From Bacilli bacterium (GTDB taxonomy: Bacteria > Bacillota_I > Bacilli_A > RFN20 > CAG-826), in NCBI GenBank assembly GCA_036657515.1, contig JAVXGI010000001.1:3821-67820 (forward strand): DNA of 64,000 nt, read 5' to 3'. The notes below the pieces were generated by a model. That model made no database searches and had not been told where the DNA came from. It was given only the letters and a program-made list of their open reading frames with translations. Both the position numbers and the translations under genes were made by a program. How positions within the stretch are numbered: position 1 is the stretch's first letter; each line of letters starts with the position of its first letter. Shown here in pieces: positions 1-64,000 of the stretch.

Positions 1-2121
1 ACCAATTTTTTTCTTTTCGACATCAACTGAAATAACTTTTACTTTAACAACATCATTTATTTGAAGCACTTCATTAGGATGTCTAATAAATTTATTTGTA
101 ATTTGGCTGATATGAACTAGTCCATCTTGATGGACGTTAATATCGACAAATGCACCAAAATCCGTAATATTATGAACAACTCCAGTCAATATCATTCCAA
201 CTTTAAGACTTTTAATATCTTTTGCTTCACTACTAAGCTCTACAATTTCTGCTTCGTCTCTTATATCGTGGCCTGGTTTAATAAGTTCACGTAAAATATC
301 ATCGATTGTTTCGTTATATTCTTTAAGATTTTTCTTAAAAAAATCAGAATCATATAAATTAGCAATCTTATCTTGGTTTTCTTTTACTAATATATCGATT
401 GGCTTCATACTAATTAGCTCTAAAATACTTTCGGCTAATTTATATGATTCCGGATGTACTCCGGTGTTGTCAAATGGATTTTTACTTTCAGGAATACGAA
501 GAAATCCTGCGCATAATTGGAAGGCTTTTGGTCCTAACTTAGGAACTTTTTGTAATTCACTTCTTGATTTAAATGCAACGTGTTCAACTCTATAATCGAT
601 AATATTATTTGCAAGACTTTCGCTAATTCCAGATATATATTTAAGAATTTCTTTTGAAGCATTATTAATATTTACTCCGACATTATTAACGCAAACTCCA
701 ATTACTTCTTTTAAGGCAAAATCAAGTTTTCCTTGGTTCATATCATGTTGATATTGACCAACTCCAATAGCTTTTGGATCAATTTTAACTAATTCACTAA
801 GTGGATCTTGCAAACGGCGAGCAAGTGAAATTGCACTACGCTTTTCAACAGTTAAATCAGGATATTCTTTTTGTGCTAATTCACTTGCGCTATAAACAGA
901 AGCGCCAGATTCATTAACCATCGATATCTTAACATTGAGTTTATAATCTTTGATCATTTTAGACAAAACTTCTTCAGATTCACGCGATGCTGTGCCGTTT
1001 CCAAGGGCGATATATGAAACATTATATTTAATAATAGCTTCTGCAACTTTTGCTATCCCTAATTGTATTTGGTTTTCACTAGCAGAAGTAACATAAACTA
1101 CATCAACCATTTGCATATCACCATGTTCATTAACTACACATATTTTACATCCAGTTCTAAAACCTGGATCAAATCCTAAAACAACTTTATTTCTTAATGG
1201 TGGATACAAAAGTAATTGTTTTAAATTTTGTTCAAAAACAATAATAGAAGCATCTTCTGCTCTTGTAAATAAATCACTTCTTATTTCAGTTTCAACTGAA
1301 GGTAATATTAAACGTTTTAGTGAATCTGCAATTACTTCCTTAATAATTGCAGTATAAACATCGTTTTTAACGATGTTTATTTCAATAAAACGAGCGATTG
1401 TATCGACATCGTATTCAAGTTTTACCTTTAAACATTTCAATGTTTCACCACGTGATAATGCTAAAATTCTAAAGTTTGGAATTTTAGAAATTGGTTCACG
1501 ATAATCTTTGTAATTAGCAAAAGTATCTTTTTCATCCTTGATTAATTCTATCGAAGATATCATTCCCGTTCTTAAAATTAAACCTTTAATATATCTTCTA
1601 TATTCAGGATCATCTGAAATCATCTCTGCAATAATGTCTTTTGCTCCAGATAAGGCGTCTTTAGCGGTTAAAACCTTCTTTTCTTCATTAATAAAAGATG
1701 AGACATATTCATCAAAATTTTCAATAACTTCGCCATTAAATATAGTTAATGCTAAAGGTTTTAACCCTTTTTCAATAGCAATACTTGCACGAGTTTTTTT
1801 CTTTGGCTTAAATGGACGATATATATCTTCTAATTCAGTTAGTTTTCTTGCTGCTTCAATTTCTGATTTTAAAACATCGGTTAAAACACCTTGTTCTTCA
1901 AGAGATTTTAAAATAGTAACTGCGCGTTCATTAACACTACGATAATAATTTAGCTTTTTTTCAAGTTCACGTAAATCATCGTCGGTTAAAGAACCTGTTA
2001 CTTCTTTACGATAACGTGCAATAAATGGAACTGTGTCTCCATTATCAAGCAACGTTACAGCTGCTATAATCTTTTTTTCTTCTAAATTTAGTTCTTCACT
2101 AATAATTTTATTAATATTCAT
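1..2121 (-). CDS. tex: Tex-like transcription accessory protein with S1 RNA-binding domain; C-terminus cut by window edge
   Basis: The minus frame is open from the window edge to the ATG at 2119-2121. My translation starts MNINKIISEELNLEEKKIIAAVTLLDNGDTVPFIARYRKE. It ends in an S1 domain (GMILTGVVHNITDFGAFVDINVHQDGLVHISQ) truncated at position 1. It is absent from the ORF track because no stop lies inside the window. Confidence 0.85.
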   Translation of the reverse strand, partial: MNINKIISEELNLEEKKIIAAVTLLDNGDTVPFIARYRKEVTGSLTDDDLRELEKKLNYYRSVNERAVTILKSLEEQGVLTDVLKSEIEAARKLTELEDIYRPFKPKKKTRASIAIEKGLKPLALTIFNGEVIENFDEYVSSFINEEKKVLTAKDALSGAKDIIAEMISDDPEYRRYIKGLILRTGMISSIELIKDEKDTFANYKDYREPISKIPNFRILALSRGETLKCLKVKLEYDVDTIARFIEINIVKNDVYTAIIKEVIADSLKRLILPSVETEIRSDLFTRAEDASIIVFEQNLKQLLLYPPLRNKVVLGFDPGFRTGCKICVVNEHGDMQMVDVVYVTSASENQIQLGIAKVAEAIIKYNVSYIALGNGTASRESEEVLSKMIKDYKLNVKISMVNESGASVYSASELAQKEYPDLTVEKRSAISLARRLQDPLSELVKIDPKAIGVGQYQHDMNQGKLDFALKEVIGVCVNNVGVNINNASKEILKYISGISESLANNIIDYRVEHVAFKSRSELQKVPKLGPKAFQLCAGFLRIPESKNPFDNTGVHPESYKLAESILELISMKPIDILVKENQDKIANLYDSDFFKKNLKEYNETIDDILRELIKPGHDIRDEAEIVELSSEAKDIKSLKVGMILTGVVHNITDFGAFVDINVHQDGLVHISQITNKFIRHPNEVLQINDVVKVKVISVDVEKKKIG

Positions 2122-2123
2122 AG

Positions 2124-4526
2124 TTATTTAATAACAATGTTAACGATTTTATTTGGAACATAAATAAATTTAACTAATGTTTTTCCTTCAATTTGTTTTT
2201 GTATATTTTCAAGTGATAAAGCTTTAGCTTTTACAGAATCTAAAGATTCATCAATATCAACTTCAATTGTTCCTCTTAATTTTCCTAAAACTTGAACTCC
2301 AATTGTAAGTTTTGATAAAACAGTTTTTGTTTCATCAAATTTAGGCCAAGGAGCATAAGTAATTAAGTCTTTATGGCCTAAAATTGACCAAATTTCTTCA
2401 CCAATAAATGGGCAAATACATGAGAACATGTTCACAAATTGTTCCATATAAGGACGATATAATGATTGAGCTTTATAAACTTCGTTAATAAATATCATCA
2501 TTTGCGAAATTGCAGTATTAAATTGTAATGTTTCAAAATCTTCGGTGATTTTTTTAACACTAGTATTAAAAATAAAATCCAAACTTCCATCGTTTTTATC
2601 GCTAAATTTGCTTTTATAAATATCTTCTGTAAATAACTTATACACTCTTGTAATAAATTTATTTGCACCTTCAAGTCCATCATTACTCCATGGTAATGCA
2701 GCTTCAAGAGGTCCCATAAACATTTCGTATAAACGTAATGTATCTGCACCATATTCTTTAACAATTAAATCAGGGTTAATAACATTACCTCTTGATTTTG
2801 ACATTTTTTCGCCATTTTCACCTAATATCATCCCTTGATGAAAAAGCTTTTTAAAAGGTTCAGATGTGCTAACTGCACCAATGTCATATAAAAATTTATG
2901 CCAAAATCTTGCGTATAATAAATGTAATACAGCATGTTCTGCTCCACCGATATATAAATCAACTGGAAGCCAATGGTCTAATAATTTTTTATCACCAATT
3001 GCATTTTCATTAGTTGGATCAATATATCTTATATAATACCAACATGAACCTGCCCATTGTGGCATAGTATTTGTTTCACGTACACCAACTTCACCATCCA
3101 TTTCTACATTAAGCCAATCTTTACCAGCATTAACTAATGGAGATTCTCCTGTTCCACTTGGTTTGTATTCATCTAGTTCAGGCAAAATTAATGGTAATGA
3201 TTTAAGTGGAAGTGGTTTAATTTCTCCATCATTAAATAAAACTGCAGGAATTGGTTCGCCCCAATATCTTTGACGCGAAAATAACCAATCTCTAAGTTTG
3301 AAGTTTATTTTTTCTTTTCCTTTACCAATTTTAATTAATTGAGCAAGAATAACTTGTTTTGCTGCTCCGATATTCATCCCATTTGCAATATCACTATTAA
3401 TGTGAGGTGCATCTTTTTCCATTGCTTCACTACTAACATCGCCTTCAAGTACTTGAATAATTGGTAAAGAATACTTTTTTGCAAAAGCATAATCTCTACT
3501 ATCATGAGCTGGAACTGCCATAACAGCGCCACTTCCATAACTTGCAAGTACATAATCACCAATATAAATAGGAATGACTTTTCCATTAATTGGATTAATA
3601 GCATAAGCTCCTGTAAATACACCAGTTTTATCTTTGTTAAGTTCTGTACGATCTAAATCATTTTTTCTTGCCGAAATATTAATATATTCTTCAACTTCTT
3701 TTATGTGATCTTGTGTTGTGATTTTTCTAACTAATTCGTGTTCTGGAGCAAGGACAACATAAGTAGCACCATAAAGTGTATCAACGCGAGTTGTAAAAAC
3801 ATCAAAACTAAATTCTGTGTCTTTTATTTCAAACGTAACTTCTGCTCCAATAGATTTTCCAATCCAATTCTTTTGCATTTCTATTGTCGAAGTTGGCCAA
3901 TCAAGTCCATCAAGTCCATCTAATAATTTATCAGCGTAAGACGTGATTCTTAAAACCCATTGTCTCATTTGTTTTCTTACAACTGGAAAACCACCTCTTT
4001 CAGATTTGCCGTCAATTACTTCTTCATTTGCTAAAACAGTACCCAATTCAGGACAAAAATTAACTGGTTTATTATCAATATAAGCTAAATTTTTCTTATA
4101 TAATTCTGTAAAAATCCATTGTGTCCACTTATAATATTTTGGATCAGTTGTAGATATTTCTCTATCCCAATCATATGAAAAACCTAAATCTTTAATTTGA
4201 CGTCTAAAGTTTTCAATATTTTTCTTTGTAAATAGTTCTGGATGTTCATTCATTTTAATAGCATATTGTTCAGCAGGTAAGCCAAATGCATCCCATCCAA
4301 TTGGATGAAGAACATTAAAGCCTTGCATTCTTTTCATTCTTGCAACAATATCTGTAGCAGTATATCCCTCAGGATGCCCAACATGTAGCCCTTGAGCTGA
4401 AGGGTATGGAAACATGTCTAGCACGTAATATTTAGGTTTTGAAAAATCATATACATTACAAGCATACGGCTTTTTTTCCTCATAAATTTCTTTCCATTTG
4501 TTTTCGATTTCAATGTGATTATACAT
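2124..4526 (-). CDS. leuS: leucyl-tRNA synthetase
   Basis: 800 aa with class I aaRS HIGH-type (HVGHPEGY) and KMSKS ([10 protein letters not shown]) motifs and a typical LeuS N-terminus ([13 protein letters not shown]). Confidence 0.97.
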
Positions 4527-4735
4527 ATTGTTTCTCCTTTAAAATAAAAAAACGCCTACTATAAGGACGTTCTTAACGCGGTACCACCTTATTTTATTTA
4601 CTAGTGTAAATACTCTTAATAAGCTTATTAACGCTAAGCACGGTTAAGTATTGAACTGAGATTTAAACATTAATGTTTGTTTTCATCAGCCACAAACTTT
4701 CTATTTTTTATTAATATTTAATTATTGTTCTTAAC
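4527..4735 (-). promoter_or_regulatory. T-box leader (tRNA-sensing attenuator) of leuS
   Basis: Plus-strand cgcggtaccacc at 4577-4588 is the reverse complement of the conserved T-box core GGTGGTACCGCG. On the minus strand it is followed by a stem (AACGTCC..GGCGTT) plus a T7 run and then the RBS AAAGGAGAA before the leuS ATG. The candidate Leu specifier CUC-A is plus gag at 4658-4660. Confidence 0.8.
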
Positions 4736-4741
4736 GTTATT

Positions 4742-4770
4742 ATTATAGTAATAAATTAGCATATTTTCAA
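4742..4770 (-). promoter_or_regulatory. sigma-70 type promoter driving the T-box leader and leuS
   Basis: Minus strand reads TTGAAA (4765-4770), a 17 nt spacer, then TATAAT (4742-4747). Confidence 0.6.
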
Positions 4771-4821
4771 CAAAAACGGTGCATTAATCAAAATAACTTT
4801 TTCATCCTTTCATCTTTAGCT

Positions 4822-4860
4822 TTCAAAAAGAAAACTACTAATCAAAATTAGTAGTTTTCT
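4822..4860 (-). terminator. rho-independent terminator after the SMC-like gene
   Basis: Perfect stem gaaaactacta / tagtagttttc (4830-4859) with an 8 nt loop. On the minus strand it is followed by CTTTTTG, 11 nt past the stop at 4871. Confidence 0.7.
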
Positions 4861-4870
4861 AGTAGTTATT

Positions 4871-7800
4871 TTAGTCTTCTTTTGCGTAAAGTCTAATTGA
4901 AGATGAAGATTTTCCATGTAAAACAACAAGCGTTTCATCAACTGATTCACTAATATCTCCAATTTTTTCACTTGGCGCACTAATAATTGCTTGTAAACCA
5001 AACTTACGTAAAAGTTTAATAGATTCTTTAATACGATTACGGTCCATTTTACTAAATGCTTCATCAAAGACAATTAAACGAATCGTATTTCCTAATTCGC
5101 TTGTCTCATTAACGTGATAAAGTTGGGCAAATGATGCAAGAACTGCAATATAGAATGGAGTTTGTGTTTCTCCACCAGACTTCTTTTTAATCATTTTACT
5201 TAAACGTTGACTAATGCCTTCTTTATTAGTGACAAGTAAATCAAAATCTAAATAAGTGCGATAATCTGTAAATACATCAATATTTAATAAAGTATCATTT
5301 GATTGTTTACCATCATTTACAATGATTGACTTAAAAAGATCGGCCATAACATCACTATATTTGTTAATGAATTCATCTTGCTTTTCAGTTGTTTGAAGTA
5401 ATAAATCATCTTTAAACATATCGTAATATCTTCTATAAGTAGGATTAGGTTTAACAGTAAATTTATATGTATCATTGCCAAATGTAGAGTTGCTTAATGC
5501 TATGTTCAAATCAGAAATTTGATCTTCTACATTTTCAATTTGATTTCTCAATTTAGAAATAAACTCATTTTTAAATTGTTCAGTTGCTTTGTTATAAGAA
5601 TCACGTATTTTTTCACGATATAACGGTAATTTTACATCACGAATATCGATTAATTCATGATCAAATTCATCATTATTTTCACCTTCAATATTATATGATA
5701 AGTGATAATCATCAGTATAAGATTTACGTAATTTACGTACTTGACCTAATATATTACTCGAAATATATTGAATACGTCCGATTGTCACAGAGTATTCTTT
5801 GTGAATTTCAAGTAAACTCTTTGTTTCAAGTTCAAGACGGAATTTTGGTAAACCAAATTCCGAAACAAATTTGGCATCATAATTTGTTTGAAGTAATTTT
5901 TCTTTTTCAGAAAGCATAGCACTTTCATTTTTAATTTTATCTTCAGTAAGATTTTTAATTGATTCAATAATTGAACCTTTTTCAACACGAAGATTATTTG
6001 TTTCTTTATCAATATCAGTTAAATCTTCTTCAACTGAAACTATACGTTTATCAAGCGAATCAATTTGTAAAGTATCATGTTTTGAAAGTTCTTCTTCAAC
6101 GTATTTTAAAGATTCTTTTAATCCTTTTAATTCAAGTATTTTCGTAGCAGAACCTATTATTGAATTTATTTCATTGGTATTAATTGTTTCTAATTGATTA
6201 GCAGAATTAATTACTTTAAACAAATCTTTAAAAGTTGATATAGACATAATATTTGTAGCAATTTCTTCTTTCTTTTGAGAAATTTGTTCACTACTAATTT
6301 TACGTCCAATATAAGAGGTTGCATATTGTTGTGGTCTTATCGTTGAAAGAGCAAAATTTCTATAAATATCACAGCTTGCTGTGATACCATTTCCCGATTC
6401 TCTTGCTTCACTAATATTATCGCATTTAGTTAATCTACCAAGTAAGAAATTAGCATAAGCACGTGCTCCAGCATGATCTGTAATTATTTCTTCTGCTAAA
6501 CTATATTCTTGAAATCCAAAACGTTTTTCAACAATCTTTTCTTGATCAACTAAAGAGATCCCATAATAACGATACTTATATAATAAGTTTTTCAAAATTT
6601 TATAAGCTTCTTCATAGTATTTTGGTTCAACAAATAAGTTGAATTTTTGATTAAACAAGAAACCTTCGATTGCATTTGACCATTTTTTATCATTAATATC
6701 AATTAAATCAGCAAAAAATTCAACTGAAATTTCTCTACCAAATTGAATCTTTAATTGAGAACTAAGTTCATTTTTAATAGAAGTAAGTGATGAATCATAA
6801 GATTTAATTCCTTTTCCAAGTGAATCTAAATCCACTTTTAAATGGGAAGTTGTAATTTCAAGATCTCGAATGGTTCGTGCAAACGAAACAGAAAGAGCGG
6901 AAATTTCGCTTTTAAAAGTTGAAAGAGCTTCTCTCCAACCTGTTAATAATTCAGAATTTATTGTTCTTAACCCACCTTTAGTAGCTTCTAAAAGTTCCAT
7001 AGATTTAGATCTAACTGCTTCAATTTGTGTTTGAAGTTCAACTATTTCACGGACTTTTTCGCCAGGAAGTAAATCTTTGTTAACACTTTCAAAAGATCTT
7101 GAAAGAGAAGTTGCAGCAGAAATATAAAGATTTGCGTAATTCTCAATTGAAGAAATTGTATCTTTTTCGATATTTGTAAGATCAGAAATTTTTTCATGTA
7201 ACTTATCTTTTTCTTCGTAAAGTTGATTAGTTAATCTATATGTATCACTATTTGCTTTATCATTAATTAATTGAATCTTTTTATTATTTAAACGTATCTT
7301 ATTAAATTCAGCTTCGTTCAATTCAACATCAATTTCACCAAGTCTTTTCTTTAATTGTTCAAGTTGTGAAAAATAAGAAGATAAGCGATCAACAGAAATT
7401 TGATGATTAACTTTTTCAATAATATACGAACATAACTTTATGTCTTTGGTAGAATCTAAATACTTTTGATAAAGATTTTGAATTTCTTCTAAACGTATTA
7501 TTCTTTCGCCCATTAATGATGCTTCGTGTTCTAATTGTTGATATTGAGCAATATTTTCTTGCATTGCACCAATTTCAATATTCATTTGTGGATCACAAAC
7601 ATATTCAGTAATAAATGTTGTAATATCAGTTATTGGAGTAAATGAAGTAGCTTTTTTAAGCAATGAAAAATATTTGTCTTTTAAGTTTCCACATTTTCTT
7701 TTCAATAAATCTTGAAATTGTTTATTGCTATCAGTAAATTTGTATTTTTCTTTATAATTAGTTTGAAAAAACATCGATAAATCTTTAAAAGACATTGGTA

Positions 7801-8230
7801 TATTATTTGTAATAAATTCGTTCTCAGGAATTTTATCTTCTAATAAAAAGAAACGATGTTCTTCGTGTCCGTCTTCAAAAGAATCAAAAACACAGCCAAG
7901 AGTAAACGAATCATCGGCAGCATCATCATAAAATTCAAGAGCAATATAACTTGTAAATCTGCCATCTCTTAGATATTTAAATCCACCATCTTCAGTATCA
8001 CCTAATTCGCCTCTAAGATAACCTTTAAGAGTTCTATTAGATTTATCCATTGCGGCTTTATTAAAATATCGTCCACTCGTATCTCCAAGTAAAACAACCT
8101 GTAAAGCATCGATTAATGTGGATTTTCCTGAAGCATTGACACCAGTTAAAAAAACAATAGGTTTCATGTCAATTGTTTCATTCCAGAAATAGTGCCAATT
8201 AATAACTTTTATTTTAGCTAATGTTTTCAT
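4871..8230 (-). CDS. mksB: MukB/MksB/JetC-type SMC-like ATPase
   Basis: 1119 aa. N-terminal head INWHYFWNETIDM...LTGVNASGKST (Walker A). About 900 aa of Lys/Glu/Leu/Asn-rich heptad-like sequence. C-terminal head SGGETQTPFYIAVLASFAQL ... IRLIVFDEAFSKMD (signature-like motif plus Walker B). Confidence 0.75.
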   Translation of the reverse strand: MKTLAKIKVINWHYFWNETIDMKPIVFLTGVNASGKSTLIDALQVVLLGDTSGRYFNKAAMDKSNRTLKGYLRGELGDTEDGGFKYLRDGRFTSYIALEFYDDAADDSFTLGCVFDSFEDGHEEHRFFLLEDKIPENEFITNNIPMSFKDLSMFFQTNYKEKYKFTDSNKQFQDLLKRKCGNLKDKYFSLLKKATSFTPITDITTFITEYVCDPQMNIEIGAMQENIAQYQQLEHEASLMGERIIRLEEIQNLYQKYLDSTKDIKLCSYIIEKVNHQISVDRLSSYFSQLEQLKKRLGEIDVELNEAEFNKIRLNNKKIQLINDKANSDTYRLTNQLYEEKDKLHEKISDLTNIEKDTISSIENYANLYISAATSLSRSFESVNKDLLPGEKVREIVELQTQIEAVRSKSMELLEATKGGLRTINSELLTGWREALSTFKSEISALSVSFARTIRDLEITTSHLKVDLDSLGKGIKSYDSSLTSIKNELSSQLKIQFGREISVEFFADLIDINDKKWSNAIEGFLFNQKFNLFVEPKYYEEAYKILKNLLYKYRYYGISLVDQEKIVEKRFGFQEYSLAEEIITDHAGARAYANFLLGRLTKCDNISEARESGNGITASCDIYRNFALSTIRPQQYATSYIGRKISSEQISQKKEEIATNIMSISTFKDLFKVINSANQLETINTNEINSIIGSATKILELKGLKESLKYVEEELSKHDTLQIDSLDKRIVSVEEDLTDIDKETNNLRVEKGSIIESIKNLTEDKIKNESAMLSEKEKLLQTNYDAKFVSEFGLPKFRLELETKSLLEIHKEYSVTIGRIQYISSNILGQVRKLRKSYTDDYHLSYNIEGENNDEFDHELIDIRDVKLPLYREKIRDSYNKATEQFKNEFISKLRNQIENVEDQISDLNIALSNSTFGNDTYKFTVKPNPTYRRYYDMFKDDLLLQTTEKQDEFINKYSDVMADLFKSIIVNDGKQSNDTLLNIDVFTDYRTYLDFDLLVTNKEGISQRLSKMIKKKSGGETQTPFYIAVLASFAQLYHVNETSELGNTIRLIVFDEAFSKMDRNRIKESIKLLRKFGLQAIISAPSEKIGDISESVDETLVVLHGKSSSSIRLYAKED

Positions 8231-8881
8231 TTAAAAATCTCCTTCTATTTGGTTGAGATTAATATTTTTTGATTCTTGATTAATTTTATCAATTGTATCA
8301 CTCATTGCTTGAATTTTAGTACTATCAATTGCATAAACGATTGATGGCAAAATGTAAAATGTAACGTTTCCTTCGTCATACGTTCCACTAACTTTCGTAA
8401 TAAGATTGTGATTTGCTAAAAATCTTAATGATTTTCCAACTAAACGTCCAGTAATTTTCTTGTTTGGAAACGAAACTGAAAAATCTATCATCGATTTAAT
8501 AAGCATTGGGGTACTTAAATAAACTCCTTGAGAATTAGAACTGGAGTCCGATTTTTCATTTTCGTAAATAAGACGTAGAACATAAAGAATAAGAGATGTT
8601 TCACGATCAATTTTAATTCTATTATCGTTATCTTTATTAAATAAAGTAATAACACCAAGTAATGAATCTTTTTCAATTGAATAACCCATATAACTCAAAT
8701 ATTCATCAGCTACATCAAAATGTCTATCAAGAAATCTGTAATATGGGTTAATTCTAATAATCTTTTCTTTACTATCAAAAATGTCTCTTACTACAAAACT
8801 ATGTGATAATAGATGATTTATTGATAATGCAAAATCTGATTTATCACTATTATTTAGTGCTAGGTATTTTTCATCAAACAT
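8231..8881 (-). CDS. mksE: MksE/JetB-like (KITE-type) small subunit
   Basis: 216 aa. It sits immediately upstream of the SMC-like gene with a 0 nt gap. Its size and position match mukE/mksE/jetB, and no enzymatic motif is present. The assignment rests on context and general resemblance only. Confidence 0.5.
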   Translation of the reverse strand: MFDEKYLALNNSDKSDFALSINHLLSHSFVVRDIFDSKEKIIRINPYYRFLDRHFDVADEYLSYMGYSIEKDSLLGVITLFNKDNDNRIKIDRETSLILYVLRLIYENEKSDSSSNSQGVYLSTPMLIKSMIDFSVSFPNKKITGRLVGKSLRFLANHNLITKVSGTYDEGNVTFYILPSIVYAIDSTKIQAMSDTIDKINQESKNINLNQIEGDF

Positions 8882-8883
8882 AA

Positions 8884-10302
8884 CTATGCTCCTTTCCTTT
8901 TAAATATTAACTTCGGTAATATATATCCATCATTTTTAACTTTTTCTTTACTGTCGTAATTTACTATATAAAAGCAATTAGGATCATCTTTTTTAATAGT
9001 AGCTAATATGAGAAGAATAAACGCTTCATATGTTGGTAATGGTATTTCTTCAATAAGAACTTCGTCTTCTTTTCCAAACACGTTTTCCATAAACTCATAT
9101 ATTCGATCATCAGTATATGACCCACTTAATTGAGAAAGAAAATTCTCCATCATAATATCTCCAGCAAAATTTGGGTCAACTATTGATAATGGCATTTGAT
9201 CACCAATATATTTGCGTAATATCGGTAACGAAACTGATTCAGAATTTATAAAACCATTCTCATAAATCGATATGCTGTCTTGCATTGAAGACAAAATACT
9301 TCTTAAATTCTTCGTATTATGTGTATTTTTAGCAATAGATGACAAAATATTTTCTAAATTGCCTTTTACTGATTTATCAGTATTATTTAAATAAAGAATT
9401 TTATTTGCACTTGATTTTGTATAGTCTCTATGACGATGATCGATATCATCAATCATGGCATTTAAAGTGTCGAACGTATCGCAAATAAAATTAATTTTTT
9501 CAATAATGGTTTTTTCGACATCTTTTGGATTAATATCACCAGAAGAAAAAACTAAACCTTGCTTTATAAGTAGATTCTTTTTTTCACTTTCTTTAATCCA
9601 ACTGTTCAAAATATTAATAATTGGACGACGGAATCTTGTAACGCTATCAAAAGTTTTTATCGGATGATAAAGACGATCACTAACTAATTCCTTATAATTA
9701 TCAAAATAGGAATGAAGTATTTCATTTGATGTAAATATTTTATTTAATCTATTTTGATAAATTCTAATTGAATGTGAAAGGGTAATTAAATCAACACGTA
9801 ATTTTTTTGTATTTTCATATGCTCTGCATAAAACAGCATACATAAATTCATCTTTAGAAGTATCTTCTAATAATAATTCGCTATAAGTGCTATGAACTAG
9901 GGAAGAATATTCTTCATTAGATTCATTAGTAATATCGAACAATGTTTTAATCATTCTAATTGAATAGGTTGGTAAAACTATATATTCATCAAAAGATTCA
10001 GGATTAAGTTCAAGTTCAAGCCATCCGGTTTCTTCGAGATGTTTAACAATAAAAGAGGCTTTAGACGCAACACTAAAGGAAGTAAACTCACTATCGCTGT
10101 CTTCTTCATCCTCAAGACTGAAGAGTTCAATTTCGTGAATACCCTTTTCTTTAAGAAAACGAACAAACTCATCTCTTTTAACATTTAAATCATTATCATT
10201 GATCAATGTATATAAAAGAATTAAGCAGCCTGCATATATGTTTTTATTCTTTCCATTTAATATAGAGAAAAATTTTTCGGGTAGTATTTCAAATAAATTC
10301 AT
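8884..10302 (-). CDS. mksF: MksF/JetA-like (kleisin-type) subunit
   Basis: The ORF track starts at a TTG at 10314. I prefer the ATG at 10300-10302 (MNLFEILPEKFFSILNGKNKNIY), giving about 472 aa. Its size and first position match the F-E-B gene order. It lies 2 nt from the next gene. Confidence 0.5.
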   Translation of the reverse strand: MNLFEILPEKFFSILNGKNKNIYAGCLILLYTLINDNDLNVKRDEFVRFLKEKGIHEIELFSLEDEEDSDSEFTSFSVASKASFIVKHLEETGWLELELNPESFDEYIVLPTYSIRMIKTLFDITNESNEEYSSLVHSTYSELLLEDTSKDEFMYAVLCRAYENTKKLRVDLITLSHSIRIYQNRLNKIFTSNEILHSYFDNYKELVSDRLYHPIKTFDSVTRFRRPIINILNSWIKESEKKNLLIKQGLVFSSGDINPKDVEKTIIEKINFICDTFDTLNAMIDDIDHRHRDYTKSSANKILYLNNTDKSVKGNLENILSSIAKNTHNTKNLRSILSSMQDSISIYENGFINSESVSLPILRKYIGDQMPLSIVDPNFAGDIMMENFLSQLSGSYTDDRIYEFMENVFGKEDEVLIEEIPLPTYEAFILLILATIKKDDPNCFYIVNYDSKEKVKNDGYILPKLIFKRKGA

Positions 10303-10404
10303 TCTTGTTTCCAATATTAAAATTATAACAAATATATCACCCTATTCATATAATAAAATAACTCTATTTTAAATTATTTACATATACTATATAATAATAC
10401 ATAT

Positions 10405-10851
10405 ATGAAAAAATTAAGAGTTAACATTTGGAAAACTGAATTGTCTTTATTGCTACTTATGGTAGTTCTTTTCACTTTATTTTATTGTTCAATCGGTGAT
10501 ATTTTTAACTTCTTTGTAACTAAAAATTATATTATTATTGCTGCTTTCTCAAGTCTTACTATTCTTTTTACAGCTCTTGTTCCTTCAACCTTTAAACTAG
10601 AATATAATTCAACTGAATTTTATATGACAAGATTTGGTAAAACTAAAACATTTAAATTTTCAGAAGTATATTACATTGATGATATATATACAAAAAAGCA
10701 TAACGCCCTTACTTTTTATACTAACAAAGGAAAACTCTTATTTATCTCAAATGATCGCGATAAAACATTACTAGATATCTTCACTCAAAGCTGTAAAAAT
10801 ACCGTAACTCGTGAACAATTTCATTCAAAGTTTCCAAATATAAGCTTATAG
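10405..10851 (+). CDS. small membrane protein, function unknown
   Basis: 148 aa. Two N-terminal hydrophobic helices (LSLLLLMVVLFTLFY, IIIAAFSSLTILFTALV) followed by a soluble beta-rich tail. Divergent from the mks module. Confidence 0.55.
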   Translation: MKKLRVNIWKTELSLLLLMVVLFTLFYCSIGDIFNFFVTKNYIIIAAFSSLTILFTALVPSTFKLEYNSTEFYMTRFGKTKTFKFSEVYYIDDIYTKKHNALTFYTNKGKLLFISNDRDKTLLDIFTQSCKNTVTREQFHSKFPNISL

Positions 10852-10861
10852 TGAAAAAAAG

Positions 10862-10870
10862 TGTTATAAT
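10862..10870 (+). promoter_or_regulatory. extended -10 promoter element upstream of rpmB
   Basis: tgttataat matches TGnTATAAT, about 75 nt upstream of the rpmB ATG. No good -35 was seen. Confidence 0.4.
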
Positions 10871-10945
10871 TTTAATATTAAGTTGAATATTCGTTATATA
10901 TATGATATATTTATTAAGCATTTAATTGTATTTAGGAGGTAACAT

Positions 10946-11134
10946 ATGTCAAGAGTTTGTCCAATTACTGGAAAAGGCCCAATGAGCGGTAATAAGCGTT
11001 CTCATTCACTTCGTGCAACACGTCGTAAGTGGAATGTTAATTTACATACATACAAAGTTGAAGTTGATGGCGTAGAAATGTCTATTAAAATGTCCGCCAG
11101 AGCATATCGCACCTTACAAAAAACTAGTGATTAA
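10946..11134 (+). CDS. rpmB: 50S ribosomal protein L28
   Basis: 62 aa, MSRVCPITGKGPMSGNKRSHSLRATRRKWNVNL is the L28 signature. The strong RBS aggaggt lies 6 nt upstream. Confidence 0.95.
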   Translation: MSRVCPITGKGPMSGNKRSHSLRATRRKWNVNLHTYKVEVDGVEMSIKMSARAYRTLQKTSD

Positions 11135-11138
11135 ATTA

Positions 11139-11161
11139 AGGCTTCGCAAGAAGCTTTTTTT
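11139..11161 (+). terminator. rpmB terminator
   Basis: Short stem gcttc-gcaa-gaagc (11141-11154) followed by T7. Confidence 0.5.
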
Positions 11162-11197
11162 AATGCCTAAAACCAATATATTAGTTTAATTACAATA

Positions 11198-11229
11198 AAA
11201 AACCAGAATTTAATCTAAATTCTGGTTTT
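11198..11229. terminator. bidirectional hairpin terminator, mainly serving the minus-strand lipoprotein gene
   Basis: 13 bp perfect arms aaaaccagaattt / aaattctggtttt with a 5 nt loop, and T-runs in both orientations. It lies 20 nt past the stop at 11249. Confidence 0.7.
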
Positions 11230-11248
11230 ATTATTATTTTTTAAAAAA

Positions 11249-11956
11249 TTAAGCAGCAAATGTAAAGATAATTTTATTAACAATTACTCTAGTATTTTTT
11301 CCAACGCCGCTTTCTAATTTGATTGTGGTTGCAGCTTTAATATCAGCGTCTTCAAATGTAAATGCTTTTGATGGTTGAGGAGCAGCATCAACAGCTGCTG
11401 CTAATTCACAAGCTTTTGAATTAACAGTTAATGCAGAAGCGGCATCAATTGACCAACTAAGCACTCCTTGCTTATCATAACTTTTGTAATATCTTGTTGC
11501 AGTTACTTCTAATTTAGCAAGTTTAACGCCATCTGCAAAAGCAAATTCTAAACTTCCAGTGTTACTTCCTGTTCCTAATTTAATTGTTGTACTTTTAAAG
11601 TTTGTATAATCGCATGTTTGTGTACCAACTTTAGTTGGTGTAACACTTTTAATTTTTGTGGTTTTAACAAAATCAGTCATAAAATCAGCTCCTGATTCAT
11701 AATTAAAGTATGATCCAACTCCTGATTCTGCTGTGATCCTTGGATTTTCAGGTTGATCAAGAACCATTTCAACCACTTCTCCTTCTACGACTGGAGTAGT
11801 TGTAGTATCTGTTGTTGTAGTTGTTGTTGTTGTGTCTGATGTAGTAGTAGTTGTTGTTGTTGTAGGATCAGTTTTATCAGTTACTGATGTACTTGGTGTT
11901 CCGCATGATGCTAAAGTAAGTAGACTTAGTCCTAAAAGAATTGTAAATTTTTTCAT
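11249..11956 (-). CDS. lipoprotein with poly-threonine linker, function unknown
   Basis: 235 aa. Signal peptide plus lipobox LLTLASC-G. Then TDPTTTTTTTTSDTTTTTTTTDTTTTP, followed by a roughly 180 aa beta-rich domain. Confidence 0.75.
   Translation of the reverse strand: MKKFTILLGLSLLTLASCGTPSTSVTDKTDPTTTTTTTTSDTTTTTTTTDTTTTPVVEGEVVEMVLDQPENPRITAESGVGSYFNYESGADFMTDFVKTTKIKSVTPTKVGTQTCDYTNFKSTTIKLGTGSNTGSLEFAFADGVKLAKLEVTATRYYKSYDKQGVLSWSIDAASALTVNSKACELAAAVDAAPQPSKAFTFEDADIKAATTIKLESGVGKNTRVIVNKIIFTFAA
11795..11863 (-). repeat. low-complexity ACN-codon (poly-Thr) tract
   Basis: Plus strand shows runs of gtt/gta/tgt triplets (gttgttgttgtt). They encode T8-SD-T8-D-T4. Confidence 0.8.
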
Positions 11957-12029
11957 AAATTTTCTCCCTTTGATATTTTACCACAAAAAAAGATTTATGC
12001 ACTAAAAAAAGGGCATAATCAATAAATTG

Positions 12030-12716
12030 TTAAAGTATAAGACAAAATATAAAGGAAATTAGAACTATAACGAAAATAATACTAATAAAAATCATTAACC
12101 ATTCATCAAATGCTAAAACAAAAAACTTTGGTCTCACATATTCTTCTTTTTCATTCTTTTCTAATATAAACCATTTATAGGTTTTAGGATTAAAAATAAT
12201 GATGAATATACCAATATCTAAACAAATTGTTAAGATTAAAATTGTTAAATATAAAGCAGTGTCAAATGAATAAAACTGCATCATAGTCATCGTTAAACCG
12301 AGTAAAAATATATTAATTGCTGAAAATAATGAAATAAGTTGTGCACAGTAAACATATAAATAAGTTTTAATCGATGTTGTCTTTAAAAAGAATAAAATAG
12401 CCTTACTCACGCCGTTTGCAATTAAAAACAAAGTTGCAACCAAAATATAAACAAACATTAATTCATCCATTATTCCACTAAATAAAACAATAAACAAAAT
12501 AGCTACAGGAAAAATAGCGGCGATAACATATGTATAACGAAGCATATAACTATATTTACCTTCGTTATCGGTAATTTCATAAGAAAAATTTCTTCTAAAA
12601 GAATATTTTTCTTTTGAAATACTATTAAAATTAATTTTTGAGAACACAAGATTAAAAATGTTAAGCAATATAAATATAACTAAAAAAGCAATAATTACAT
12701 ATAAAATAGGCTGCAT
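12030..12716 (-). CDS. polytopic membrane protein, function unknown
   Basis: 228 aa with about 6 hydrophobic helices. Overlaps the rpe 3' end by 22 nt. Confidence 0.6.
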   Translation of the reverse strand: MQPILYVIIAFLVIFILLNIFNLVFSKINFNSISKEKYSFRRNFSYEITDNEGKYSYMLRYTYVIAAIFPVAILFIVLFSGIMDELMFVYILVATLFLIANGVSKAILFFLKTTSIKTYLYVYCAQLISLFSAINIFLLGLTMTMMQFYSFDTALYLTILILTICLDIGIFIIIFNPKTYKWFILEKNEKEEYVRPKFFVLAFDEWLMIFISIIFVIVLISFIFCLIL

Positions 12717-13366
12717 ATTCTTTTAGTATTCCTTTTTACATTTCCATTAAAAATATAAGATCCTAAAACGATAATATCTGCTCCAGCATTAACAACTAAA
12801 GGTGCTGTTTCTTCATTAATTCCACCATCAACTTCAATTAAAACTTTAAGATTTGTTCTATCTATTTCTTTTCTTAAAGCTGTGATTTTTGCGATGGAAT
12901 TTTTATTAAACTTTTGACCACCAAATCCTGGTTCCACAGACATAATTAAAACCATGTCAATAAATGGCAAAAAATCAAAGATATCATCGACCGGGGTCAA
13001 AGGTTTAATAGAAATTCCGACCTTTACTCCTTCGTTTTTGATGTTAGCAATTAACTTTAAAATTGCTTCTTTATCTTTAAAAGCTTCATAATGAAATGTA
13101 ATCGAATCTGCTCCATTAGCAGCAAATTGATGATAATATTTTTGTGGTTCATTGATCATTAAATGAACATCCATAAATAATTTAGTACATGGTTTAATAG
13201 AAGCTAAAATTGCAGAACCAAAAGAGATATTTGGTACAAAATGTCCATCCATTACATCGTAATGTAAGTATTTTGCTCCACCTTTTTCGGTGTTTTTAAT
13301 ATCTTTTTCTAAATGTTTGAAATCTGCACTAAGGATTGAAGGTGCAATAATTACATTAGTGTTCAT
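12695..13366 (-). CDS. rpe: ribulose-phosphate 3-epimerase
   Basis: IAPSILSADFKHLEKDIK, HYDVMDGHFVPNISFG, MSVEPGFGGQKF and VDGGIN are classic Rpe motifs. Confidence 0.93.
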   Translation of the reverse strand: MNTNVIIAPSILSADFKHLEKDIKNTEKGGAKYLHYDVMDGHFVPNISFGSAILASIKPCTKLFMDVHLMINEPQKYYHQFAANGADSITFHYEAFKDKEAILKLIANIKNEGVKVGISIKPLTPVDDIFDFLPFIDMVLIMSVEPGFGGQKFNKNSIAKITALRKEIDRTNLKVLIEVDGGINEETAPLVVNAGADIIVLGSYIFNGNVKRNTKRICSLFYM

Positions 13367-14210
13367 TTTTATTCTCCATTAAATCGACATAAATATTATA
13401 CCATTCTATTGGAATAATTTCCATTTTAACATCTTTTTTTACGCTACATTCTGGTTCGTTAATATGTTTACAATCATCAAACTTACAAGAGTTTCTATAT
13501 CTTTCAATTAAAGGAAAATTTGTTCTTATATCAGAAATATTCATTTCTAAATCAAGAGATGAGAATCCCGGAGTATCAACTAAAAATGTATTATCATTAA
13601 TTGGCAGTAATATAGTTTCCTTCGTTCGATGTTTTCCACGATTTAAAAATATTGAATATTCACCAATTAATCGATTAAAAAAAGGCTCTATCATATTAAT
13701 TAGTGTAGATTTTCCTGCACCAGTTTGTCCAAAAAACAAGCTTGTTTTACCATCTAAAAGTTCTTTTATTTGGGCAATCGAGGAAGCATCATTACTTGCT
13801 GTTACAATGCATCTAATTTCAGCATTTCTAAGTTCGGCGATAAAATCATCAATTTTAGTATTCTTTTTGATGTCATTTTTAGTAAAAATGACAATCGGTT
13901 GAATTTGATTAAACTTAACATAAGTTATATATTTTAGAACTAAATATTTTGAAAACTCTGGTTCTTCAATTGAATTTACAATAAATGCTTGGTCAACGTT
14001 TGCAATACATGGACGAGTAAACTCGTTGTTTCTTTTCACAATATCAACAATTACTAAACTTTCATCATCGAACACGACATAATCTCCAACTTTAATGTTC
14101 TTTGAAGAAATTCTAAAAGAACCTCTTAAAGAGCAATTATAAAAAGCTCCGTTTTTATAAACTTTAAAATTACTAGCGATATTTGAAGTCACTCTTCCAC
14201 TTTCAATCAT
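13356..14210 (-). CDS. rsgA: ribosome small-subunit biogenesis GTPase RsgA
   Basis: Circularly permuted GTPase: TKNDI (G4) lies before GQTGAGKSTLIN (G1). C-terminal zinc knuckle CKFDDCKHINEPEC. Confidence 0.9.
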   Translation of the reverse strand: MIESGRVTSNIASNFKVYKNGAFYNCSLRGSFRISSKNIKVGDYVVFDDESLVIVDIVKRNNEFTRPCIANVDQAFIVNSIEEPEFSKYLVLKYITYVKFNQIQPIVIFTKNDIKKNTKIDDFIAELRNAEIRCIVTASNDASSIAQIKELLDGKTSLFFGQTGAGKSTLINMIEPFFNRLIGEYSIFLNRGKHRTKETILLPINDNTFLVDTPGFSSLDLEMNISDIRTNFPLIERYRNSCKFDDCKHINEPECSVKKDVKMEIIPIEWYNIYVDLMENKNEH

Positions 14211-15094
14211 TTTCCTTTTAATCCTAACAAACGTTCAAACCAATTTTGGCTACGTAACATTTTTTTATTTTTAAGCATTTCATTAATATCAAGTCTCATC
14301 TCAGCAGCGGTATTATAACGTTTCTTTGGATCTTTTTCTGTTGCTTTTTTAATTACTTCTTCAATAGCAACGGGAATATTTGCTCGAAAACTTGAAAGTA
14401 AAGGCATTGATTTATGAATTTGCATTTGGCAAATTTCATGAGGATCTTTTGAATTAAATGGAACATTTCCGGCAATTAATTCAAAAAAAGTAATTCCTAA
14501 AGCATAGATATCTTGTTGAAAACTAGGTTTACCTGAAACAATAACAGCTGGATCAAGATATTGTGGAGTTCCAACAATTTTCTTTTTTTCGCTGATAGCG
14601 TTTTTTTCATTTAAGAAAAGAGAAATACCAAAATCTGCAACCTTTACGATATTATTTGATAATAAATAAATATTTTGCGGCTTAATATCTCGATGGACAA
14701 TCCCACGTAAATGTAATTCTTCTAAAGCATCAAGAACTTGAACAACGACTGAACAAGCTTCTTCATAACCTAGCGTTCTTCTACCATAAAGTACGTCACT
14801 TAATGTTTGACCATTAATATATTCCGTAATCATATATGGAGAATTTTCAAATTTTCCAAAATCAAGAATTTTTACGATATTAAAATGATTTTGAACAGAA
14901 GCAGCAATTCTAATTTCATATTTAAATCTTTGATACATTTCTTCCGATTTGTTTTTATCTTCACGAACAATTTTAATTGCAACATCATTTTTATCAATAC
15001 TATCAAAAGCTTTATATACATCAGCCATCCCACCTCGTCCGATATAACGTTCAAGGCGATAACGACCATTAAATAATGTACCAATCTCAATCAT
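14207..15094 (-). CDS. prkC: Hanks-type Ser/Thr protein kinase, kinase domain only
   Basis: The start was moved to the internal ATG (MIEIGTLFNGRYRLERYIGRGGMADVYKA), which overlaps the prpC stop by 8 nt. Contains HRDIKPQN, DFG and GTPQYLDP. No TM segment or PASTA repeats after the kinase domain. Confidence 0.88.
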   Translation of the reverse strand: MIEIGTLFNGRYRLERYIGRGGMADVYKAFDSIDKNDVAIKIVREDKNKSEEMYQRFKYEIRIAASVQNHFNIVKILDFGKFENSPYMITEYINGQTLSDVLYGRRTLGYEEACSVVVQVLDALEELHLRGIVHRDIKPQNIYLLSNNIVKVADFGISLFLNEKNAISEKKKIVGTPQYLDPAVIVSGKPSFQQDIYALGITFFELIAGNVPFNSKDPHEICQMQIHKSMPLLSSFRANIPVAIEEVIKKATEKDPKKRYNTAAEMRLDINEMLKNKKMLRSQNWFERLLGLKGK

Positions 15095-15833
15095 CTTTGC
15101 TCTCCCGCAAAACAGTCGCGATATTATCGCTTCCGCCATTGGAATTAGCAAAAGCAATCAAAGATTCGCATTTTATATCGACCGCTTCATTACTTTTTAA
15201 AACACTTAATATGTCGTTTTCTTCGAGATTTTTATATAATCCATCTGAACAAAGTAAAATATTCTGACCTTTATTTTTAAATGTTTTAAAAGATAATGAA
15301 ACGGTTGGAAAAATTCCAATGGCGTTAGTTAAAACGTGACGTTTTGGATGAGTTTCCATTTCTTCTTTCGTAATACTTCCGTTTTTATATAGATAATCAA
15401 CATAGGTTTGGTCTTCACTAACTTGTTCCATTTTATTTTTCGAATAAAAATAGCATCTACTATCTCCAGCATAACCAACGATTATAGAATCATTTACTAA
15501 AAGAGCAAGAATACAAGTTGTTCCCATATCTTTATAGTCTTGGTCTTGGGCATTTTTAAATATCTCACGATTAGCTTTTTTTGCCACCGACATAATCCAT
15601 TGAATAGCGGTATAGTTCGTAAAAAAATGAGTTTTATTTAAAAATGCGTCCTTAAAATGTTCGATCACAACGCGTGATGCGAAATCTCCCTTTTTATATC
15701 CACCCATCCCATCGCAGACAATTAACAAGACATCGCCATTCGAGTTAATAAGAGCAGTAGCATTATCCTCGTTTGAAACTCTTATCTTGCCAAGGTCAAG
15801 TCGATAGGCATACTCGCCTATTCTTTTTTTCAT
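15087..15833 (-). CDS. prpC: PP2C-family Ser/Thr phosphatase
   Basis: VSNEDN, CDGMGGYKKG, LLCSDGLY and GGSDNIAT motifs, located upstream of prkC. Confidence 0.9.
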   Translation of the reverse strand: MKKRIGEYAYRLDLGKIRVSNEDNATALINSNGDVLLIVCDGMGGYKKGDFASRVVIEHFKDAFLNKTHFFTNYTAIQWIMSVAKKANREIFKNAQDQDYKDMGTTCILALLVNDSIIVGYAGDSRCYFYSKNKMEQVSEDQTYVDYLYKNGSITKEEMETHPKRHVLTNAIGIFPTVSLSFKTFKNKGQNILLCSDGLYKNLEENDILSVLKSNEAVDIKCESLIAFANSNGGSDNIATVLRESKDD

Positions 15834-16879
15834 AATTTATTTAAATCTTTTGCACGAAGTTGTCCACAAGCAGCATCAATATCACTACCGAATTCTTTTC
15901 TAATCGTCGTATTAACGTTATTTCTCATCAAATAATCAAAAAATGAATGAACTCTATTTCCTGATGATCTTTTATATCTATTTTCAATAACAGCGTTATA
16001 AGGGATTAAATTTATATAAGCAAATGTTCCTTTTACTAGTTCTTTTAAATCATATGCATCATCAAGTGAGTCATTAACATTTTCAAGTAATATATATTCA
16101 AATGTTACTCTTCTACCTGCAGTTTTTTCATAATATTTAACAGCATCCATTAATTCTGCTAATGGATATTTATGATTAATAGTCATTATTTGATCACGTA
16201 CCTTGTCAGTTGATGCATGAAGTGAAATAGCTAAGTTAGTTTGTAGTCCTTCTTCAGCATATTTTCTTATTTTATCAGGAATTCCACACGTTGAAACTGT
16301 AATATGACGAGCACCAATTTGTAAAGCAAATGGACAATTAATAATTCTAATAAAATCCATTACAACATCATAATTATCAAATGGCTCTCCTGTTCCCATC
16401 ACCACAACGTGGCTTACTCTTTCTCCGTTTCCTTCTTCTTCTAATATTTGATTTAACACAAGAACTTGACCAACCATCTCTTCAACAGTTAAATCTCTTT
16501 GTTTCTTTAATAATCCTGATGCGCAAAAAGTGCAACCCATATTACATCCAACTTGACTAGAAACACAAGCTGAGTTTCCATAAGAATAACGCATTAAAAC
16601 AGTTTCAATTTTTGCGCCGTCAGAAAGCTCTAAAAGAAGTTTAAGTGTTCCGTCACTACTTGACTGCTTGGTATAAATTTTTGGCAAATCCATACAAAAA
16701 TCATTTTTAAATATTTCCCTTACTAAAAGGGAAATATCGCTCATTTCATCAAAATTATAAACTTTTTTCTCATATATCCGTTTATATAATTGTTTAGCAC
16801 GAAATGTTTTTTGAGCGTACTCATTAACCATTATTTTTTCTAGTTTACTTAATTCTATTCCTAATAAATTTCTTTTCAT
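15830..16879 (-). CDS. rlmN: 23S rRNA/tRNA adenine-C2 methyltransferase RlmN (radical SAM)
   Basis: FRAKQLYKRIY N-terminus, radical SAM cluster CNMGCTFC, C-terminal DIDAACGQL. Confidence 0.92.
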   Translation of the reverse strand: MKRNLLGIELSKLEKIMVNEYAQKTFRAKQLYKRIYEKKVYNFDEMSDISLLVREIFKNDFCMDLPKIYTKQSSSDGTLKLLLELSDGAKIETVLMRYSYGNSACVSSQVGCNMGCTFCASGLLKKQRDLTVEEMVGQVLVLNQILEEEGNGERVSHVVVMGTGEPFDNYDVVMDFIRIINCPFALQIGARHITVSTCGIPDKIRKYAEEGLQTNLAISLHASTDKVRDQIMTINHKYPLAELMDAVKYYEKTAGRRVTFEYILLENVNDSLDDAYDLKELVKGTFAYINLIPYNAVIENRYKRSSGNRVHSFFDYLMRNNVNTTIRKEFGSDIDAACGQLRAKDLNKL

Positions 16880-18156
16880 TATTTTATCCTTGTTAGTTTA
16901 GCGAAATAACCGATCATCTTTGAAGTGGCTGGCAAGAAAGTTTTCTCACTATCTAATACAAAAGAATTATTATTGTCTAAAAATTCTTGGATAAGTAATT
17001 CGTTTTCTTTTTTATTTAACGTTTGAGTAATATAGACCATATCTCCACCAATAGCGACAAACTTTGAACAATTGTCTAAATCTTTCTTTTCTTGTTCGAT
17101 AATAGAAGAAAGTGTAGATTGATCAAAATTTATAAAATATTCTGGAGAACCTTGAATATAGTTAAAATTACTTGATTTTGCATATAAAATCACAATATTA
17201 GCATTTTTTGAAACTTGAGCTTCAAGAACGTCTGTTGTGCATTCTCCAACATAGATGTTTGAAAATCCTTTTGATTTGATACGTTTAACATTTTCAGTAA
17301 CTTTATTTGAAAATTGAAATGAATTAGTCATAATTGAAATGCGATTGTTATCTCTAAATTTATTTAAAAGATCGAGATAAATATTTGGTTTGTCATAAAA
17401 ATACAAAACAATTGAATCAGCATAACTTTGATCTAAATTTTCAACAACTTCGTTATCAAGTAAATTGGTAACATATATTTTAGAGAATACGTTATCATTT
17501 ATTTTTTTAAGATTATCTTTTCCAATATATTCATAAACATCTTTAACATCAGGAAGTGGCTTATAAAGTGTGGCATCAAGTTTAAAGTTTGAATCAGTTA
17601 ATACATCATTTTTCTTAATATAACGTGGTGCTTTTACTGAAACATTTTTAATTATCTTATATGATAAGTTTTTGCCATATTGTTTTGCCCACATTCTGAT
17701 AATCCAATCTGGAATATTAAATCTGATTGAAAAATATTGCATTAATGATTTAGAGCGAAACTCGGTTTCAAGAATATCAAACGGCTTTTTTTCACCAAAA
17801 TATTCAATAATGGATTTTGCTGATTCTAATTGTTCAATACTTTCAGCATATATTAAAAACTCACTAATTATTAAGGATTTTTCACCTAATTTATGTGAAA
17901 AATATAAGTCACTATAAGTTAAAGCGGCGGCTGCAAAAATTCTATTATCAGCTTCTTTAAAATAAAGATTAAAAACATTTCTAAATAAGTAATAGTGTCT
18001 GATTGTTGCGCCTAAAACAGTTGAAATTATCAACTTTTCATCATGAGTAGATACTTTTTGAGGTAAAACACGATTAATTATTTCGAAAAGATCTTCTTTT
18101 CCTATAATTACTTGATTAAATAGTTCAACTAATAGTGGGTAGTTTGTTTTGTTCAT
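16879..18156 (-). CDS. RsmB/Sun-like protein with degenerate methyltransferase motifs
   Basis: 425 aa in the syntenic rsmB slot. It has a NusB-like N-terminus and the PDWIIRMWAKQYG element. The positions of motifs I, IV and VI read LYFYDKPNIY, ILYAKSS and YITQT instead of DxCAAPGGKT, DAPCS and TCS. Confidence 0.6.
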   Translation of the reverse strand: MNKTNYPLLVELFNQVIIGKEDLFEIINRVLPQKVSTHDEKLIISTVLGATIRHYYLFRNVFNLYFKEADNRIFAAAALTYSDLYFSHKLGEKSLIISEFLIYAESIEQLESAKSIIEYFGEKKPFDILETEFRSKSLMQYFSIRFNIPDWIIRMWAKQYGKNLSYKIIKNVSVKAPRYIKKNDVLTDSNFKLDATLYKPLPDVKDVYEYIGKDNLKKINDNVFSKIYVTNLLDNEVVENLDQSYADSIVLYFYDKPNIYLDLLNKFRDNNRISIMTNSFQFSNKVTENVKRIKSKGFSNIYVGECTTDVLEAQVSKNANIVILYAKSSNFNYIQGSPEYFINFDQSTLSSIIEQEKKDLDNCSKFVAIGGDMVYITQTLNKKENELLIQEFLDNNNSFVLDSEKTFLPATSKMIGYFAKLTRIK

Positions 18157-18157
18157 A

Positions 18158-18616
18158 TTATTTTAGTTTATCTCCAAGGTTTTCAAAGACGTTGCCTGTA
18201 TAAATTTCTTCTATTTCTTCATCTTTCTCTTCGTCATCAAACTCATCTTCTTCTATATTAACTGTATTATTAACAGCCATATAACGTGGATATTCTTCAT
18301 TAAAGAAAACGTGTCTTTCTTCAGTTAAATAATAGTTAAACAAAACAATTACATTGATAGCAATGTGTTGAAGATATCTTGCAACACATTCAGCTATTTG
18401 ATTTTCTAATACTTTTATTTTACGTGGTGCTTCAACATATGCCGTAACATACCGCGTATTTTGTTCAACTCCATTATGAACCACTAGTCCTTCAGGAGCA
18501 TAAAAATTTACTTCATCTGAATCAACTTCACATAAATTTGCTAATTCATCAGTCATTTCTTTTGAAATTTGTGTTAATGAATATGGATCAATACCAACGA
18601 TCTTTACTGTAATCAT
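18158..18616 (-). CDS. DUF1904-like (tautomerase-fold) protein with acidic tail
   Basis: 152 aa. MITVKIVGIDPYSLTQISKEMTDELANLCEVDSDEVNF resembles my recollection of DUF1904. C-terminal EEDEFDDEEKDEEIEE tract. Confidence 0.45.
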   Translation of the reverse strand: MITVKIVGIDPYSLTQISKEMTDELANLCEVDSDEVNFYAPEGLVVHNGVEQNTRYVTAYVEAPRKIKVLENQIAECVARYLQHIAINVIVLFNYYLTEERHVFFNEEYPRYMAVNNTVNIEEDEFDDEEKDEEIEEIYTGNVFENLGDKLK

Positions 18617-18681
18617 ACTTTACCTCTTAATCCCTATTATTTTATAATAAAAACCCGAATAATTAAAGCCTTTTATTGTAG

Positions 18682-20868
18682 CTAAAACGTAATTGGATCA
18701 ACATCAACGAATATCGTGATATTTTTATTAAATTCATAACTATGAACAATTTTGTTTAAAATAGGAAGAACTAGCTCATAAGACTTAAATTTAAGAACAA
18801 ATTCCACACTATAACCGTAATTATATTCATTTTTAACTTTTTTATTGCGATAAATAAAGTTTTCATTTGCTAAATTTGCAAAGACTTCATTAAACTTATT
18901 TAATGCTTTCTCCACATTTTTTTCTAATTTGGAAGAAATTTTAATTACTGCTACATAAAAATACGGAGGATTATTTAAAGCTCGGCGTATTTTCATCTCT
19001 TTTTCATAAAACAAATTGTAGTTTTGACTAGCTGCTAATTGTATTACATAATTTTTAACTGAATGCGTTTGAACGAGTGCTACTCCTTCAATTTCTCCTC
19101 TTCCAGTTCTACCAATTGTTTGGGTAATCATTTGAAATGTTTTTTCGGCCGCGTTAAATACTGGCATCGTTAAACCTTGATCAGCATTTAATATTCCAAC
19201 TAAACTTACATTAGGGAAATCATGACCTTTGGCAATCATTTGAGTTCCAATTAATATATCAATTTTTCCTAGAGAAAAATTGTTCAATATTTTTGATATT
19301 TCTCCTTCTGATTTAGCATTATCAGAATCAAATATCTTTATTTTGGCATTAGGGAAATATTGATTTATTTCTTCTTCAATTTTAAGCGTTCCATAACCAA
19401 TATTATAAAATTCACTTGCTCCACATTCATTACATTTTAATAGACTCTTTTTTGTTCGATATCCGCAAGTATGACAAATAATTCTATCATCACCATGATA
19501 AATCAATGGTTTTCCACATTTAGGACAAAGTACTGTTTCATTACAAGTCCTACAAACAACAAAATTAGAATATCCTCTTCTGTTAATTAGAAGCATAACT
19601 TGTTCTTTTTTTAGTAAAGCTAAAGAAATCATATTTAGTAAATCTTTAGATAAAAACGAAGATCCTGGAACTAAATTATCAATATTATTCATATTAATTA
19701 TCTTTGATTGTGGTAGTTCTTGTTTGTTATATCTTTCATCAAGTTCTAACAAATGATAAACTTTCCTACTTGCTTTTGCCATCGACACAATGTCTGGAGT
19801 TGCTGTTCCTAAAATAAGTTTACAATTATTAATTTTTGCACGATATTCCGCAATTTCAATTGCAGAATAACAAGGCGAATCTTGGTTTTTATAAGATTCA
19901 CTAAATTCTTCATCGATAATAATTAAACCAAGATTCTTGACTGGTGCAAAAATTGCGCTTCTTGTGCCAATTACAATTTTTAAATTTTGATCAATAATTC
20001 GACGATATTCATCATATCTTTGTCCACTCGTAAGTCCGCTATGTAAAATCGAAATATCTTCAATTCCAAAATAAGAAATGAATCTATTTTTCATTAAAGG
20101 AGTAAGGTTGATTTCAGGAACTAAAAGAATAGCGTTTTTTCCACTATTAATAATTTTCTCGATTAATTTGATATAAATTTCAGTTTTGCCACTTCCAGTT
20201 ACGCCTTTTAATAAAAAAACGCTATCAGAAGAAGAATTAATTTCGTCATAAATATTTTGTTGTTTTAAAGTTAAATCAAATTTACTACGTTTTAACGACT
20301 TAATACCTTCGTATCTATAGGTAACTTCTTTTATTTCTTCAATTAAATTTAAAGAAACTAGTTTTTTAATCGTTGAAAGTGAATAAAGTGACTTTAAAAC
20401 CTTATCATATTTTGAAATATCATATAATACTTCAAATTGCTTTTTACTTAGTTTTGGTATCGTAATTCCATTTGTTTTACGAACATATATAGAATATTTA
20501 ATTTTTGGACCATCAAGGGAAGAAGTTTTTGGTTTTAATGAAGATGGTAATATTGTTTGAAGACAGCTAATTCGCGAAGCAACGTATCTATAAGACATAT
20601 GATTAGCAATTTCAAATAATTCTTTACTAATTATTGGAGCTTTATCTATCACTTCAATAATTTCACGAATTGAACTTCCTAGAGCTTCGTTTATTTCATC
20701 TTTTGATCTGCTATCTTCCTTTGAAGACATAACAAAACCAATTAATGTTTGTTTTCCAAAAGGAACTTTCACTCTAACTCCAGAATCAATATCAAAAGAT
20801 GAAAAGTATGTAAACTCTTTATCGAGTGATAACATTTTTAATTCAACTAATACATTTATTAAAAACAC
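18682..20868 (-). CDS. priA: primosomal replication-restart helicase PriA
   Basis: 728 aa, GTG start abutting the gmk stop. GVTGSGKTE Walker A, IIIDEE (DExx). Zinc-binding CRTCNETVLCPKCGKPL...CHTCGY...CNECG. GRTGRG motif VI. Confidence 0.92.
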   Translation of the reverse strand: MFLINVLVELKMLSLDKEFTYFSSFDIDSGVRVKVPFGKQTLIGFVMSSKEDSRSKDEINEALGSSIREIIEVIDKAPIISKELFEIANHMSYRYVASRISCLQTILPSSLKPKTSSLDGPKIKYSIYVRKTNGITIPKLSKKQFEVLYDISKYDKVLKSLYSLSTIKKLVSLNLIEEIKEVTYRYEGIKSLKRSKFDLTLKQQNIYDEINSSSDSVFLLKGVTGSGKTEIYIKLIEKIINSGKNAILLVPEINLTPLMKNRFISYFGIEDISILHSGLTSGQRYDEYRRIIDQNLKIVIGTRSAIFAPVKNLGLIIIDEEFSESYKNQDSPCYSAIEIAEYRAKINNCKLILGTATPDIVSMAKASRKVYHLLELDERYNKQELPQSKIINMNNIDNLVPGSSFLSKDLLNMISLALLKKEQVMLLINRRGYSNFVVCRTCNETVLCPKCGKPLIYHGDDRIICHTCGYRTKKSLLKCNECGASEFYNIGYGTLKIEEEINQYFPNAKIKIFDSDNAKSEGEISKILNNFSLGKIDILIGTQMIAKGHDFPNVSLVGILNADQGLTMPVFNAAEKTFQMITQTIGRTGRGEIEGVALVQTHSVKNYVIQLAASQNYNLFYEKEMKIRRALNNPPYFYVAVIKISSKLEKNVEKALNKFNEVFANLANENFIYRNKKVKNEYNYGYSVEFVLKFKSYELVLPILNKIVHSYEFNKNITIFVDVDPITF

Positions 20869-21453
20869 TTATTCAGCCTTTTTATCAATATTTAATTTAA
20901 GGATGCTTGCTATTTCTTCTGCAGCTCTATTTTGATCATCATTAATTACAGTATAGTTGTAATTTGATGAAAGATTTAATTCACTTGAAGCTTTTGCTAA
21001 TCTCTCAGCAATAATTTCAGGACTTTCAGTTTTACGATTTTTTATTCTTTCTTGAAGAATCTCAATGCTTGGAGTAGTTAAGAATATCGAAATAACTTGA
21101 CTATCTTTCCAGTTATTCATAATTTGCATTGCACCATTAACTTCAATTTCAAGCAAAACGTTATATCCTTGTTTTAATAAATCAACAACATAATTTTTTG
21201 GAGTTCCATAACAATGTCCAACAAAACAGGCATTTTCCAAAAAATTATCCTTAATTAAGTTCTCTTGAAATTCTTTATCAGAGACAAAAAAGTAATCAAC
21301 TCCGTTAGCTTCTTGGTTGCGTGGAGTTCTTGTAGTCATAGAAATAGAATACTTGAGATTTAGCTCAGCATGGTTTGCCATCAATATTTTTCTTATAGTG
21401 CCTTTGCCGACGCCGCTTGGACCACTAAGTATAATTAACATTCCGTTCTTCAT
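20869..21453 (-). CDS. gmk: guanylate kinase
   Basis: LSGPSGVGKGT P-loop, SMTTRTPR, GVDYFFVS. Confidence 0.93.
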   Translation of the reverse strand: MKNGMLIILSGPSGVGKGTIRKILMANHAELNLKYSISMTTRTPRNQEANGVDYFFVSDKEFQENLIKDNFLENACFVGHCYGTPKNYVVDLLKQGYNVLLEIEVNGAMQIMNNWKDSQVISIFLTTPSIEILQERIKNRKTESPEIIAERLAKASSELNLSSNYNYTVINDDQNRAAEEIASILKLNIDKKAE

Positions 21454-21512
21454 AATTGGGTAAGAATATTATATTATATTATAGGAAAGGTTTAAAGCGA
21501 AAAAGTGTAAAA

Positions 21513-22883
21513 ATGTCAATTAACTACGCATATTTTGATTATTTTGTAAATAATACGAAAACTTCCATAATAGATGCCAGAATTAACAAGATTCTTCAGT
21601 TATCTAAGTGCGATTTCTTTTTAGTTTTGTCTTCAAAAGCTAATGTTCATATCTCATTAAATTCTCAAAATCCATTTATTGCAGAAGAGATTGTTCCGTT
21701 TACAATCAGAAACGAAACATCTCAATTTTTAATTCAACTAAAAAAGGAACTTCAAAACGCCAGAATTGAAGAATTAAAAATTGAAAATGAGGATAAAATA
21801 ATATCGATTAAATATAGAAAAACATACGATAATTACGAGGTTCAAAACGGAACAATTATTTTAGAATTTTTAACAAATCATCCAAACTTAATTATATTAG
21901 ATAAATCAAATACCATTTTATTAGCATATCGTTATTCTACACTTTTTGTAAATCGTCCAATTGCAAAAGGAATGACTTATGAATTTCCTCCAAAAGGAGA
22001 AAAGATGCTTGCAAAAAATACTAATACTGAAAAATTAATTTCCGATTACAATTCTTCTTTTGAAAATTTACAAATAAAAGATTGCTTTAGAGATGTGAAA
22101 AAAATAGTCAATAATAGAACAAAACAACTTCAGAAAAAAATAAAAATATTAACTGAATTAGTTGTCAATTCAAAAGACTTTGACTACATGCGCAGACTTG
22201 GCGATTACATTTATGAAAATATTGATACTATAAAAGACAATAAAGTTATTTTTGAAGATCAAGAAATTGAATTAAATAATATGTATACCATTGGACAAAA
22301 TGCTAATTTATTTTATAAAAAATACCATAAATTAAAGCAAGGGCATTCAATGAATATTGAATTTTTAAAAGTGGCACAAGATGAGTATGATTATTTTATT
22401 TATCTTAATGAACAAATTGCTAATTCTTCTCTTGATGATATGTCGCAAATAAAACAGGACCTCATTTTTAATGGCTATCTAAAAGAGAAAAATGAAAAGA
22501 AACATGCGGAAGCAATTTCTCCGTATTTTATTATGGTTGAAGATGTTAAAATATGTTTTGGAAAAAACAATTTACAAAATGATATGCTTACTTTTAAATT
22601 GTCTAAGCCAAATTATTATTTCTTTCATATTAAAGACTATAGCGGATCCCATGTTGTTATTTTTTCAAGTAATCCTAATGAAAAACAGATCAATTACGCT
22701 GCAAAACTGGCACTTTTTCTCTCACATAAAGAAAATGGTGAAGTTTTGCTCGCAGACGTTCATGATGTAAAAAAGGCAAATAAACTTGGAAAAGTAAATA
22801 TACTTAAATTTGAGACAATTTTAATTAATAGCTACGATGATCAAGAAATCAAAGAAAAATTAAAAGAGGCAAAAAAACTATGA
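21513..22883 (+). CDS. rqcH: RqcH/NFACT-family ribosome quality control protein (FbpA-like)
   Basis: Start moved to the ATG at 21513 (MSINYAYFDYF). C-terminal NFACT-R/DUF814 signature YFFHIKDYSGSHVVIFS. The middle is coiled-coil. It is shorter than typical RqcH. Confidence 0.7.
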   Translation: MSINYAYFDYFVNNTKTSIIDARINKILQLSKCDFFLVLSSKANVHISLNSQNPFIAEEIVPFTIRNETSQFLIQLKKELQNARIEELKIENEDKIISIKYRKTYDNYEVQNGTIILEFLTNHPNLIILDKSNTILLAYRYSTLFVNRPIAKGMTYEFPPKGEKMLAKNTNTEKLISDYNSSFENLQIKDCFRDVKKIVNNRTKQLQKKIKILTELVVNSKDFDYMRRLGDYIYENIDTIKDNKVIFEDQEIELNNMYTIGQNANLFYKKYHKLKQGHSMNIEFLKVAQDEYDYFIYLNEQIANSSLDDMSQIKQDLIFNGYLKEKNEKKHAEAISPYFIMVEDVKICFGKNNLQNDMLTFKLSKPNYYFFHIKDYSGSHVVIFSSNPNEKQINYAAKLALFLSHKENGEVLLADVHDVKKANKLGKVNILKFETILINSYDDQEIKEKLKEAKKL

Positions 22884-23701
22884 ACACAATTAGCTTAGAT
22901 AAAGTTGAAGACATTATAAATTCGCGTTGCAGAGTTAAGATACAAAGTGGATTTTCAAATAACGTTTATCTAGTTGATGATAAATATATTTTACGTATTC
23001 CTAAAGAATATCGTGACCCAGGTGTTAACTATTTTATTGAAGAAAACATCATACAAGTATTAAATAAAACAAATATTAGCGAAAAAGTATTATATCATGA
23101 TGAAAAAACAGGTATTAAAATCTCTAAAAAAATTAAGGATGCATATAATATCACAACTTATGATGATGAAACTATTATTGAGTTAGCAAAAGATATAAAA
23201 ATACTTCATAAATTAGTAATTGAAACTGTTTCATACAGCATTCTTGATAAAATAAAACAATATAAAGAGAATTTAAAAGAAGAAGATTTTATCAATGAAG
23301 AATATGAGAAGAAGATCACAAATACTTATATGATAATTGATAGTAAATATCCACAAGTTCTTTCGCACAATGACATTGTATTAAATAACATTATGAAATT
23401 AAAAAGTAATGTAAGATTAATTGACTTCGAATTTGCATCAAAAAATATGCAACTTTTTGATATTGCATCGTTTATTAGCGAAAACGACTTATCCGATCAT
23501 CAAATTGATCTTTTTATAAGACAATTTGAAGAAAAACCAAATTCAGAATTTTTAGAAGACTTATCTATCACAATTCAAATGCAAAACATCTTGTTTTATT
23601 ATTGGTCAATGCACATGTATTATATGCGCAAAGAAAAAAGCTATTTAGAAATAGCTTTAGTAAAAAAATCAAATATTCTTAAACATTTAACAGCTAATTA
23701 A
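22880..23701 (+). CDS. choline/ethanolamine-kinase-like (APH-fold) kinase
   Basis: Brenner motif LSHNDIVLNN and LIDFEFAS. ATGA overlap with rqcH. Confidence 0.65.
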   Translation: MNTISLDKVEDIINSRCRVKIQSGFSNNVYLVDDKYILRIPKEYRDPGVNYFIEENIIQVLNKTNISEKVLYHDEKTGIKISKKIKDAYNITTYDDETIIELAKDIKILHKLVIETVSYSILDKIKQYKENLKEEDFINEEYEKKITNTYMIIDSKYPQVLSHNDIVLNNIMKLKSNVRLIDFEFASKNMQLFDIASFISENDLSDHQIDLFIRQFEEKPNSEFLEDLSITIQMQNILFYYWSMHMYYMRKEKSYLEIALVKKSNILKHLTAN

Positions 23702-24234
23702 AACATGTCGTGGAATTTTTCTTTGTATCTTTCAAGACATTCGCAGATGATTTTTTTAGCAACTTTTGAATCATAAAACGATTCAATTATTGTTTCTTTA
23801 TTTTCAAGTTCTTTATATACTCTAAAGAAGTGTGAAATTTCATCTAAGATATGTGCAGGTAATTCAGTAATATCTTTGTAACAACTATAAAATGGATCAC
23901 TTGCAGCAACTGCTATAATTTTTTCATCTTGTTCGCCGTTGTCTGTCATCATTAAAACACCTATTGGAATAGCTTCCATAAGTGCAAGTGAAATAATGGA
24001 TTCACTACAAAGTACTAAAACATCAAGTGGATCACGATCCTCTGATAAAGTTTTAGGAATAAAACCATAATTGTGTGGATAAATTGTTGAAGTATATAAA
24101 ACTCTATCAAGTCTTAATGCTCCAGTTTCTTTGTCTAATTCGTATTTACATTTAGAACCTTTTGAGATTTCGATACAAGCCAAAAATTTACTTGGGGTGA
24201 TCCTCTCTCTGTTAACATTGTGCCATAAATTCAT
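23698..24234 (-). CDS. ppa: family I inorganic pyrophosphatase
   Basis: EISKGSKCKYELDKETG, YPHNYGFIP, DPLDVLVL. Confidence 0.92.
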   Translation of the reverse strand: MNLWHNVNRERITPSKFLACIEISKGSKCKYELDKETGALRLDRVLYTSTIYPHNYGFIPKTLSEDRDPLDVLVLCSESIISLALMEAIPIGVLMMTDNGEQDEKIIAVAASDPFYSCYKDITELPAHILDEISHFFRVYKELENKETIIESFYDSKVAKKIICECLERYKEKFHDMF

Positions 24235-24300
24235 ATTATTCTCCGTACATTGTTTCTATTATACTACACAATTTCTAAATTAAAATGTATAATTAGAATT

Positions 24301-25149
24301 ATGTTCAAAAAAGCATTATTTATCTTATTAATATCTTCAATTTCTCTAATAAGTTGTTCAGAAGAGCAAAGAATTAGAGTCTTTAAAAATGGAAATATAA
24401 ATATTGCTACTCCAATTGAAGATAAAACTATCGAATTAGCAAATTTAGATAAGTATAAAATTGAAGATTACCTAATAAAAGTAACTGATTTTTATACCAT
24501 CCTTAATATGATCGATAGAAAAGATAGTTTTATTTATTTAATTAAATCTCAAACTTGCTCACATTGCTTAAATACACTAGCAAATATTATGCCTTTTGCA
24601 TATAATTCAAAACAAACAATTTATTTTAGTGATTTTATAGATATTGTAGAAGATTATCATGAATCCGTCAGTGCCTATAGCGCCATTTTTGATAAAGAAA
24701 TAGGCACTCCGCAACTTTATTTTATAAAAAATGGCGAGCTTTTTGCCAAGGATAATCATTCTCAATTTAATAGCACTTATGAATTATTAAAAAAATATTT
24801 TGATATTGAAACAATTAATGATTCTACCTCTTCTTATTTTACTTCTTTAGAAGCATTTAATAATTCTATGTCCAATTCAACTGCAATTTTTATTAATTCG
24901 AATAACCTATATTCCTATTATACAACTCAACTTAAAAACATGATTCTTCTCTCAAAGAATGAATATTTGATATTTGATACAGCGTTTGTATCTCCAACTG
25001 ACATGAATAAATTAAAAAATACATACGATATTTCTGAGACATTTAATTTTGATTTAGGTGCAATTAAAGTTGAAAATAAAATTAAAACATCATCAATCGA
25101 ATATAGTCAAACCAATCAGGTAGATTTTGAAAAATATCTTGGTCTATAA
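24301..25149 (+). CDS. lipoprotein with thioredoxin-like CxxC domain
   Basis: Start moved to the ATG at 24301 (MFKKALFILLISSISLISC-S lipobox). SQTCSHCLNT CxxC plus a GTPQLYFIKNG cis-Pro-type loop. Confidence 0.6.
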   Translation: MFKKALFILLISSISLISCSEEQRIRVFKNGNINIATPIEDKTIELANLDKYKIEDYLIKVTDFYTILNMIDRKDSFIYLIKSQTCSHCLNTLANIMPFAYNSKQTIYFSDFIDIVEDYHESVSAYSAIFDKEIGTPQLYFIKNGELFAKDNHSQFNSTYELLKKYFDIETINDSTSSYFTSLEAFNNSMSNSTAIFINSNNLYSYYTTQLKNMILLSKNEYLIFDTAFVSPTDMNKLKNTYDISETFNFDLGAIKVENKIKTSSIEYSQTNQVDFEKYLGL

Positions 25150-26349
25150 TTTACTTCTTACAAATTTATCAAACGATAAAGCATCTTCGATATTGTCAAA
25201 TGTTGCCATAAAATAGGTATCACCCATAACATCTGCAATAGCTTTATCATAGTTTCCTTCTTCTTTTATATTGTCTTTATAAATACGTTGAATGCTTTCT
25301 AAAGAATTAACATAATTAAAACGATTCTTACGAGAAACACTAATTGCAAAAGACTTATTTAATGTCTTTTCTTGTCTATTTTCATCAAAAACAATAGAAT
25401 CAGCATAAATATCATAGTATGAACAACCAGTTCCAAAAGAAATTAAATCTGGTGTATTTCCACCTGGAGATCTCATATTAACTTCAAGTGCAATAAATTC
25501 ACCCTTATTTCCTAAACCAGGATAATCTTTATTTAATAAGAAAAATTCAATATGAAAACATCTATTTTGAATATTAAATGCCTCTACAATACGTTGTCCA
25601 TAAACATCAATTTGTTGAGGAATATCTTTAAAAACAAAATAAGCATCATCAGTATCATCTGTTTTCATTTGGTCGGTATTAACTAAAAAACGCTCAGCAT
25701 CTTTAAATATAATTTCACCTTTTGAATTTGTTATACCATCAAAACTATATATTTCTCCATCAATAAATTGTTCAAATATATACTCTACATTATTACGTTT
25801 AATATAAAATTCTTTAAGCTCTTCTTCGGAATTTATTTTAAATGAATTTACGGCTCCAACCCCAATATTGGGTTTTGCAAATATAGGAAATCCTACTTTT
25901 CTTGCAAAATCTAAAGTGGATTCATAATTATCGCTTAAATGATAATTTGCAAATGGCACATTTGCAAATTTAAAATACGTTTTCATGTCCGATTTCTTTT
26001 TATATTTTGCAATCGAAGAGTAATAAATTCCAGTTCTAATTCCAAACCATTCTCTAAGCATGGCATCTTGCTCAAGCCGATATTCATTGTTAGATTCAAT
26101 CCAATCAACATGACCGTATTTTCCAATAAAATAATTAACAGTGTTAATCAAATTTTGCATATTTTTAAGATCGTAACATTGAACGTATTCTGTTAATGCA
26201 TTTCTAAGATGAGGTTTAATTTCACTAGGAAAAGCGTCGCTTATCCCAAGAACAATAACTCCTCTAGTTTTCAGTGCTTCAGCAAATTTATAAAAGCACT
26301 CTGGAAAATTCGGAGAAATGATCAAAAACACAAGTTTGTCTTCAAGCAT
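25144..26349 (-). CDS. ATP-grasp domain protein, substrate unknown
   Basis: 401 aa. Central region KKSDMKTYFKFANVP...FPIFAKPNIGVGAVNSFKI...EQFIDGEIYSFDG...LEVNMRSPGG is typical of an ATP-grasp fold. The start overlaps the atpC stop (ATGCTTGA). Confidence 0.65.
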   Translation of the reverse strand: MLEDKLVFLIISPNFPECFYKFAEALKTRGVIVLGISDAFPSEIKPHLRNALTEYVQCYDLKNMQNLINTVNYFIGKYGHVDWIESNNEYRLEQDAMLREWFGIRTGIYYSSIAKYKKKSDMKTYFKFANVPFANYHLSDNYESTLDFARKVGFPIFAKPNIGVGAVNSFKINSEEELKEFYIKRNNVEYIFEQFIDGEIYSFDGITNSKGEIIFKDAERFLVNTDQMKTDDTDDAYFVFKDIPQQIDVYGQRIVEAFNIQNRCFHIEFFLLNKDYPGLGNKGEFIALEVNMRSPGGNTPDLISFGTGCSYYDIYADSIVFDENRQEKTLNKSFAISVSRKNRFNYVNSLESIQRIYKDNIKEEGNYDKAIADVMGDTYFMATFDNIEDALSFDKFVRSKL

Positions 26350-26752
26350 TATCTATCCCTCGTGATGATACATCTATTTGAACAAGGACTTTTTTAAGTC
26401 TAGTTTCAGCATCACTATGTTCTTTTCCAGTTTTGGAATTTAATAAAAGTTTTTCTGCTTTCTTTTTTTCTTCAATAGCAATATTAACATCAATTTCATC
26501 AGATGACTGAATTGAGTTTAAAATTAAAGTAATTATATTATCAGCAACATCAATTACTCCGCCACCAATCGCAAAATGTTTACTTCTTCCACGATATGAA
26601 ATAGCCATAACTGATATTTCAAGATTAGCAATTAACTTGGCATGATTACTTAAAATAGTAATTTGTCCATCACTTGTTGTCACAGTTAAAGAATCGATAA
26701 GATTATCGAAATACTTTTTTTGAGGTGTTAAGATAACTAATCTTAATTCCAT
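26342..26752 (-). CDS. atpC: F1 ATP synthase epsilon subunit
   Basis: Start moved to the ATG at 26752 (MELRLVILTPQKK) with AAGGA 8 nt upstream. It is the last core gene of the atp operon. Confidence 0.88.
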   Translation of the reverse strand: MELRLVILTPQKKYFDNLIDSLTVTTSDGQITILSNHAKLIANLEISVMAISYRGRSKHFAIGGGVIDVADNIITLILNSIQSSDEIDVNIAIEEKKKAEKLLLNSKTGKEHSDAETRLKKVLVQIDVSSRGIDNA

Positions 26753-26753
26753 T

Positions 26754-29049
<2,296 letters not shown>

Positions 29050-29050
<1 letters not shown>

Positions 29051-30552
29051 TATAATGCCTTCCTTGCCTCATTTGCAGCTTCAATTATTTTAATTTTGCT
29101 CTCTTCACTTAATGTTTTATCATTAGTAATTGAAGCAAAAACTTCTTTATGTCTACTATATAAATATTCACTACAAGTCTTTAAAAACTTATGAATACTA
29201 TCAAGTTCGATGTCATCTAAAAAATTATTTTGTGCAATAAAAATATCAACAATTTCTTCAGCCATTGTTAAAGGACTATATTGTTTTTGTTTGAGAACTT
29301 CCATTAAGACAGCACCGTGATTTAGAATACGTTTTGTTTCTTCATCAAGATCACTTCCAAAACGAGAGAAATCAAGTAATTCACGATAGTTAGCAAGTTC
29401 AATTTTTAAACTAGATGCTACAGATTTCATTGCTTTTGTTTGAGCACTTCCACCAACTCTTGATACACTTAATCCGCTATCAATTGCAGGACGTTGTCCA
29501 GCATTAAATAAATCAGATGTTAAAAATATTTGTCCATCAGTTATTGAAATAATGTTAGTTGGAATGTATGCACTTATATCCCCAGCTTGTGTTTCAACAA
29601 TTGGAAGAGCGGTAATACTTCCACCACCATTTTCTTTATTTAAGCGGCATGCACGTTCAAGTAGTCTAGAATGAATATAAAATATATCTCCAGGATAAGC
29701 TTCTCTACCAGGACTTCTTTTTAAAAGAAGTGAAAGTGTACGATAACTAACGGCATGTTTTGATAAATCATCATAAATTATTAAAACATCTTTACCTTGA
29801 TGCATCCAATATTCAGCGATTGAAACTCCAGCATAAGGAGCAATATAAACTAGTGGAGCAACCTCAGAAGCTGAAGCTGAAACAACTACACAATACGACA
29901 TAACATCTTTTTCTTTTAAACGTTGAACAAGTTGAGCAACTGTACTATTTTTTTGACCAATTGCGACATATATACAAATAACGTCTTTACCTTTTTGATT
30001 AATAATTGCATCAACTGCAATTGCTGTTTTTCCCGTTTGACGGTCGCCAATTATTAATTCTCTTTGTCCTTTACCAATTGGAATCATTGAATCAATAGCC
30101 TTAATTCCAGTTTCAAGTGGAGCATCAACTGATTGACGCATCATAATTCCAGGAGCAGGCATTTCAATTGGACGAAATAATTTAGTATCAATATCTCCTA
30201 AACCATCAATTGGTTGTCCAAGTGGATTAACTACTCTTCCAAGTAATTCATCACCAACTGGAACTTCTACAATTTTACCAGTACGTTTAACAGTATCACC
30301 TTCATGAATATTAGTGTCGTTACCTAATAATACGCAACCTACACTATTTTCTTCAAGATTCATTACCATACCAAAAATTGATGAAGGGAATTCAATTAAT
30401 TCACCTAACATAGCATTATCAAGACCATAAATTAAAGCAATACCATCTCCAACCGTAATTACTGTACCAACGTCATCTGTTTTTACAGTTCTTTCAAAGT
30501 TTTTTATTTCTGCTTTAATTAATTCACTTATTGTGTTTAATTTATTTTTCAT
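29050..30552 (-). CDS. atpA: F1 ATP synthase alpha subunit
   Basis: [12 protein letters not shown]-loop, [21 protein letters not shown]. Confidence 0.98.
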
Positions 30553-30564
30553 ACTATGCCTCCG

Positions 30565-31104
30565 TTAATCATATAGTAATTTATTTTTAATCGAATCCAT
30601 CATCGAACTAATCGAATATTCATAAAGCGTCGAATCTACTAATATTTTAATTCCACCAATAAGTCGTTGATCAATAATGAGTTTAAATTCAACTTTCTTA
30701 TTTAATTTTTTAGTAAAAATACCTTCTAATACTTTGATTTGAGCATCTTCTAGAGAAAATGGACAATATAATTTTCCTTCAATAATTCCTATCTCAATAT
30801 TCATTAAATGATGATATTCATTATAAATTTTAGAGAAATATTCAATTAGAGAATCTGACACAAGTATTTTAAGAAAATTTAATGAATATTGATCGATGTT
30901 TTCTTTAAAAGCTTTGTCAATAAGATCAAATTTATCAGTTTTAAGAACATCATTAGAACACAGATATTTAGAAAACATCGGTGTTTCTTTAAAAACATTT
31001 TTAATTAATTTTAAATCATCATAAAAGATTTTAGATTTTAAGGTTTCAGTACCTAAATCATGAAATCCTATTGCGTAATGTTTAAAGATTAATTTATTTA
31101 TCAT
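30565..31104 (-). CDS. atpH: F1 ATP synthase delta (OSCP) subunit
   Basis: 179 aa between atpF and atpA. C-terminal LIGGIKILVDSTLYEYSI resembles the delta signature. Confidence 0.8.
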   Translation of the reverse strand: MINKLIFKHYAIGFHDLGTETLKSKIFYDDLKLIKNVFKETPMFSKYLCSNDVLKTDKFDLIDKAFKENIDQYSLNFLKILVSDSLIEYFSKIYNEYHHLMNIEIGIIEGKLYCPFSLEDAQIKVLEGIFTKKLNKKVEFKLIIDQRLIGGIKILVDSTLYEYSISSMMDSIKNKLLYD

Positions 31105-31711
31105 TATTTGTATCCTTCAATTGATTAATAAAGTTTTCTACCATTTTTTTATTATCTTCTTCATTGATTTCTCTTCCTAAGATTTCTTTTGAGACATCAA
31201 TTGAGGAATTAATAATTTCATTATGAATTTCTCTTTCCATTTTATGTCTTTCTTCAATTAAATCTTGTTTTGCTCTTTCTTTATTTATTCTAATTTGTTC
31301 ATTTGTTTCTTCAATTACTCTGTTTTGAGTTTTAAGAGAAACTTCACGAGCTTCATCAATTATTTTTTGAGCAGTGATGTGAGATTCTTTTAAATTGTTG
31401 CTTGCTTGTTCACGGTCAACTTTTGCCGAATCAAATTTATCATGAGCGTCTTTAATCGTTTTTTCAACGTGATTTTTTCTTGCATCTAAATTCTTTTTGA
31501 TTGGTTTATAAGCAAAAAAGATCACAATAGAAACCATGACTAAAAAGGATATAATTTGAGCTAATGTAACCCAAATATTTGGAAATAATTTTGAGCCAAT
31601 ATCAAGTTGATCTCCTACTGGCGGATTAGTTGCACCACTTCCAACATTACAAGACGATAACATTGATAATGCAATTAAGCCAATTGACATAAACAAACAT
31701 TTTTTCTTCAT
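31094..31711 (-). CDS. atpF: Fo ATP synthase subunit b with lipoprotein signal
   Basis: 205 aa. Signal plus lipobox MKKKCLFMSIGLIALSMLSSC-N, one TM (ISFLVMVSIVIFFAY), then a long charged helix typical of subunit b. Confidence 0.85.
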   Translation of the reverse strand: MKKKCLFMSIGLIALSMLSSCNVGSGATNPPVGDQLDIGSKLFPNIWVTLAQIISFLVMVSIVIFFAYKPIKKNLDARKNHVEKTIKDAHDKFDSAKVDREQASNNLKESHITAQKIIDEAREVSLKTQNRVIEETNEQIRINKERAKQDLIEERHKMEREIHNEIINSSIDVSKEILGREINEEDNKKMVENFINQLKDTNNDK

Positions 31712-31725
31712 AAACTAGCCTCTCT

Positions 31726-31977
<252 letters not shown>

Positions 31978-32709
31978 CTATCTTACTTGTGCGACAAGTT
32001 CCTCGTCTTCAGGACCTTCTTGCGCAACAAAAATCATAGTTAGCATCGTAAATACGAGCGTCTGTATTAGACCCGAGAATAGATCAAAATACATATGTAA
32101 GAATGGCGCTACAAATTGCGCCAAGAAAATTGGAATGCCGTTAACAACAGGTGTTAAGAGTAAATATAATAAATACATTAAGCTAAATCCCGCTAATGCA
32201 TTTCCAAATAAACGGAAAGACAACGAAATAAACGGAGCCCACATTGAGATCAAATTTATTGGTAAAAACACTGGAACTGGTTCAATATATCTTTTAAAAT
32301 ACGACCATTTATTATATTTTACCGAGGTAGCATGAATCATAATTAAAGAAATTAAGGCAATTGACATCGTATTTCCTAAATAAACAAACGGATTAGGCAT
32401 GCCAGTCAAACCAACGATAAATCCAGTAAAAATATATAATCCAAGAGCAGCGATATATCCGCCAAAGTTTGAAAAACGATGTCCCATTATGTCTTCGACA
32501 TTGCGATCAACAAACTCAACAAAAATTTCTGCAATATTTAAAATACCTTTTGGTTTTTCAAGAGGATCGGCTTTTTTAGCTTTTATTCCTACAATTATTG
32601 CAACAACGCTCACAAAAACCATTGCAATAAGTGAAGAGAAAAATTCTAGTGGTACATATTCAATACCAAAACCAATAATTTGATTTATATCAATTCCTAG
32701 TAAAAACAT
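31978..32709 (-). CDS. atpB: Fo ATP synthase subunit a
   Basis: 243 aa polytopic protein. LSFRLFGNALAG contains the essential Arg motif. Confidence 0.93.
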   Translation of the reverse strand: MFLLGIDINQIIGFGIEYVPLEFFSSLIAMVFVSVVAIIVGIKAKKADPLEKPKGILNIAEIFVEFVDRNVEDIMGHRFSNFGGYIAALGLYIFTGFIVGLTGMPNPFVYLGNTMSIALISLIMIHATSVKYNKWSYFKRYIEPVPVFLPINLISMWAPFISLSFRLFGNALAGFSLMYLLYLLLTPVVNGIPIFLAQFVAPFLHMYFDLFSGLIQTLVFTMLTMIFVAQEGPEDEELVAQVR

Positions 32710-32710
32710 A

Positions 32711-33160
32711 TTACTTTTCTTCTTTACTATCGATTACTTCAACATCTATTACATTGTCATTTTTAATTTGTTCATTTTGACTATCATCAACAACCGGCGT
32801 TATATCGCCATTTACAAAAACGGTGGATATATAAATAACGGTCATAATAAAAGCAGAGATTAAAATATAAAAATCATTTTGTTTGGTAAAATGAATTATT
32901 AATGCCGGAACAAGAATTCCAAGTAGCATCATTAAATATCTAAGTAAGGTAAACGAAACAGCTTTAAGAAGATTGATATTAACAATTCCTTTGGTGGATT
33001 GATCGATAGAATAAATAGCGACTAAACCAAATGGAAAAGTAATAAGTGTACAAATTAATACTTCATACATTGAAAAACATGCAAGAATAATTCCTGCAAT
33101 TAATAAAACTCCGAATAAAGAGCTTATTGTAATGAGAATCTTTTTATTTTTGAATATCAT
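32711..33160 (-). CDS. AtpI-like small membrane protein
   Basis: 149 aa, 4 hydrophobic helices, directly upstream of atpB with a 1 nt gap. Acidic C-terminal tail. Confidence 0.55.
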   Translation of the reverse strand: MIFKNKKILITISSLFGVLLIAGIILACFSMYEVLICTLITFPFGLVAIYSIDQSTKGIVNINLLKAVSFTLLRYLMMLLGILVPALIIHFTKQNDFYILISAFIMTVIYISTVFVNGDITPVVDDSQNEQIKNDNVIDVEVIDSKEEK

Positions 33161-34256
33161 CTTTTTGCTCCTTTTCTTTATTTTTTAGTTCTTCTCTTAA
33201 AGCATCGTTTTCTTTTGTTAACGTATCAAGAGTATCTTGTTTTATAATCTCATTCATATTAACGCCTTCCCCTGAAGTTGTACTTGAAAAAGAAGGTGCA
33301 ACATCTGCGACATTATCAATACTAATAGTTTTCAAACATGGGGAAATATTGTTTTCGTAAATTGCGACAGCAATTTTTTCATTATATTCATGAAAAACGT
33401 CCCAAAAAACTTCATTTTTAACCCATACTTTTAGAGTAAATTTAATCGAATATGTACTAAGGTCACCCATCGTACAACTTGCGATATATCCTGGAGTGGT
33501 GATAATACGTGGATCTTTAGCAGTTAAATCAAGAACTAACTTTTTAATTGTTGCAACATCTTGTCCATAAGCAACACTAAATGAAATATCAGCTCTTCTT
33601 AACTTATTGCTATTATAGTTCTTAAATGAATTAGTTGTTAGAAAATTATTTGGTAAAAATATACGTTGGCCTTTTGGAGTATCAATAATAGTGGTAAGCA
33701 TCTTTATTTCAATAACAGTACCTTCAATTCCTTCTTGAGGAATTTCGATAAAATCTCCGACAAATATGGATTTATTTGATAAAACCATAATACCAGAAAC
33801 GAAGTTCTTAATACTATCTTGTAAAGCTAAACCAACAGCTAATAAAGCACTTGAAATAATGGTAGTGGCACCACTTAAATTAAATCCCATAATATTAAAG
33901 ACAAATAAAACGAGGAATAGTTTAACGACGAAGCTTAAAAAATTAATAATGAATTTTTTAAGCGTATTATTTTCCGTAATATACTTTGCTTCAATCTTTT
34001 TTGTTTTCGAATTATATGCTTTAATTTTTCTTTTTGTTTTGATTTCATTTACGTGAGTCACGCGTTTTATAAATTTAAAAAGGTAATGAATAATAATATA
34101 ACCAATAATAAAAGTAAAGATTCCTAAAAACAATCTTTGTCCGGCACTCATCGTTCCGCCTGTTGGTACATCAACAAAAAACTTGACGACGTTATTCCAC
34201 AAGTCAACGAACCATTGTCCTATTGTTTCCCAAAATCCTAGACCTTCAAGTAACAT
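33144..34256 (-). CDS. mscS: MscS-family mechanosensitive channel
   Basis: FVGDFIEIPQEGIEGTVIEIKMLTTIIDTPKGQRIFLPNNFL matches the MscS pore-proximal beta-domain signature. N-terminal TM helices are present. Confidence 0.85.
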   Translation of the reverse strand: MLLEGLGFWETIGQWFVDLWNNVVKFFVDVPTGGTMSAGQRLFLGIFTFIIGYIIIHYLFKFIKRVTHVNEIKTKRKIKAYNSKTKKIEAKYITENNTLKKFIINFLSFVVKLFLVLFVFNIMGFNLSGATTIISSALLAVGLALQDSIKNFVSGIMVLSNKSIFVGDFIEIPQEGIEGTVIEIKMLTTIIDTPKGQRIFLPNNFLTTNSFKNYNSNKLRRADISFSVAYGQDVATIKKLVLDLTAKDPRIITTPGYIASCTMGDLSTYSIKFTLKVWVKNEVFWDVFHEYNEKIAVAIYENNISPCLKTISIDNVADVAPSFSSTTSGEGVNMNEIIKQDTLDTLTKENDALREELKNKEKEQKDDIQK

Positions 34257-34532
34257 TATTCATTCTCCTTATAAAGTAATGTCTAATAGATAAACACTAT
34301 ATTATATAATAATATAAATGTTTGATTTAAACAATAAAAGTATTCAAAAAACGTACGATAATTGCACATTTTTTTAAAAAATAAAATGTGCAAAAATAAA
34401 CGCCTAAAATGGCGTTTAAAAACTAAAAAAATAAATTTTTATTCTTTTTTATTCCTTTATACATTATAATTAAAACACTGTCGTAAGATTATATAACAGA
34501 TCAAAATTTATTTTCCTAGGAGGACTATTTTA

Positions 34533-36188
34533 ATGGGATTTAACGTCAAAATTACCAACGGTGGTAAAGAAAAAACCGTACACAGCAATAAAATTGCACT
34601 AATTGACTTACTCGATAATACTGATGAGAAGAAATATTTCGCAGCAAACGTCAATAACAGACTTCGCGAATTAACTTATGAGTTACATTATGATGCAACT
34701 GTTCAATTTTTAGATTTACAAGATGGCGACGCCGTAGGAGTATATGAAAGATCATTAAGATATCTTTTTTGTATGGCTATGTATCGTTTATATCCAAATA
34801 TTAAGTTTAGAATGTCATATAATATCTCACGTTCTATTCTTATCGAATCTTTAGAAGACATTAAAGTTTCAGAAGAAATGATGAAGAAAATTGAAGCTGA
34901 AATGAAACAGATTGTTAAAAATGATTTCGAATTTACAAGAAAAATTGTTAAAAATGAAGAAGCTATTGAAGTATATGCAAACTATGGATATACCGATAAA
35001 ACCGATATTTTAAAGTATAGACCAGAAACAACTGTTCACTTTTACAAATGTGATGATTACTTAAACTATATGTATGGAATGATGGTTCCATCAACTGGAT
35101 ATCTTAAATCATTTAAACTTTCTCTTCATAGTGAAGGAATAATTATGCAATACCCACGTAGTGAAGAAAATGGAAAAATACCTCCATTTACTGATGCTCC
35201 TGTTTATGGCAAAACATTAAAAGAATCATATAGATGGGGTAAATTAATTGGCGCAAATTCCGTTGCAGGTATTAATAGCTTTATTAAGCAATACGGCATT
35301 ACGGCATTTGTTAATATTTGTGAAACACGTCAAAACCACATGTTAAACGACATTGGTAATGCCGTCGAAAGCAATATTGACGAGTTAAGATTAATTTGTA
35401 TCGCTGGTCCATCTAGTAGTGGAAAAACTACATTTGCAAATAGATTAAGAATTGAACTTCTTGCTCGTGGAATTAAATCAATTAGAGTTTCAATTGATGA
35501 CTATTATCTAATTAAATCAGAAATTCCATGCGGAGATGATGGAAAACCAGATTTAGAACATATCCACGCTCTTGATATTCCACAATTCAACGAAGATTTA
35601 CTCAAACTTATCCAAGGTGAAGAAGTTACACTTCCACACTTTAATTTCAAAAAAGGAATTAGAGAAGTTGGCGTCACTCATAAACTTGATAAAGATGAAA
35701 TCATTATTATTGAAGGAATTCACGCATTAAATGAAGAATTAACCAGTTCTATTTCAAAAACACAAAAATATAAGATTTATATTGCTCCACAAGCTCAAAT
35801 CTATCTTGATAATCAAAACCCAATGTCTTTAACTGATCTTAGACTTTTAAGAAGAATGGTTCGTGATTATAAATTTAGAAATGCAGCCCCTGAAGAGACG
35901 TTCTCAATGTGGGGAAGCGTTAGAAAAGGTGAATTTAAATGGATTTATGATACTCAAGAAAATGCTGACTACGTTTACAACTCTTTCTTGCAATATGAAT
36001 TATGTATTATTAAAAAATATGCTGTTCCTTTATTAACAAATATTTCTAAAGACTCACCATATTTCCCAGATGCCGAACGTTTACTAAGAATGCTTAAATA
36101 TTTCGTCGACATTGATGACGTCGCTGTTCCAAATAATTCACTTATAAGAGAATTTATTGGCGGTTCTGTATATCAAGACGAAGATTAA
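34533..36188 (+). CDS. uridine-kinase/PRK-family nucleoside kinase with N-terminal TGS-like and ThrRS-like extension
   Basis: 551 aa. RBS aggagga. P-loop IAGPSSSGKTTFANRL starts near residue 290. The roughly 280 aa N-terminal extension begins with a beta-grasp-like segment. Confidence 0.7.
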   Translation: MGFNVKITNGGKEKTVHSNKIALIDLLDNTDEKKYFAANVNNRLRELTYELHYDATVQFLDLQDGDAVGVYERSLRYLFCMAMYRLYPNIKFRMSYNISRSILIESLEDIKVSEEMMKKIEAEMKQIVKNDFEFTRKIVKNEEAIEVYANYGYTDKTDILKYRPETTVHFYKCDDYLNYMYGMMVPSTGYLKSFKLSLHSEGIIMQYPRSEENGKIPPFTDAPVYGKTLKESYRWGKLIGANSVAGINSFIKQYGITAFVNICETRQNHMLNDIGNAVESNIDELRLICIAGPSSSGKTTFANRLRIELLARGIKSIRVSIDDYYLIKSEIPCGDDGKPDLEHIHALDIPQFNEDLLKLIQGEEVTLPHFNFKKGIREVGVTHKLDKDEIIIIEGIHALNEELTSSISKTQKYKIYIAPQAQIYLDNQNPMSLTDLRLLRRMVRDYKFRNAAPEETFSMWGSVRKGEFKWIYDTQENADYVYNSFLQYELCIIKKYAVPLLTNISKDSPYFPDAERLLRMLKYFVDIDDVAVPNNSLIREFIGGSVYQDED

Positions 36189-36200
36189 TAATTATAAAAT

Positions 36201-36236
36201 AAAGAAGCTCAAGCACTAAATTGCTTGAGCTTCTTT
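36201..36236. terminator. bidirectional terminator between convergent genes
   Basis: 15 bp perfect arms aaagaagctcaagca / tgcttgagcttcttt with a 6 nt loop. The TAG stop of the minus-strand 378 aa gene lies in the loop. Confidence 0.8.
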
Positions 36237-37352
36237 TATATTTACAAATTTTTTCTCGTCTTCGTGCATCTTTACAATTTGACCATAATAAATTTTTCGT
36301 AAATTAAAGAAATGATTTGCTTCATCACTATCAATATTTGAAATGTATAAAATTGAAAATTCTTTCTCAATTCTAAAAAAAGCTTCATAAAGTAAAGAAA
36401 GTGTTAAATGGAAAAAAGTTTCATCATTAGAATAGATCATTAAAGGTGAACTATGAGCTATTTCGCTGCTTAATTCATAAAGTTTTGAATAAGACGATAG
36501 TCCAGCAAGTTTTTCAACACCATCTCTAAAATTGTATTTAAAAGTTGGATCTTCTTTAACACCAGGTATTTCAACTAAATAACCATATTCTATATATTTT
36601 TTGATATCTTTAGATTTCAAATTAAGTTTTTTCATTTCTTCTTTTAGTATTAAAAATATAGCATCTCCTTCTTCTTCAGGGATTGCCCTTCTAAAGGCTA
36701 AACTATAATTGATGTGTTTAAGATAAGCACTAATTAATGGAGCTCCATATTTACTTAATAAAAGTAAAATACATTCAGTTTCATGAAGCGTTCTCCATGT
36801 TGAAAAGGCTTCAGATTCGAATCCATCTTCTAATAAATTTAAAGAACATCTCATAATTCTAATTGCCTTTGCTAATACGTCTGCAATTAAAGTGCTATTA
36901 GGATCTTTTTGACTATATTTTTCCATTATTTTAGACATAAAATTAATATAAAGTCTTAATGTTGATATCTTAGGATTATAACGTGAGATATATATTTTAT
37001 TATTTAATGCTATTTTTTCATTTGTTAAATATTTGTCTAAACTTATCGATAAAATGAGCGATAAAATACTTTCGTCTTCCCAATGAAATTGTAATTGCTC
37101 TAAAGAATCCTCATATGTTTGATAAATAAATTCACTGCACATGTATAAAAATAGTTGAAATGGATTAATTGATTCTGCAAAAGCATCGGCTTCTTGGGTT
37201 GTTGTGCCAAGATTGTGTAAATTACTACTTTCTATTGAATTAATCAACGTATTAAACATATCAAAAAAACGTTTTTCATCATATCTTTCGGGTATTCCTA
37301 GAGAAATGAAAAAATTATGAAATGTTTCTTCAGTAAAGTTATTTATTTTCAT
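36216..37352 (-). CDS. hypothetical all-helical protein, last gene of the addBA transcription unit
   Basis: 378 aa with no TM and no motif I recognise. AGAGG RBS. The start overlaps the upstream ORF by 14 nt. Confidence 0.6.
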   Translation of the reverse strand: MKINNFTEETFHNFFISLGIPERYDEKRFFDMFNTLINSIESSNLHNLGTTTQEADAFAESINPFQLFLYMCSEFIYQTYEDSLEQLQFHWEDESILSLILSISLDKYLTNEKIALNNKIYISRYNPKISTLRLYINFMSKIMEKYSQKDPNSTLIADVLAKAIRIMRCSLNLLEDGFESEAFSTWRTLHETECILLLLSKYGAPLISAYLKHINYSLAFRRAIPEEEGDAIFLILKEEMKKLNLKSKDIKKYIEYGYLVEIPGVKEDPTFKYNFRDGVEKLAGLSSYSKLYELSSEIAHSSPLMIYSNDETFFHLTLSLLYEAFFRIEKEFSILYISNIDSDEANHFFNLRKIYYGQIVKMHEDEKKFVNIKEAQAI

Positions 37353-37995
37353 ATATTGCCTCTATAATAATATCATTTTTTTGAGCAAAATTATATATGT
37401 CGATAAATAATTCTTCTGGTATTTTTTTAACAAGATAAATTTTTGATATTATAGGCGCAAAAAATAAATTATTAATTAAATTTGATGTATCAAGGACAAA
37501 ACAAAGATCTTGCTCATTACCAATTAAACATAGTTTTATAAGATCAAGCGTTTCTCCAGGAAGTTTATCATAATTTATGTTTAAATCTATCTCGTTGTGC
37601 ATATAATAACAATTTGCAACTAATAATTTATAACCTGCTTCATCAATTTTACTAAAGTCGTATTCTACATAAAACGGGACGTCTCCATCGACATCAATTT
37701 TTGTTTTAAAAATAGCTCTTCTATAGTTAGATAATTCAGCAATTACATTATGTGCGCCATCCGCTTTTAAGATTAAATTATTATAATTTACTGGTTCAAA
37801 TTCAATGGTATTATCTAACATGTGTTCTAAGAAATCGTAATGAATTCTACCTTCGTTATCACATGTGAAAAATACATTTCCTTCACGAAGAAGTTTTCTA
37901 TTCATCCAGTCTTTTTTATTTAAGACAGCTTCATAAATTTCTTTGTTGTTTTGTGAGAATAATTTCTCAATGTTTTCAATATCGTTTTTAATCAT
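37339..37995 (-). CDS. hypothetical protein translationally coupled to addA
   Basis: 218 aa with no recognisable motif. Its ATG overlaps the addA TGA (ATGA). Confidence 0.6.
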   Translation of the reverse strand: MIKNDIENIEKLFSQNNKEIYEAVLNKKDWMNRKLLREGNVFFTCDNEGRIHYDFLEHMLDNTIEFEPVNYNNLILKADGAHNVIAELSNYRRAIFKTKIDVDGDVPFYVEYDFSKIDEAGYKLLVANCYYMHNEIDLNINYDKLPGETLDLIKLCLIGNEQDLCFVLDTSNLINNLFFAPIISKIYLVKKIPEELFIDIYNFAQKNDIIIEAIYENK

Positions 37996-40900
37996 ATAAC
38001 TTCCTTTGCAATTCCATCAATTGCTGAAATAAGATAGGTTCTGCAGTCTTTTTTAAAAAATTTGAATACATAATCTTTATAAATATGCAATTGTTTTTCA
38101 TAAGCTTTATCGCTAATATCTTTTAGCTTATAATCTATTATATCAATATGATTTTGATACTCAATAATTAAGTCTATAAAACCATGAATTTCGTTATCAT
38201 TAAATTCATACTCCTTAAATATTTTTGCATCATTTAAATTGTCAAATAACGGATTTTTAAGTACATTGTCAACTATTTTTCTCTTTGTTAAATCTTTTAT
38301 AAATGCCGTATTTTTTGTTTTAAAATCTGTTATTTCTAAAAGATTATGAATTTCCGTTCCTAGTTCAAGAACTGAAGCAATCTCTTCATCATTAATAACA
38401 TCTTTTGATGCTTTTTTGCTTATTTTATTAATTGGAAATTCATAATCAAAATTATTAACTTTTGTATCATTTAAATCTTCATTAAACATCTCAACTGTTA
38501 ATTCATCATCAAGAATCTTTTCGCTGCTTCCACAAACGTTGTCAATAATGTAGGAACCGCAATAGTCTTCTGAAAGAAAATTACCGTAACAAGTAGAACA
38601 TAATTTATCAAAAACTAAACTTTCACATTTGCTTGTAACAACTACTTCATCGATTGCCCTAGTTAACGTCACATAAAATAATCTAAGTTCTTCTTGAACG
38701 TTTGCTTCCTTTTCTTTCATCAACATAAAAGCTTTTAGAAACGAAAATGGTTGAGAAGATACTTCACTATTTAGTAATGGAATTTGAATACCAAATTCTT
38801 TTGAACAAACTATCTTTTCGCTAGGAGTTTTATTTCTAAATGTATTCTTGACGAATGGAAGATATACTTTTTTAAACTCTAATCCTTTTGATTTATGAAT
38901 TGACATTAGTTTTACGGTATCTTTAATATCTTCTTTAAAATCATATTCAATTTTCGAATCACTTGAAGTCAAATTATCAAGAAAAGATATAATATCACTT
39001 AACGAATTTCCTTTATTGGCATAATCAACAATAATATTATAAATATTTTCTAACTGATCTAAATTTGCTTGTACGTTATCAATTGAATAAATCATTTCAA
39101 TTAAGTTAAAGTCAGAAATTAATCTTGAAAGTAGAAAAGAAATATCATCATTAAAGTTATCTTTCTTTATCTGTTTAAGTTTCGTAAATATTAAGTCCTT
39201 TTTAAAATCATTCTCATTAGACGATGTTAAAATATCATATATCTTTTGATCGCTATATTGCACAGCGTAAGATCTTGCCACTGATGTGAAAAATTTTCTT
39301 ATTAGTTTTGGATTATATTCACTAGAAATTTCAGTACTATAGTATAGATGCAATAAGGAAATAATCAGTACAAATGAAGGGACTTGTTTTGGCGAAACTC
39401 CATCTAACACGCTGAGAGGAATGTGGAAATAAAGGAATATACGCCTAAAACTGTCGAAATGCAATTTAGATCTTGATAAAATTGCAAAATCAGAAAATTT
39501 AATGTCTCTAAATTTGTTTTCTCCTTCAATTTTTGAATCGTAAACTTGTTCTTTACTATTTATTCTTGTAAGTATATCTCTAGCAATAAATTCAATCTCT
39601 TTTGTTCTTTCACTTTTAGAATATTTGCAGACATAATTGTCCATATTGGAGTAATTTTTTAAGATAATACCATATTTGCATTTGCTATTCTTATTGCTAT
39701 TTAGCTCATCGTTACCAGATAAAATTTTATGCGACACTTTATAATCTGCTCCGCCACATTCAATTGACATAACATTGCTAAATAATTCGTTTATTGTCGA
39801 AATTACTTCTACTCTACTTCTAAAATTTGTGTTTAAACAAAGTGCACTTCCACCGATTTTATTACTATATTTTTCAAACTTATCAGAAAATAATTTGCAG
39901 TTTGCGCTTCTAAAACGATAAATAGATTGTTTGATATCACCAACCATAAATATGTTGTTATTTCCTATTTCGTTTAAAAATTCTTCTTGAGAATCGCTTG
40001 TATCTTGATATTCATCAACCAAAATAAAATCTATGGTTTCTTTTAAATACGAATTAACTTCTTTATTACGTACAATGTTTAACGCAAACGACGCAACATC
40101 TTTAAATGTAAATGAATTCATTGTTTCTTTTTTAAAATCTAGTTTTTCTTTAATTTTTTTACAAATATTGAAAAGTTCGGTAATAAGATGTTTGTTCTTT
40201 ATCATTAAGTCAAATTGATCCCTTGTAAAAATATTTTTTGTAATACTTTTTCCAATTGTTTCAAATTGCTTTTTATAAGTAGCTACTATCGTCTTAGATT
40301 CGTCATCTATTTTGAACTTTGCCATTCGAGATGAGGTAAATTTATAATTTTCCAACTTTTCAATAAACATATCATTTGATTTTTCGCTTAATAAAGAGTC
40401 TAGATTTTCAGATTCAGCATTCGCATAATCAACATTTGTGATTTTATTTAACAATGAAATTTCTAATTTTGAAAGTTTTGCTTTATTATTTGAAATAAAT
40501 TCATTATATAATTTACTCAAGTTTTCAAAAGTTAAGAATTTATCAACTTTTTCATTATAAAAATCGTTCCAATTTTCAATATCTTGTAAGAATTTGAAGA
40601 GAACTAATACCATTTCTTTAATATTTCTTTCATCTCGAAAAGCATAGTTATAAATAAGTTCGCTTTGAGAATAAATTGCACTATTATTCAAAAATTCCTC
40701 ATTAATTATATCATTAATAAATTGTTCCTCAATTTTAGGCTCAAGTATTGTTAAATTTTGAGTATGCATTGATAATTTTGAATATTTTTTGGCTAGAAAC
40801 AAATAATACGAATCAAATGTTTCTATATGTGAACTGTTTAATGCAGGAACAAGATGAAAAAGTTCTAGATCTTTACTAATTTTTCCAAGAATTCTTTGTT

Positions 40901-41087
40901 TCATTTCAAATGCAGCTGCCTCTGTAAAAGTTAAAACTAATAGTCTACTTGGGTGGACTCCTGATTTGATTAATCGATAAACTTTTTCGGTTAAAACAGC
41001 AGTTTTACCCGAACCAGCCCCGGCAGACAAGATAACGTTTTCTTTATAATTTTTAAGAGCTAACTCTTGCTCGTAAGTAAATTTCAT
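37992..41087 (-). CDS. addA: AddA/RexA-type helicase-nuclease subunit
   Basis: Start moved to the ATG at 41085-41087 (MKFTYEQELAL) behind GAGGGGG. Contains GAGSGKT, LVDEYQDTS and the UvrD-type motif VKLMSIHKSKGLEF. C-terminal nuclease HGFIDLII...IDIIDYK. Confidence 0.88.
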   Translation of the reverse strand: MKFTYEQELALKNYKENVILSAGAGSGKTAVLTEKVYRLIKSGVHPSRLLVLTFTEAAAFEMKQRILGKISKDLELFHLVPALNSSHIETFDSYYLFLAKKYSKLSMHTQNLTILEPKIEEQFINDIINEEFLNNSAIYSQSELIYNYAFRDERNIKEMVLVLFKFLQDIENWNDFYNEKVDKFLTFENLSKLYNEFISNNKAKLSKLEISLLNKITNVDYANAESENLDSLLSEKSNDMFIEKLENYKFTSSRMAKFKIDDESKTIVATYKKQFETIGKSITKNIFTRDQFDLMIKNKHLITELFNICKKIKEKLDFKKETMNSFTFKDVASFALNIVRNKEVNSYLKETIDFILVDEYQDTSDSQEEFLNEIGNNNIFMVGDIKQSIYRFRSANCKLFSDKFEKYSNKIGGSALCLNTNFRSRVEVISTINELFSNVMSIECGGADYKVSHKILSGNDELNSNKNSKCKYGIILKNYSNMDNYVCKYSKSERTKEIEFIARDILTRINSKEQVYDSKIEGENKFRDIKFSDFAILSRSKLHFDSFRRIFLYFHIPLSVLDGVSPKQVPSFVLIISLLHLYYSTEISSEYNPKLIRKFFTSVARSYAVQYSDQKIYDILTSSNENDFKKDLIFTKLKQIKKDNFNDDISFLLSRLISDFNLIEMIYSIDNVQANLDQLENIYNIIVDYANKGNSLSDIISFLDNLTSSDSKIEYDFKEDIKDTVKLMSIHKSKGLEFKKVYLPFVKNTFRNKTPSEKIVCSKEFGIQIPLLNSEVSSQPFSFLKAFMLMKEKEANVQEELRLFYVTLTRAIDEVVVTSKCESLVFDKLCSTCYGNFLSEDYCGSYIIDNVCGSSEKILDDELTVEMFNEDLNDTKVNNFDYEFPINKISKKASKDVINDEEIASVLELGTEIHNLLEITDFKTKNTAFIKDLTKRKIVDNVLKNPLFDNLNDAKIFKEYEFNDNEIHGFIDLIIEYQNHIDIIDYKLKDISDKAYEKQLHIYKDYVFKFFKKDCRTYLISAIDGIAKEVI

Positions 41088-43531
41088 TATTCGTCCCCCT
41101 CTTCTTCTAAGCACTCTTCTTCACACTTGATAATAGATTCATCATTTTCTGGATTCATTAATTCTTTAAGAGTGATCACGTTTTCATAATTCTTATAACA
41201 TACGCATTCAAATTCACAATATTTGCATGGTGAAACATTGTCTTCTGTTATAGGTTTAATTTCAAATTTATTATTTGCAATATTAAAAGCAACTTCTTTA
41301 ACTTTTTCAAGAGTTGCATCAATAATTTCTTTGATATTAAAGCCATCCGTTGGTGAAACTATTTCATCATTTGTGATTGATGTTTTATTAATATAAAATG
41401 GTTTTATTTTTTTATCATCTTTTAATTTTGGTGAAAACGAACTCAAATAGTCGACATCTGCAGTGAAAACGCAGCCTTTGAACATATCTTCACCAGTAAT
41501 TAATAATGGATTTCTACATAAATCAAAAGGATTATTCAAAATTTTTTCAAAATATACACCACCTAATTCAATAGCAGAAGTTTTTAAATATTCATTAGTT
41601 AAAATTATATATATTGGAAGTTGCAATGAAAATCCAAACCTAATACGATCAGGCTTGTAATCTTCAATTGTGCCAGTTTTATAATCAACAATACTAGCAA
41701 ACTTTTTATTGTGAAATTCTGAAATCAAAATCGAATCAACTTTACCATTTATAGCAACAAAAAGGTCTTCACCAGCAATATTTTTAACTGTACTGTCGAG
41801 TAAATAATCAAAACTTTCTTCCTTTATATTATTGATAATAAAAGACTCTTTAATGTGTGTATTAATGTTTCTTAATACCGGTTCAAACAATGAAGGAAGA
41901 TTTTTAGTGTAATTTAAATCATTTTCATTATTAGCTTCGAGCAAATTTTTCATTGCATCTTTAGCATTATTTATATCAATAATGAGTTCGTTTTCTTCTA
42001 AAACTTTATGACAGATGTTTCCTATCTTCATCATTGTCTTATCTTGATCAGTAGATAATTTTAAGACATTGTTTAAATAATATTTAAACGGACAAGTAAA
42101 ATATTCGCTAAGTTTTGTATACGATAAAACAATTTCATCCTTAACTAAACGATTGATTCTAGTAAAAACATTACTTTTATACTTACTCTCATAATATGGA
42201 AGCTCTTTAAAATCTAATCTATTTTTAAAATCTTCTAGAATATCTGGGTCACCACCGAATCTTTTAATATAGTCATATCTAATAAAATAGTCGAGATATG
42301 CAGCGTATTTTGAATAATATATAGGTTGAGTATCATTTTCTATTATAACATTTGCATTCATTTCTTTTAATATGGATGAAGGATAAAGTTTGTCAGATAA
42401 GTGCGTATTAGAATACGAAATTGCTTCAATGTTTGTATACAAAATTTCATTAACTAATGAGTGTTTAGCTAATTTATTTTTAGTAATACTACTATTTAAT
42501 TGTATTTTATCTAACTCAGTATCAGTTAAAATATTATCATCACTAAAATATTTTGGAAACTCATTCTCATAAGCGCCAATAATAAAGTTCTGACTGTTTT
42601 TTTCAAATGAAACTTTATTTGAAATCTTAATACCTGATTCGTTTTTATAAGAAGAATATATGTTTGCTTGCGCAATCTCTTGAAGTGAAATACCAATATA
42701 TTTATGAGCTAACAAATCTATATCATTAGGAAAAAATTTCCTCATTAATAAAACAAAAGATTTTATAATTGGCACATCAACTTCTGGAGTAATATCAAAG
42801 TATAACTTTTTATTAGCAAATACATTAGCAATATATTTTATTATTAGTGGATCATTAGCATAAGATAAATCATGTTTAATTGAAAAAATAACTCCAAATA
42901 CTTTGCCATATGTTTCAAGGGAATAACGATACTTTTTAATATCAGGAACTACAACAAAAATATTACTTGGTTCAATTCCTTTTTTAAGTAATCCTTTAAT
43001 AGAATTACAAAGATAAAGTGTTTCATAAAAAATAGTTGAAAAATTATGAACTTTGTCTTCTAATCTTTTTTTAGGAAGAAATTTTCCTATTTCAAGATCT
43101 TTATACTGAATATTATTTATATCTAATAAATGTCTTAATTCAACATCATCTTGATATTCAAATAGGAAAATTTCTTTATTTTTTATGGCTTCTAAAAAAT
43201 ATGGATCAACTTTTATTAAATTGTTTGCAAAAAGTTCTTCTTTTATCTGCAAAAATTCGTTATTTATTTCATGATTATCAGCAGCTAATAATTGAATTAT
43301 TTTAAGTATTTTTTTACTTTCGTTATATGTTTTATCATGCTTATTAATAAGAAAAGCGATTGCTGCATAGTCATAACTAAAAGTATAGGCATTAATAAAA
43401 TCACTTTTAGATAATAACTTAATATTTAAACTAGGATGAGTTTTTTTATACTCTAAAAAAATAGAGTTATATTCTCTTTCTAGGATAATAAAATATTCTT
43501 TTGTTTCATTAAATTCATATTCTTTTATCAT
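41087..43531 (-). CDS. addB: AddB/RexB-type nuclease subunit, short form
   Basis: 814 aa. CPFKYYL, nuclease GKVDSILI...ASIVDYKTG, and the C-terminal Cys cluster CKYCEFECVC (Fe-S type). No Walker A anywhere in the protein. Confidence 0.8.
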   Translation of the reverse strand: MIKEYEFNETKEYFIILEREYNSIFLEYKKTHPSLNIKLLSKSDFINAYTFSYDYAAIAFLINKHDKTYNESKKILKIIQLLAADNHEINNEFLQIKEELFANNLIKVDPYFLEAIKNKEIFLFEYQDDVELRHLLDINNIQYKDLEIGKFLPKKRLEDKVHNFSTIFYETLYLCNSIKGLLKKGIEPSNIFVVVPDIKKYRYSLETYGKVFGVIFSIKHDLSYANDPLIIKYIANVFANKKLYFDITPEVDVPIIKSFVLLMRKFFPNDIDLLAHKYIGISLQEIAQANIYSSYKNESGIKISNKVSFEKNSQNFIIGAYENEFPKYFSDDNILTDTELDKIQLNSSITKNKLAKHSLVNEILYTNIEAISYSNTHLSDKLYPSSILKEMNANVIIENDTQPIYYSKYAAYLDYFIRYDYIKRFGGDPDILEDFKNRLDFKELPYYESKYKSNVFTRINRLVKDEIVLSYTKLSEYFTCPFKYYLNNVLKLSTDQDKTMMKIGNICHKVLEENELIIDINNAKDAMKNLLEANNENDLNYTKNLPSLFEPVLRNINTHIKESFIINNIKEESFDYLLDSTVKNIAGEDLFVAINGKVDSILISEFHNKKFASIVDYKTGTIEDYKPDRIRFGFSLQLPIYIILTNEYLKTSAIELGGVYFEKILNNPFDLCRNPLLITGEDMFKGCVFTADVDYLSSFSPKLKDDKKIKPFYINKTSITNDEIVSPTDGFNIKEIIDATLEKVKEVAFNIANNKFEIKPITEDNVSPCKYCEFECVCYKNYENVITLKELMNPENDESIIKCEEECLEEEGDE

Positions 43532-45003
43532 TTAAATTTTTGAGCAGTATGAACTGCTAACTTCCATTTAGAATATAATGCTTTAATTGTATCTTTATCC
43601 ATTGAAGGCGAAAAACTGCATTTAGTTTGATGAATGTTTTTAATATAATCTAGGTCAGCAAAATATCCAGTAAATAATCCTGACATATAAGCAACACCAA
43701 GTGCGGTAATCTCAACATATTTAGGTAATAGAATTGTAAGTGAACAAATATCACTTTGAAATTGCATTAAATAATTGTTGTTAGCAGCGCCTCCATCAAC
43801 ATGAAGTTCTTTTGGAGTAGTATGCGTCTCTTTTTTAAAGACTTCTAAAACATCTTTTGTTTGATAAGCAATAGATTCAAGAGCAGCACGTGCAATATGA
43901 TTTTTATTACTACTTCTTGTTAAACCAAAAATAGTTCCTCTTACATCATCATCCCAATAAGGAGTTCCTAATCCAACAAATGCAGGTACAAAATATACTC
44001 CTCTTGTTGACTTAACTTCACGAGCACAAGTTTCACTTTCAGCCGCTTCACTAATTATATTAAGATTATCTCTCAGCCACTGTATAACAGCGCCTCCAAT
44101 AAAAATAGATCCTTCAAGAGCATATTGTATCTCACCATTTCTTTTCCAGGCAACAGTCGTAATTAATCCATATTTACTATATACAATATCACTTCCCGTA
44201 TTTGCTAATAAGAAGCATCCGGTACCGTAAGTTGTTTTAAAATCACCTTTTTTAAAACAAGTTTGACCAAAAAGCGAAGCTTGTTGGTCGCCCATCATAG
44301 CGGTAATTGGCACATCAACTTTAAAAAAGTCAGCTTTACCAAATAGCGAAGATGATTCTCTTACTTCTGGTAACATTTCTTCTTTTATATGAAATAGTTC
44401 TAACAACTCTTCATCGTATTTTTGTTCTTTAATGTTGTAAAGCATCGTACGAGAAGCATTTGAAACATCCGTTAAAAATGATTTTCCATTAGTTAATTTA
44501 TATAGAATCCAAGAATCAATTGTCGCAAATCCAAGTTTTCCTTCCGCAGCTAATTGTTTGGCTACTGGAACATTTTCTAAAATAAATAACATCTTAGAAG
44601 CACTAAAATATGGATTTATTAATAAACCTGTTTTTTGATGAATAAGTTCTTTTTTATCTTCGTATCTATCGCATATTTCATCAGATTGACGAGATTGCCA
44701 AATAATGGCATTATAAATTGGAAGTCCGGTTATTTTATTAAAAGGAACGATTGTTTCACGTTGATTAGTTATACCAATAGATTCTACTCTATCAAAAGTA
44801 ATATCTGCTTTAATAAGCAATTCATTTATACATTCAACAACACTTATCCAAATACTAAGAGCGTTAGATTCAACCCATCCATTATGGGGATAAGATAATT
44901 GAATTTCTCTTTGAGCTTTTTCAATAAGCGTACCAAATTGGTCAAATAATACCGCACGAGTTGATGTTGTACCTTGATCAATTGCTAAAACAAACTTTCT
45001 CAT
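43528..45003 (-). CDS. glpK: glycerol kinase
   Basis: LAIDQGTTSTRAVLFD, ITNQRET, GDQQASLFGQ, VDGGAANNNYLMQFQSD. Confidence 0.96.
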   Translation of the reverse strand: MRKFVLAIDQGTTSTRAVLFDQFGTLIEKAQREIQLSYPHNGWVESNALSIWISVVECINELLIKADITFDRVESIGITNQRETIVPFNKITGLPIYNAIIWQSRQSDEICDRYEDKKELIHQKTGLLINPYFSASKMLFILENVPVAKQLAAEGKLGFATIDSWILYKLTNGKSFLTDVSNASRTMLYNIKEQKYDEELLELFHIKEEMLPEVRESSSLFGKADFFKVDVPITAMMGDQQASLFGQTCFKKGDFKTTYGTGCFLLANTGSDIVYSKYGLITTVAWKRNGEIQYALEGSIFIGGAVIQWLRDNLNIISEAAESETCAREVKSTRGVYFVPAFVGLGTPYWDDDVRGTIFGLTRSSNKNHIARAALESIAYQTKDVLEVFKKETHTTPKELHVDGGAANNNYLMQFQSDICSLTILLPKYVEITALGVAYMSGLFTGYFADLDYIKNIHQTKCSFSPSMDKDTIKALYSKWKLAVHTAQKFK

Positions 45004-45746
45004 AATAAGTTCTCCTCTAAATAATGGGCAGGCCCATCTTCTTCATTACTTAAACAATGTATTTTAATAGCACTTAATGCTTCTTTTTGTCCATTCGATA
45101 CAACAACACCAGTTCCTGCTTCACGCATCATTGAAATATCACCATAATCATCACCAAAAGCCATTGTATCAACAAGACAATAACCAGCTATTTTACATAA
45201 TTCGATCATCCCATTAGCTTTACTAACGTTTTTAGCATTTACTCTGCCCCATTTATGTCCATAATAGGAAGTAAATGATAAATTTAACTTCTCAGTAACT
45301 GCAATTATGTCCTCGTAATTTTTAATCTCACAAACAATTTTATATGTTGCTTGATTAACTTTATTACTGATATCAAAAAACACTGTATATTCATCCACTC
45401 TTTCTTTTGAAACAGTTTCTGTTCCATAAACTGTTTCAAAAGAAAATGCTGATTTAGTTTCTCGTAAATAATCAATAAATTTATTAGTAGTAAAAATATC
45501 CATCATATCAGAAAACAAAAGTTCTTGTTTTGAATTAATAATAAGCGAACCACCATCAGCAATTAAATAATCAAACTTAATATTACCTGATCCAATTAAT
45601 GCTGAACTTAATCCACGAGCGGTATTAATTACTATTTTATGTCCTTTTTCTTGAAGTTGTTTAATAACACTATAAGTATAATCACTAATAGAGGAGTCAT
45701 TTCTTAGTAATGTATCATCTAAATCAAAAAATATTAATTTGTTCAT
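45000..45746 (-). CDS. Cof-type HAD phosphatase
   Basis: Start moved to the ATG at 45746 (MNKLIFFDLDDTLL, HAD motif I). TARG (motif II). FGDDYGDISM (motif IV). No SD is present, and a TATAAT lies 7 nt upstream. Confidence 0.8.
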   Translation of the reverse strand: MNKLIFFDLDDTLLRNDSSISDYTYSVIKQLQEKGHKIVINTARGLSSALIGSGNIKFDYLIADGGSLIINSKQELLFSDMMDIFTTNKFIDYLRETKSAFSFETVYGTETVSKERVDEYTVFFDISNKVNQATYKIVCEIKNYEDIIAVTEKLNLSFTSYYGHKWGRVNAKNVSKANGMIELCKIAGYCLVDTMAFGDDYGDISMMREAGTGVVVSNGQKEALSAIKIHCLSNEEDGPAHYLEENLL

Positions 45747-45817
45747 ATTATTAATATTATATAGCAAACTTCCGTTTTAATAAACCTAATAGATGTCATT
45801 GTTACGTATTTTTTGAT

Positions 45818-45859
45818 TTAAAATAAAAACCTTTCCTAATCTTTCATTAGGAAAGGTTT
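45818..45859 (-). terminator. terminator after the tRNA pair
   Basis: 14 bp perfect arms aaacctttcctaat / attaggaaaggttt with a 5 nt loop. The minus strand continues TTTTTATTTT. Confidence 0.8.
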
Positions 45860-45871
45860 ATCGTCTTATTA

Positions 45872-45948
45872 TGGTGCTTCCTATAGGAATTGAACCTACA
45901 ACCTACTGATTACGATTCAGTTGCTCTACCAGATTGAGCTAAAGAAGC
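45872..45948 (-). tRNA. tRNA-Thr (anticodon CGT)
   Basis: Hand-folded: GCTTCTTTAGCTCAATCTGGTAGAGCAACTGAATCGTAATCAGTAGGTTGTAGGTTCAATTCCTATAGGAAGCACCA. The anticodon loop is AT-CGT-AA. It has a T-loop GGTTCAATTCC and an encoded CCA. Confidence 0.88.
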
Positions 45949-45978
45949 ATGAATTTACTATAAAATAAGATAAAAATT

Positions 45979-46065
45979 TGGTGCTCCCGGTCGGAGTCGA
46001 ACCGACATGAACTTACATTCGGCAGATTTTGAGTCTACTGCGTCTACCAATTCCGCCACGGGAGC
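45979..46065 (-). tRNA. tRNA-Leu (anticodon CAA)
   Basis: Hand-folded: GCTCCCGTGGCGGAATTGGTAGACGCAGTAGACTCAAAATCTGCCGAATGTAAGTTCATGTCGGTTCGACTCCGACCGGGAGCACCA. It has a long variable arm, the anticodon loop CT-CAA-AA and an encoded CCA. Confidence 0.88.
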
Positions 46066-46116
46066 AAAAGTGAGATTTTATATTTAGAACCATGCAATTT
46101 TAAATTGCATGAGGTT

Positions 46117-46153
46117 TAAAATGGAAATTTAGGTAATCTCTAACCTAAATTTC
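46117..46153 (-). terminator. hairpin downstream of the glycosyltransferase gene
   Basis: 11 bp arms gaaatttaggt / acctaaatttc with an 8 nt loop. The minus strand continues CATTTTAAA (weak T-run). A second palindrome, catgcaattt-t-aaattgcatg, lies at 46091-46111. Confidence 0.5.
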
Positions 46154-46212
46154 ATTTTAAATAGCCTTATTATTATATATAAATAATGTTATATATTCAA
46201 AAGATAAATGAA

Positions 46213-47181
46213 CTAATCTTCAAGATCTTCTTCAATAAAATAATGAGGACGTTTTTTAACTTCTAAATAAGTTTTGCCAATATAATTGCCTAATACTCCA
46301 AGTCCAACAAAAACAAAACCTATTACTAAGGTTGCAATAAATAATCCTAACAAAATATTTTGAGCTAATCCATAAATAGCAATGGTTGTTAAACAGATAA
46401 CTAAAATAATAGATGTTAAAATAAAGAGCCATCCAAATGTTGTAAGTAAACTAAGTGGTCTTGTACTAAATGAAGTGATGCCTTCATTTGCAAGAGCAAA
46501 CATTTTACGAATTCCATATTTAGATTCACCAGCCAGACGTTCATTTCTTGAATATGTTACAGTCGTAGATTTAAAACCAATTAAGGGAACTATTCCTCTT
46601 AAAAATAAATTTACTTCAGAGAATTGTTCTAAAGCTTCAATGGCACGTTTTGACATTAAACGGCAATCAGCGCTATTATAGACTAAATCAACACCCATAA
46701 TTTTCATGACTTTATAATATGCTTGTGCAGTAAAACGTTTAAGAAAAGAATCTTTTTTGCGTGATCCTCTGACTCCATAAACGACTTCAAAGCCTTCATT
46801 ATATTTATCAATCATCATTTCAATACAGTTTGGATCATCTTGTAGATCGGCATCAATAGATATTGTTGTATCAGCATTATGAGTAACTGCAGTTAAAAGT
46901 CCAGCAAGAACGGCGTTTTGATGCCCTTTATTGCGAGACAAAGAAATACCTGTAAAAAGATTATTTTCTTCATGAAGCGAAGAAATTATATTCCAAGTTT
47001 TATCTTTTGATCCATCATTAACAAACAATATTTTTGATTTTGGTGAAATTTTCTTTTTATCAATTAAGGAAGACAAAATATCTTTTAAAATATTAGAAGT
47101 AGTGAGCAAAACTTCTTCTTCGTTAAAAGATGGTATAACAAGATAAAGAATGTTATCCTCTTTAAAATTCAATTTTTTCAT
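46213..47181 (-). CDS. family 2 glycosyltransferase (GtrB/CsbB-like polyprenyl-phosphate sugar transferase)
   Basis: VIPSFNEEEVL, FVNDGSKDKT, SRNKGHQNA and IDADLQDDP, plus two C-terminal TM helices. Confidence 0.85.
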   Translation of the reverse strand: MKKLNFKEDNILYLVIPSFNEEEVLLTTSNILKDILSSLIDKKKISPKSKILFVNDGSKDKTWNIISSLHEENNLFTGISLSRNKGHQNAVLAGLLTAVTHNADTTISIDADLQDDPNCIEMMIDKYNEGFEVVYGVRGSRKKDSFLKRFTAQAYYKVMKIMGVDLVYNSADCRLMSKRAIEALEQFSEVNLFLRGIVPLIGFKSTTVTYSRNERLAGESKYGIRKMFALANEGITSFSTRPLSLLTTFGWLFILTSIILVICLTTIAIYGLAQNILLGLFIATLVIGFVFVGLGVLGNYIGKTYLEVKKRPHYFIEEDLED

Positions 47182-47234
47182 AATATATTTGCTCCTCCTA
47201 CTTTATATATTAAAATAATAAACTATTTTCTTCC

Positions 47235-48701
47235 TTATCTGTTAGAAGAAGTTATTAAATTGCGTAAATAATTACTAAGTTCAACAAATTTATCAAAATT
47301 AACAAGTTTCCATTCCCAATCAGGTGAGCCAATTGTAGATGGAGTATTCATTCTTGCTTTATTATCTAAAGATAAAATATCTTGAAGTGGAATAATAGCA
47401 TAATTAGCTTTATTAATAAATGCTAATTTAATAAAAGCCTGAGCAGGATCTTTATCATAAATTCCTAAAGAAGATAATTTATTAAACAATCTATTTTTTT
47501 GGTCAATTGATAAACTTTCAACCCAACCAACGATAGTCTCGTTGTCATGCGTTCCTGTATAAACTAATTGATTTTCACGATCTTTTAGCCCATATTCTGC
47601 TTTATCAATATCAAAAGTAAATTGTAAGATATTCATTCCTGGTAAGTTATAATGATCGCGTAATACTAATACGCTGTCAAATAAATCACCTAAATCTTCA
47701 GCTACAATATCTATTTCTGGAAATACAGAATATAATTTATCAAAAAGTTTGTATCCTGGAGCATTAACCCATTCTCCTTCAATTGCAGTTTCACAAGTTG
47801 ATGGCACCTTCCAATATGTATCAAATGCTCTAAAATGATCAATACGTAAAATATCAAAAACATTTATATTAAAGCCAATTCTATCAATCCAAAATTTAAA
47901 TCCGTCTTTTTCAAGATTTTCCCAATTATATATCGGATTTCCCCATCTTTGACCAGTTTTTGAAAAATAATCAGGTGGTACTCCAGCAATAAAACTGGCA
48001 TTGCCAACTTCATCAAGCAAGAAATAATTTTGGTTTTCCCAAACATCAATTGAATCAATTCCGACATAAAATGGAATATCTCCCATTAATTGGATGTCAT
48101 TTTCTTTGGCATATTGATGAATTTTATTCCATTGAGAAAATGCTATAAATTGTATCCACATTTCATAACGAATTTGTTCTTCATATCCGGAAACATTCTT
48201 TTCTTGTGAAGTAATCCAAAATTTATGTTCAGGAATCCACTCTGTCCACATTTTTTTATTGTTAGTCTTTTTAAAAGTAATAAAAACTGCATAATTATAA
48301 ACCCAGGCATTATCCTTAATCCATTGATCAAATTCTTCAAATTCGTTCAATTTATTAAATGCTTCAAAAGCGAGTTTTAAAAATTGCCCTTTATATTCAC
48401 GAACTGCTTCATAATCTACTACATCTTTTGTCATATTAAAAGGAGCGGGAGTACTTAAAAGTAAGCCTTCTTCTGTTAATTTTTCAAGAGAAATATAAAG
48501 TTCGTCAATAGCTTTAGAAGAATAGGGTTGATATGGCGAATTGCCAAATCCTAAAGGATTTAATGGCAATATTTGCCAAATTTTAAAACCGGTGTTTTTC
48601 AATATATCTATAAATTTATAAGCACTATCTCCAAAATCTCCCATCCCATAATTTGATGGTAATGAAGAAACCGCTAATAAAATACCTGCGCAACGTTTCA
48701 T
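47235..48701 (-). CDS. malQ: 4-alpha-glucanotransferase (amylomaltase, GH77)
   Basis: Start moved to the ATG at 48701 (MKRCAGILL) behind AAGGAGAA. Contains LRIDHFRAF, VAEDLG and YTGTHDNET. Confidence 0.92.
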   Translation of the reverse strand: MKRCAGILLAVSSLPSNYGMGDFGDSAYKFIDILKNTGFKIWQILPLNPLGFGNSPYQPYSSKAIDELYISLEKLTEEGLLLSTPAPFNMTKDVVDYEAVREYKGQFLKLAFEAFNKLNEFEEFDQWIKDNAWVYNYAVFITFKKTNNKKMWTEWIPEHKFWITSQEKNVSGYEEQIRYEMWIQFIAFSQWNKIHQYAKENDIQLMGDIPFYVGIDSIDVWENQNYFLLDEVGNASFIAGVPPDYFSKTGQRWGNPIYNWENLEKDGFKFWIDRIGFNINVFDILRIDHFRAFDTYWKVPSTCETAIEGEWVNAPGYKLFDKLYSVFPEIDIVAEDLGDLFDSVLVLRDHYNLPGMNILQFTFDIDKAEYGLKDRENQLVYTGTHDNETIVGWVESLSIDQKNRLFNKLSSLGIYDKDPAQAFIKLAFINKANYAIIPLQDILSLDNKARMNTPSTIGSPDWEWKLVNFDKFVELSNYLRNLITSSNR

Positions 48702-48711
48702 AAATTTCTCC

Positions 48712-50394
48712 TTATTGTAAAATAACCGTACTATAGGCTCCAATTGATAGTAAATCAGATACTAAAGTTGGACCTTTTTTTGTTGTATTAATTGAATCTA
48801 CTATTTTTGTAGCGATATCTTTCACATTAATAACTGTGTCATTACTTGAAGTATTTGTCGCAATAATTATAGATTGTGAATCGCTTCCAGTCAACTTATA
48901 AAGTGCGACATTATTTTCATAAGTAAGCAGTTTAGAGGTTAGATTGGTAATCTGCGATTTAGCAATAAAAGAATATTTGTTACGAATATTAATTGCTTTT
49001 TTAACATGATTTAATAAGCTGTCATTAATATTTTCTAAATCATCCACTCCAAGTTTAACTTGATCGTATTTAATGTTTGAAATACTTTTATCTGGAATTT
49101 TTGTTTCTCCAGTTTTGTCTTTTTCACTCCAAATCATTGGTAAACGTCTCATAGCGTCCGTTTGTTCGCTTCCACGTTTTCCTTTAAGTCCAATTTCGTC
49201 TCCATAATAAAGCCAGGTATCGCCAGGCATTAATTCTAATAAACTAAATGATAATTTGGCTTTATCTCCGGTTAAACTTGAACGATCCATGTCGTGATTA
49301 TCGATGAAATAAGATGCATAACCAGTTGCTGAATTTTTACGAATTGATGCCTCATAATCTACAATTTGCGATAAAAATTTATCTGGTTTGCTATATCCTC
49401 CAGCAACATTCATGAAACCCGTTTCCACCGTTCCATCGCGAGAAAATGGGAAAGCAAAGAATGAATCACATTTTGAAGTATAATAGCTCACTAAGGAACT
49501 TGCACTTATAATCCAAGCCTCACCAACAAGTTCGATTTTATTATTAATTGAGTTAACTGTATCTTTAAGCCATCCTAAAAAGCTTTTATTTAGACCTTCA
49601 TTTTCGCCATAATAATGTGGTACAGCATCAAGGCGAAATCCACTTATGCCTTTTTCAATCCAAAATTTAACTATATTTTTTATTTCTTCTCTTACAGCTG
49701 GTGAATCTAGATTAAAATCTGGCATATTTGGTGAAAAAACTGATTCATAATAATAATCACCTTTTTTATTCCATCCTGTGCCACCACTAGTTCCCCAATG
49801 ATACCAATCTTTTTTACTGGTTGGTGAAGTATTGTCTTCAACTAAGTCTCTATACGAATCTTTGAAATATTGATTTTCACTACTAGAATGATTTATTACT
49901 AAATCTAAATAAATACCAATATTTAATTTGTTTGCTTCAGCAATAAGCAATGAAAAATCAGCTAATGTTCCATAATCACTTTCAATATCAAAATAATCAG
50001 TAATATCATATCCATGATATGAATTACTTGGATTAATTGGCATTAACCATATATTTTTAATACCTAAAGAAGCTAAATATGGAAGTTTAGCAATAACTCC
50101 ACGTAAATCTCCTGTTCCATCTCCATTACTATCATAAAACGTTCTAACGAATAGTTCGTAGTTAGCTGAAGATTTTGAATTATCAACTGTATCATCTATT
50201 TTATATGAAAAATTGTTAGATTCATCTAACAAATTAAGTGAGCTTAAATAAGGATTATTATTAGTAGTAGTCGTCGTACAACCAAACAAGTCATCGCATG
50301 ATGTCTTGTCGGATGTGTCACCACATCCGACAAGACTAGAAATCGTAGATAAACATAGTGTTGTCATTAAAATACCTATTTTTCTTATTTTCAT
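48712..50394 (-). CDS. GH13 alpha-amylase family lipoprotein
   Basis: Start moved to the ATG at 50394 (MKIRKIGILMTTLCLSTISSLVGC-G lipobox). GH13 regions DLVINHSS, GFRLDAVPH, LVGEAW and FIDNHD. Confidence 0.88.
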   Translation of the reverse strand: MKIRKIGILMTTLCLSTISSLVGCGDTSDKTSCDDLFGCTTTTTNNNPYLSSLNLLDESNNFSYKIDDTVDNSKSSANYELFVRTFYDSNGDGTGDLRGVIAKLPYLASLGIKNIWLMPINPSNSYHGYDITDYFDIESDYGTLADFSLLIAEANKLNIGIYLDLVINHSSSENQYFKDSYRDLVEDNTSPTSKKDWYHWGTSGGTGWNKKGDYYYESVFSPNMPDFNLDSPAVREEIKNIVKFWIEKGISGFRLDAVPHYYGENEGLNKSFLGWLKDTVNSINNKIELVGEAWIISASSLVSYYTSKCDSFFAFPFSRDGTVETGFMNVAGGYSKPDKFLSQIVDYEASIRKNSATGYASYFIDNHDMDRSSLTGDKAKLSFSLLELMPGDTWLYYGDEIGLKGKRGSEQTDAMRRLPMIWSEKDKTGETKIPDKSISNIKYDQVKLGVDDLENINDSLLNHVKKAINIRNKYSFIAKSQITNLTSKLLTYENNVALYKLTGSDSQSIIIATNTSSNDTVINVKDIATKIVDSINTTKKGPTLVSDLLSIGAYSTVILQ

Positions 50395-50395
50395 A

Positions 50396-51283
50396 TTATC
50401 CTTTAACAGCTCCACCCGTTACTCCTGCTACATAATATTTTTGCATGAACATAAATAATAATGTGATTGGAATAGCAACGCATATTGCGCCCGAAGTAAA
50501 CGATGAATAATACGTCATAACATAATCTTGCGTCTTTAGCATTTGATAAAGACCCATTGCAACTGTCCAACTTTGTATATTTTGAGCACCAACGATATAA
50601 GATGAAGTAATATATTCACCCCATGGACCCATAAATGTAGTTAAAATTGTATAAATAATAATCGGCTTTGAAAGTGGAAGTGTAATATTCCAGAATATTT
50701 GAGCTTTCGTAGCACCATCAATCATTGCAGCTTCATCGATTGATTGAGAAATAGTATCAAAGAATCCTTTCGACATGAAGAATCCCATACCAGATCCAGC
50801 ACTATATATAATAATAAGTGCCCAAATTGTGCCAGATAAATGGAATATTTCTTTCATTATCCAGTACATAATAATCATCGATAGGAATCCTGGGAACATA
50901 CCTAAAACTAAATTTAGTTTCATGATTAGTGAACGTCCCTTAAAACGGAATCTAGAAAGAGCATAAGCCGTTGCAAGTACAAAGAAGGTTGAAACAATCG
51001 TTGTTATTATCGAAACAATAAGTGTATTGCCAAACCAAAGAACAAATTTTCCATCAAGTGCATGAACGGTTGCTGTAGCATTTTCTTTAAGTCCGAAGAG
51101 GAATAAATAGTTATCAAATGTATATTCGGTTGGAATAAGCTGTGATCTAGCACCAATTCCACCAGCGGCAAAACTTTGAAGAACTAACCATATAATAGGA
51201 AGTAACCAAATTGCACATAAAACAATCAAAATGATATAAACAATTGTGTTGCCAAGAATTTTTCTAGCTTTCATTGATTTCAT
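50396..51283 (-). CDS. malG: maltodextrin ABC transporter permease (MalG type)
   Basis: 6 TM helices. EAA loop IDEAAMIDGATKAQIFWNITLP. Confidence 0.88.
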   Translation of the reverse strand: MKSMKARKILGNTIVYIILIVLCAIWLLPIIWLVLQSFAAGGIGARSQLIPTEYTFDNYLFLFGLKENATATVHALDGKFVLWFGNTLIVSIITTIVSTFFVLATAYALSRFRFKGRSLIMKLNLVLGMFPGFLSMIIMYWIMKEIFHLSGTIWALIIIYSAGSGMGFFMSKGFFDTISQSIDEAAMIDGATKAQIFWNITLPLSKPIIIYTILTTFMGPWGEYITSSYIVGAQNIQSWTVAMGLYQMLKTQDYVMTYYSSFTSGAICVAIPITLLFMFMQKYYVAGVTGGAVKG

Positions 51284-54282
51284 TGGAATTGGTCCTCCTT
51301 TAAGACAGCATTAGATCTGTTATACATTATAATTGAGAAGAATGAACAAAGTACAAAGACTACTATACCAATACAAGAAGCAATCGAGAACATCGGGTTA
51401 TTAGCAGAGGTTACAATCTTATAAATATAAGTTATTAGTAAGTCTGTATGTCCGATTTGTAGATTCTGCGATCCTGAGACGTCCGGTCCGCCACCAGTAA
51501 GGAAATAAATAACGTTAAAGTTATTAATGTTACCAATGAACTGCGTTATTAAATGCGGTCCTGTAACAAACAATATATATGGTAAGGTAATTTTAGCAAA
51601 TTGCGTTGTTGGAGAAGCTCCATCAATTCTTGCCGATTCATATAAATCACGAGGAATATTCATCAAGATACCAGTTGTTGATAAAATGGTATAAGGTATA
51701 CCTACCCAGATATTAACGATAATAATAATAATTTTTGTAACTAAAGCGCCGTTTGTCGTATCTTTTGCAAATCCTAAATTAAAATTAAACGTATCCGAGA
51801 TCCGGTTTGAAAACGCCCCGTTATCTTGGAGCAGAACTCCAATTGATAATAAGGATATAAATTGAGGAATAGCAATTGACATAACAAATATGCCTCTCCA
51901 CAACTTTTTAAACTTAATACCTTCTTTATTAATCATTAAGGCAACAATAATTCCAAGTATATAGTTACTAAATGTAGCAACAATTGCCCAAATAATTGTC
52001 CAACCTAACGTCATCAACATTGCTTGAGGTAAATTTTTTAAATCAGAAGTTGTTGGGAAAAATAAACTTCCAAAATTCTCAAGTCCCACCCATGTAAATA
52101 ATTGTGTTGGAGGAATATGACCTTGACTGTAGTTAGTAAATGCAACAACAATTGAGAATGCTAATGGAATAATTGTTACAATTAAAACTCCAATAATAGG
52201 TAAAGCTAATAGTGTAAGATGGAAATTCTCATTAAACAAACCTTTAATTTGTTCTTTAAATTTTGTTGCGCGTCCAACGTAATGAGTTGAAGAGGCATTA
52301 CTAAATTCTTGTCTTTCATTATTAAGTTCACTAATTTTATTAGCAACATATTCGTTTTCAACAAAAGCTTCTTCGGTTTTTTTCTTATCAAGAATTTCTT
52401 CAAGTAGCACAACATTAAGACATGCTTTTCTATATTGAATGTCATAATTTAGCATCATGAAGTTAATTGTCGATTCTTTTCCAAAAGTTTCTTCGTTGTG
52501 ATCGATTTTAATGCAATTAAAATCGCGTTTAAATGCATGTTTGTAGTTTTTAATTTCTTCTTCACGCATATCTTTAATATCTTTATCCGTTGGAAGAGCA
52601 TTGATTCTACCATCAATTTTTTTAATTTTTTCATCATAGTAGTCTGTAACTACTTTGCTGATAGATTTAAAATTGAGTTCATAATCAGAAATTTCAACAT
52701 TAGATTTAGCAAGGCATTCTAAGATGGCCGTGCCAATAGCTGAATCATTGTAATTTAATGCTTTAAGGCTTTGAAGCATCGATTTCTTTTCATTAATCAT
52801 TAATGATAAATCATTTTTTAAAGCATTTTTCTTCTCTAAAATTGAATCATACGTTTTATTAGTAGTAGCAATTTTTGCATCAAGATCATTTTTTAAGAAT
52901 GTCTTTTTGTTAATGTTTTCTTCATTTTCACTATTAAACGTTGAAGAACCACGAATATACGAATCTTTTATCGCATCATAATTATTATAAAATAATAAAT
53001 CATCATCAATTTCACGCAAATGTTTATAATAAATATTAAACTTTGAATATATAGAGTAATTGTTTTTTAATAAACGTACAGCAGATGGTGAATAAGATTT
53101 ATTTTCATCTTCTAATTCTTTTTCAAGCAATCTAAGTTTTGTTGAATGAAAATCATGTTTTTTAAGATAGTTGCGTTCGAAACTATATATTTTTGTTTCG
53201 TATTTTGTTACTTCTTTTGTACTTTTTTTATTATTAACATCGCTATTTTCTTCTTTAAAAATTACATTGTTCTTTATTTCATCAAACTTTTTATCCATAA
53301 GAGCTCTTTTTTCAAGATGCAAATCAAGTTCTTTTTGGATTTTAGCTTTTAAAGAATTAATCTTTTTAAGAAGTCTAACGTTAATTTTTACGTTTGCTTT
53401 AGCATCAGTTACAGTTAAAAAATGTAAATATTTAAAATAATTAACACTAAATTTTTTAGAAAACTGTTCATCCTTTCCAAGACTTATTAATGAAGAAGAT
53501 ATCTTTTCTTCATAATTAAGTTTATTATCTAAATAAAAATTTTCAAGAATAATTTCTCTATCTTTTGGTGCATCTTTCGTATAAAATTTTAATTCTTTTG
53601 TCTTTTTGTCTGCTTCGGTTGAATATGAAATACTATCTTCATATGTAACGCGATATGTATCAAACATATTAATACGATAATTTTTATAACCAGAAGAAAC
53701 TGAACGATTCCATAAGTAGCACATTCCAAATAGCATAATGACAGTTAATAAACCAAATATTAAAACTAAAATGGAGTTATCAGGCATTCTTGGTTCACAA
53801 ATCTTTCCAACAATTGGATCCTCATAGCATATTTCAATATCAGTATTTGGTTGGCCAAGTGAACCTAATAAAAATAAAGCGTTCCCACCAAATAGAATCA
53901 TATAAATAACAAATCCTATTTCCGTAATTAAAAATAAAGCACCATTTACATACTGCTTATTTTTAAAACTTGAAGAGCCAAAAAATATAAAACTAAGTCT
54001 TCCTGACCAATCATTAAATTTAAATTGGTGAATTTTAGTTAATACAAATTTATATGCACAAACTGATCCTTTAACAGCTATTTTATATATGCTTTTAAAA
54101 ATAGACCAAAAACCTAAAATTATATCCCATAAAAATCCTATTACCCATAAAATAATTTTTACTAAAAAAGACCGGGAACCTTGACCTAGGCTTTTATACC
54201 ATGGAAGAGGTTTTACTTCTTTAGTAAAAACATTTTCAGAATTTTCAAGAGATGTATAGTCAATATTATTATCTTTTTCCAT
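51280..54282 (-). CDS. malF: MalF-type ABC permease with extra N-terminal TM domain and a roughly 480 aa coiled-coil insertion
   Basis: Start moved to the ATG at 54280-54282 (MEKDNNIDY) behind AGGGGA. The C-terminal 310 aa form a canonical permease core with the EAA loop YESARIDGASPTTQFAKITLP. Three or four TM helices and a long charged region precede it. Confidence 0.8.
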   Translation of the reverse strand: MEKDNNIDYTSLENSENVFTKEVKPLPWYKSLGQGSRSFLVKIILWVIGFLWDIILGFWSIFKSIYKIAVKGSVCAYKFVLTKIHQFKFNDWSGRLSFIFFGSSSFKNKQYVNGALFLITEIGFVIYMILFGGNALFLLGSLGQPNTDIEICYEDPIVGKICEPRMPDNSILVLIFGLLTVIMLFGMCYLWNRSVSSGYKNYRINMFDTYRVTYEDSISYSTEADKKTKELKFYTKDAPKDREIILENFYLDNKLNYEEKISSSLISLGKDEQFSKKFSVNYFKYLHFLTVTDAKANVKINVRLLKKINSLKAKIQKELDLHLEKRALMDKKFDEIKNNVIFKEENSDVNNKKSTKEVTKYETKIYSFERNYLKKHDFHSTKLRLLEKELEDENKSYSPSAVRLLKNNYSIYSKFNIYYKHLREIDDDLLFYNNYDAIKDSYIRGSSTFNSENEENINKKTFLKNDLDAKIATTNKTYDSILEKKNALKNDLSLMINEKKSMLQSLKALNYNDSAIGTAILECLAKSNVEISDYELNFKSISKVVTDYYDEKIKKIDGRINALPTDKDIKDMREEEIKNYKHAFKRDFNCIKIDHNEETFGKESTINFMMLNYDIQYRKACLNVVLLEEILDKKKTEEAFVENEYVANKISELNNERQEFSNASSTHYVGRATKFKEQIKGLFNENFHLTLLALPIIGVLIVTIIPLAFSIVVAFTNYSQGHIPPTQLFTWVGLENFGSLFFPTTSDLKNLPQAMLMTLGWTIIWAIVATFSNYILGIIVALMINKEGIKFKKLWRGIFVMSIAIPQFISLLSIGVLLQDNGAFSNRISDTFNFNLGFAKDTTNGALVTKIIIIIVNIWVGIPYTILSTTGILMNIPRDLYESARIDGASPTTQFAKITLPYILFVTGPHLITQFIGNINNFNVIYFLTGGGPDVSGSQNLQIGHTDLLITYIYKIVTSANNPMFSIASCIGIVVFVLCSFFSIIMYNRSNAVLKEDQFQ

Positions 54283-54300
54283 ATAATCCCCTTTTTTTAG

Positions 54301-54337
54301 AAAAAAGGGGGAAGTTAATAAAGTATAACTTACCCCC
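54301..54337 (-). terminator. intra-operon hairpin with T-run between malE and malF (partial terminator or mRNA stabiliser)
   Basis: On the minus strand GGGGGTAAGTT-loop-AACTTCCCCC (one bulge) is followed by TTTTTTCT. It is unusually GC-rich for this DNA. Confidence 0.55.
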
Positions 54338-54379
54338 AAATTTTAATAAAGCTAAGCTAATATAAACACATCTTAGGAA

Positions 54380-55702
54380 TTAACGAAGTTTATCTAATTG
54401 GCTCTTTAAGAATTCTGTCCATGTAGCATAATTAGTATGTTCATCTTTAACTAATTTGCCATCAATGATAGCTTGACCAATACCTTTACCAATATCCCAA
54501 TATTTGCCTTCAGCAGAAAGTGATTGAACGGCAGCAAATTCTGATTGTGCAAGTAATGCTTTTTGTCCTGCAGTAGTGTTCTTTTTATAAGAATCTACTT
54601 TTAAAGCTTCAAGGTTTGTTGGAATAGCATTTCTTAATTCAAATCTCTTTAATTGAGCATCTTTACTTGTTAATAATCTAGCAAGATAAATTGCAGCTTT
54701 TTGTTCAGCAACTGGTTTTGTGCTATTAACAACATATAATTTTGTTCCAGCAAATGAACCTAATTGAGCATCTTTTCCAGCGATTTTAAAGGTAGGTAAT
54801 TTAATAGCACCAAGTTTATCAGCACCAATTAATTTAGATAATTCTTTTTCCATCCAAAGTCCAGAAACGGCTGCACACATTGAATCATCTGTAAAACCAG
54901 CAGCAATAACGTCATTTCCACCAGTTACCCAGTTTTTGGCTTTATATTCTGGTACTAATAATTTAGATAATGATTCAGCAGCAGCTGCACCTTTTGGGTT
55001 ATCCCAGTTAACGGAATATTTAACAGCTGTTTTGCCTTCAACTTTTTCATGATGATAAGAAAGTGATTTTGTACCGCAAACTTCACTTGAGAAGAATGGG
55101 GCAGCAGAATAGAAACCGTTTGGAAGATCAAATAAGATCTTCATATCTTTTTTATAAGTACCATCAGCATTTTTAGTAGCAGCAATAAGTCCTTCTACTG
55201 ATTTAGCTTGTTCATCAGAAATTTTATCTTTGTTATACCATAAGAAATAACCATTATCGTTAGAAATTGGGAATCCATATAATTTTTTATCAATGGAAGC
55301 AGCTTCAATAGCGATACTAGCATTTTCTTCTTTGGTATATTTCTCAATATTGCCTTGAAGGGTCCAAATAGTTTCTTTTTCAACTAAAGATGAAATATGA
55401 TCATCAGCAACAGCAACTAAAGCACCACCAACGTTAGGATCTTTTGATAATGTTGGTCCGCCATCAGCTTCAGAAACAGGTTGATATTCAATATTAAACT
55501 TTGCTGTTTCTTTTGTTTGTTTGTCATTGTATTCTTTAATAACGGCCTTAATAACTTGTTCTTCTTCAGCAGGTGCCCAAACTAAAATAGGTTTGCTAAC
55601 ATCGGTTTTGTCATCAACAATTGGATTGCCTCCGCATGATGTTAAACCTGATAAAGCACCAATTGATAAAGCAGCAAAGGCAAAAATAGGTAATTTTTTC
55701 AT
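54380..55702 (-). CDS. malE: maltodextrin-binding lipoprotein (ABC substrate-binding protein)
   Basis: 440 aa with the lipobox ALSGLTSC-G. Family 1 SBP features are present (ILVWAP, GYFLWYNKD). Located upstream of malF and malG. Confidence 0.85.
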   Translation of the reverse strand: MKKLPIFAFAALSIGALSGLTSCGGNPIVDDKTDVSKPILVWAPAEEEQVIKAVIKEYNDKQTKETAKFNIEYQPVSEADGGPTLSKDPNVGGALVAVADDHISSLVEKETIWTLQGNIEKYTKEENASIAIEAASIDKKLYGFPISNDNGYFLWYNKDKISDEQAKSVEGLIAATKNADGTYKKDMKILFDLPNGFYSAAPFFSSEVCGTKSLSYHHEKVEGKTAVKYSVNWDNPKGAAAAESLSKLLVPEYKAKNWVTGGNDVIAAGFTDDSMCAAVSGLWMEKELSKLIGADKLGAIKLPTFKIAGKDAQLGSFAGTKLYVVNSTKPVAEQKAAIYLARLLTSKDAQLKRFELRNAIPTNLEALKVDSYKKNTTAGQKALLAQSEFAAVQSLSAEGKYWDIGKGIGQAIIDGKLVKDEHTNYATWTEFLKSQLDKLR

Positions 55703-55715
55703 TTTTTCATTCTCC

Positions 55716-56225
55716 TTAAGCAGCAGCCTTTGTAACTACTACACATCCTGTTAATCCTGGTTCAAGGAAGTAATATGGATGATATACGAATTTATATGTT
55801 CCTGCTTCTTTAAATACAGCATTTGGATCTTCACTTGGTATTTCGTACTTTTTTTGTAAATCATCTTTTAAAAATTTAACAGATTCTTTATCAAACATCT
55901 TAATACCTTTATTAACTCCTGCGTCCCATGAATGATCTGCACGAATCTTAAATTCTCCAGCTCCTTTATCGTTTGCTACCATAGCTTCAGTATAAGTGAA
56001 TGTAAGTTCTTGTTTACGGAACTCAACGTCACCTTCAACAATGGTGAAACCCTTATCGTTTTCTGGATTCCAGCCGCCAACAGCTCCTCCGATAAATCCG
56101 ATAAATGGATACTCAAATGGATGAGGTGGTACAGGTGTAACTGAAATAGTTGGGTCTTGACCACATGATGCTAAGCCGCCAATCATAAGGCAGCCCATTG
56201 CGACAATACTTAATTTTTTAAACAT
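55716..56225 (-). CDS. small lipoprotein, putative glycan-binding module
   Basis: 169 aa with the lipobox IGGLASC-G. Single beta-rich domain containing GGWNPEND and FKIRADHSWDAGVNKG. Confidence 0.6.
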   Translation of the reverse strand: MFKKLSIVAMGCLMIGGLASCGQDPTISVTPVPPHPFEYPFIGFIGGAVGGWNPENDKGFTIVEGDVEFRKQELTFTYTEAMVANDKGAGEFKIRADHSWDAGVNKGIKMFDKESVKFLKDDLQKKYEIPSEDPNAVFKEAGTYKFVYHPYYFLEPGLTGCVVVTKAAA

Positions 56226-56449
56226 ATTTTCTCCTTTCTTATTGATAGAATAAAAAAATGACTCTGTTTTTTTGTAAAATTTGTGTAAATATAAACTATG
56301 TTACAACCAAAAAACACGACCAAAATTTTCTTCTATATGTTTAACTACCTATAATTTTATATCATTATTTATTGTTTGTAAACTAAATTAAATGTTTATC
56401 GGCATATTTTTTTTAAAATTAGTAAAACCCTTTCAATATAGCCTAAATA

Positions 56450-56484
56450 CGAAAAAAATGGTAGTGTTTTTACCATTTTTTTCG
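56450..56484. terminator. bidirectional terminator after msmK
   Basis: Arms cgaaaaaaatggta / taccatttttttcg with a 7 nt loop, 16 nt past the stop at 56501. Confidence 0.6.
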
Positions 56485-56500
56485 TATATTGTTTTCTTTC

Positions 56501-57670
56501 TTACTTAATTCGTTCTTCAGTTTCTTTTGAGAAGAAGTGAACCTTGGCTCCATTCATCTTTATAAAGACATTTTGATGGAGTTTAATTTCTTGTTCTGCT
56601 GGGAACTTTGAAATTAAATCAGTGCCACCAAAATCAGTGTGGATGTAATATTCATGTCCTAATAATTCAGCAACTCTAACTTCAACTTCAAAGGCATCTT
56701 TTTCTGTTTCAATAGATCTTGCAATGTCTTCTGGGCGAATGCCAAGAATGACATCTTCTGCAATTTCTTTTCCTTCATATGCGCTTTTTGGTAAAACTAA
56801 CTTTTTACCATTTGAAAAAGTAACTACTCCAGCATTAAATTTAACATCAAAGAAATTCATAGCAGGACTTCCAATAAATCCAGCAACAAATAAGTTATTT
56901 GGTTTATTATAAATTTCAATTGGAGAACCAATTTGTTGGACACGTCCTAATTTCATAACAACAATTCGTGAAGCCATTGTCATAGCTTCAGTTTGGTCAT
57001 GCGTTACATAGATTGTTGTTGCATTTAAAGAATCATGAAGTTTAATAATTTCACTTCTCATTTGTACTCTTAACTTAGCATCAAGGTTACTTAATGGTTC
57101 ATCCATTAAGAATACTTTAGCATTTCTAACGATTGCTCTTCCTAAAGCAACACGTTGACGTTGACCACCTGATAAGGCTTTTGGTTTACGATCCAAAAAT
57201 TCTTCGATTTGAAGAATTTTTGCCGCAGCATGTACTCTTTTATCGATTTCGTTTTTAGGCATATGTCTTATTTTTAGCCCAAATGCCATGTTATCGTAAA
57301 CTGACATATGAGGATATAATGCATAACTTTGGAAAACCATGGCGATATCTCTATCTTTTGGTGTTTTATCATTACATAACTCACCATCAATATATAATTC
57401 ACCACGAGTAATGTCTTCAAGTCCGGCAATCATTCTTAAAGTGGTTGATTTACCACATCCAGATGGACCAACAAGAACAATAAATTCATGCTTTTTAATA
57501 TCAAGATTAAAATCAAAGACAGCCTGAACGTTATTGTCATAGACTTTATCAATTCCGTGTAAGATAACAAATGAATCATGATGTTTATCACTGGCGTTAA
57601 CTTTTACTTCTTTTTTCTCTTCTTGCAAAACAGTTTCTTCTTTAGCAACTTTTTTAACTTTTTCTACCAT
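56501..57670 (-). CDS. msmK: sugar ABC transporter ATPase (MsmK/MalK type)
   Basis: [28 protein letters not shown] and a C-terminal regulatory domain. Preceded by a roughly 38 aa Lys/Glu-rich N-terminal extension with no alternative start. Confidence 0.92.
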
Positions 57671-57714
57671 AAGTATTTACCTCTTTTCTAATATGATATC
57701 ACAAAAATATATTA

Positions 57715-57741
57715 TTGATATGTGCATTATGCACAAATCAA
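57715..57741. promoter_or_regulatory. 27 bp palindrome spanning the regulator stop codon (terminator or operator)
   Basis: ttgatatgtgcat-t-atgcacaaatcaa has 13 bp arms with one mismatch. The core TGTGCAT-T-ATGCACA is perfect. It lies 45-70 nt upstream of the msmK ATG. Confidence 0.4.
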
Positions 57742-58298
57742 TTATGTTTCTTAAGAAAACGATATAGATAGTAAATTAATGAGTATTTATAATCTCTAAT
57801 ATCTAATCCAGTTTTTTCTATAAATTTATTTAATCGATAATTAAATGTATTACGATGAATATATAATTCTGTCGCAGCTTCAACTCCACTTAATGAACAT
57901 TCTAAATAAGCATCCGCAGTATTTATAAGTTCAATATCTAATGATGAAAATAAAATATCTAATAACTTAAAAAGCTCCATATTATTATTCTTCACCAATA
58001 AATCTGCTAAGTAAAAAACTCCTATTTTATTTTCATCTATTAATAAGGAAAGCGCTTTGTTACTAATGCACTCATTTTCAAATGTTTCAAGAAAAACAAA
58101 GCGCCCGGATAAATCACTTGATAAAATATTAAAGATGGTATGAAGTCTGGCAGCAAAAAATTCATCGCTTAAAATAATACCTTTTTTATCATCAATATAA
58201 TCAATATCTAAATAAGACGAAAATGATGATCGAAGTGTTGTTTCAAATTGATATCGATCAAATTTATTATAGGAATAAAAATAGTAATATTTAATCAT
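57738..58298 (-). CDS. small PucR/CdaR-type helix-turn-helix regulator
   Basis: 186 aa. The C-terminal ATELYIHRNTFNYRLNKFIEKTGLDIRD matches the PucR C-terminal HTH. The start overlaps the glucosidase stop by 8 nt. Confidence 0.65.
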   Translation of the reverse strand: MIKYYYFYSYNKFDRYQFETTLRSSFSSYLDIDYIDDKKGIILSDEFFAARLHTIFNILSSDLSGRFVFLETFENECISNKALSLLIDENKIGVFYLADLLVKNNNMELFKLLDILFSSLDIELINTADAYLECSLSGVEAATELYIHRNTFNYRLNKFIEKTGLDIRDYKYSLIYYLYRFLKKHN

Positions 58299-60003
58299 TT
58301 ATTTCTACCTCGAAAACAACACTTTCAAAAGGTCTTAATTTAAGCGTTTTTCCATCAATCTTTACTTCTTCATAGTTTTTAATTATTATTCTTTTTATTT
58401 TGTGTATAAGATTAAAATCAACTTCAAAATCTCTGAAGTTAGAAATAACTAAAATATTCATTTTTGATCCAAAATGAGAATAGGCAAAAACATCAACATT
58501 ATTTTCATCAACTAATTCAAATTCATTATCAATAATAGATTCAATAATCTCATTTTGGTGACGTAATTTAATAATATTACGATAATAATTTAGAACTGAA
58601 TTAGGATCTTTATCTTCATCTTCTTTATTTACTTCTTTAAAGTATCCTGGACTTTTTATACTTGGAGAAACTTTACTAAATCCTCCATTTATATCGTTTT
58701 TCCAGCAAAATGGCAAGCGTCCATTACTGCGAGAACATCTACGAGCAAAACGTAGATGTTCTTCGGTTGTATATTTTGTATTTTCGGCTCTAAAATTAAC
58801 ATCATTAATGTCTTTAAAATCGTTTAAATCAGTATAATCAGCATTAGACATGCCAAGCTCATCTCCATATAAAATAAATGGTAAACCATACATAAATAAC
58901 AAGGTTGTTATAAGCATTTTACCTGATTCTTTACGATATTTTACTGAACCATATTGCGATAAAACACGTGGATGATCATGATTATTCCAGTAAAGTGGCA
59001 TATCTGAATCTTTATAACATCCACGATACCATTTTAAAAATAGATGTTTTAAATTCCATACATTTGTAACTATTTCACTATCTTCTTTTGTTATCGAACC
59101 ATATGCTCCATTTTCCCAACAAGTATCGAAATTAAACACCATATTTGCCGGACCTATATTATATCTTGAATATTTTAAAGCTTCACTGCTTGTTGCACAT
59201 CCACCAACTTCACCGATAATAAAAGCATTTCGAGGCTTAAATACACCAGTTGATAATTCATTTAGATAGTCAAATAATTCTTCTCGATTCGAAAATTTAG
59301 TAAAATCAAGTACCCTTGAATTTGCATCAACTGGAAGAGTGCTATCGGCAAAACTTGTATCTTTAGCAAGATGTGCAACCGCATCAATTCGATAACCATC
59401 AATTCCTAAATCAAGCCAATAAGCTGCAACTTTTTTCATTTCTTCCATAAGAAGTGGATTAGTATAATTTAAATCTGGCATTTTAGATGAAAATATATGT
59501 AGATAATATTCATCAATTGCAGGAACATATTCCCGTGCAGAAGTTGAAAAAAAACTAGCCCAATTATTAGGTGGTTCTCTTTTACCATCTGCATTTATCT
59601 TTCCTTTTTTAAAATAATAATATCCATGTTCAGGACAGTTTACATCACTAATTGCTTTTTTAAACCATTCATGTTCAGAAGAAGTATGATTAAGCACTAA
59701 ATCTAAAATAATTTTTATATTTTTCTCATGAGCTTCTTTAATCAAATTTTTAAAATCATCAAATGTTCCAAACATCGGATTAATAGCATAAAAATTTGAT
59801 ACATCATATCCATTATCATCCATTGGAGAAGCAAATATTGGACATATCCAAATCATATCTATTCCTAAACTAACTAAGTAATCTAATTTACTTCTTATTC
59901 CGTTAATATCGCCAATTCCATCATTATTAGAATCACAAAAAGACATCGGATAAATTTGATATGCAACATATTTGTTATATTCTCTATTTAATTTTTCACT
60001 CAT
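58291..60003 (-). CDS. GH13 oligo-1,6-glucosidase / alpha-glucosidase
   Basis: YQIYPMSFCDSNNDGIGD, DLVLNHTSSEH, GYRIDAVAHL, IIGEV, WNNHDHPR. Confidence 0.9.
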   Translation of the reverse strand: MSEKLNREYNKYVAYQIYPMSFCDSNNDGIGDINGIRSKLDYLVSLGIDMIWICPIFASPMDDNGYDVSNFYAINPMFGTFDDFKNLIKEAHEKNIKIILDLVLNHTSSEHEWFKKAISDVNCPEHGYYYFKKGKINADGKREPPNNWASFFSTSAREYVPAIDEYYLHIFSSKMPDLNYTNPLLMEEMKKVAAYWLDLGIDGYRIDAVAHLAKDTSFADSTLPVDANSRVLDFTKFSNREELFDYLNELSTGVFKPRNAFIIGEVGGCATSSEALKYSRYNIGPANMVFNFDTCWENGAYGSITKEDSEIVTNVWNLKHLFLKWYRGCYKDSDMPLYWNNHDHPRVLSQYGSVKYRKESGKMLITTLLFMYGLPFILYGDELGMSNADYTDLNDFKDINDVNFRAENTKYTTEEHLRFARRCSRSNGRLPFCWKNDINGGFSKVSPSIKSPGYFKEVNKEDEDKDPNSVLNYYRNIIKLRHQNEIIESIIDNEFELVDENNVDVFAYSHFGSKMNILVISNFRDFEVDFNLIHKIKRIIIKNYEEVKIDGKTLKLRPFESVVFEVEIND

Positions 60004-60113
60004 ACATATATTTTAGTGCTAAATTAAGTATATTCAAATACAAATATTAACAAATATGTTGCCGCGATTTTTCCTCGACTAAATTAATTTATAATATATA
60101 TAATATATATTTA

Positions 60114-60142
60114 TTGTAAATTGCTCAATTTTCTAGTAAAAT
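60114..60142 (+). promoter_or_regulatory. candidate typA promoter
   Basis: TTGTAA (60114-60119), 17 nt spacer, TAAAAT (60137-60142), 22 nt upstream of the ATG. Confidence 0.4.
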
Positions 60143-60164
60143 CTTAATCGTCGAGGTTAAAAAA

Positions 60165-61994
60165 ATGAACATAAGAAATGTAGCAATTATCGCCCACGTT
60201 GATCATGGTAAAACAACTCTAGTAAATCAATTATTAAAGTGTTCCGGATCATTTAGAGAAAACGAACAAGTACAAGACAGAGCAATGGATAGTAACCCAA
60301 TCGAACGAGAAAGGGGCATTACCATTTTAGCAAAAACAACAACTATTAAATTCCATGACACGATTATCAATATTCTTGATACTCCAGGGCATGCTGATTT
60401 TGGTGGTGAGGTTGAGCGTATTATGCACATGGTTGATGGATGTGTTCTTTTAGTTGATGCCTTTGAAGGAACAATGCCACAAACACGTTTTGTTCTTAAA
60501 AAAGCCCTTGAATCACATATTAAGCCAATTGTTGTAATAAACAAAATCGATAGACCTAACGCTAATCCTGAAAAGGTAGTTGATGAGGTTCTTGATTTAT
60601 TTTTAGAATTAGGAGCTCCTGAAGAGTTTCTTGACTTTAAGGTTGCTTATGCAAGCGCCCTTAAAGGAACATCAAGTTTATCACCAAATCCAGCTGATCA
60701 AGTTCCTGGAATGGATGCTATATTACAATTAATTATAGATGATCTTCCTTCTCCAACTGTTGTAACAGATGGAGCATTTCAATTCCAACCAGCATTATTA
60801 GATTATAATGACTTCGTTGGTAGAATTGGAATTGGTGTTATTAAAAGAGGAACTGTTCATCTTGATGATACAGTTACCTGTATAAAATTAGATGGTACAA
60901 CTAAAAACTTTAAAGTTATGAAGTTATATGGTTTTGCTGGTCTTAAAAGAATTGAAGTAGAAACAGCTACAGCTGGTAATATTGTTGCCATTGCTGGACT
61001 TCCAGACATAAATGTTGGTGAAACAGTATGTGCTACTACTTGTCTTGAAGCTCTTCAACCACTTCGAATTGATGAACCTACTCTCCAAATGACATTTGGA
61101 ACTAACACTTCTCCTCTTGCAGGAAAAGATGGAAAGCTTTTAACTGCACGTCAAATTGAAGAACGTTTAAATAAAGAAGTTCAAAAAGATGTCTCACTAA
61201 GAGTTGAACGTATTCAAAACGCTGAAGCATGGATTGTTTCCGGACGTGGAGAACTTCATCTTGGTATCTTAATTGAAAATATGAGACGTGAAGGTTTTGA
61301 ACTAGAAGTTTCAAAACCGGAAGTTATAATCCACGAAGTTAATGGACAAAAACTCGAACCATACGAAGATTTAACAATTGATGTTCCAACTGATTTTGTT
61401 GGAACAATAATGGATGTTCTTGGAGCAAGAAACGCTCAATTAATTGATATGGATAGTAGTGATGCTACCTCAAAATTAATATACGTTATTCCTTCACGTG
61501 GTTTATTAGGATTTATCTCTAGATTTATGACATTAACTAAAGGATATGGCATAATTAGCCATACTTATAAAGAATATCGTCCAATGATTCAAAGCGAAGT
61601 TGGCGAACGTAATATCGGAGTACTTGTTGCTACCGATAGTGGAACTTCCACTCCATACGCTATTCAACACATCGAAGAAAGAGGCGTTCTCTTCATTACT
61701 CCTGGTACAGAAGTATATGAAGGTATGATTGTTGGAGAAAATAAATACGATATCGATTTAGCAGTTAACGTAAATGAAGTTAAAAAACAATCTAACGTTA
61801 GATCATCAAATAAAGACTTTACTGTTGTCTTAAAATCTTCAAGAAGAATGACTCTTGAAGAATGTCTAGACTACATTAATCGCGATGAATTAGTCGAAAT
61901 TACTCCTAATTCATTCCACATGAGAAAAAGAATATTAAATACATCAGAACGTAAAAAATACGATTCTAGAAGAAGAAAAGACACAGAAGAATAA
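60165..61994 (+). CDS. typA: translational GTPase TypA/BipA
   Basis: IRNVAIIAHVDHGKTTL, DTPGHADFGGEV, NKIDR. 609 aa with the BipA-specific C-terminal region. Confidence 0.96.
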   Translation: MNIRNVAIIAHVDHGKTTLVNQLLKCSGSFRENEQVQDRAMDSNPIERERGITILAKTTTIKFHDTIINILDTPGHADFGGEVERIMHMVDGCVLLVDAFEGTMPQTRFVLKKALESHIKPIVVINKIDRPNANPEKVVDEVLDLFLELGAPEEFLDFKVAYASALKGTSSLSPNPADQVPGMDAILQLIIDDLPSPTVVTDGAFQFQPALLDYNDFVGRIGIGVIKRGTVHLDDTVTCIKLDGTTKNFKVMKLYGFAGLKRIEVETATAGNIVAIAGLPDINVGETVCATTCLEALQPLRIDEPTLQMTFGTNTSPLAGKDGKLLTARQIEERLNKEVQKDVSLRVERIQNAEAWIVSGRGELHLGILIENMRREGFELEVSKPEVIIHEVNGQKLEPYEDLTIDVPTDFVGTIMDVLGARNAQLIDMDSSDATSKLIYVIPSRGLLGFISRFMTLTKGYGIISHTYKEYRPMIQSEVGERNIGVLVATDSGTSTPYAIQHIEERGVLFITPGTEVYEGMIVGENKYDIDLAVNVNEVKKQSNVRSSNKDFTVVLKSSRRMTLEECLDYINRDELVEITPNSFHMRKRILNTSERKKYDSRRRKDTEE

Positions 61995-62012
61995 ACTTCT
62001 GTGTCTTTTTTT
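61977..62012. terminator. typA terminator, shared with the convergent small gene
   Basis: Arms aaagacacagaag / cttctgtgtcttt with a 6 nt loop that includes the typA TAA, followed by a T-run. Confidence 0.75.
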
Positions 62013-62262
62013 ATATTTCAAATTTACCATGTACCCCAAGATTTATAAGGGCAATAATAAGTAGGGCAACCGCTAATCCAATAAGACAAACAGCGATATA
62101 TGATAAAACATATTTTGTCTTTGGTGAAAGCTTTTTCTTTTTTGCTGCTACTTTGTTGTTATTTTCAGCAACTTTTTTATCAAGTGCTTCATTACTCAAC
62201 ATTTTTTCGACGTTGTTTTCGGTAATTTTTATTTTCTTTTCATCATTTCTTTGAATAGGCAT
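62011..62262 (-). CDS. small C-terminally anchored membrane protein
   Basis: 83 aa. Lys-rich N-terminal half, single TM YVLSYIAVCLIGLAVALLIIALI. Abuts the galK stop with a 0 nt gap. Confidence 0.5.
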   Translation of the reverse strand: MPIQRNDEKKIKITENNVEKMLSNEALDKKVAENNNKVAAKKKKLSPKTKYVLSYIAVCLIGLAVALLIIALINLGVHGKFEI

Positions 62263-63453
62263 CTACTTAACCTCTAAAACTTTAAGAGGATCAGAACAAG
62301 TGTAAACAATTAAAATATTATGTTTACCAAATACTTTGCTCATTTCTTCAATATAGTGTTCGGTTTCAGCTTTGTTAATAAAAGCTAAAATAGTTCCACC
62401 AAATCCACCACCATGAACTCTAACAGCACCATCTTTAATAATATTACGAGCTAAATGAAGAGCTTTTTCAAGATTATTTGTTTCTTCACCTGGTAAAACA
62501 ATATTTTGTAATAAGTTTTCGCTGCTTAATCCACTATCGTTTATTTCTTTAAGGAAACTCTTAATATCATCGTTTTTAATATGAATAAAGGCATTTAAGA
62601 CACGAGCGTTCTCATCGAAATAATGTTTAGCTCTTTTAAATTCAATAAGATCTTTATTATGTCCTTCATTATATACTTTTAAAAATTCAGTATAATCAAC
62701 ATCACGTAGATATTGTTTATGAAACATCGTTGCAATCTTTTTCATATCAACAACTATACTTCCATAGGCATCACTACAATCACTATGATCAGTAAGCGTA
62801 TTTAATAATACTAAATCATAATCACTAAAATTAGGAATAATACGATTAATAACTGGATTTTCTTGATCTTTAAAATCAACCATACTAAATCCTTTTGAAC
62901 AACATCCAATTTGATCTAATAATCCTGAATTTTTACCAAAGAACTTATTTTCAGCAAAACGAGATACTTTAGCCATACTAACTGGATCAATTTCATCATT
63001 ATTATAATAATAAGATAGAATTTTACAAATAAGCGTACAATAAGCAGCAGAAGATGAAACACCTGCTCCCCTAAAAATATTACTATCAAAACAAGCATCA
63101 AATCCACCAATTGTATATCCTAAATTACGGTATCCATTTAATATTCCTTTCACAAAAGAAGTTGAAGTTCCTTCTTCTTCTTTTCTATAAGCAATATCGT
63201 TTAAATCAATGGAAGTTAGTTTAAAACCTTTTGATTTTATATTAATATGACCACGTGCTGGTGAAACAGCTGCAACTATATTAAGGTTGGCAACACTTGA
63301 AACAAGACAAATTCCACTGTTATGATCCACGTGGTTTCCAATAATTTCAAGTCTACCTGTTGATTGCATAAAATCAAAAGGTTCGCTTTTGAAGGAACTA
63401 ACAAACAGTTTTTTTAAATTAGTTATTCTATTTTTATCGATTTTGTATTCCAT
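62263..63453 (-). CDS. galK: galactokinase-family GHMP kinase
   Basis: GRLEIIGNHVDHNSG (variant of the galactokinase signature), GAGVSSSAAY (GHMP motif) and GGGFGGTILAF. Located downstream of galT. Confidence 0.75.
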   Translation of the reverse strand: MEYKIDKNRITNLKKLFVSSFKSEPFDFMQSTGRLEIIGNHVDHNSGICLVSSVANLNIVAAVSPARGHINIKSKGFKLTSIDLNDIAYRKEEEGTSTSFVKGILNGYRNLGYTIGGFDACFDSNIFRGAGVSSSAAYCTLICKILSYYYNNDEIDPVSMAKVSRFAENKFFGKNSGLLDQIGCCSKGFSMVDFKDQENPVINRIIPNFSDYDLVLLNTLTDHSDCSDAYGSIVVDMKKIATMFHKQYLRDVDYTEFLKVYNEGHNKDLIEFKRAKHYFDENARVLNAFIHIKNDDIKSFLKEINDSGLSSENLLQNIVLPGEETNNLEKALHLARNIIKDGAVRVHGGGFGGTILAFINKAETEHYIEEMSKVFGKHNILIVYTCSDPLKVLEVK

Positions 63454-63455
63454 AA

Positions 63456-64000
63456 TTATTCTCCTTTTTTATAACCTAAGCTTTCCATAAATTTAAACAT
63501 GTGTGAATCTTCATTTTCTTTAAATACACCAGTATTTTTTAAAATTTCTTTTCCAATACCTGATATTTCATCGATTAATAATTGATGAACATCGCTTGTC
63601 TTAGTAATTTGACTTTCAATCTTCATAATCAAATCTTTATGTTTTAAGAGTTCTTCATGAGTTGCTATAAATTCATTTATATCAGCTTTGGCGTTAAATA
63701 ATTCTTCAATTAAACCAAGTTCACTTTTAAGTCTTGCAGGAAGAATATACAATCCCATTGCTTCAATTAAACCAATTCCTTCGTGTTTAATATTAAAATA
63801 TTCTGGATGAACATGGAATATTCCTTCTGGAAATTCTGCGCTCGTATTATTACATCTTAAAATAAGATATAACATATATTTATCATCAACTTTTCTTAAA
63901 ATTGGGGTAATAGTATTGTGACGTTCTTTGTTTGTATAAGCAATAATTCCAAGTTCTTCATCACTATAACTTATCCATCCATTAAGAATGTTAGCAAATT
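63456..64000 (-). CDS. galT: galactose-1-phosphate uridylyltransferase (type 2), N-terminus outside window
   Basis: The frame stays open beyond the listed Met to the window edge (...ITPILRKVDDKYMLYLILRCNNTSAEFPEGIFHVHPEYFNIKHEGIGLIEAMGLYILPARL). This resembles the C-terminal half of Firmicute-type GalT. Confidence 0.8.
   Translation of the reverse strand, partial: FANILNGWISYSDEELGIIAYTNKERHNTITPILRKVDDKYMLYLILRCNNTSAEFPEGIFHVHPEYFNIKHEGIGLIEAMGLYILPARLKSELGLIEELFNAKADINEFIATHEELLKHKDLIMKIESQITKTSDVHQLLIDEISGIGKEILKNTGVFKENEDSHMFKFMESLGYKKGE

Follow-up and report, generated by a model that had tools for sequence, protein, structure and literature searches.

The window, the 64-kb stretch of DNA analysed here, stems from a small bacterium of the gut that is probably wall-less, and carries a type I Wadjet operon, jetABC, whose nuclease subunit JetD appears to have been lost long ago, and we lean towards reading its product as a domesticated, MksBEF-like chromosomal SMC complex. 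According to the current view, the chromosome-folding complexes MukBEF and MksBEF descend from Wadjet systems that cut plasmids and then lost the nuclease; to our knowledge, the known MukBEF and MksBEF examples are too diverged for this transition to be retraced. The nuclease-free JetABC described here is ordinary type I Wadjet in sequence, yet it is a core-like chromosomal gene set across a deep clade of reduced genomes, and both JetD-bearing relatives and JetABC-minus sister lineages are at hand for comparison.

The operon and its flanking elements

The genes jetA, jetB and jetC are tightly packed on the minus strand and, according to the ORF list and profile searches, form a full-length type I Wadjet set. 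The genes and the elements around them are as follows.

10315-10404, minus strand: putative promoter region of 90 nt, common to jetA and a divergent membrane-protein gene
8884-10302, minus strand: jetA, kleisin, MksF/MukF-like, 472 aa from the ATG at 10302
8231-8881, minus strand: jetB, KITE, MksE/MukE-like, 216 aa, beginning 2 nt past the jetA stop
4871-8230, minus strand: jetC, SMC-type ATPase, MksB/MukB-like, 1119 aa, with a 0-nt gap to the jetB stop
4829-4860, minus strand: intrinsic terminator of jetABC (14-bp stem, 4-nt loop, T-run), 10 nt past the jetC stop
4770-4742, minus strand: promoter TTGAAA-17-TATAAT, between the jetC terminator and the T-box leader
4560-4741, minus strand: candidate T-box leader (68.7 bits, E = 8e-15, under the Rfam gathering score of 93), then leuS

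The ORF coordinates reproduce the three ORFs, their sizes and the 2-nt and 0-nt gaps given in an earlier note made from the sequence alone. The jetA reading frame (8884-10314, minus strand) includes an in-frame TTG at 10314, upstream of the ATG, that would yield 476 aa; the ATG at 10302 agrees with the clade consensus start MNLFDI… and with public gene calls. The three genes constitute one operon with its own terminator, and one terminator-like site was found 3' of jetC versus 0.1 expected. The same note had described the DNA 3' of the SMC gene as filled by a terminator, a promoter and a leuS T-box leader, and placed a divergent small membrane protein upstream; both descriptions hold, with the T-box scoring below the gathering threshold and the membrane protein measuring 148 aa. 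On the promoter side, an extended -10-like element, TGTTATAAT, lies at 10330-10322 on the minus strand within the shared 90-nt region, and the jetABC promoter is assigned to this region tentatively, because a consensus scan gave plus-strand candidates only. The divergent 148-aa protein shows a sub-threshold match to DUF6560, and it was rejected as a JetABC partner since two genomes without JetABC, L089 and L092, have it too.

The window also encodes a PASTA-less PrkC. Published predictions for the RFN20 families CAG-826 and CAG-288 fit a wall-less type (PMC10868615), and the earlier guess of a wall-less-type genome is consistent with these predictions and with the form of PrkC in the window.

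Family assignment

All three products fall into type I Wadjet families. JetA matches the PADLOC JetA1 profile over its full length (E = 3.5e-120) and the Pfam JetA family (PF18982, DUF5716) over 434 of 434 profile positions (E = 8e-86). JetB matches PADLOC JetB1 (E = 2.1e-59) and Pfam DUF4194 (PF13835; E = 7e-13, 49 bits versus a cutoff of 32.7), a family also matched by all 47 JetB proteins tested from the clade and its relatives, and shows a weak MksE match (E = 0.02). These HMM assignments make the two small ORFs members of the kleisin and KITE families that the earlier note had been unable to recognize by motif. Searches of PDB sequences and profiles with JetA and JetB returned no match, and a single-sequence structure model of JetB reached a pLDDT of 37 and was unusable.

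JetC matches PADLOC JetC1 with 1102 bits over residues 1-1118, and its closest solved structures are the JetC proteins of E. coli GF4-3 and P. aeruginosa (8as8, 8dk2). The match to the Pfam MukB N-terminal profile is weak (E = 2e-4), that to SMC_N is below the cutoff of that profile (E = 0.007), and the remaining Pfam matches are to a generic Walker B domain (PF13558) and a P-loop (PF13555). The motifs of a split ABC head quoted earlier are present, INWHYFWNE…GVNASGKST in the N-terminal part and SGGETQTPFYIAV…LIVFDEAFSKMD in the C-terminal part. The ~900 aa between the head halves had been described as heptad-like; the spacing is correct, but the segment is not all coiled coil, as residues ~480-640 form a conserved hinge-like block. 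A repair ATPase of the SbcC, RecN or RecF type, which had been named as the alternative assignment, was ruled out by the full-length JetC1 match, and the partners are JetA and JetB rather than SbcD/Mre11. The profile matches likewise bear out the gene order kleisin, KITE, SMC. By sequence, JetABC is a complete kleisin-KITE-SMC set, its ABC-ATPase and hinge being intact.

Absence of JetD across the clade

In a tblastn search with five JetD proteins, the best match anywhere in the window and 85 loci (1.6 Mb) had E = 0.24, in line with the earlier claim that neither JetD/MksG nor a jetD remnant lies beside the SMC module. No JetD was found within ±10 kb of jetABC in ~73 related species-level genomes whose JetC proteins are 48-96% identical, where the genes 3' of jetC are glgC/glgD/glgA or leuS according to Pfam. 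An exhaustive pattern scan for JetD in 185k species genomes returned no assembly of the JetD-less clade among the 80 listed of 155 JetD relatives, and the JetD protein matches are Clostridia-type and located inside complete jetABCD operons. Direct inspection of genome content covered ~20 kb in each genome and the single 64-kb window.

Several candidates for a missing nuclease were rejected. The ~377-aa ORF 3' of jetC in relatives is GlgC (NTP_transferase, E = 5e-69), the ORFs of ~290-326 aa at the JetD position in ~12 relatives encode an assortment of membrane proteins (DUF3137, an HGSNAT-like acyltransferase, others of no family), and the AT-rich JetD matches that might have represented a trans-encoded JetD belong to complete jetABCD operons whose JetC is 37% identical to that of the window.

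Collectively, JetD is absent from the operon neighbourhoods of the clade, and among the 80 loci listed by the scan no JetD of the related subfamily was detected in trans. A simple recent loss, which an adjacent jetD in close relatives would have indicated, finds no counterpart in the neighbourhoods: none of ~73 clade loci carries the gene, and the nearest JetD-bearing operons are Clostridial, with JetC proteins 37-41% identical to that of the window. Since jetABC occupies one fixed site across a deep clade, co-diverges with its neighbours and has JetD-bearing relatives of only ~37-41% identity, the loss of JetD is, on this comparative evidence, not recent and dates from long ago. In sequence the window operon is an unremarkable type I JetABC, and with ~40% JetC identity it probably stands much nearer to JetD-bearing operons than Pseudomonas MksBEF or MukBEF would.

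Fixed site, vertical descent and constraint

In uncultured small Bacilli of the CAG-826/Onthovivens type, the order across the clade is rpmB, jetABC and glgCDA…leuS, with rpmB 180-900 nt upstream of jetABC in 59 loci, glgCD downstream in 60 and leuS next in 41. Pairwise JetC distances follow those of the neighbouring housekeeping genes (r = 0.84; mean p-distance 0.434 for JetC and 0.447 for housekeeping), and each of six groups defined by housekeeping genes has 50/50 bootstrap support in the JetC tree. As judged from gene order and co-divergence, jetABC is a fixed, vertically inherited chromosomal locus of a deep clade, situated between rpmB and glgC/leuS and not in a defence island.

The genes are full-length in ~70 species at 48-60% identity. 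The dN/dS values are 0.030 for jetA (measured against locus L001), 0.039 for jetB and 0.055 for jetC, compared with 0.041 for leuS and 0.028 for rlmN, and across 67 clade sequences the Walker A, signature (KKSGGETQ), Walker B (FDEAF) and D-loop motifs of JetC show conservation of 90% or more. By these estimates, purifying selection on jetABC is as strong as on its housekeeping neighbours. At least two sublineages have cleanly lost jetABC, with no pseudogene fragments at the empty sites, and therefore its role is not essential; in a small independent sample, jetABC was present in only one of seven informative clade genomes. Two chromosome arrangements occur, rpmB|asp23 and rpmB|jetABC|glgC. JetABC-positive assemblies include JAKVOO010000001.1 (1.48 Mb), JBMNLN010000001.1 (1.33 Mb), JBMNLM010000001.1, CASDYC010000001.1 and MAGs of the species of the window (GCA_036656875.1, GCA_036662375.1, GCA_036660515.1 and GCA_036635675.1), while JBMNFL010000001.1, JAQUUH01, DAOPYW01 and JBAYBO01 are relatives without the operon.

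The smc slot in related lineages

In seven related lineages, represented by assemblies none of which was shown to be JetABC-positive, rnc is directly followed by ftsY without smc, and the 23 rnc-ftsY loci of these lineages (299 kb) hold no Smc-, ScpA- or ScpB-like sequence. By comparison, 28 AT-rich control loci among the matches listed have rnc immediately 5' of smc. Neither smc nor scpAB was found in the window or in the ±10 kb flanking it, a scan for the smc Walker A codon pattern gave no clade assembly among the 120 matches listed, and Rnc is too divergent for Smc-bearing MAGs to be assigned.

These observations invite a bolder proposal, which we regard as doubtful: that a wall-less Bacilli lineage lost Smc-ScpAB outright and recruited a type I JetABC that had shed its nuclease as its only SMC-type chromosome organiser, thereby repeating, far more recently and with a complex that is still Wadjet-like, the replacement of Smc by MukBEF. 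Were this true, the JetD-bearing cousins (~40% identity) and the sister lineages without any SMC complex would provide natural controls. If these genomes lack Smc-ScpAB, the clade amounts to a natural experiment on what changes, and what can stay as it is, when an SMC motor of immunity turns into a condensin; if they do have Smc-ScpAB, jetABC is one more accessory MksBEF-like system, mainly of use for annotation.

Possible functions of the nuclease-less complex

The inheritance of JetABC in the manner of a housekeeping gene suggests that its present role is most likely in chromosome organisation. As in the solved JetABC and MukBEF structures, JetA and JetB would bridge two JetC dimers into a dimer-of-dimers, and this complex would be expected to bind DNA by loading and to drive ATP-dependent loop extrusion. 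Stalled motors would find no nuclease to call in, which leaves DNA folding or holding as their sole output. On a chromosome of ~1-1.5 Mb, JetABC could act as a condensin similar to MksBEF or MukBEF, aiding compaction and segregation, and may also make up for Smc, the gene for which is absent from its usual place between rnc and ftsY in related lineages. Such a function would be beneficial yet dispensable, because some sublineages have deleted the operon. Chromosome-folding activity is undocumented for any type I JetABC (PMC10586767).

The earlier note had left two readings open, a condensin and a defence module with a remote or unknown effector; the evidence favours the former without settling the matter. 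JetABC could still serve in anti-plasmid defence if it recognises small circular DNA through loop extrusion and passes it to an effector encoded elsewhere, be it a very divergent JetD or an unrelated nuclease. This is unlikely, although the proteins are typical of type I Wadjet by HMM and the genome content inspected directly comprises the ~20 kb per genome and the single window. The JetB N-terminal peptide MFEEEF also speaks for it, as it resembles that of JetD-bearing relatives, is almost invariant in the clade without JetD, and occupies the same JetB position as the JetD-docking 'IFDR' motif of type I systems (PMC10586767; bioRxiv 10.1101/2025.03.10.642339); a partner could still dock there. 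On the other hand, a JetD of the related subfamily appears neither in a clade assembly (80 listed of 155) nor among the protein matches, what some relatives encode at the JetD position is a mixture of membrane proteins with no conserved partner among them, and the unassigned ORFs of the window have no defence-type matches. Moreover, no defence island surrounds the locus, and vertical inheritance at housekeeping rates is atypical of defence genes.

Immunity or episome control might also operate independently of a nuclease, with JetABC fully extruding small circles and locking in a 'holding state' that hinders their replication, transcription or segregation without cutting, by analogy with episome silencing by Smc5/6. 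On plasmid DNA, JetABC alone was shown to enter a stable holding state once extrusion is over (bioRxiv 10.1101/2023.11.03.565488; PMC7617805), the ATPase and hinge are kept intact, and dispensability is as expected of an accessory function. However, plasmid restriction needs JetD/MksG in the systems studied (PMC10586767; PMC10123090), and the long vertical retention of jetABC at a single site points to a steady benefit directed at the host, which makes such a mechanism quite improbable here. A decaying, functionless Wadjet remnant would be in keeping with the absence of JetD and the deletion of jetABC in some lineages, but the very low probability we assign to it reflects full-length ORFs in all the ~70 species, dN/dS ratios of 0.03-0.055, conserved catalytic motifs and empty sites free of pseudogene fragments; the conservation data effectively refute it. 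A chromosomal, MksBEF-like role therefore remains the reading we favour.

Comparison with known systems

The operon shares its order (jetA-jetB-jetC), its families (JetA1/JetB1/JetC1) and its protein lengths with the type I Wadjet JetABCD systems of E. coli GF4-3 and P. aeruginosa PA14, MksBEFG of C. glutamicum and EptABCD of M. smegmatis. Unlike these, it is without JetD (aCAP plus Toprim nuclease, PF09983/PF11795), lies outside defence islands and is vertically inherited, and defence-finder tools should not count such nuclease-less jetABC loci as active Wadjet. As a chromosomal kleisin-KITE-SMC operon without mksG/jetD, it resembles the nuclease-less Wadjet-group complexes, namely P. aeruginosa MksBEF, mycobacterial MksB and the 'FEB' operons. 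One clade member, JAFLUZ010000005.1 (locus L005), is itself listed as 'FEB' in Data S1 of Bürmann et al. 2025 (PMC7617805), as are Anaeroplasma bactoclasticum and several 'Tenericutes' MAGs. Because nuclease-less Wadjet-group operons have already been catalogued (PMC7617805), the novelty of the window operon is lower; the clade-wide fixation of a nuclease-less jetABC at one site, together with the empty smc slot in relatives, has no description in the literature searched.

With Smc-ScpAB, JetABC shares the SMC-kleisin-KITE architecture and, presumably, loop extrusion, but it belongs to another family, and the Smc-ScpAB genes do not form one operon beside rpmB, the canonical smc lying between rnc and ftsY. 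A further related system is MukBEF of gamma-proteobacteria, a vertically inherited chromosomal condensin that, along with 'several other Wadjet group members', is without MksG (PMC7617805) and was proposed to descend from a Wadjet-like ancestor (PMC10586767; PMC7617805). MukBEF, however, replaced Smc-ScpAB and is near-essential, whereas jetABC, at most a conjectural replacement, is dispensable in some sublineages of the clade.

Identity and layout of the operon

By their profile matches, the three proteins are unambiguously assigned to type I Wadjet: JetA matches PADLOC JetA1 (E = 3.5e-120) and Pfam JetA (E = 8e-86), JetB matches PADLOC JetB1 (E = 2.1e-59) and Pfam DUF4194 (E = 7e-13), and JetC matches PADLOC JetC1 over residues 1-1118 (1102 bits). 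The DUF4194 match recurs in 47/47 JetB homologues tested, a few of which also match MksE. Among solved structures, the large protein is closest to JetC of E. coli GF4-3 and of P. aeruginosa. An SbcC-type identity of this protein was rejected, the SbcC-type Pfam matches being confined to generic Walker B and P-loop pieces. A single-sequence structure model of JetB was unusable (pLDDT 37). The SMC module of JetABC type proposed in an earlier note from the sequence alone is real and was correctly read; the profiles assign JetA, JetB and JetC. The operon and its downstream flank are laid out as follows:

8884-10314, minus strand: jetA ORF, 476 aa with a TTG start or 472 aa with an ATG start at 10302
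8231-8881, minus strand: jetB ORF, 216 aa
4871-8230, minus strand: jetC ORF, 1119 aa
4829-4860, minus strand: hairpin (14-bp stem) and T-run downstream of jetC
4770-4742, minus strand: sigma-70-like promoter downstream of jetC, 11/12 match
4560-4741, minus strand: T-box leader upstream of leuS, 68.7 bits, E = 8e-15

For jetA, the ATG at 10302 agrees with public gene calls and with the clade consensus N-terminus MNLF…. ORF calling bore out the co-directional minus-strand arrangement with spacings of 2 nt and 0 nt, and the Walker A and signature/Walker B strings quoted in the note are found in the large protein. The approximately 900 aa described between the two head halves do contain heptad-like coil, but a conserved hinge-like block at ~480-640 means that they are not coil throughout. 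The terminator, promoter and leuS T-box leader reported downstream were all located, within 4860-4560; the leader falls below the Rfam gathering score of 93, so that a default scan misses it, and is followed on the minus strand by leuS. Upstream of jetA, the small membrane protein gene is divergent, as described, and encodes 148 aa.

Absence of JetD

The lack of jetD at the locus was also borne out: tblastn found none in the window or adjoining jetABC in close relatives, with a best E of 0.24 outside Clostridial operons for five JetD queries against the window and 85 loci (1.6 Mb). A protein search with JetD returned Clostridia-type proteins only, and an exhaustive JetD-alignment scan of the genome collection (181 candidates, 155 relatives) placed no JetD-less clade assembly among the best 80 of the 155 relatives, down to 31% identity. 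The AT-rich JetD matches belong to jetABCD operons that are complete, of which one is part of a defence island, and their JetC is 37% identical to that of the window. No defence or nuclease match was found among the window's unassigned ORFs. On this sequence evidence JetD is absent, and its loss is not recent. In one AT-rich gut-metagenome jetABCD operon (L167:2636-3998, L168), jetA lies in two ORFs of 158 and 303 aa, through a frameshift or as a genuine split kleisin, with jetB, jetC and jetD intact.

In ~60 clade loci, jetC is followed by glgC-glgD-glgA (glgC by Pfam NTP_transferase, E = 5e-69), with leuS ~4 kb further on; the window and three relatives (L001, L002, L051) have lost the glg genes, so that leuS comes directly after jetC. 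This glg loss belongs to the window's subclade (window 4527-4870 versus L003-L077, ~60 relatives with glg), and starch/maltodextrin genes (GH77, amylases, sugar ABC transporter) are still present in the window at ~46-60 kb. About a dozen loci carry a membrane protein of varied type between jetC and glgC. Those of 290-326 aa in this 'JetD position' (L005:13421-14335, L004:5956-6936; also L008, L015, L025, L049, L059, L060) were rejected as a conserved fourth subunit, being heterogeneous: some are DUF3137 proteins, a single one resembles HGSNAT-type acyltransferases, and the rest match no family.

Vertical inheritance and constraint

A JetC scan with one genome per species gathered 78 loci, comprising 5 from Clostridia (JetC ~40% identical to the window's) and 73 from uncultured small Bacilli (48-60%); the JetC of the close relative L001 is 96% identical. 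The clade is labelled 'Coprobacillus sp. CAG:826', Candidatus Onthovivens, Candidatus Alectryobacillus or 'Bacillales UBA…', with many mislabelled bins; the window itself belongs to MAGs that carry the label 'Bacilli bacterium', GCA_036656875.1 among them. In 59 loci the distance from rpmB to the downstream jetA is 180-900 nt; where the flank is long enough, rpe, prkC, prpC, rlmN, rsmB and priA are found beyond rpmB. JetC pairwise distances follow those of RlmN+PrpC+PrkC+Rpe (r = 0.84) with equal mean p-distances (0.434 versus 0.447 for housekeeping), and all six groups of the housekeeping tree were recovered in JetC bootstrap trees (50/50 each). For the pair of window and L001, dN/dS is 0.030 for jetA, 0.039 for jetB and 0.055 for jetC, compared with 0.041 for leuS, 0.028 for rlmN and 0.033 for prkC. 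Conservation of the Walker A, signature, Walker B and D-loop motifs is at least 90% across 67 JetD-less JetCs, and the motifs are identical to those of JetD-bearing relatives. The jetABC locus behaves as a core chromosomal gene.

Elsewhere in the window, a Thr-rich putative lipoprotein with T and D runs (11249-11956, minus strand) is 74% identical to its L001 orthologue among genes that are 89-100% identical, and looks like a fast-evolving surface protein. The stretch 36216-43531 (minus strand) encodes an AddA/AddB-like helicase-nuclease pair (UvrD-like, 1040 aa, and PD-(D/E)XK, 814 aa) and, after it, a 218-aa protein without family match and a 378-aa DUF5677 protein.

Patchy presence and history

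A second, independent clade sample drawn through RlmN (at least 600 candidates, 7 informative genomes) added one operon-bearing genome, L090; this share of 1/7 in a small sample stands against at least 74 species found through JetC. Of the others, L088, L094 and L095 have an empty site (rpmB directly before glgC), L089 lacks the operon between rpmB-mem148 and leuS, and L092 and L093 have other content there. The empty sites are clean gaps of 180-650 nt (L088:15110-15767, L094:7714-8069, L095:9621-10076, L089:15570-15749) exactly where relatives carry the 5.4-kb operon, with no detectable jet remnants. In NJ trees on 543-1051 columns, the genomes without the operon nest within the JetABC-bearing clade (93/100 bootstrap replicates) in two distinct groups (supported at 98% and 89%; jointly monophyletic in 1/100), and the outgroup L096 also lacks it. 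In the simplest scenario, the operon was acquired once, long ago, at this site, with JetD lost by then, and was afterwards inherited vertically and cleanly lost at least twice.

Smc in the wider group

No smc, scpA or scpB was found in the window or within 10 kb on either side of it. L093, which falls within the JetABC-bearing clade by RlmN+Rpe (91/100 bootstraps), keeps the Bacillus-type order rpmB, then asp23-dak-recG-plsX-rnc, and its ftsY begins 9 nt past rnc with no smc between (L093:16740-18434). Six more lineages, reached with the FtsY of L093 and with a profile built on related FtsY sequences (L370, L374, L377, L380, L388, L389), all read rnc-ftsY-ylxM-ffh with smc missing from the slot, and 23 loci (299 kb) of these related lineages held no Smc-, ScpA- or ScpB-like sequence. 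As a control, 28 AT-rich genomes were sampled by an Smc Walker-A codon pattern: rnc lies immediately upstream of smc in these, including Metamycoplasmataceae and many uncultured Bacilli/Tenericutes, the latter with a short Smc of ~985 aa. In the wider group, as read in these seven related lineages, which may or may not carry JetABC, smc is gone from the canonical rnc-ftsY slot; it may lie elsewhere in the genome. Clade members without the operon speak against JetABC as an indispensable sole condensin, unless these small genomes can manage with no condensin at all. The significance would be high only if whole genomes showed Smc-ScpAB to be absent from JetABC-bearing members.

The RFN20 families CAG-826 and CAG-288 are predicted to be peptidoglycan-less and non-sporulating (PMC10868615). 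Consistent with such a cell, the PrkC homologue (14207-15157, minus strand) consists of a kinase domain only, without PASTA repeats (295-316 aa). Window ORFs are intact under table 11, in agreement with TGA as a stop codon in RFN20 (PMC7301438).

Relation to known systems

According to Bürmann et al. 2025 (PMC7617805), MksG is missing from MukBEF 'and several other Wadjet group members'. The nuclease-less category is known because Data S1 of that study documents many 'FEB' operons, including those of Anaeroplasma bactoclasticum and 'Tenericutes' MAGs, and the lineage is already in the published table, JAFLUZ010000005.1 (clade member L005) being listed as 'FEB'. In the searched literature there was no description of clade-wide fixation at one site, core-gene co-divergence, repeated clean losses or relatives with an empty smc slot.

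JetABC, an SMC motor built as a dimer of dimers, extrudes DNA; when the DNA is a small circle, both motors stall, and JetD then docks, partly via an N-terminal 'IFDR' motif of JetB and the JetC heads, and cuts (PMC10586767; bioRxiv 10.1101/2023.11.03.565488; PMC7617805). MFEEEF, residues 1-6 of the window's JetB (8864-8881), is almost invariant in ~70 JetD-less JetBs and resembles the N-terminal peptides of JetD-bearing relatives (MWYEEYEKL, MIEELYGNL); it is retained without JetD, although an N-terminal JetB motif docks JetD in type I Wadjet. In one rival reading, JetABC serves defence with an effector that is encoded remotely or is of an unidentified type. In another, JetABC, which by itself attains a DNA 'holding state' (PMC10586767; bioRxiv 10.1101/2023.11.03.565488; PMC7617805), controls episomes without a nuclease. 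P. aeruginosa MksBEF and MukBEF, which are nuclease-less, organise chromosomes (PMC10586767; bioRxiv 10.1101/2023.11.03.565488; PMC7617805). With JetD gone and the motor intact and under housekeeping-level constraint, jetABC here would most plausibly encode an MksBEF-like loop extruder acting on the host chromosome.
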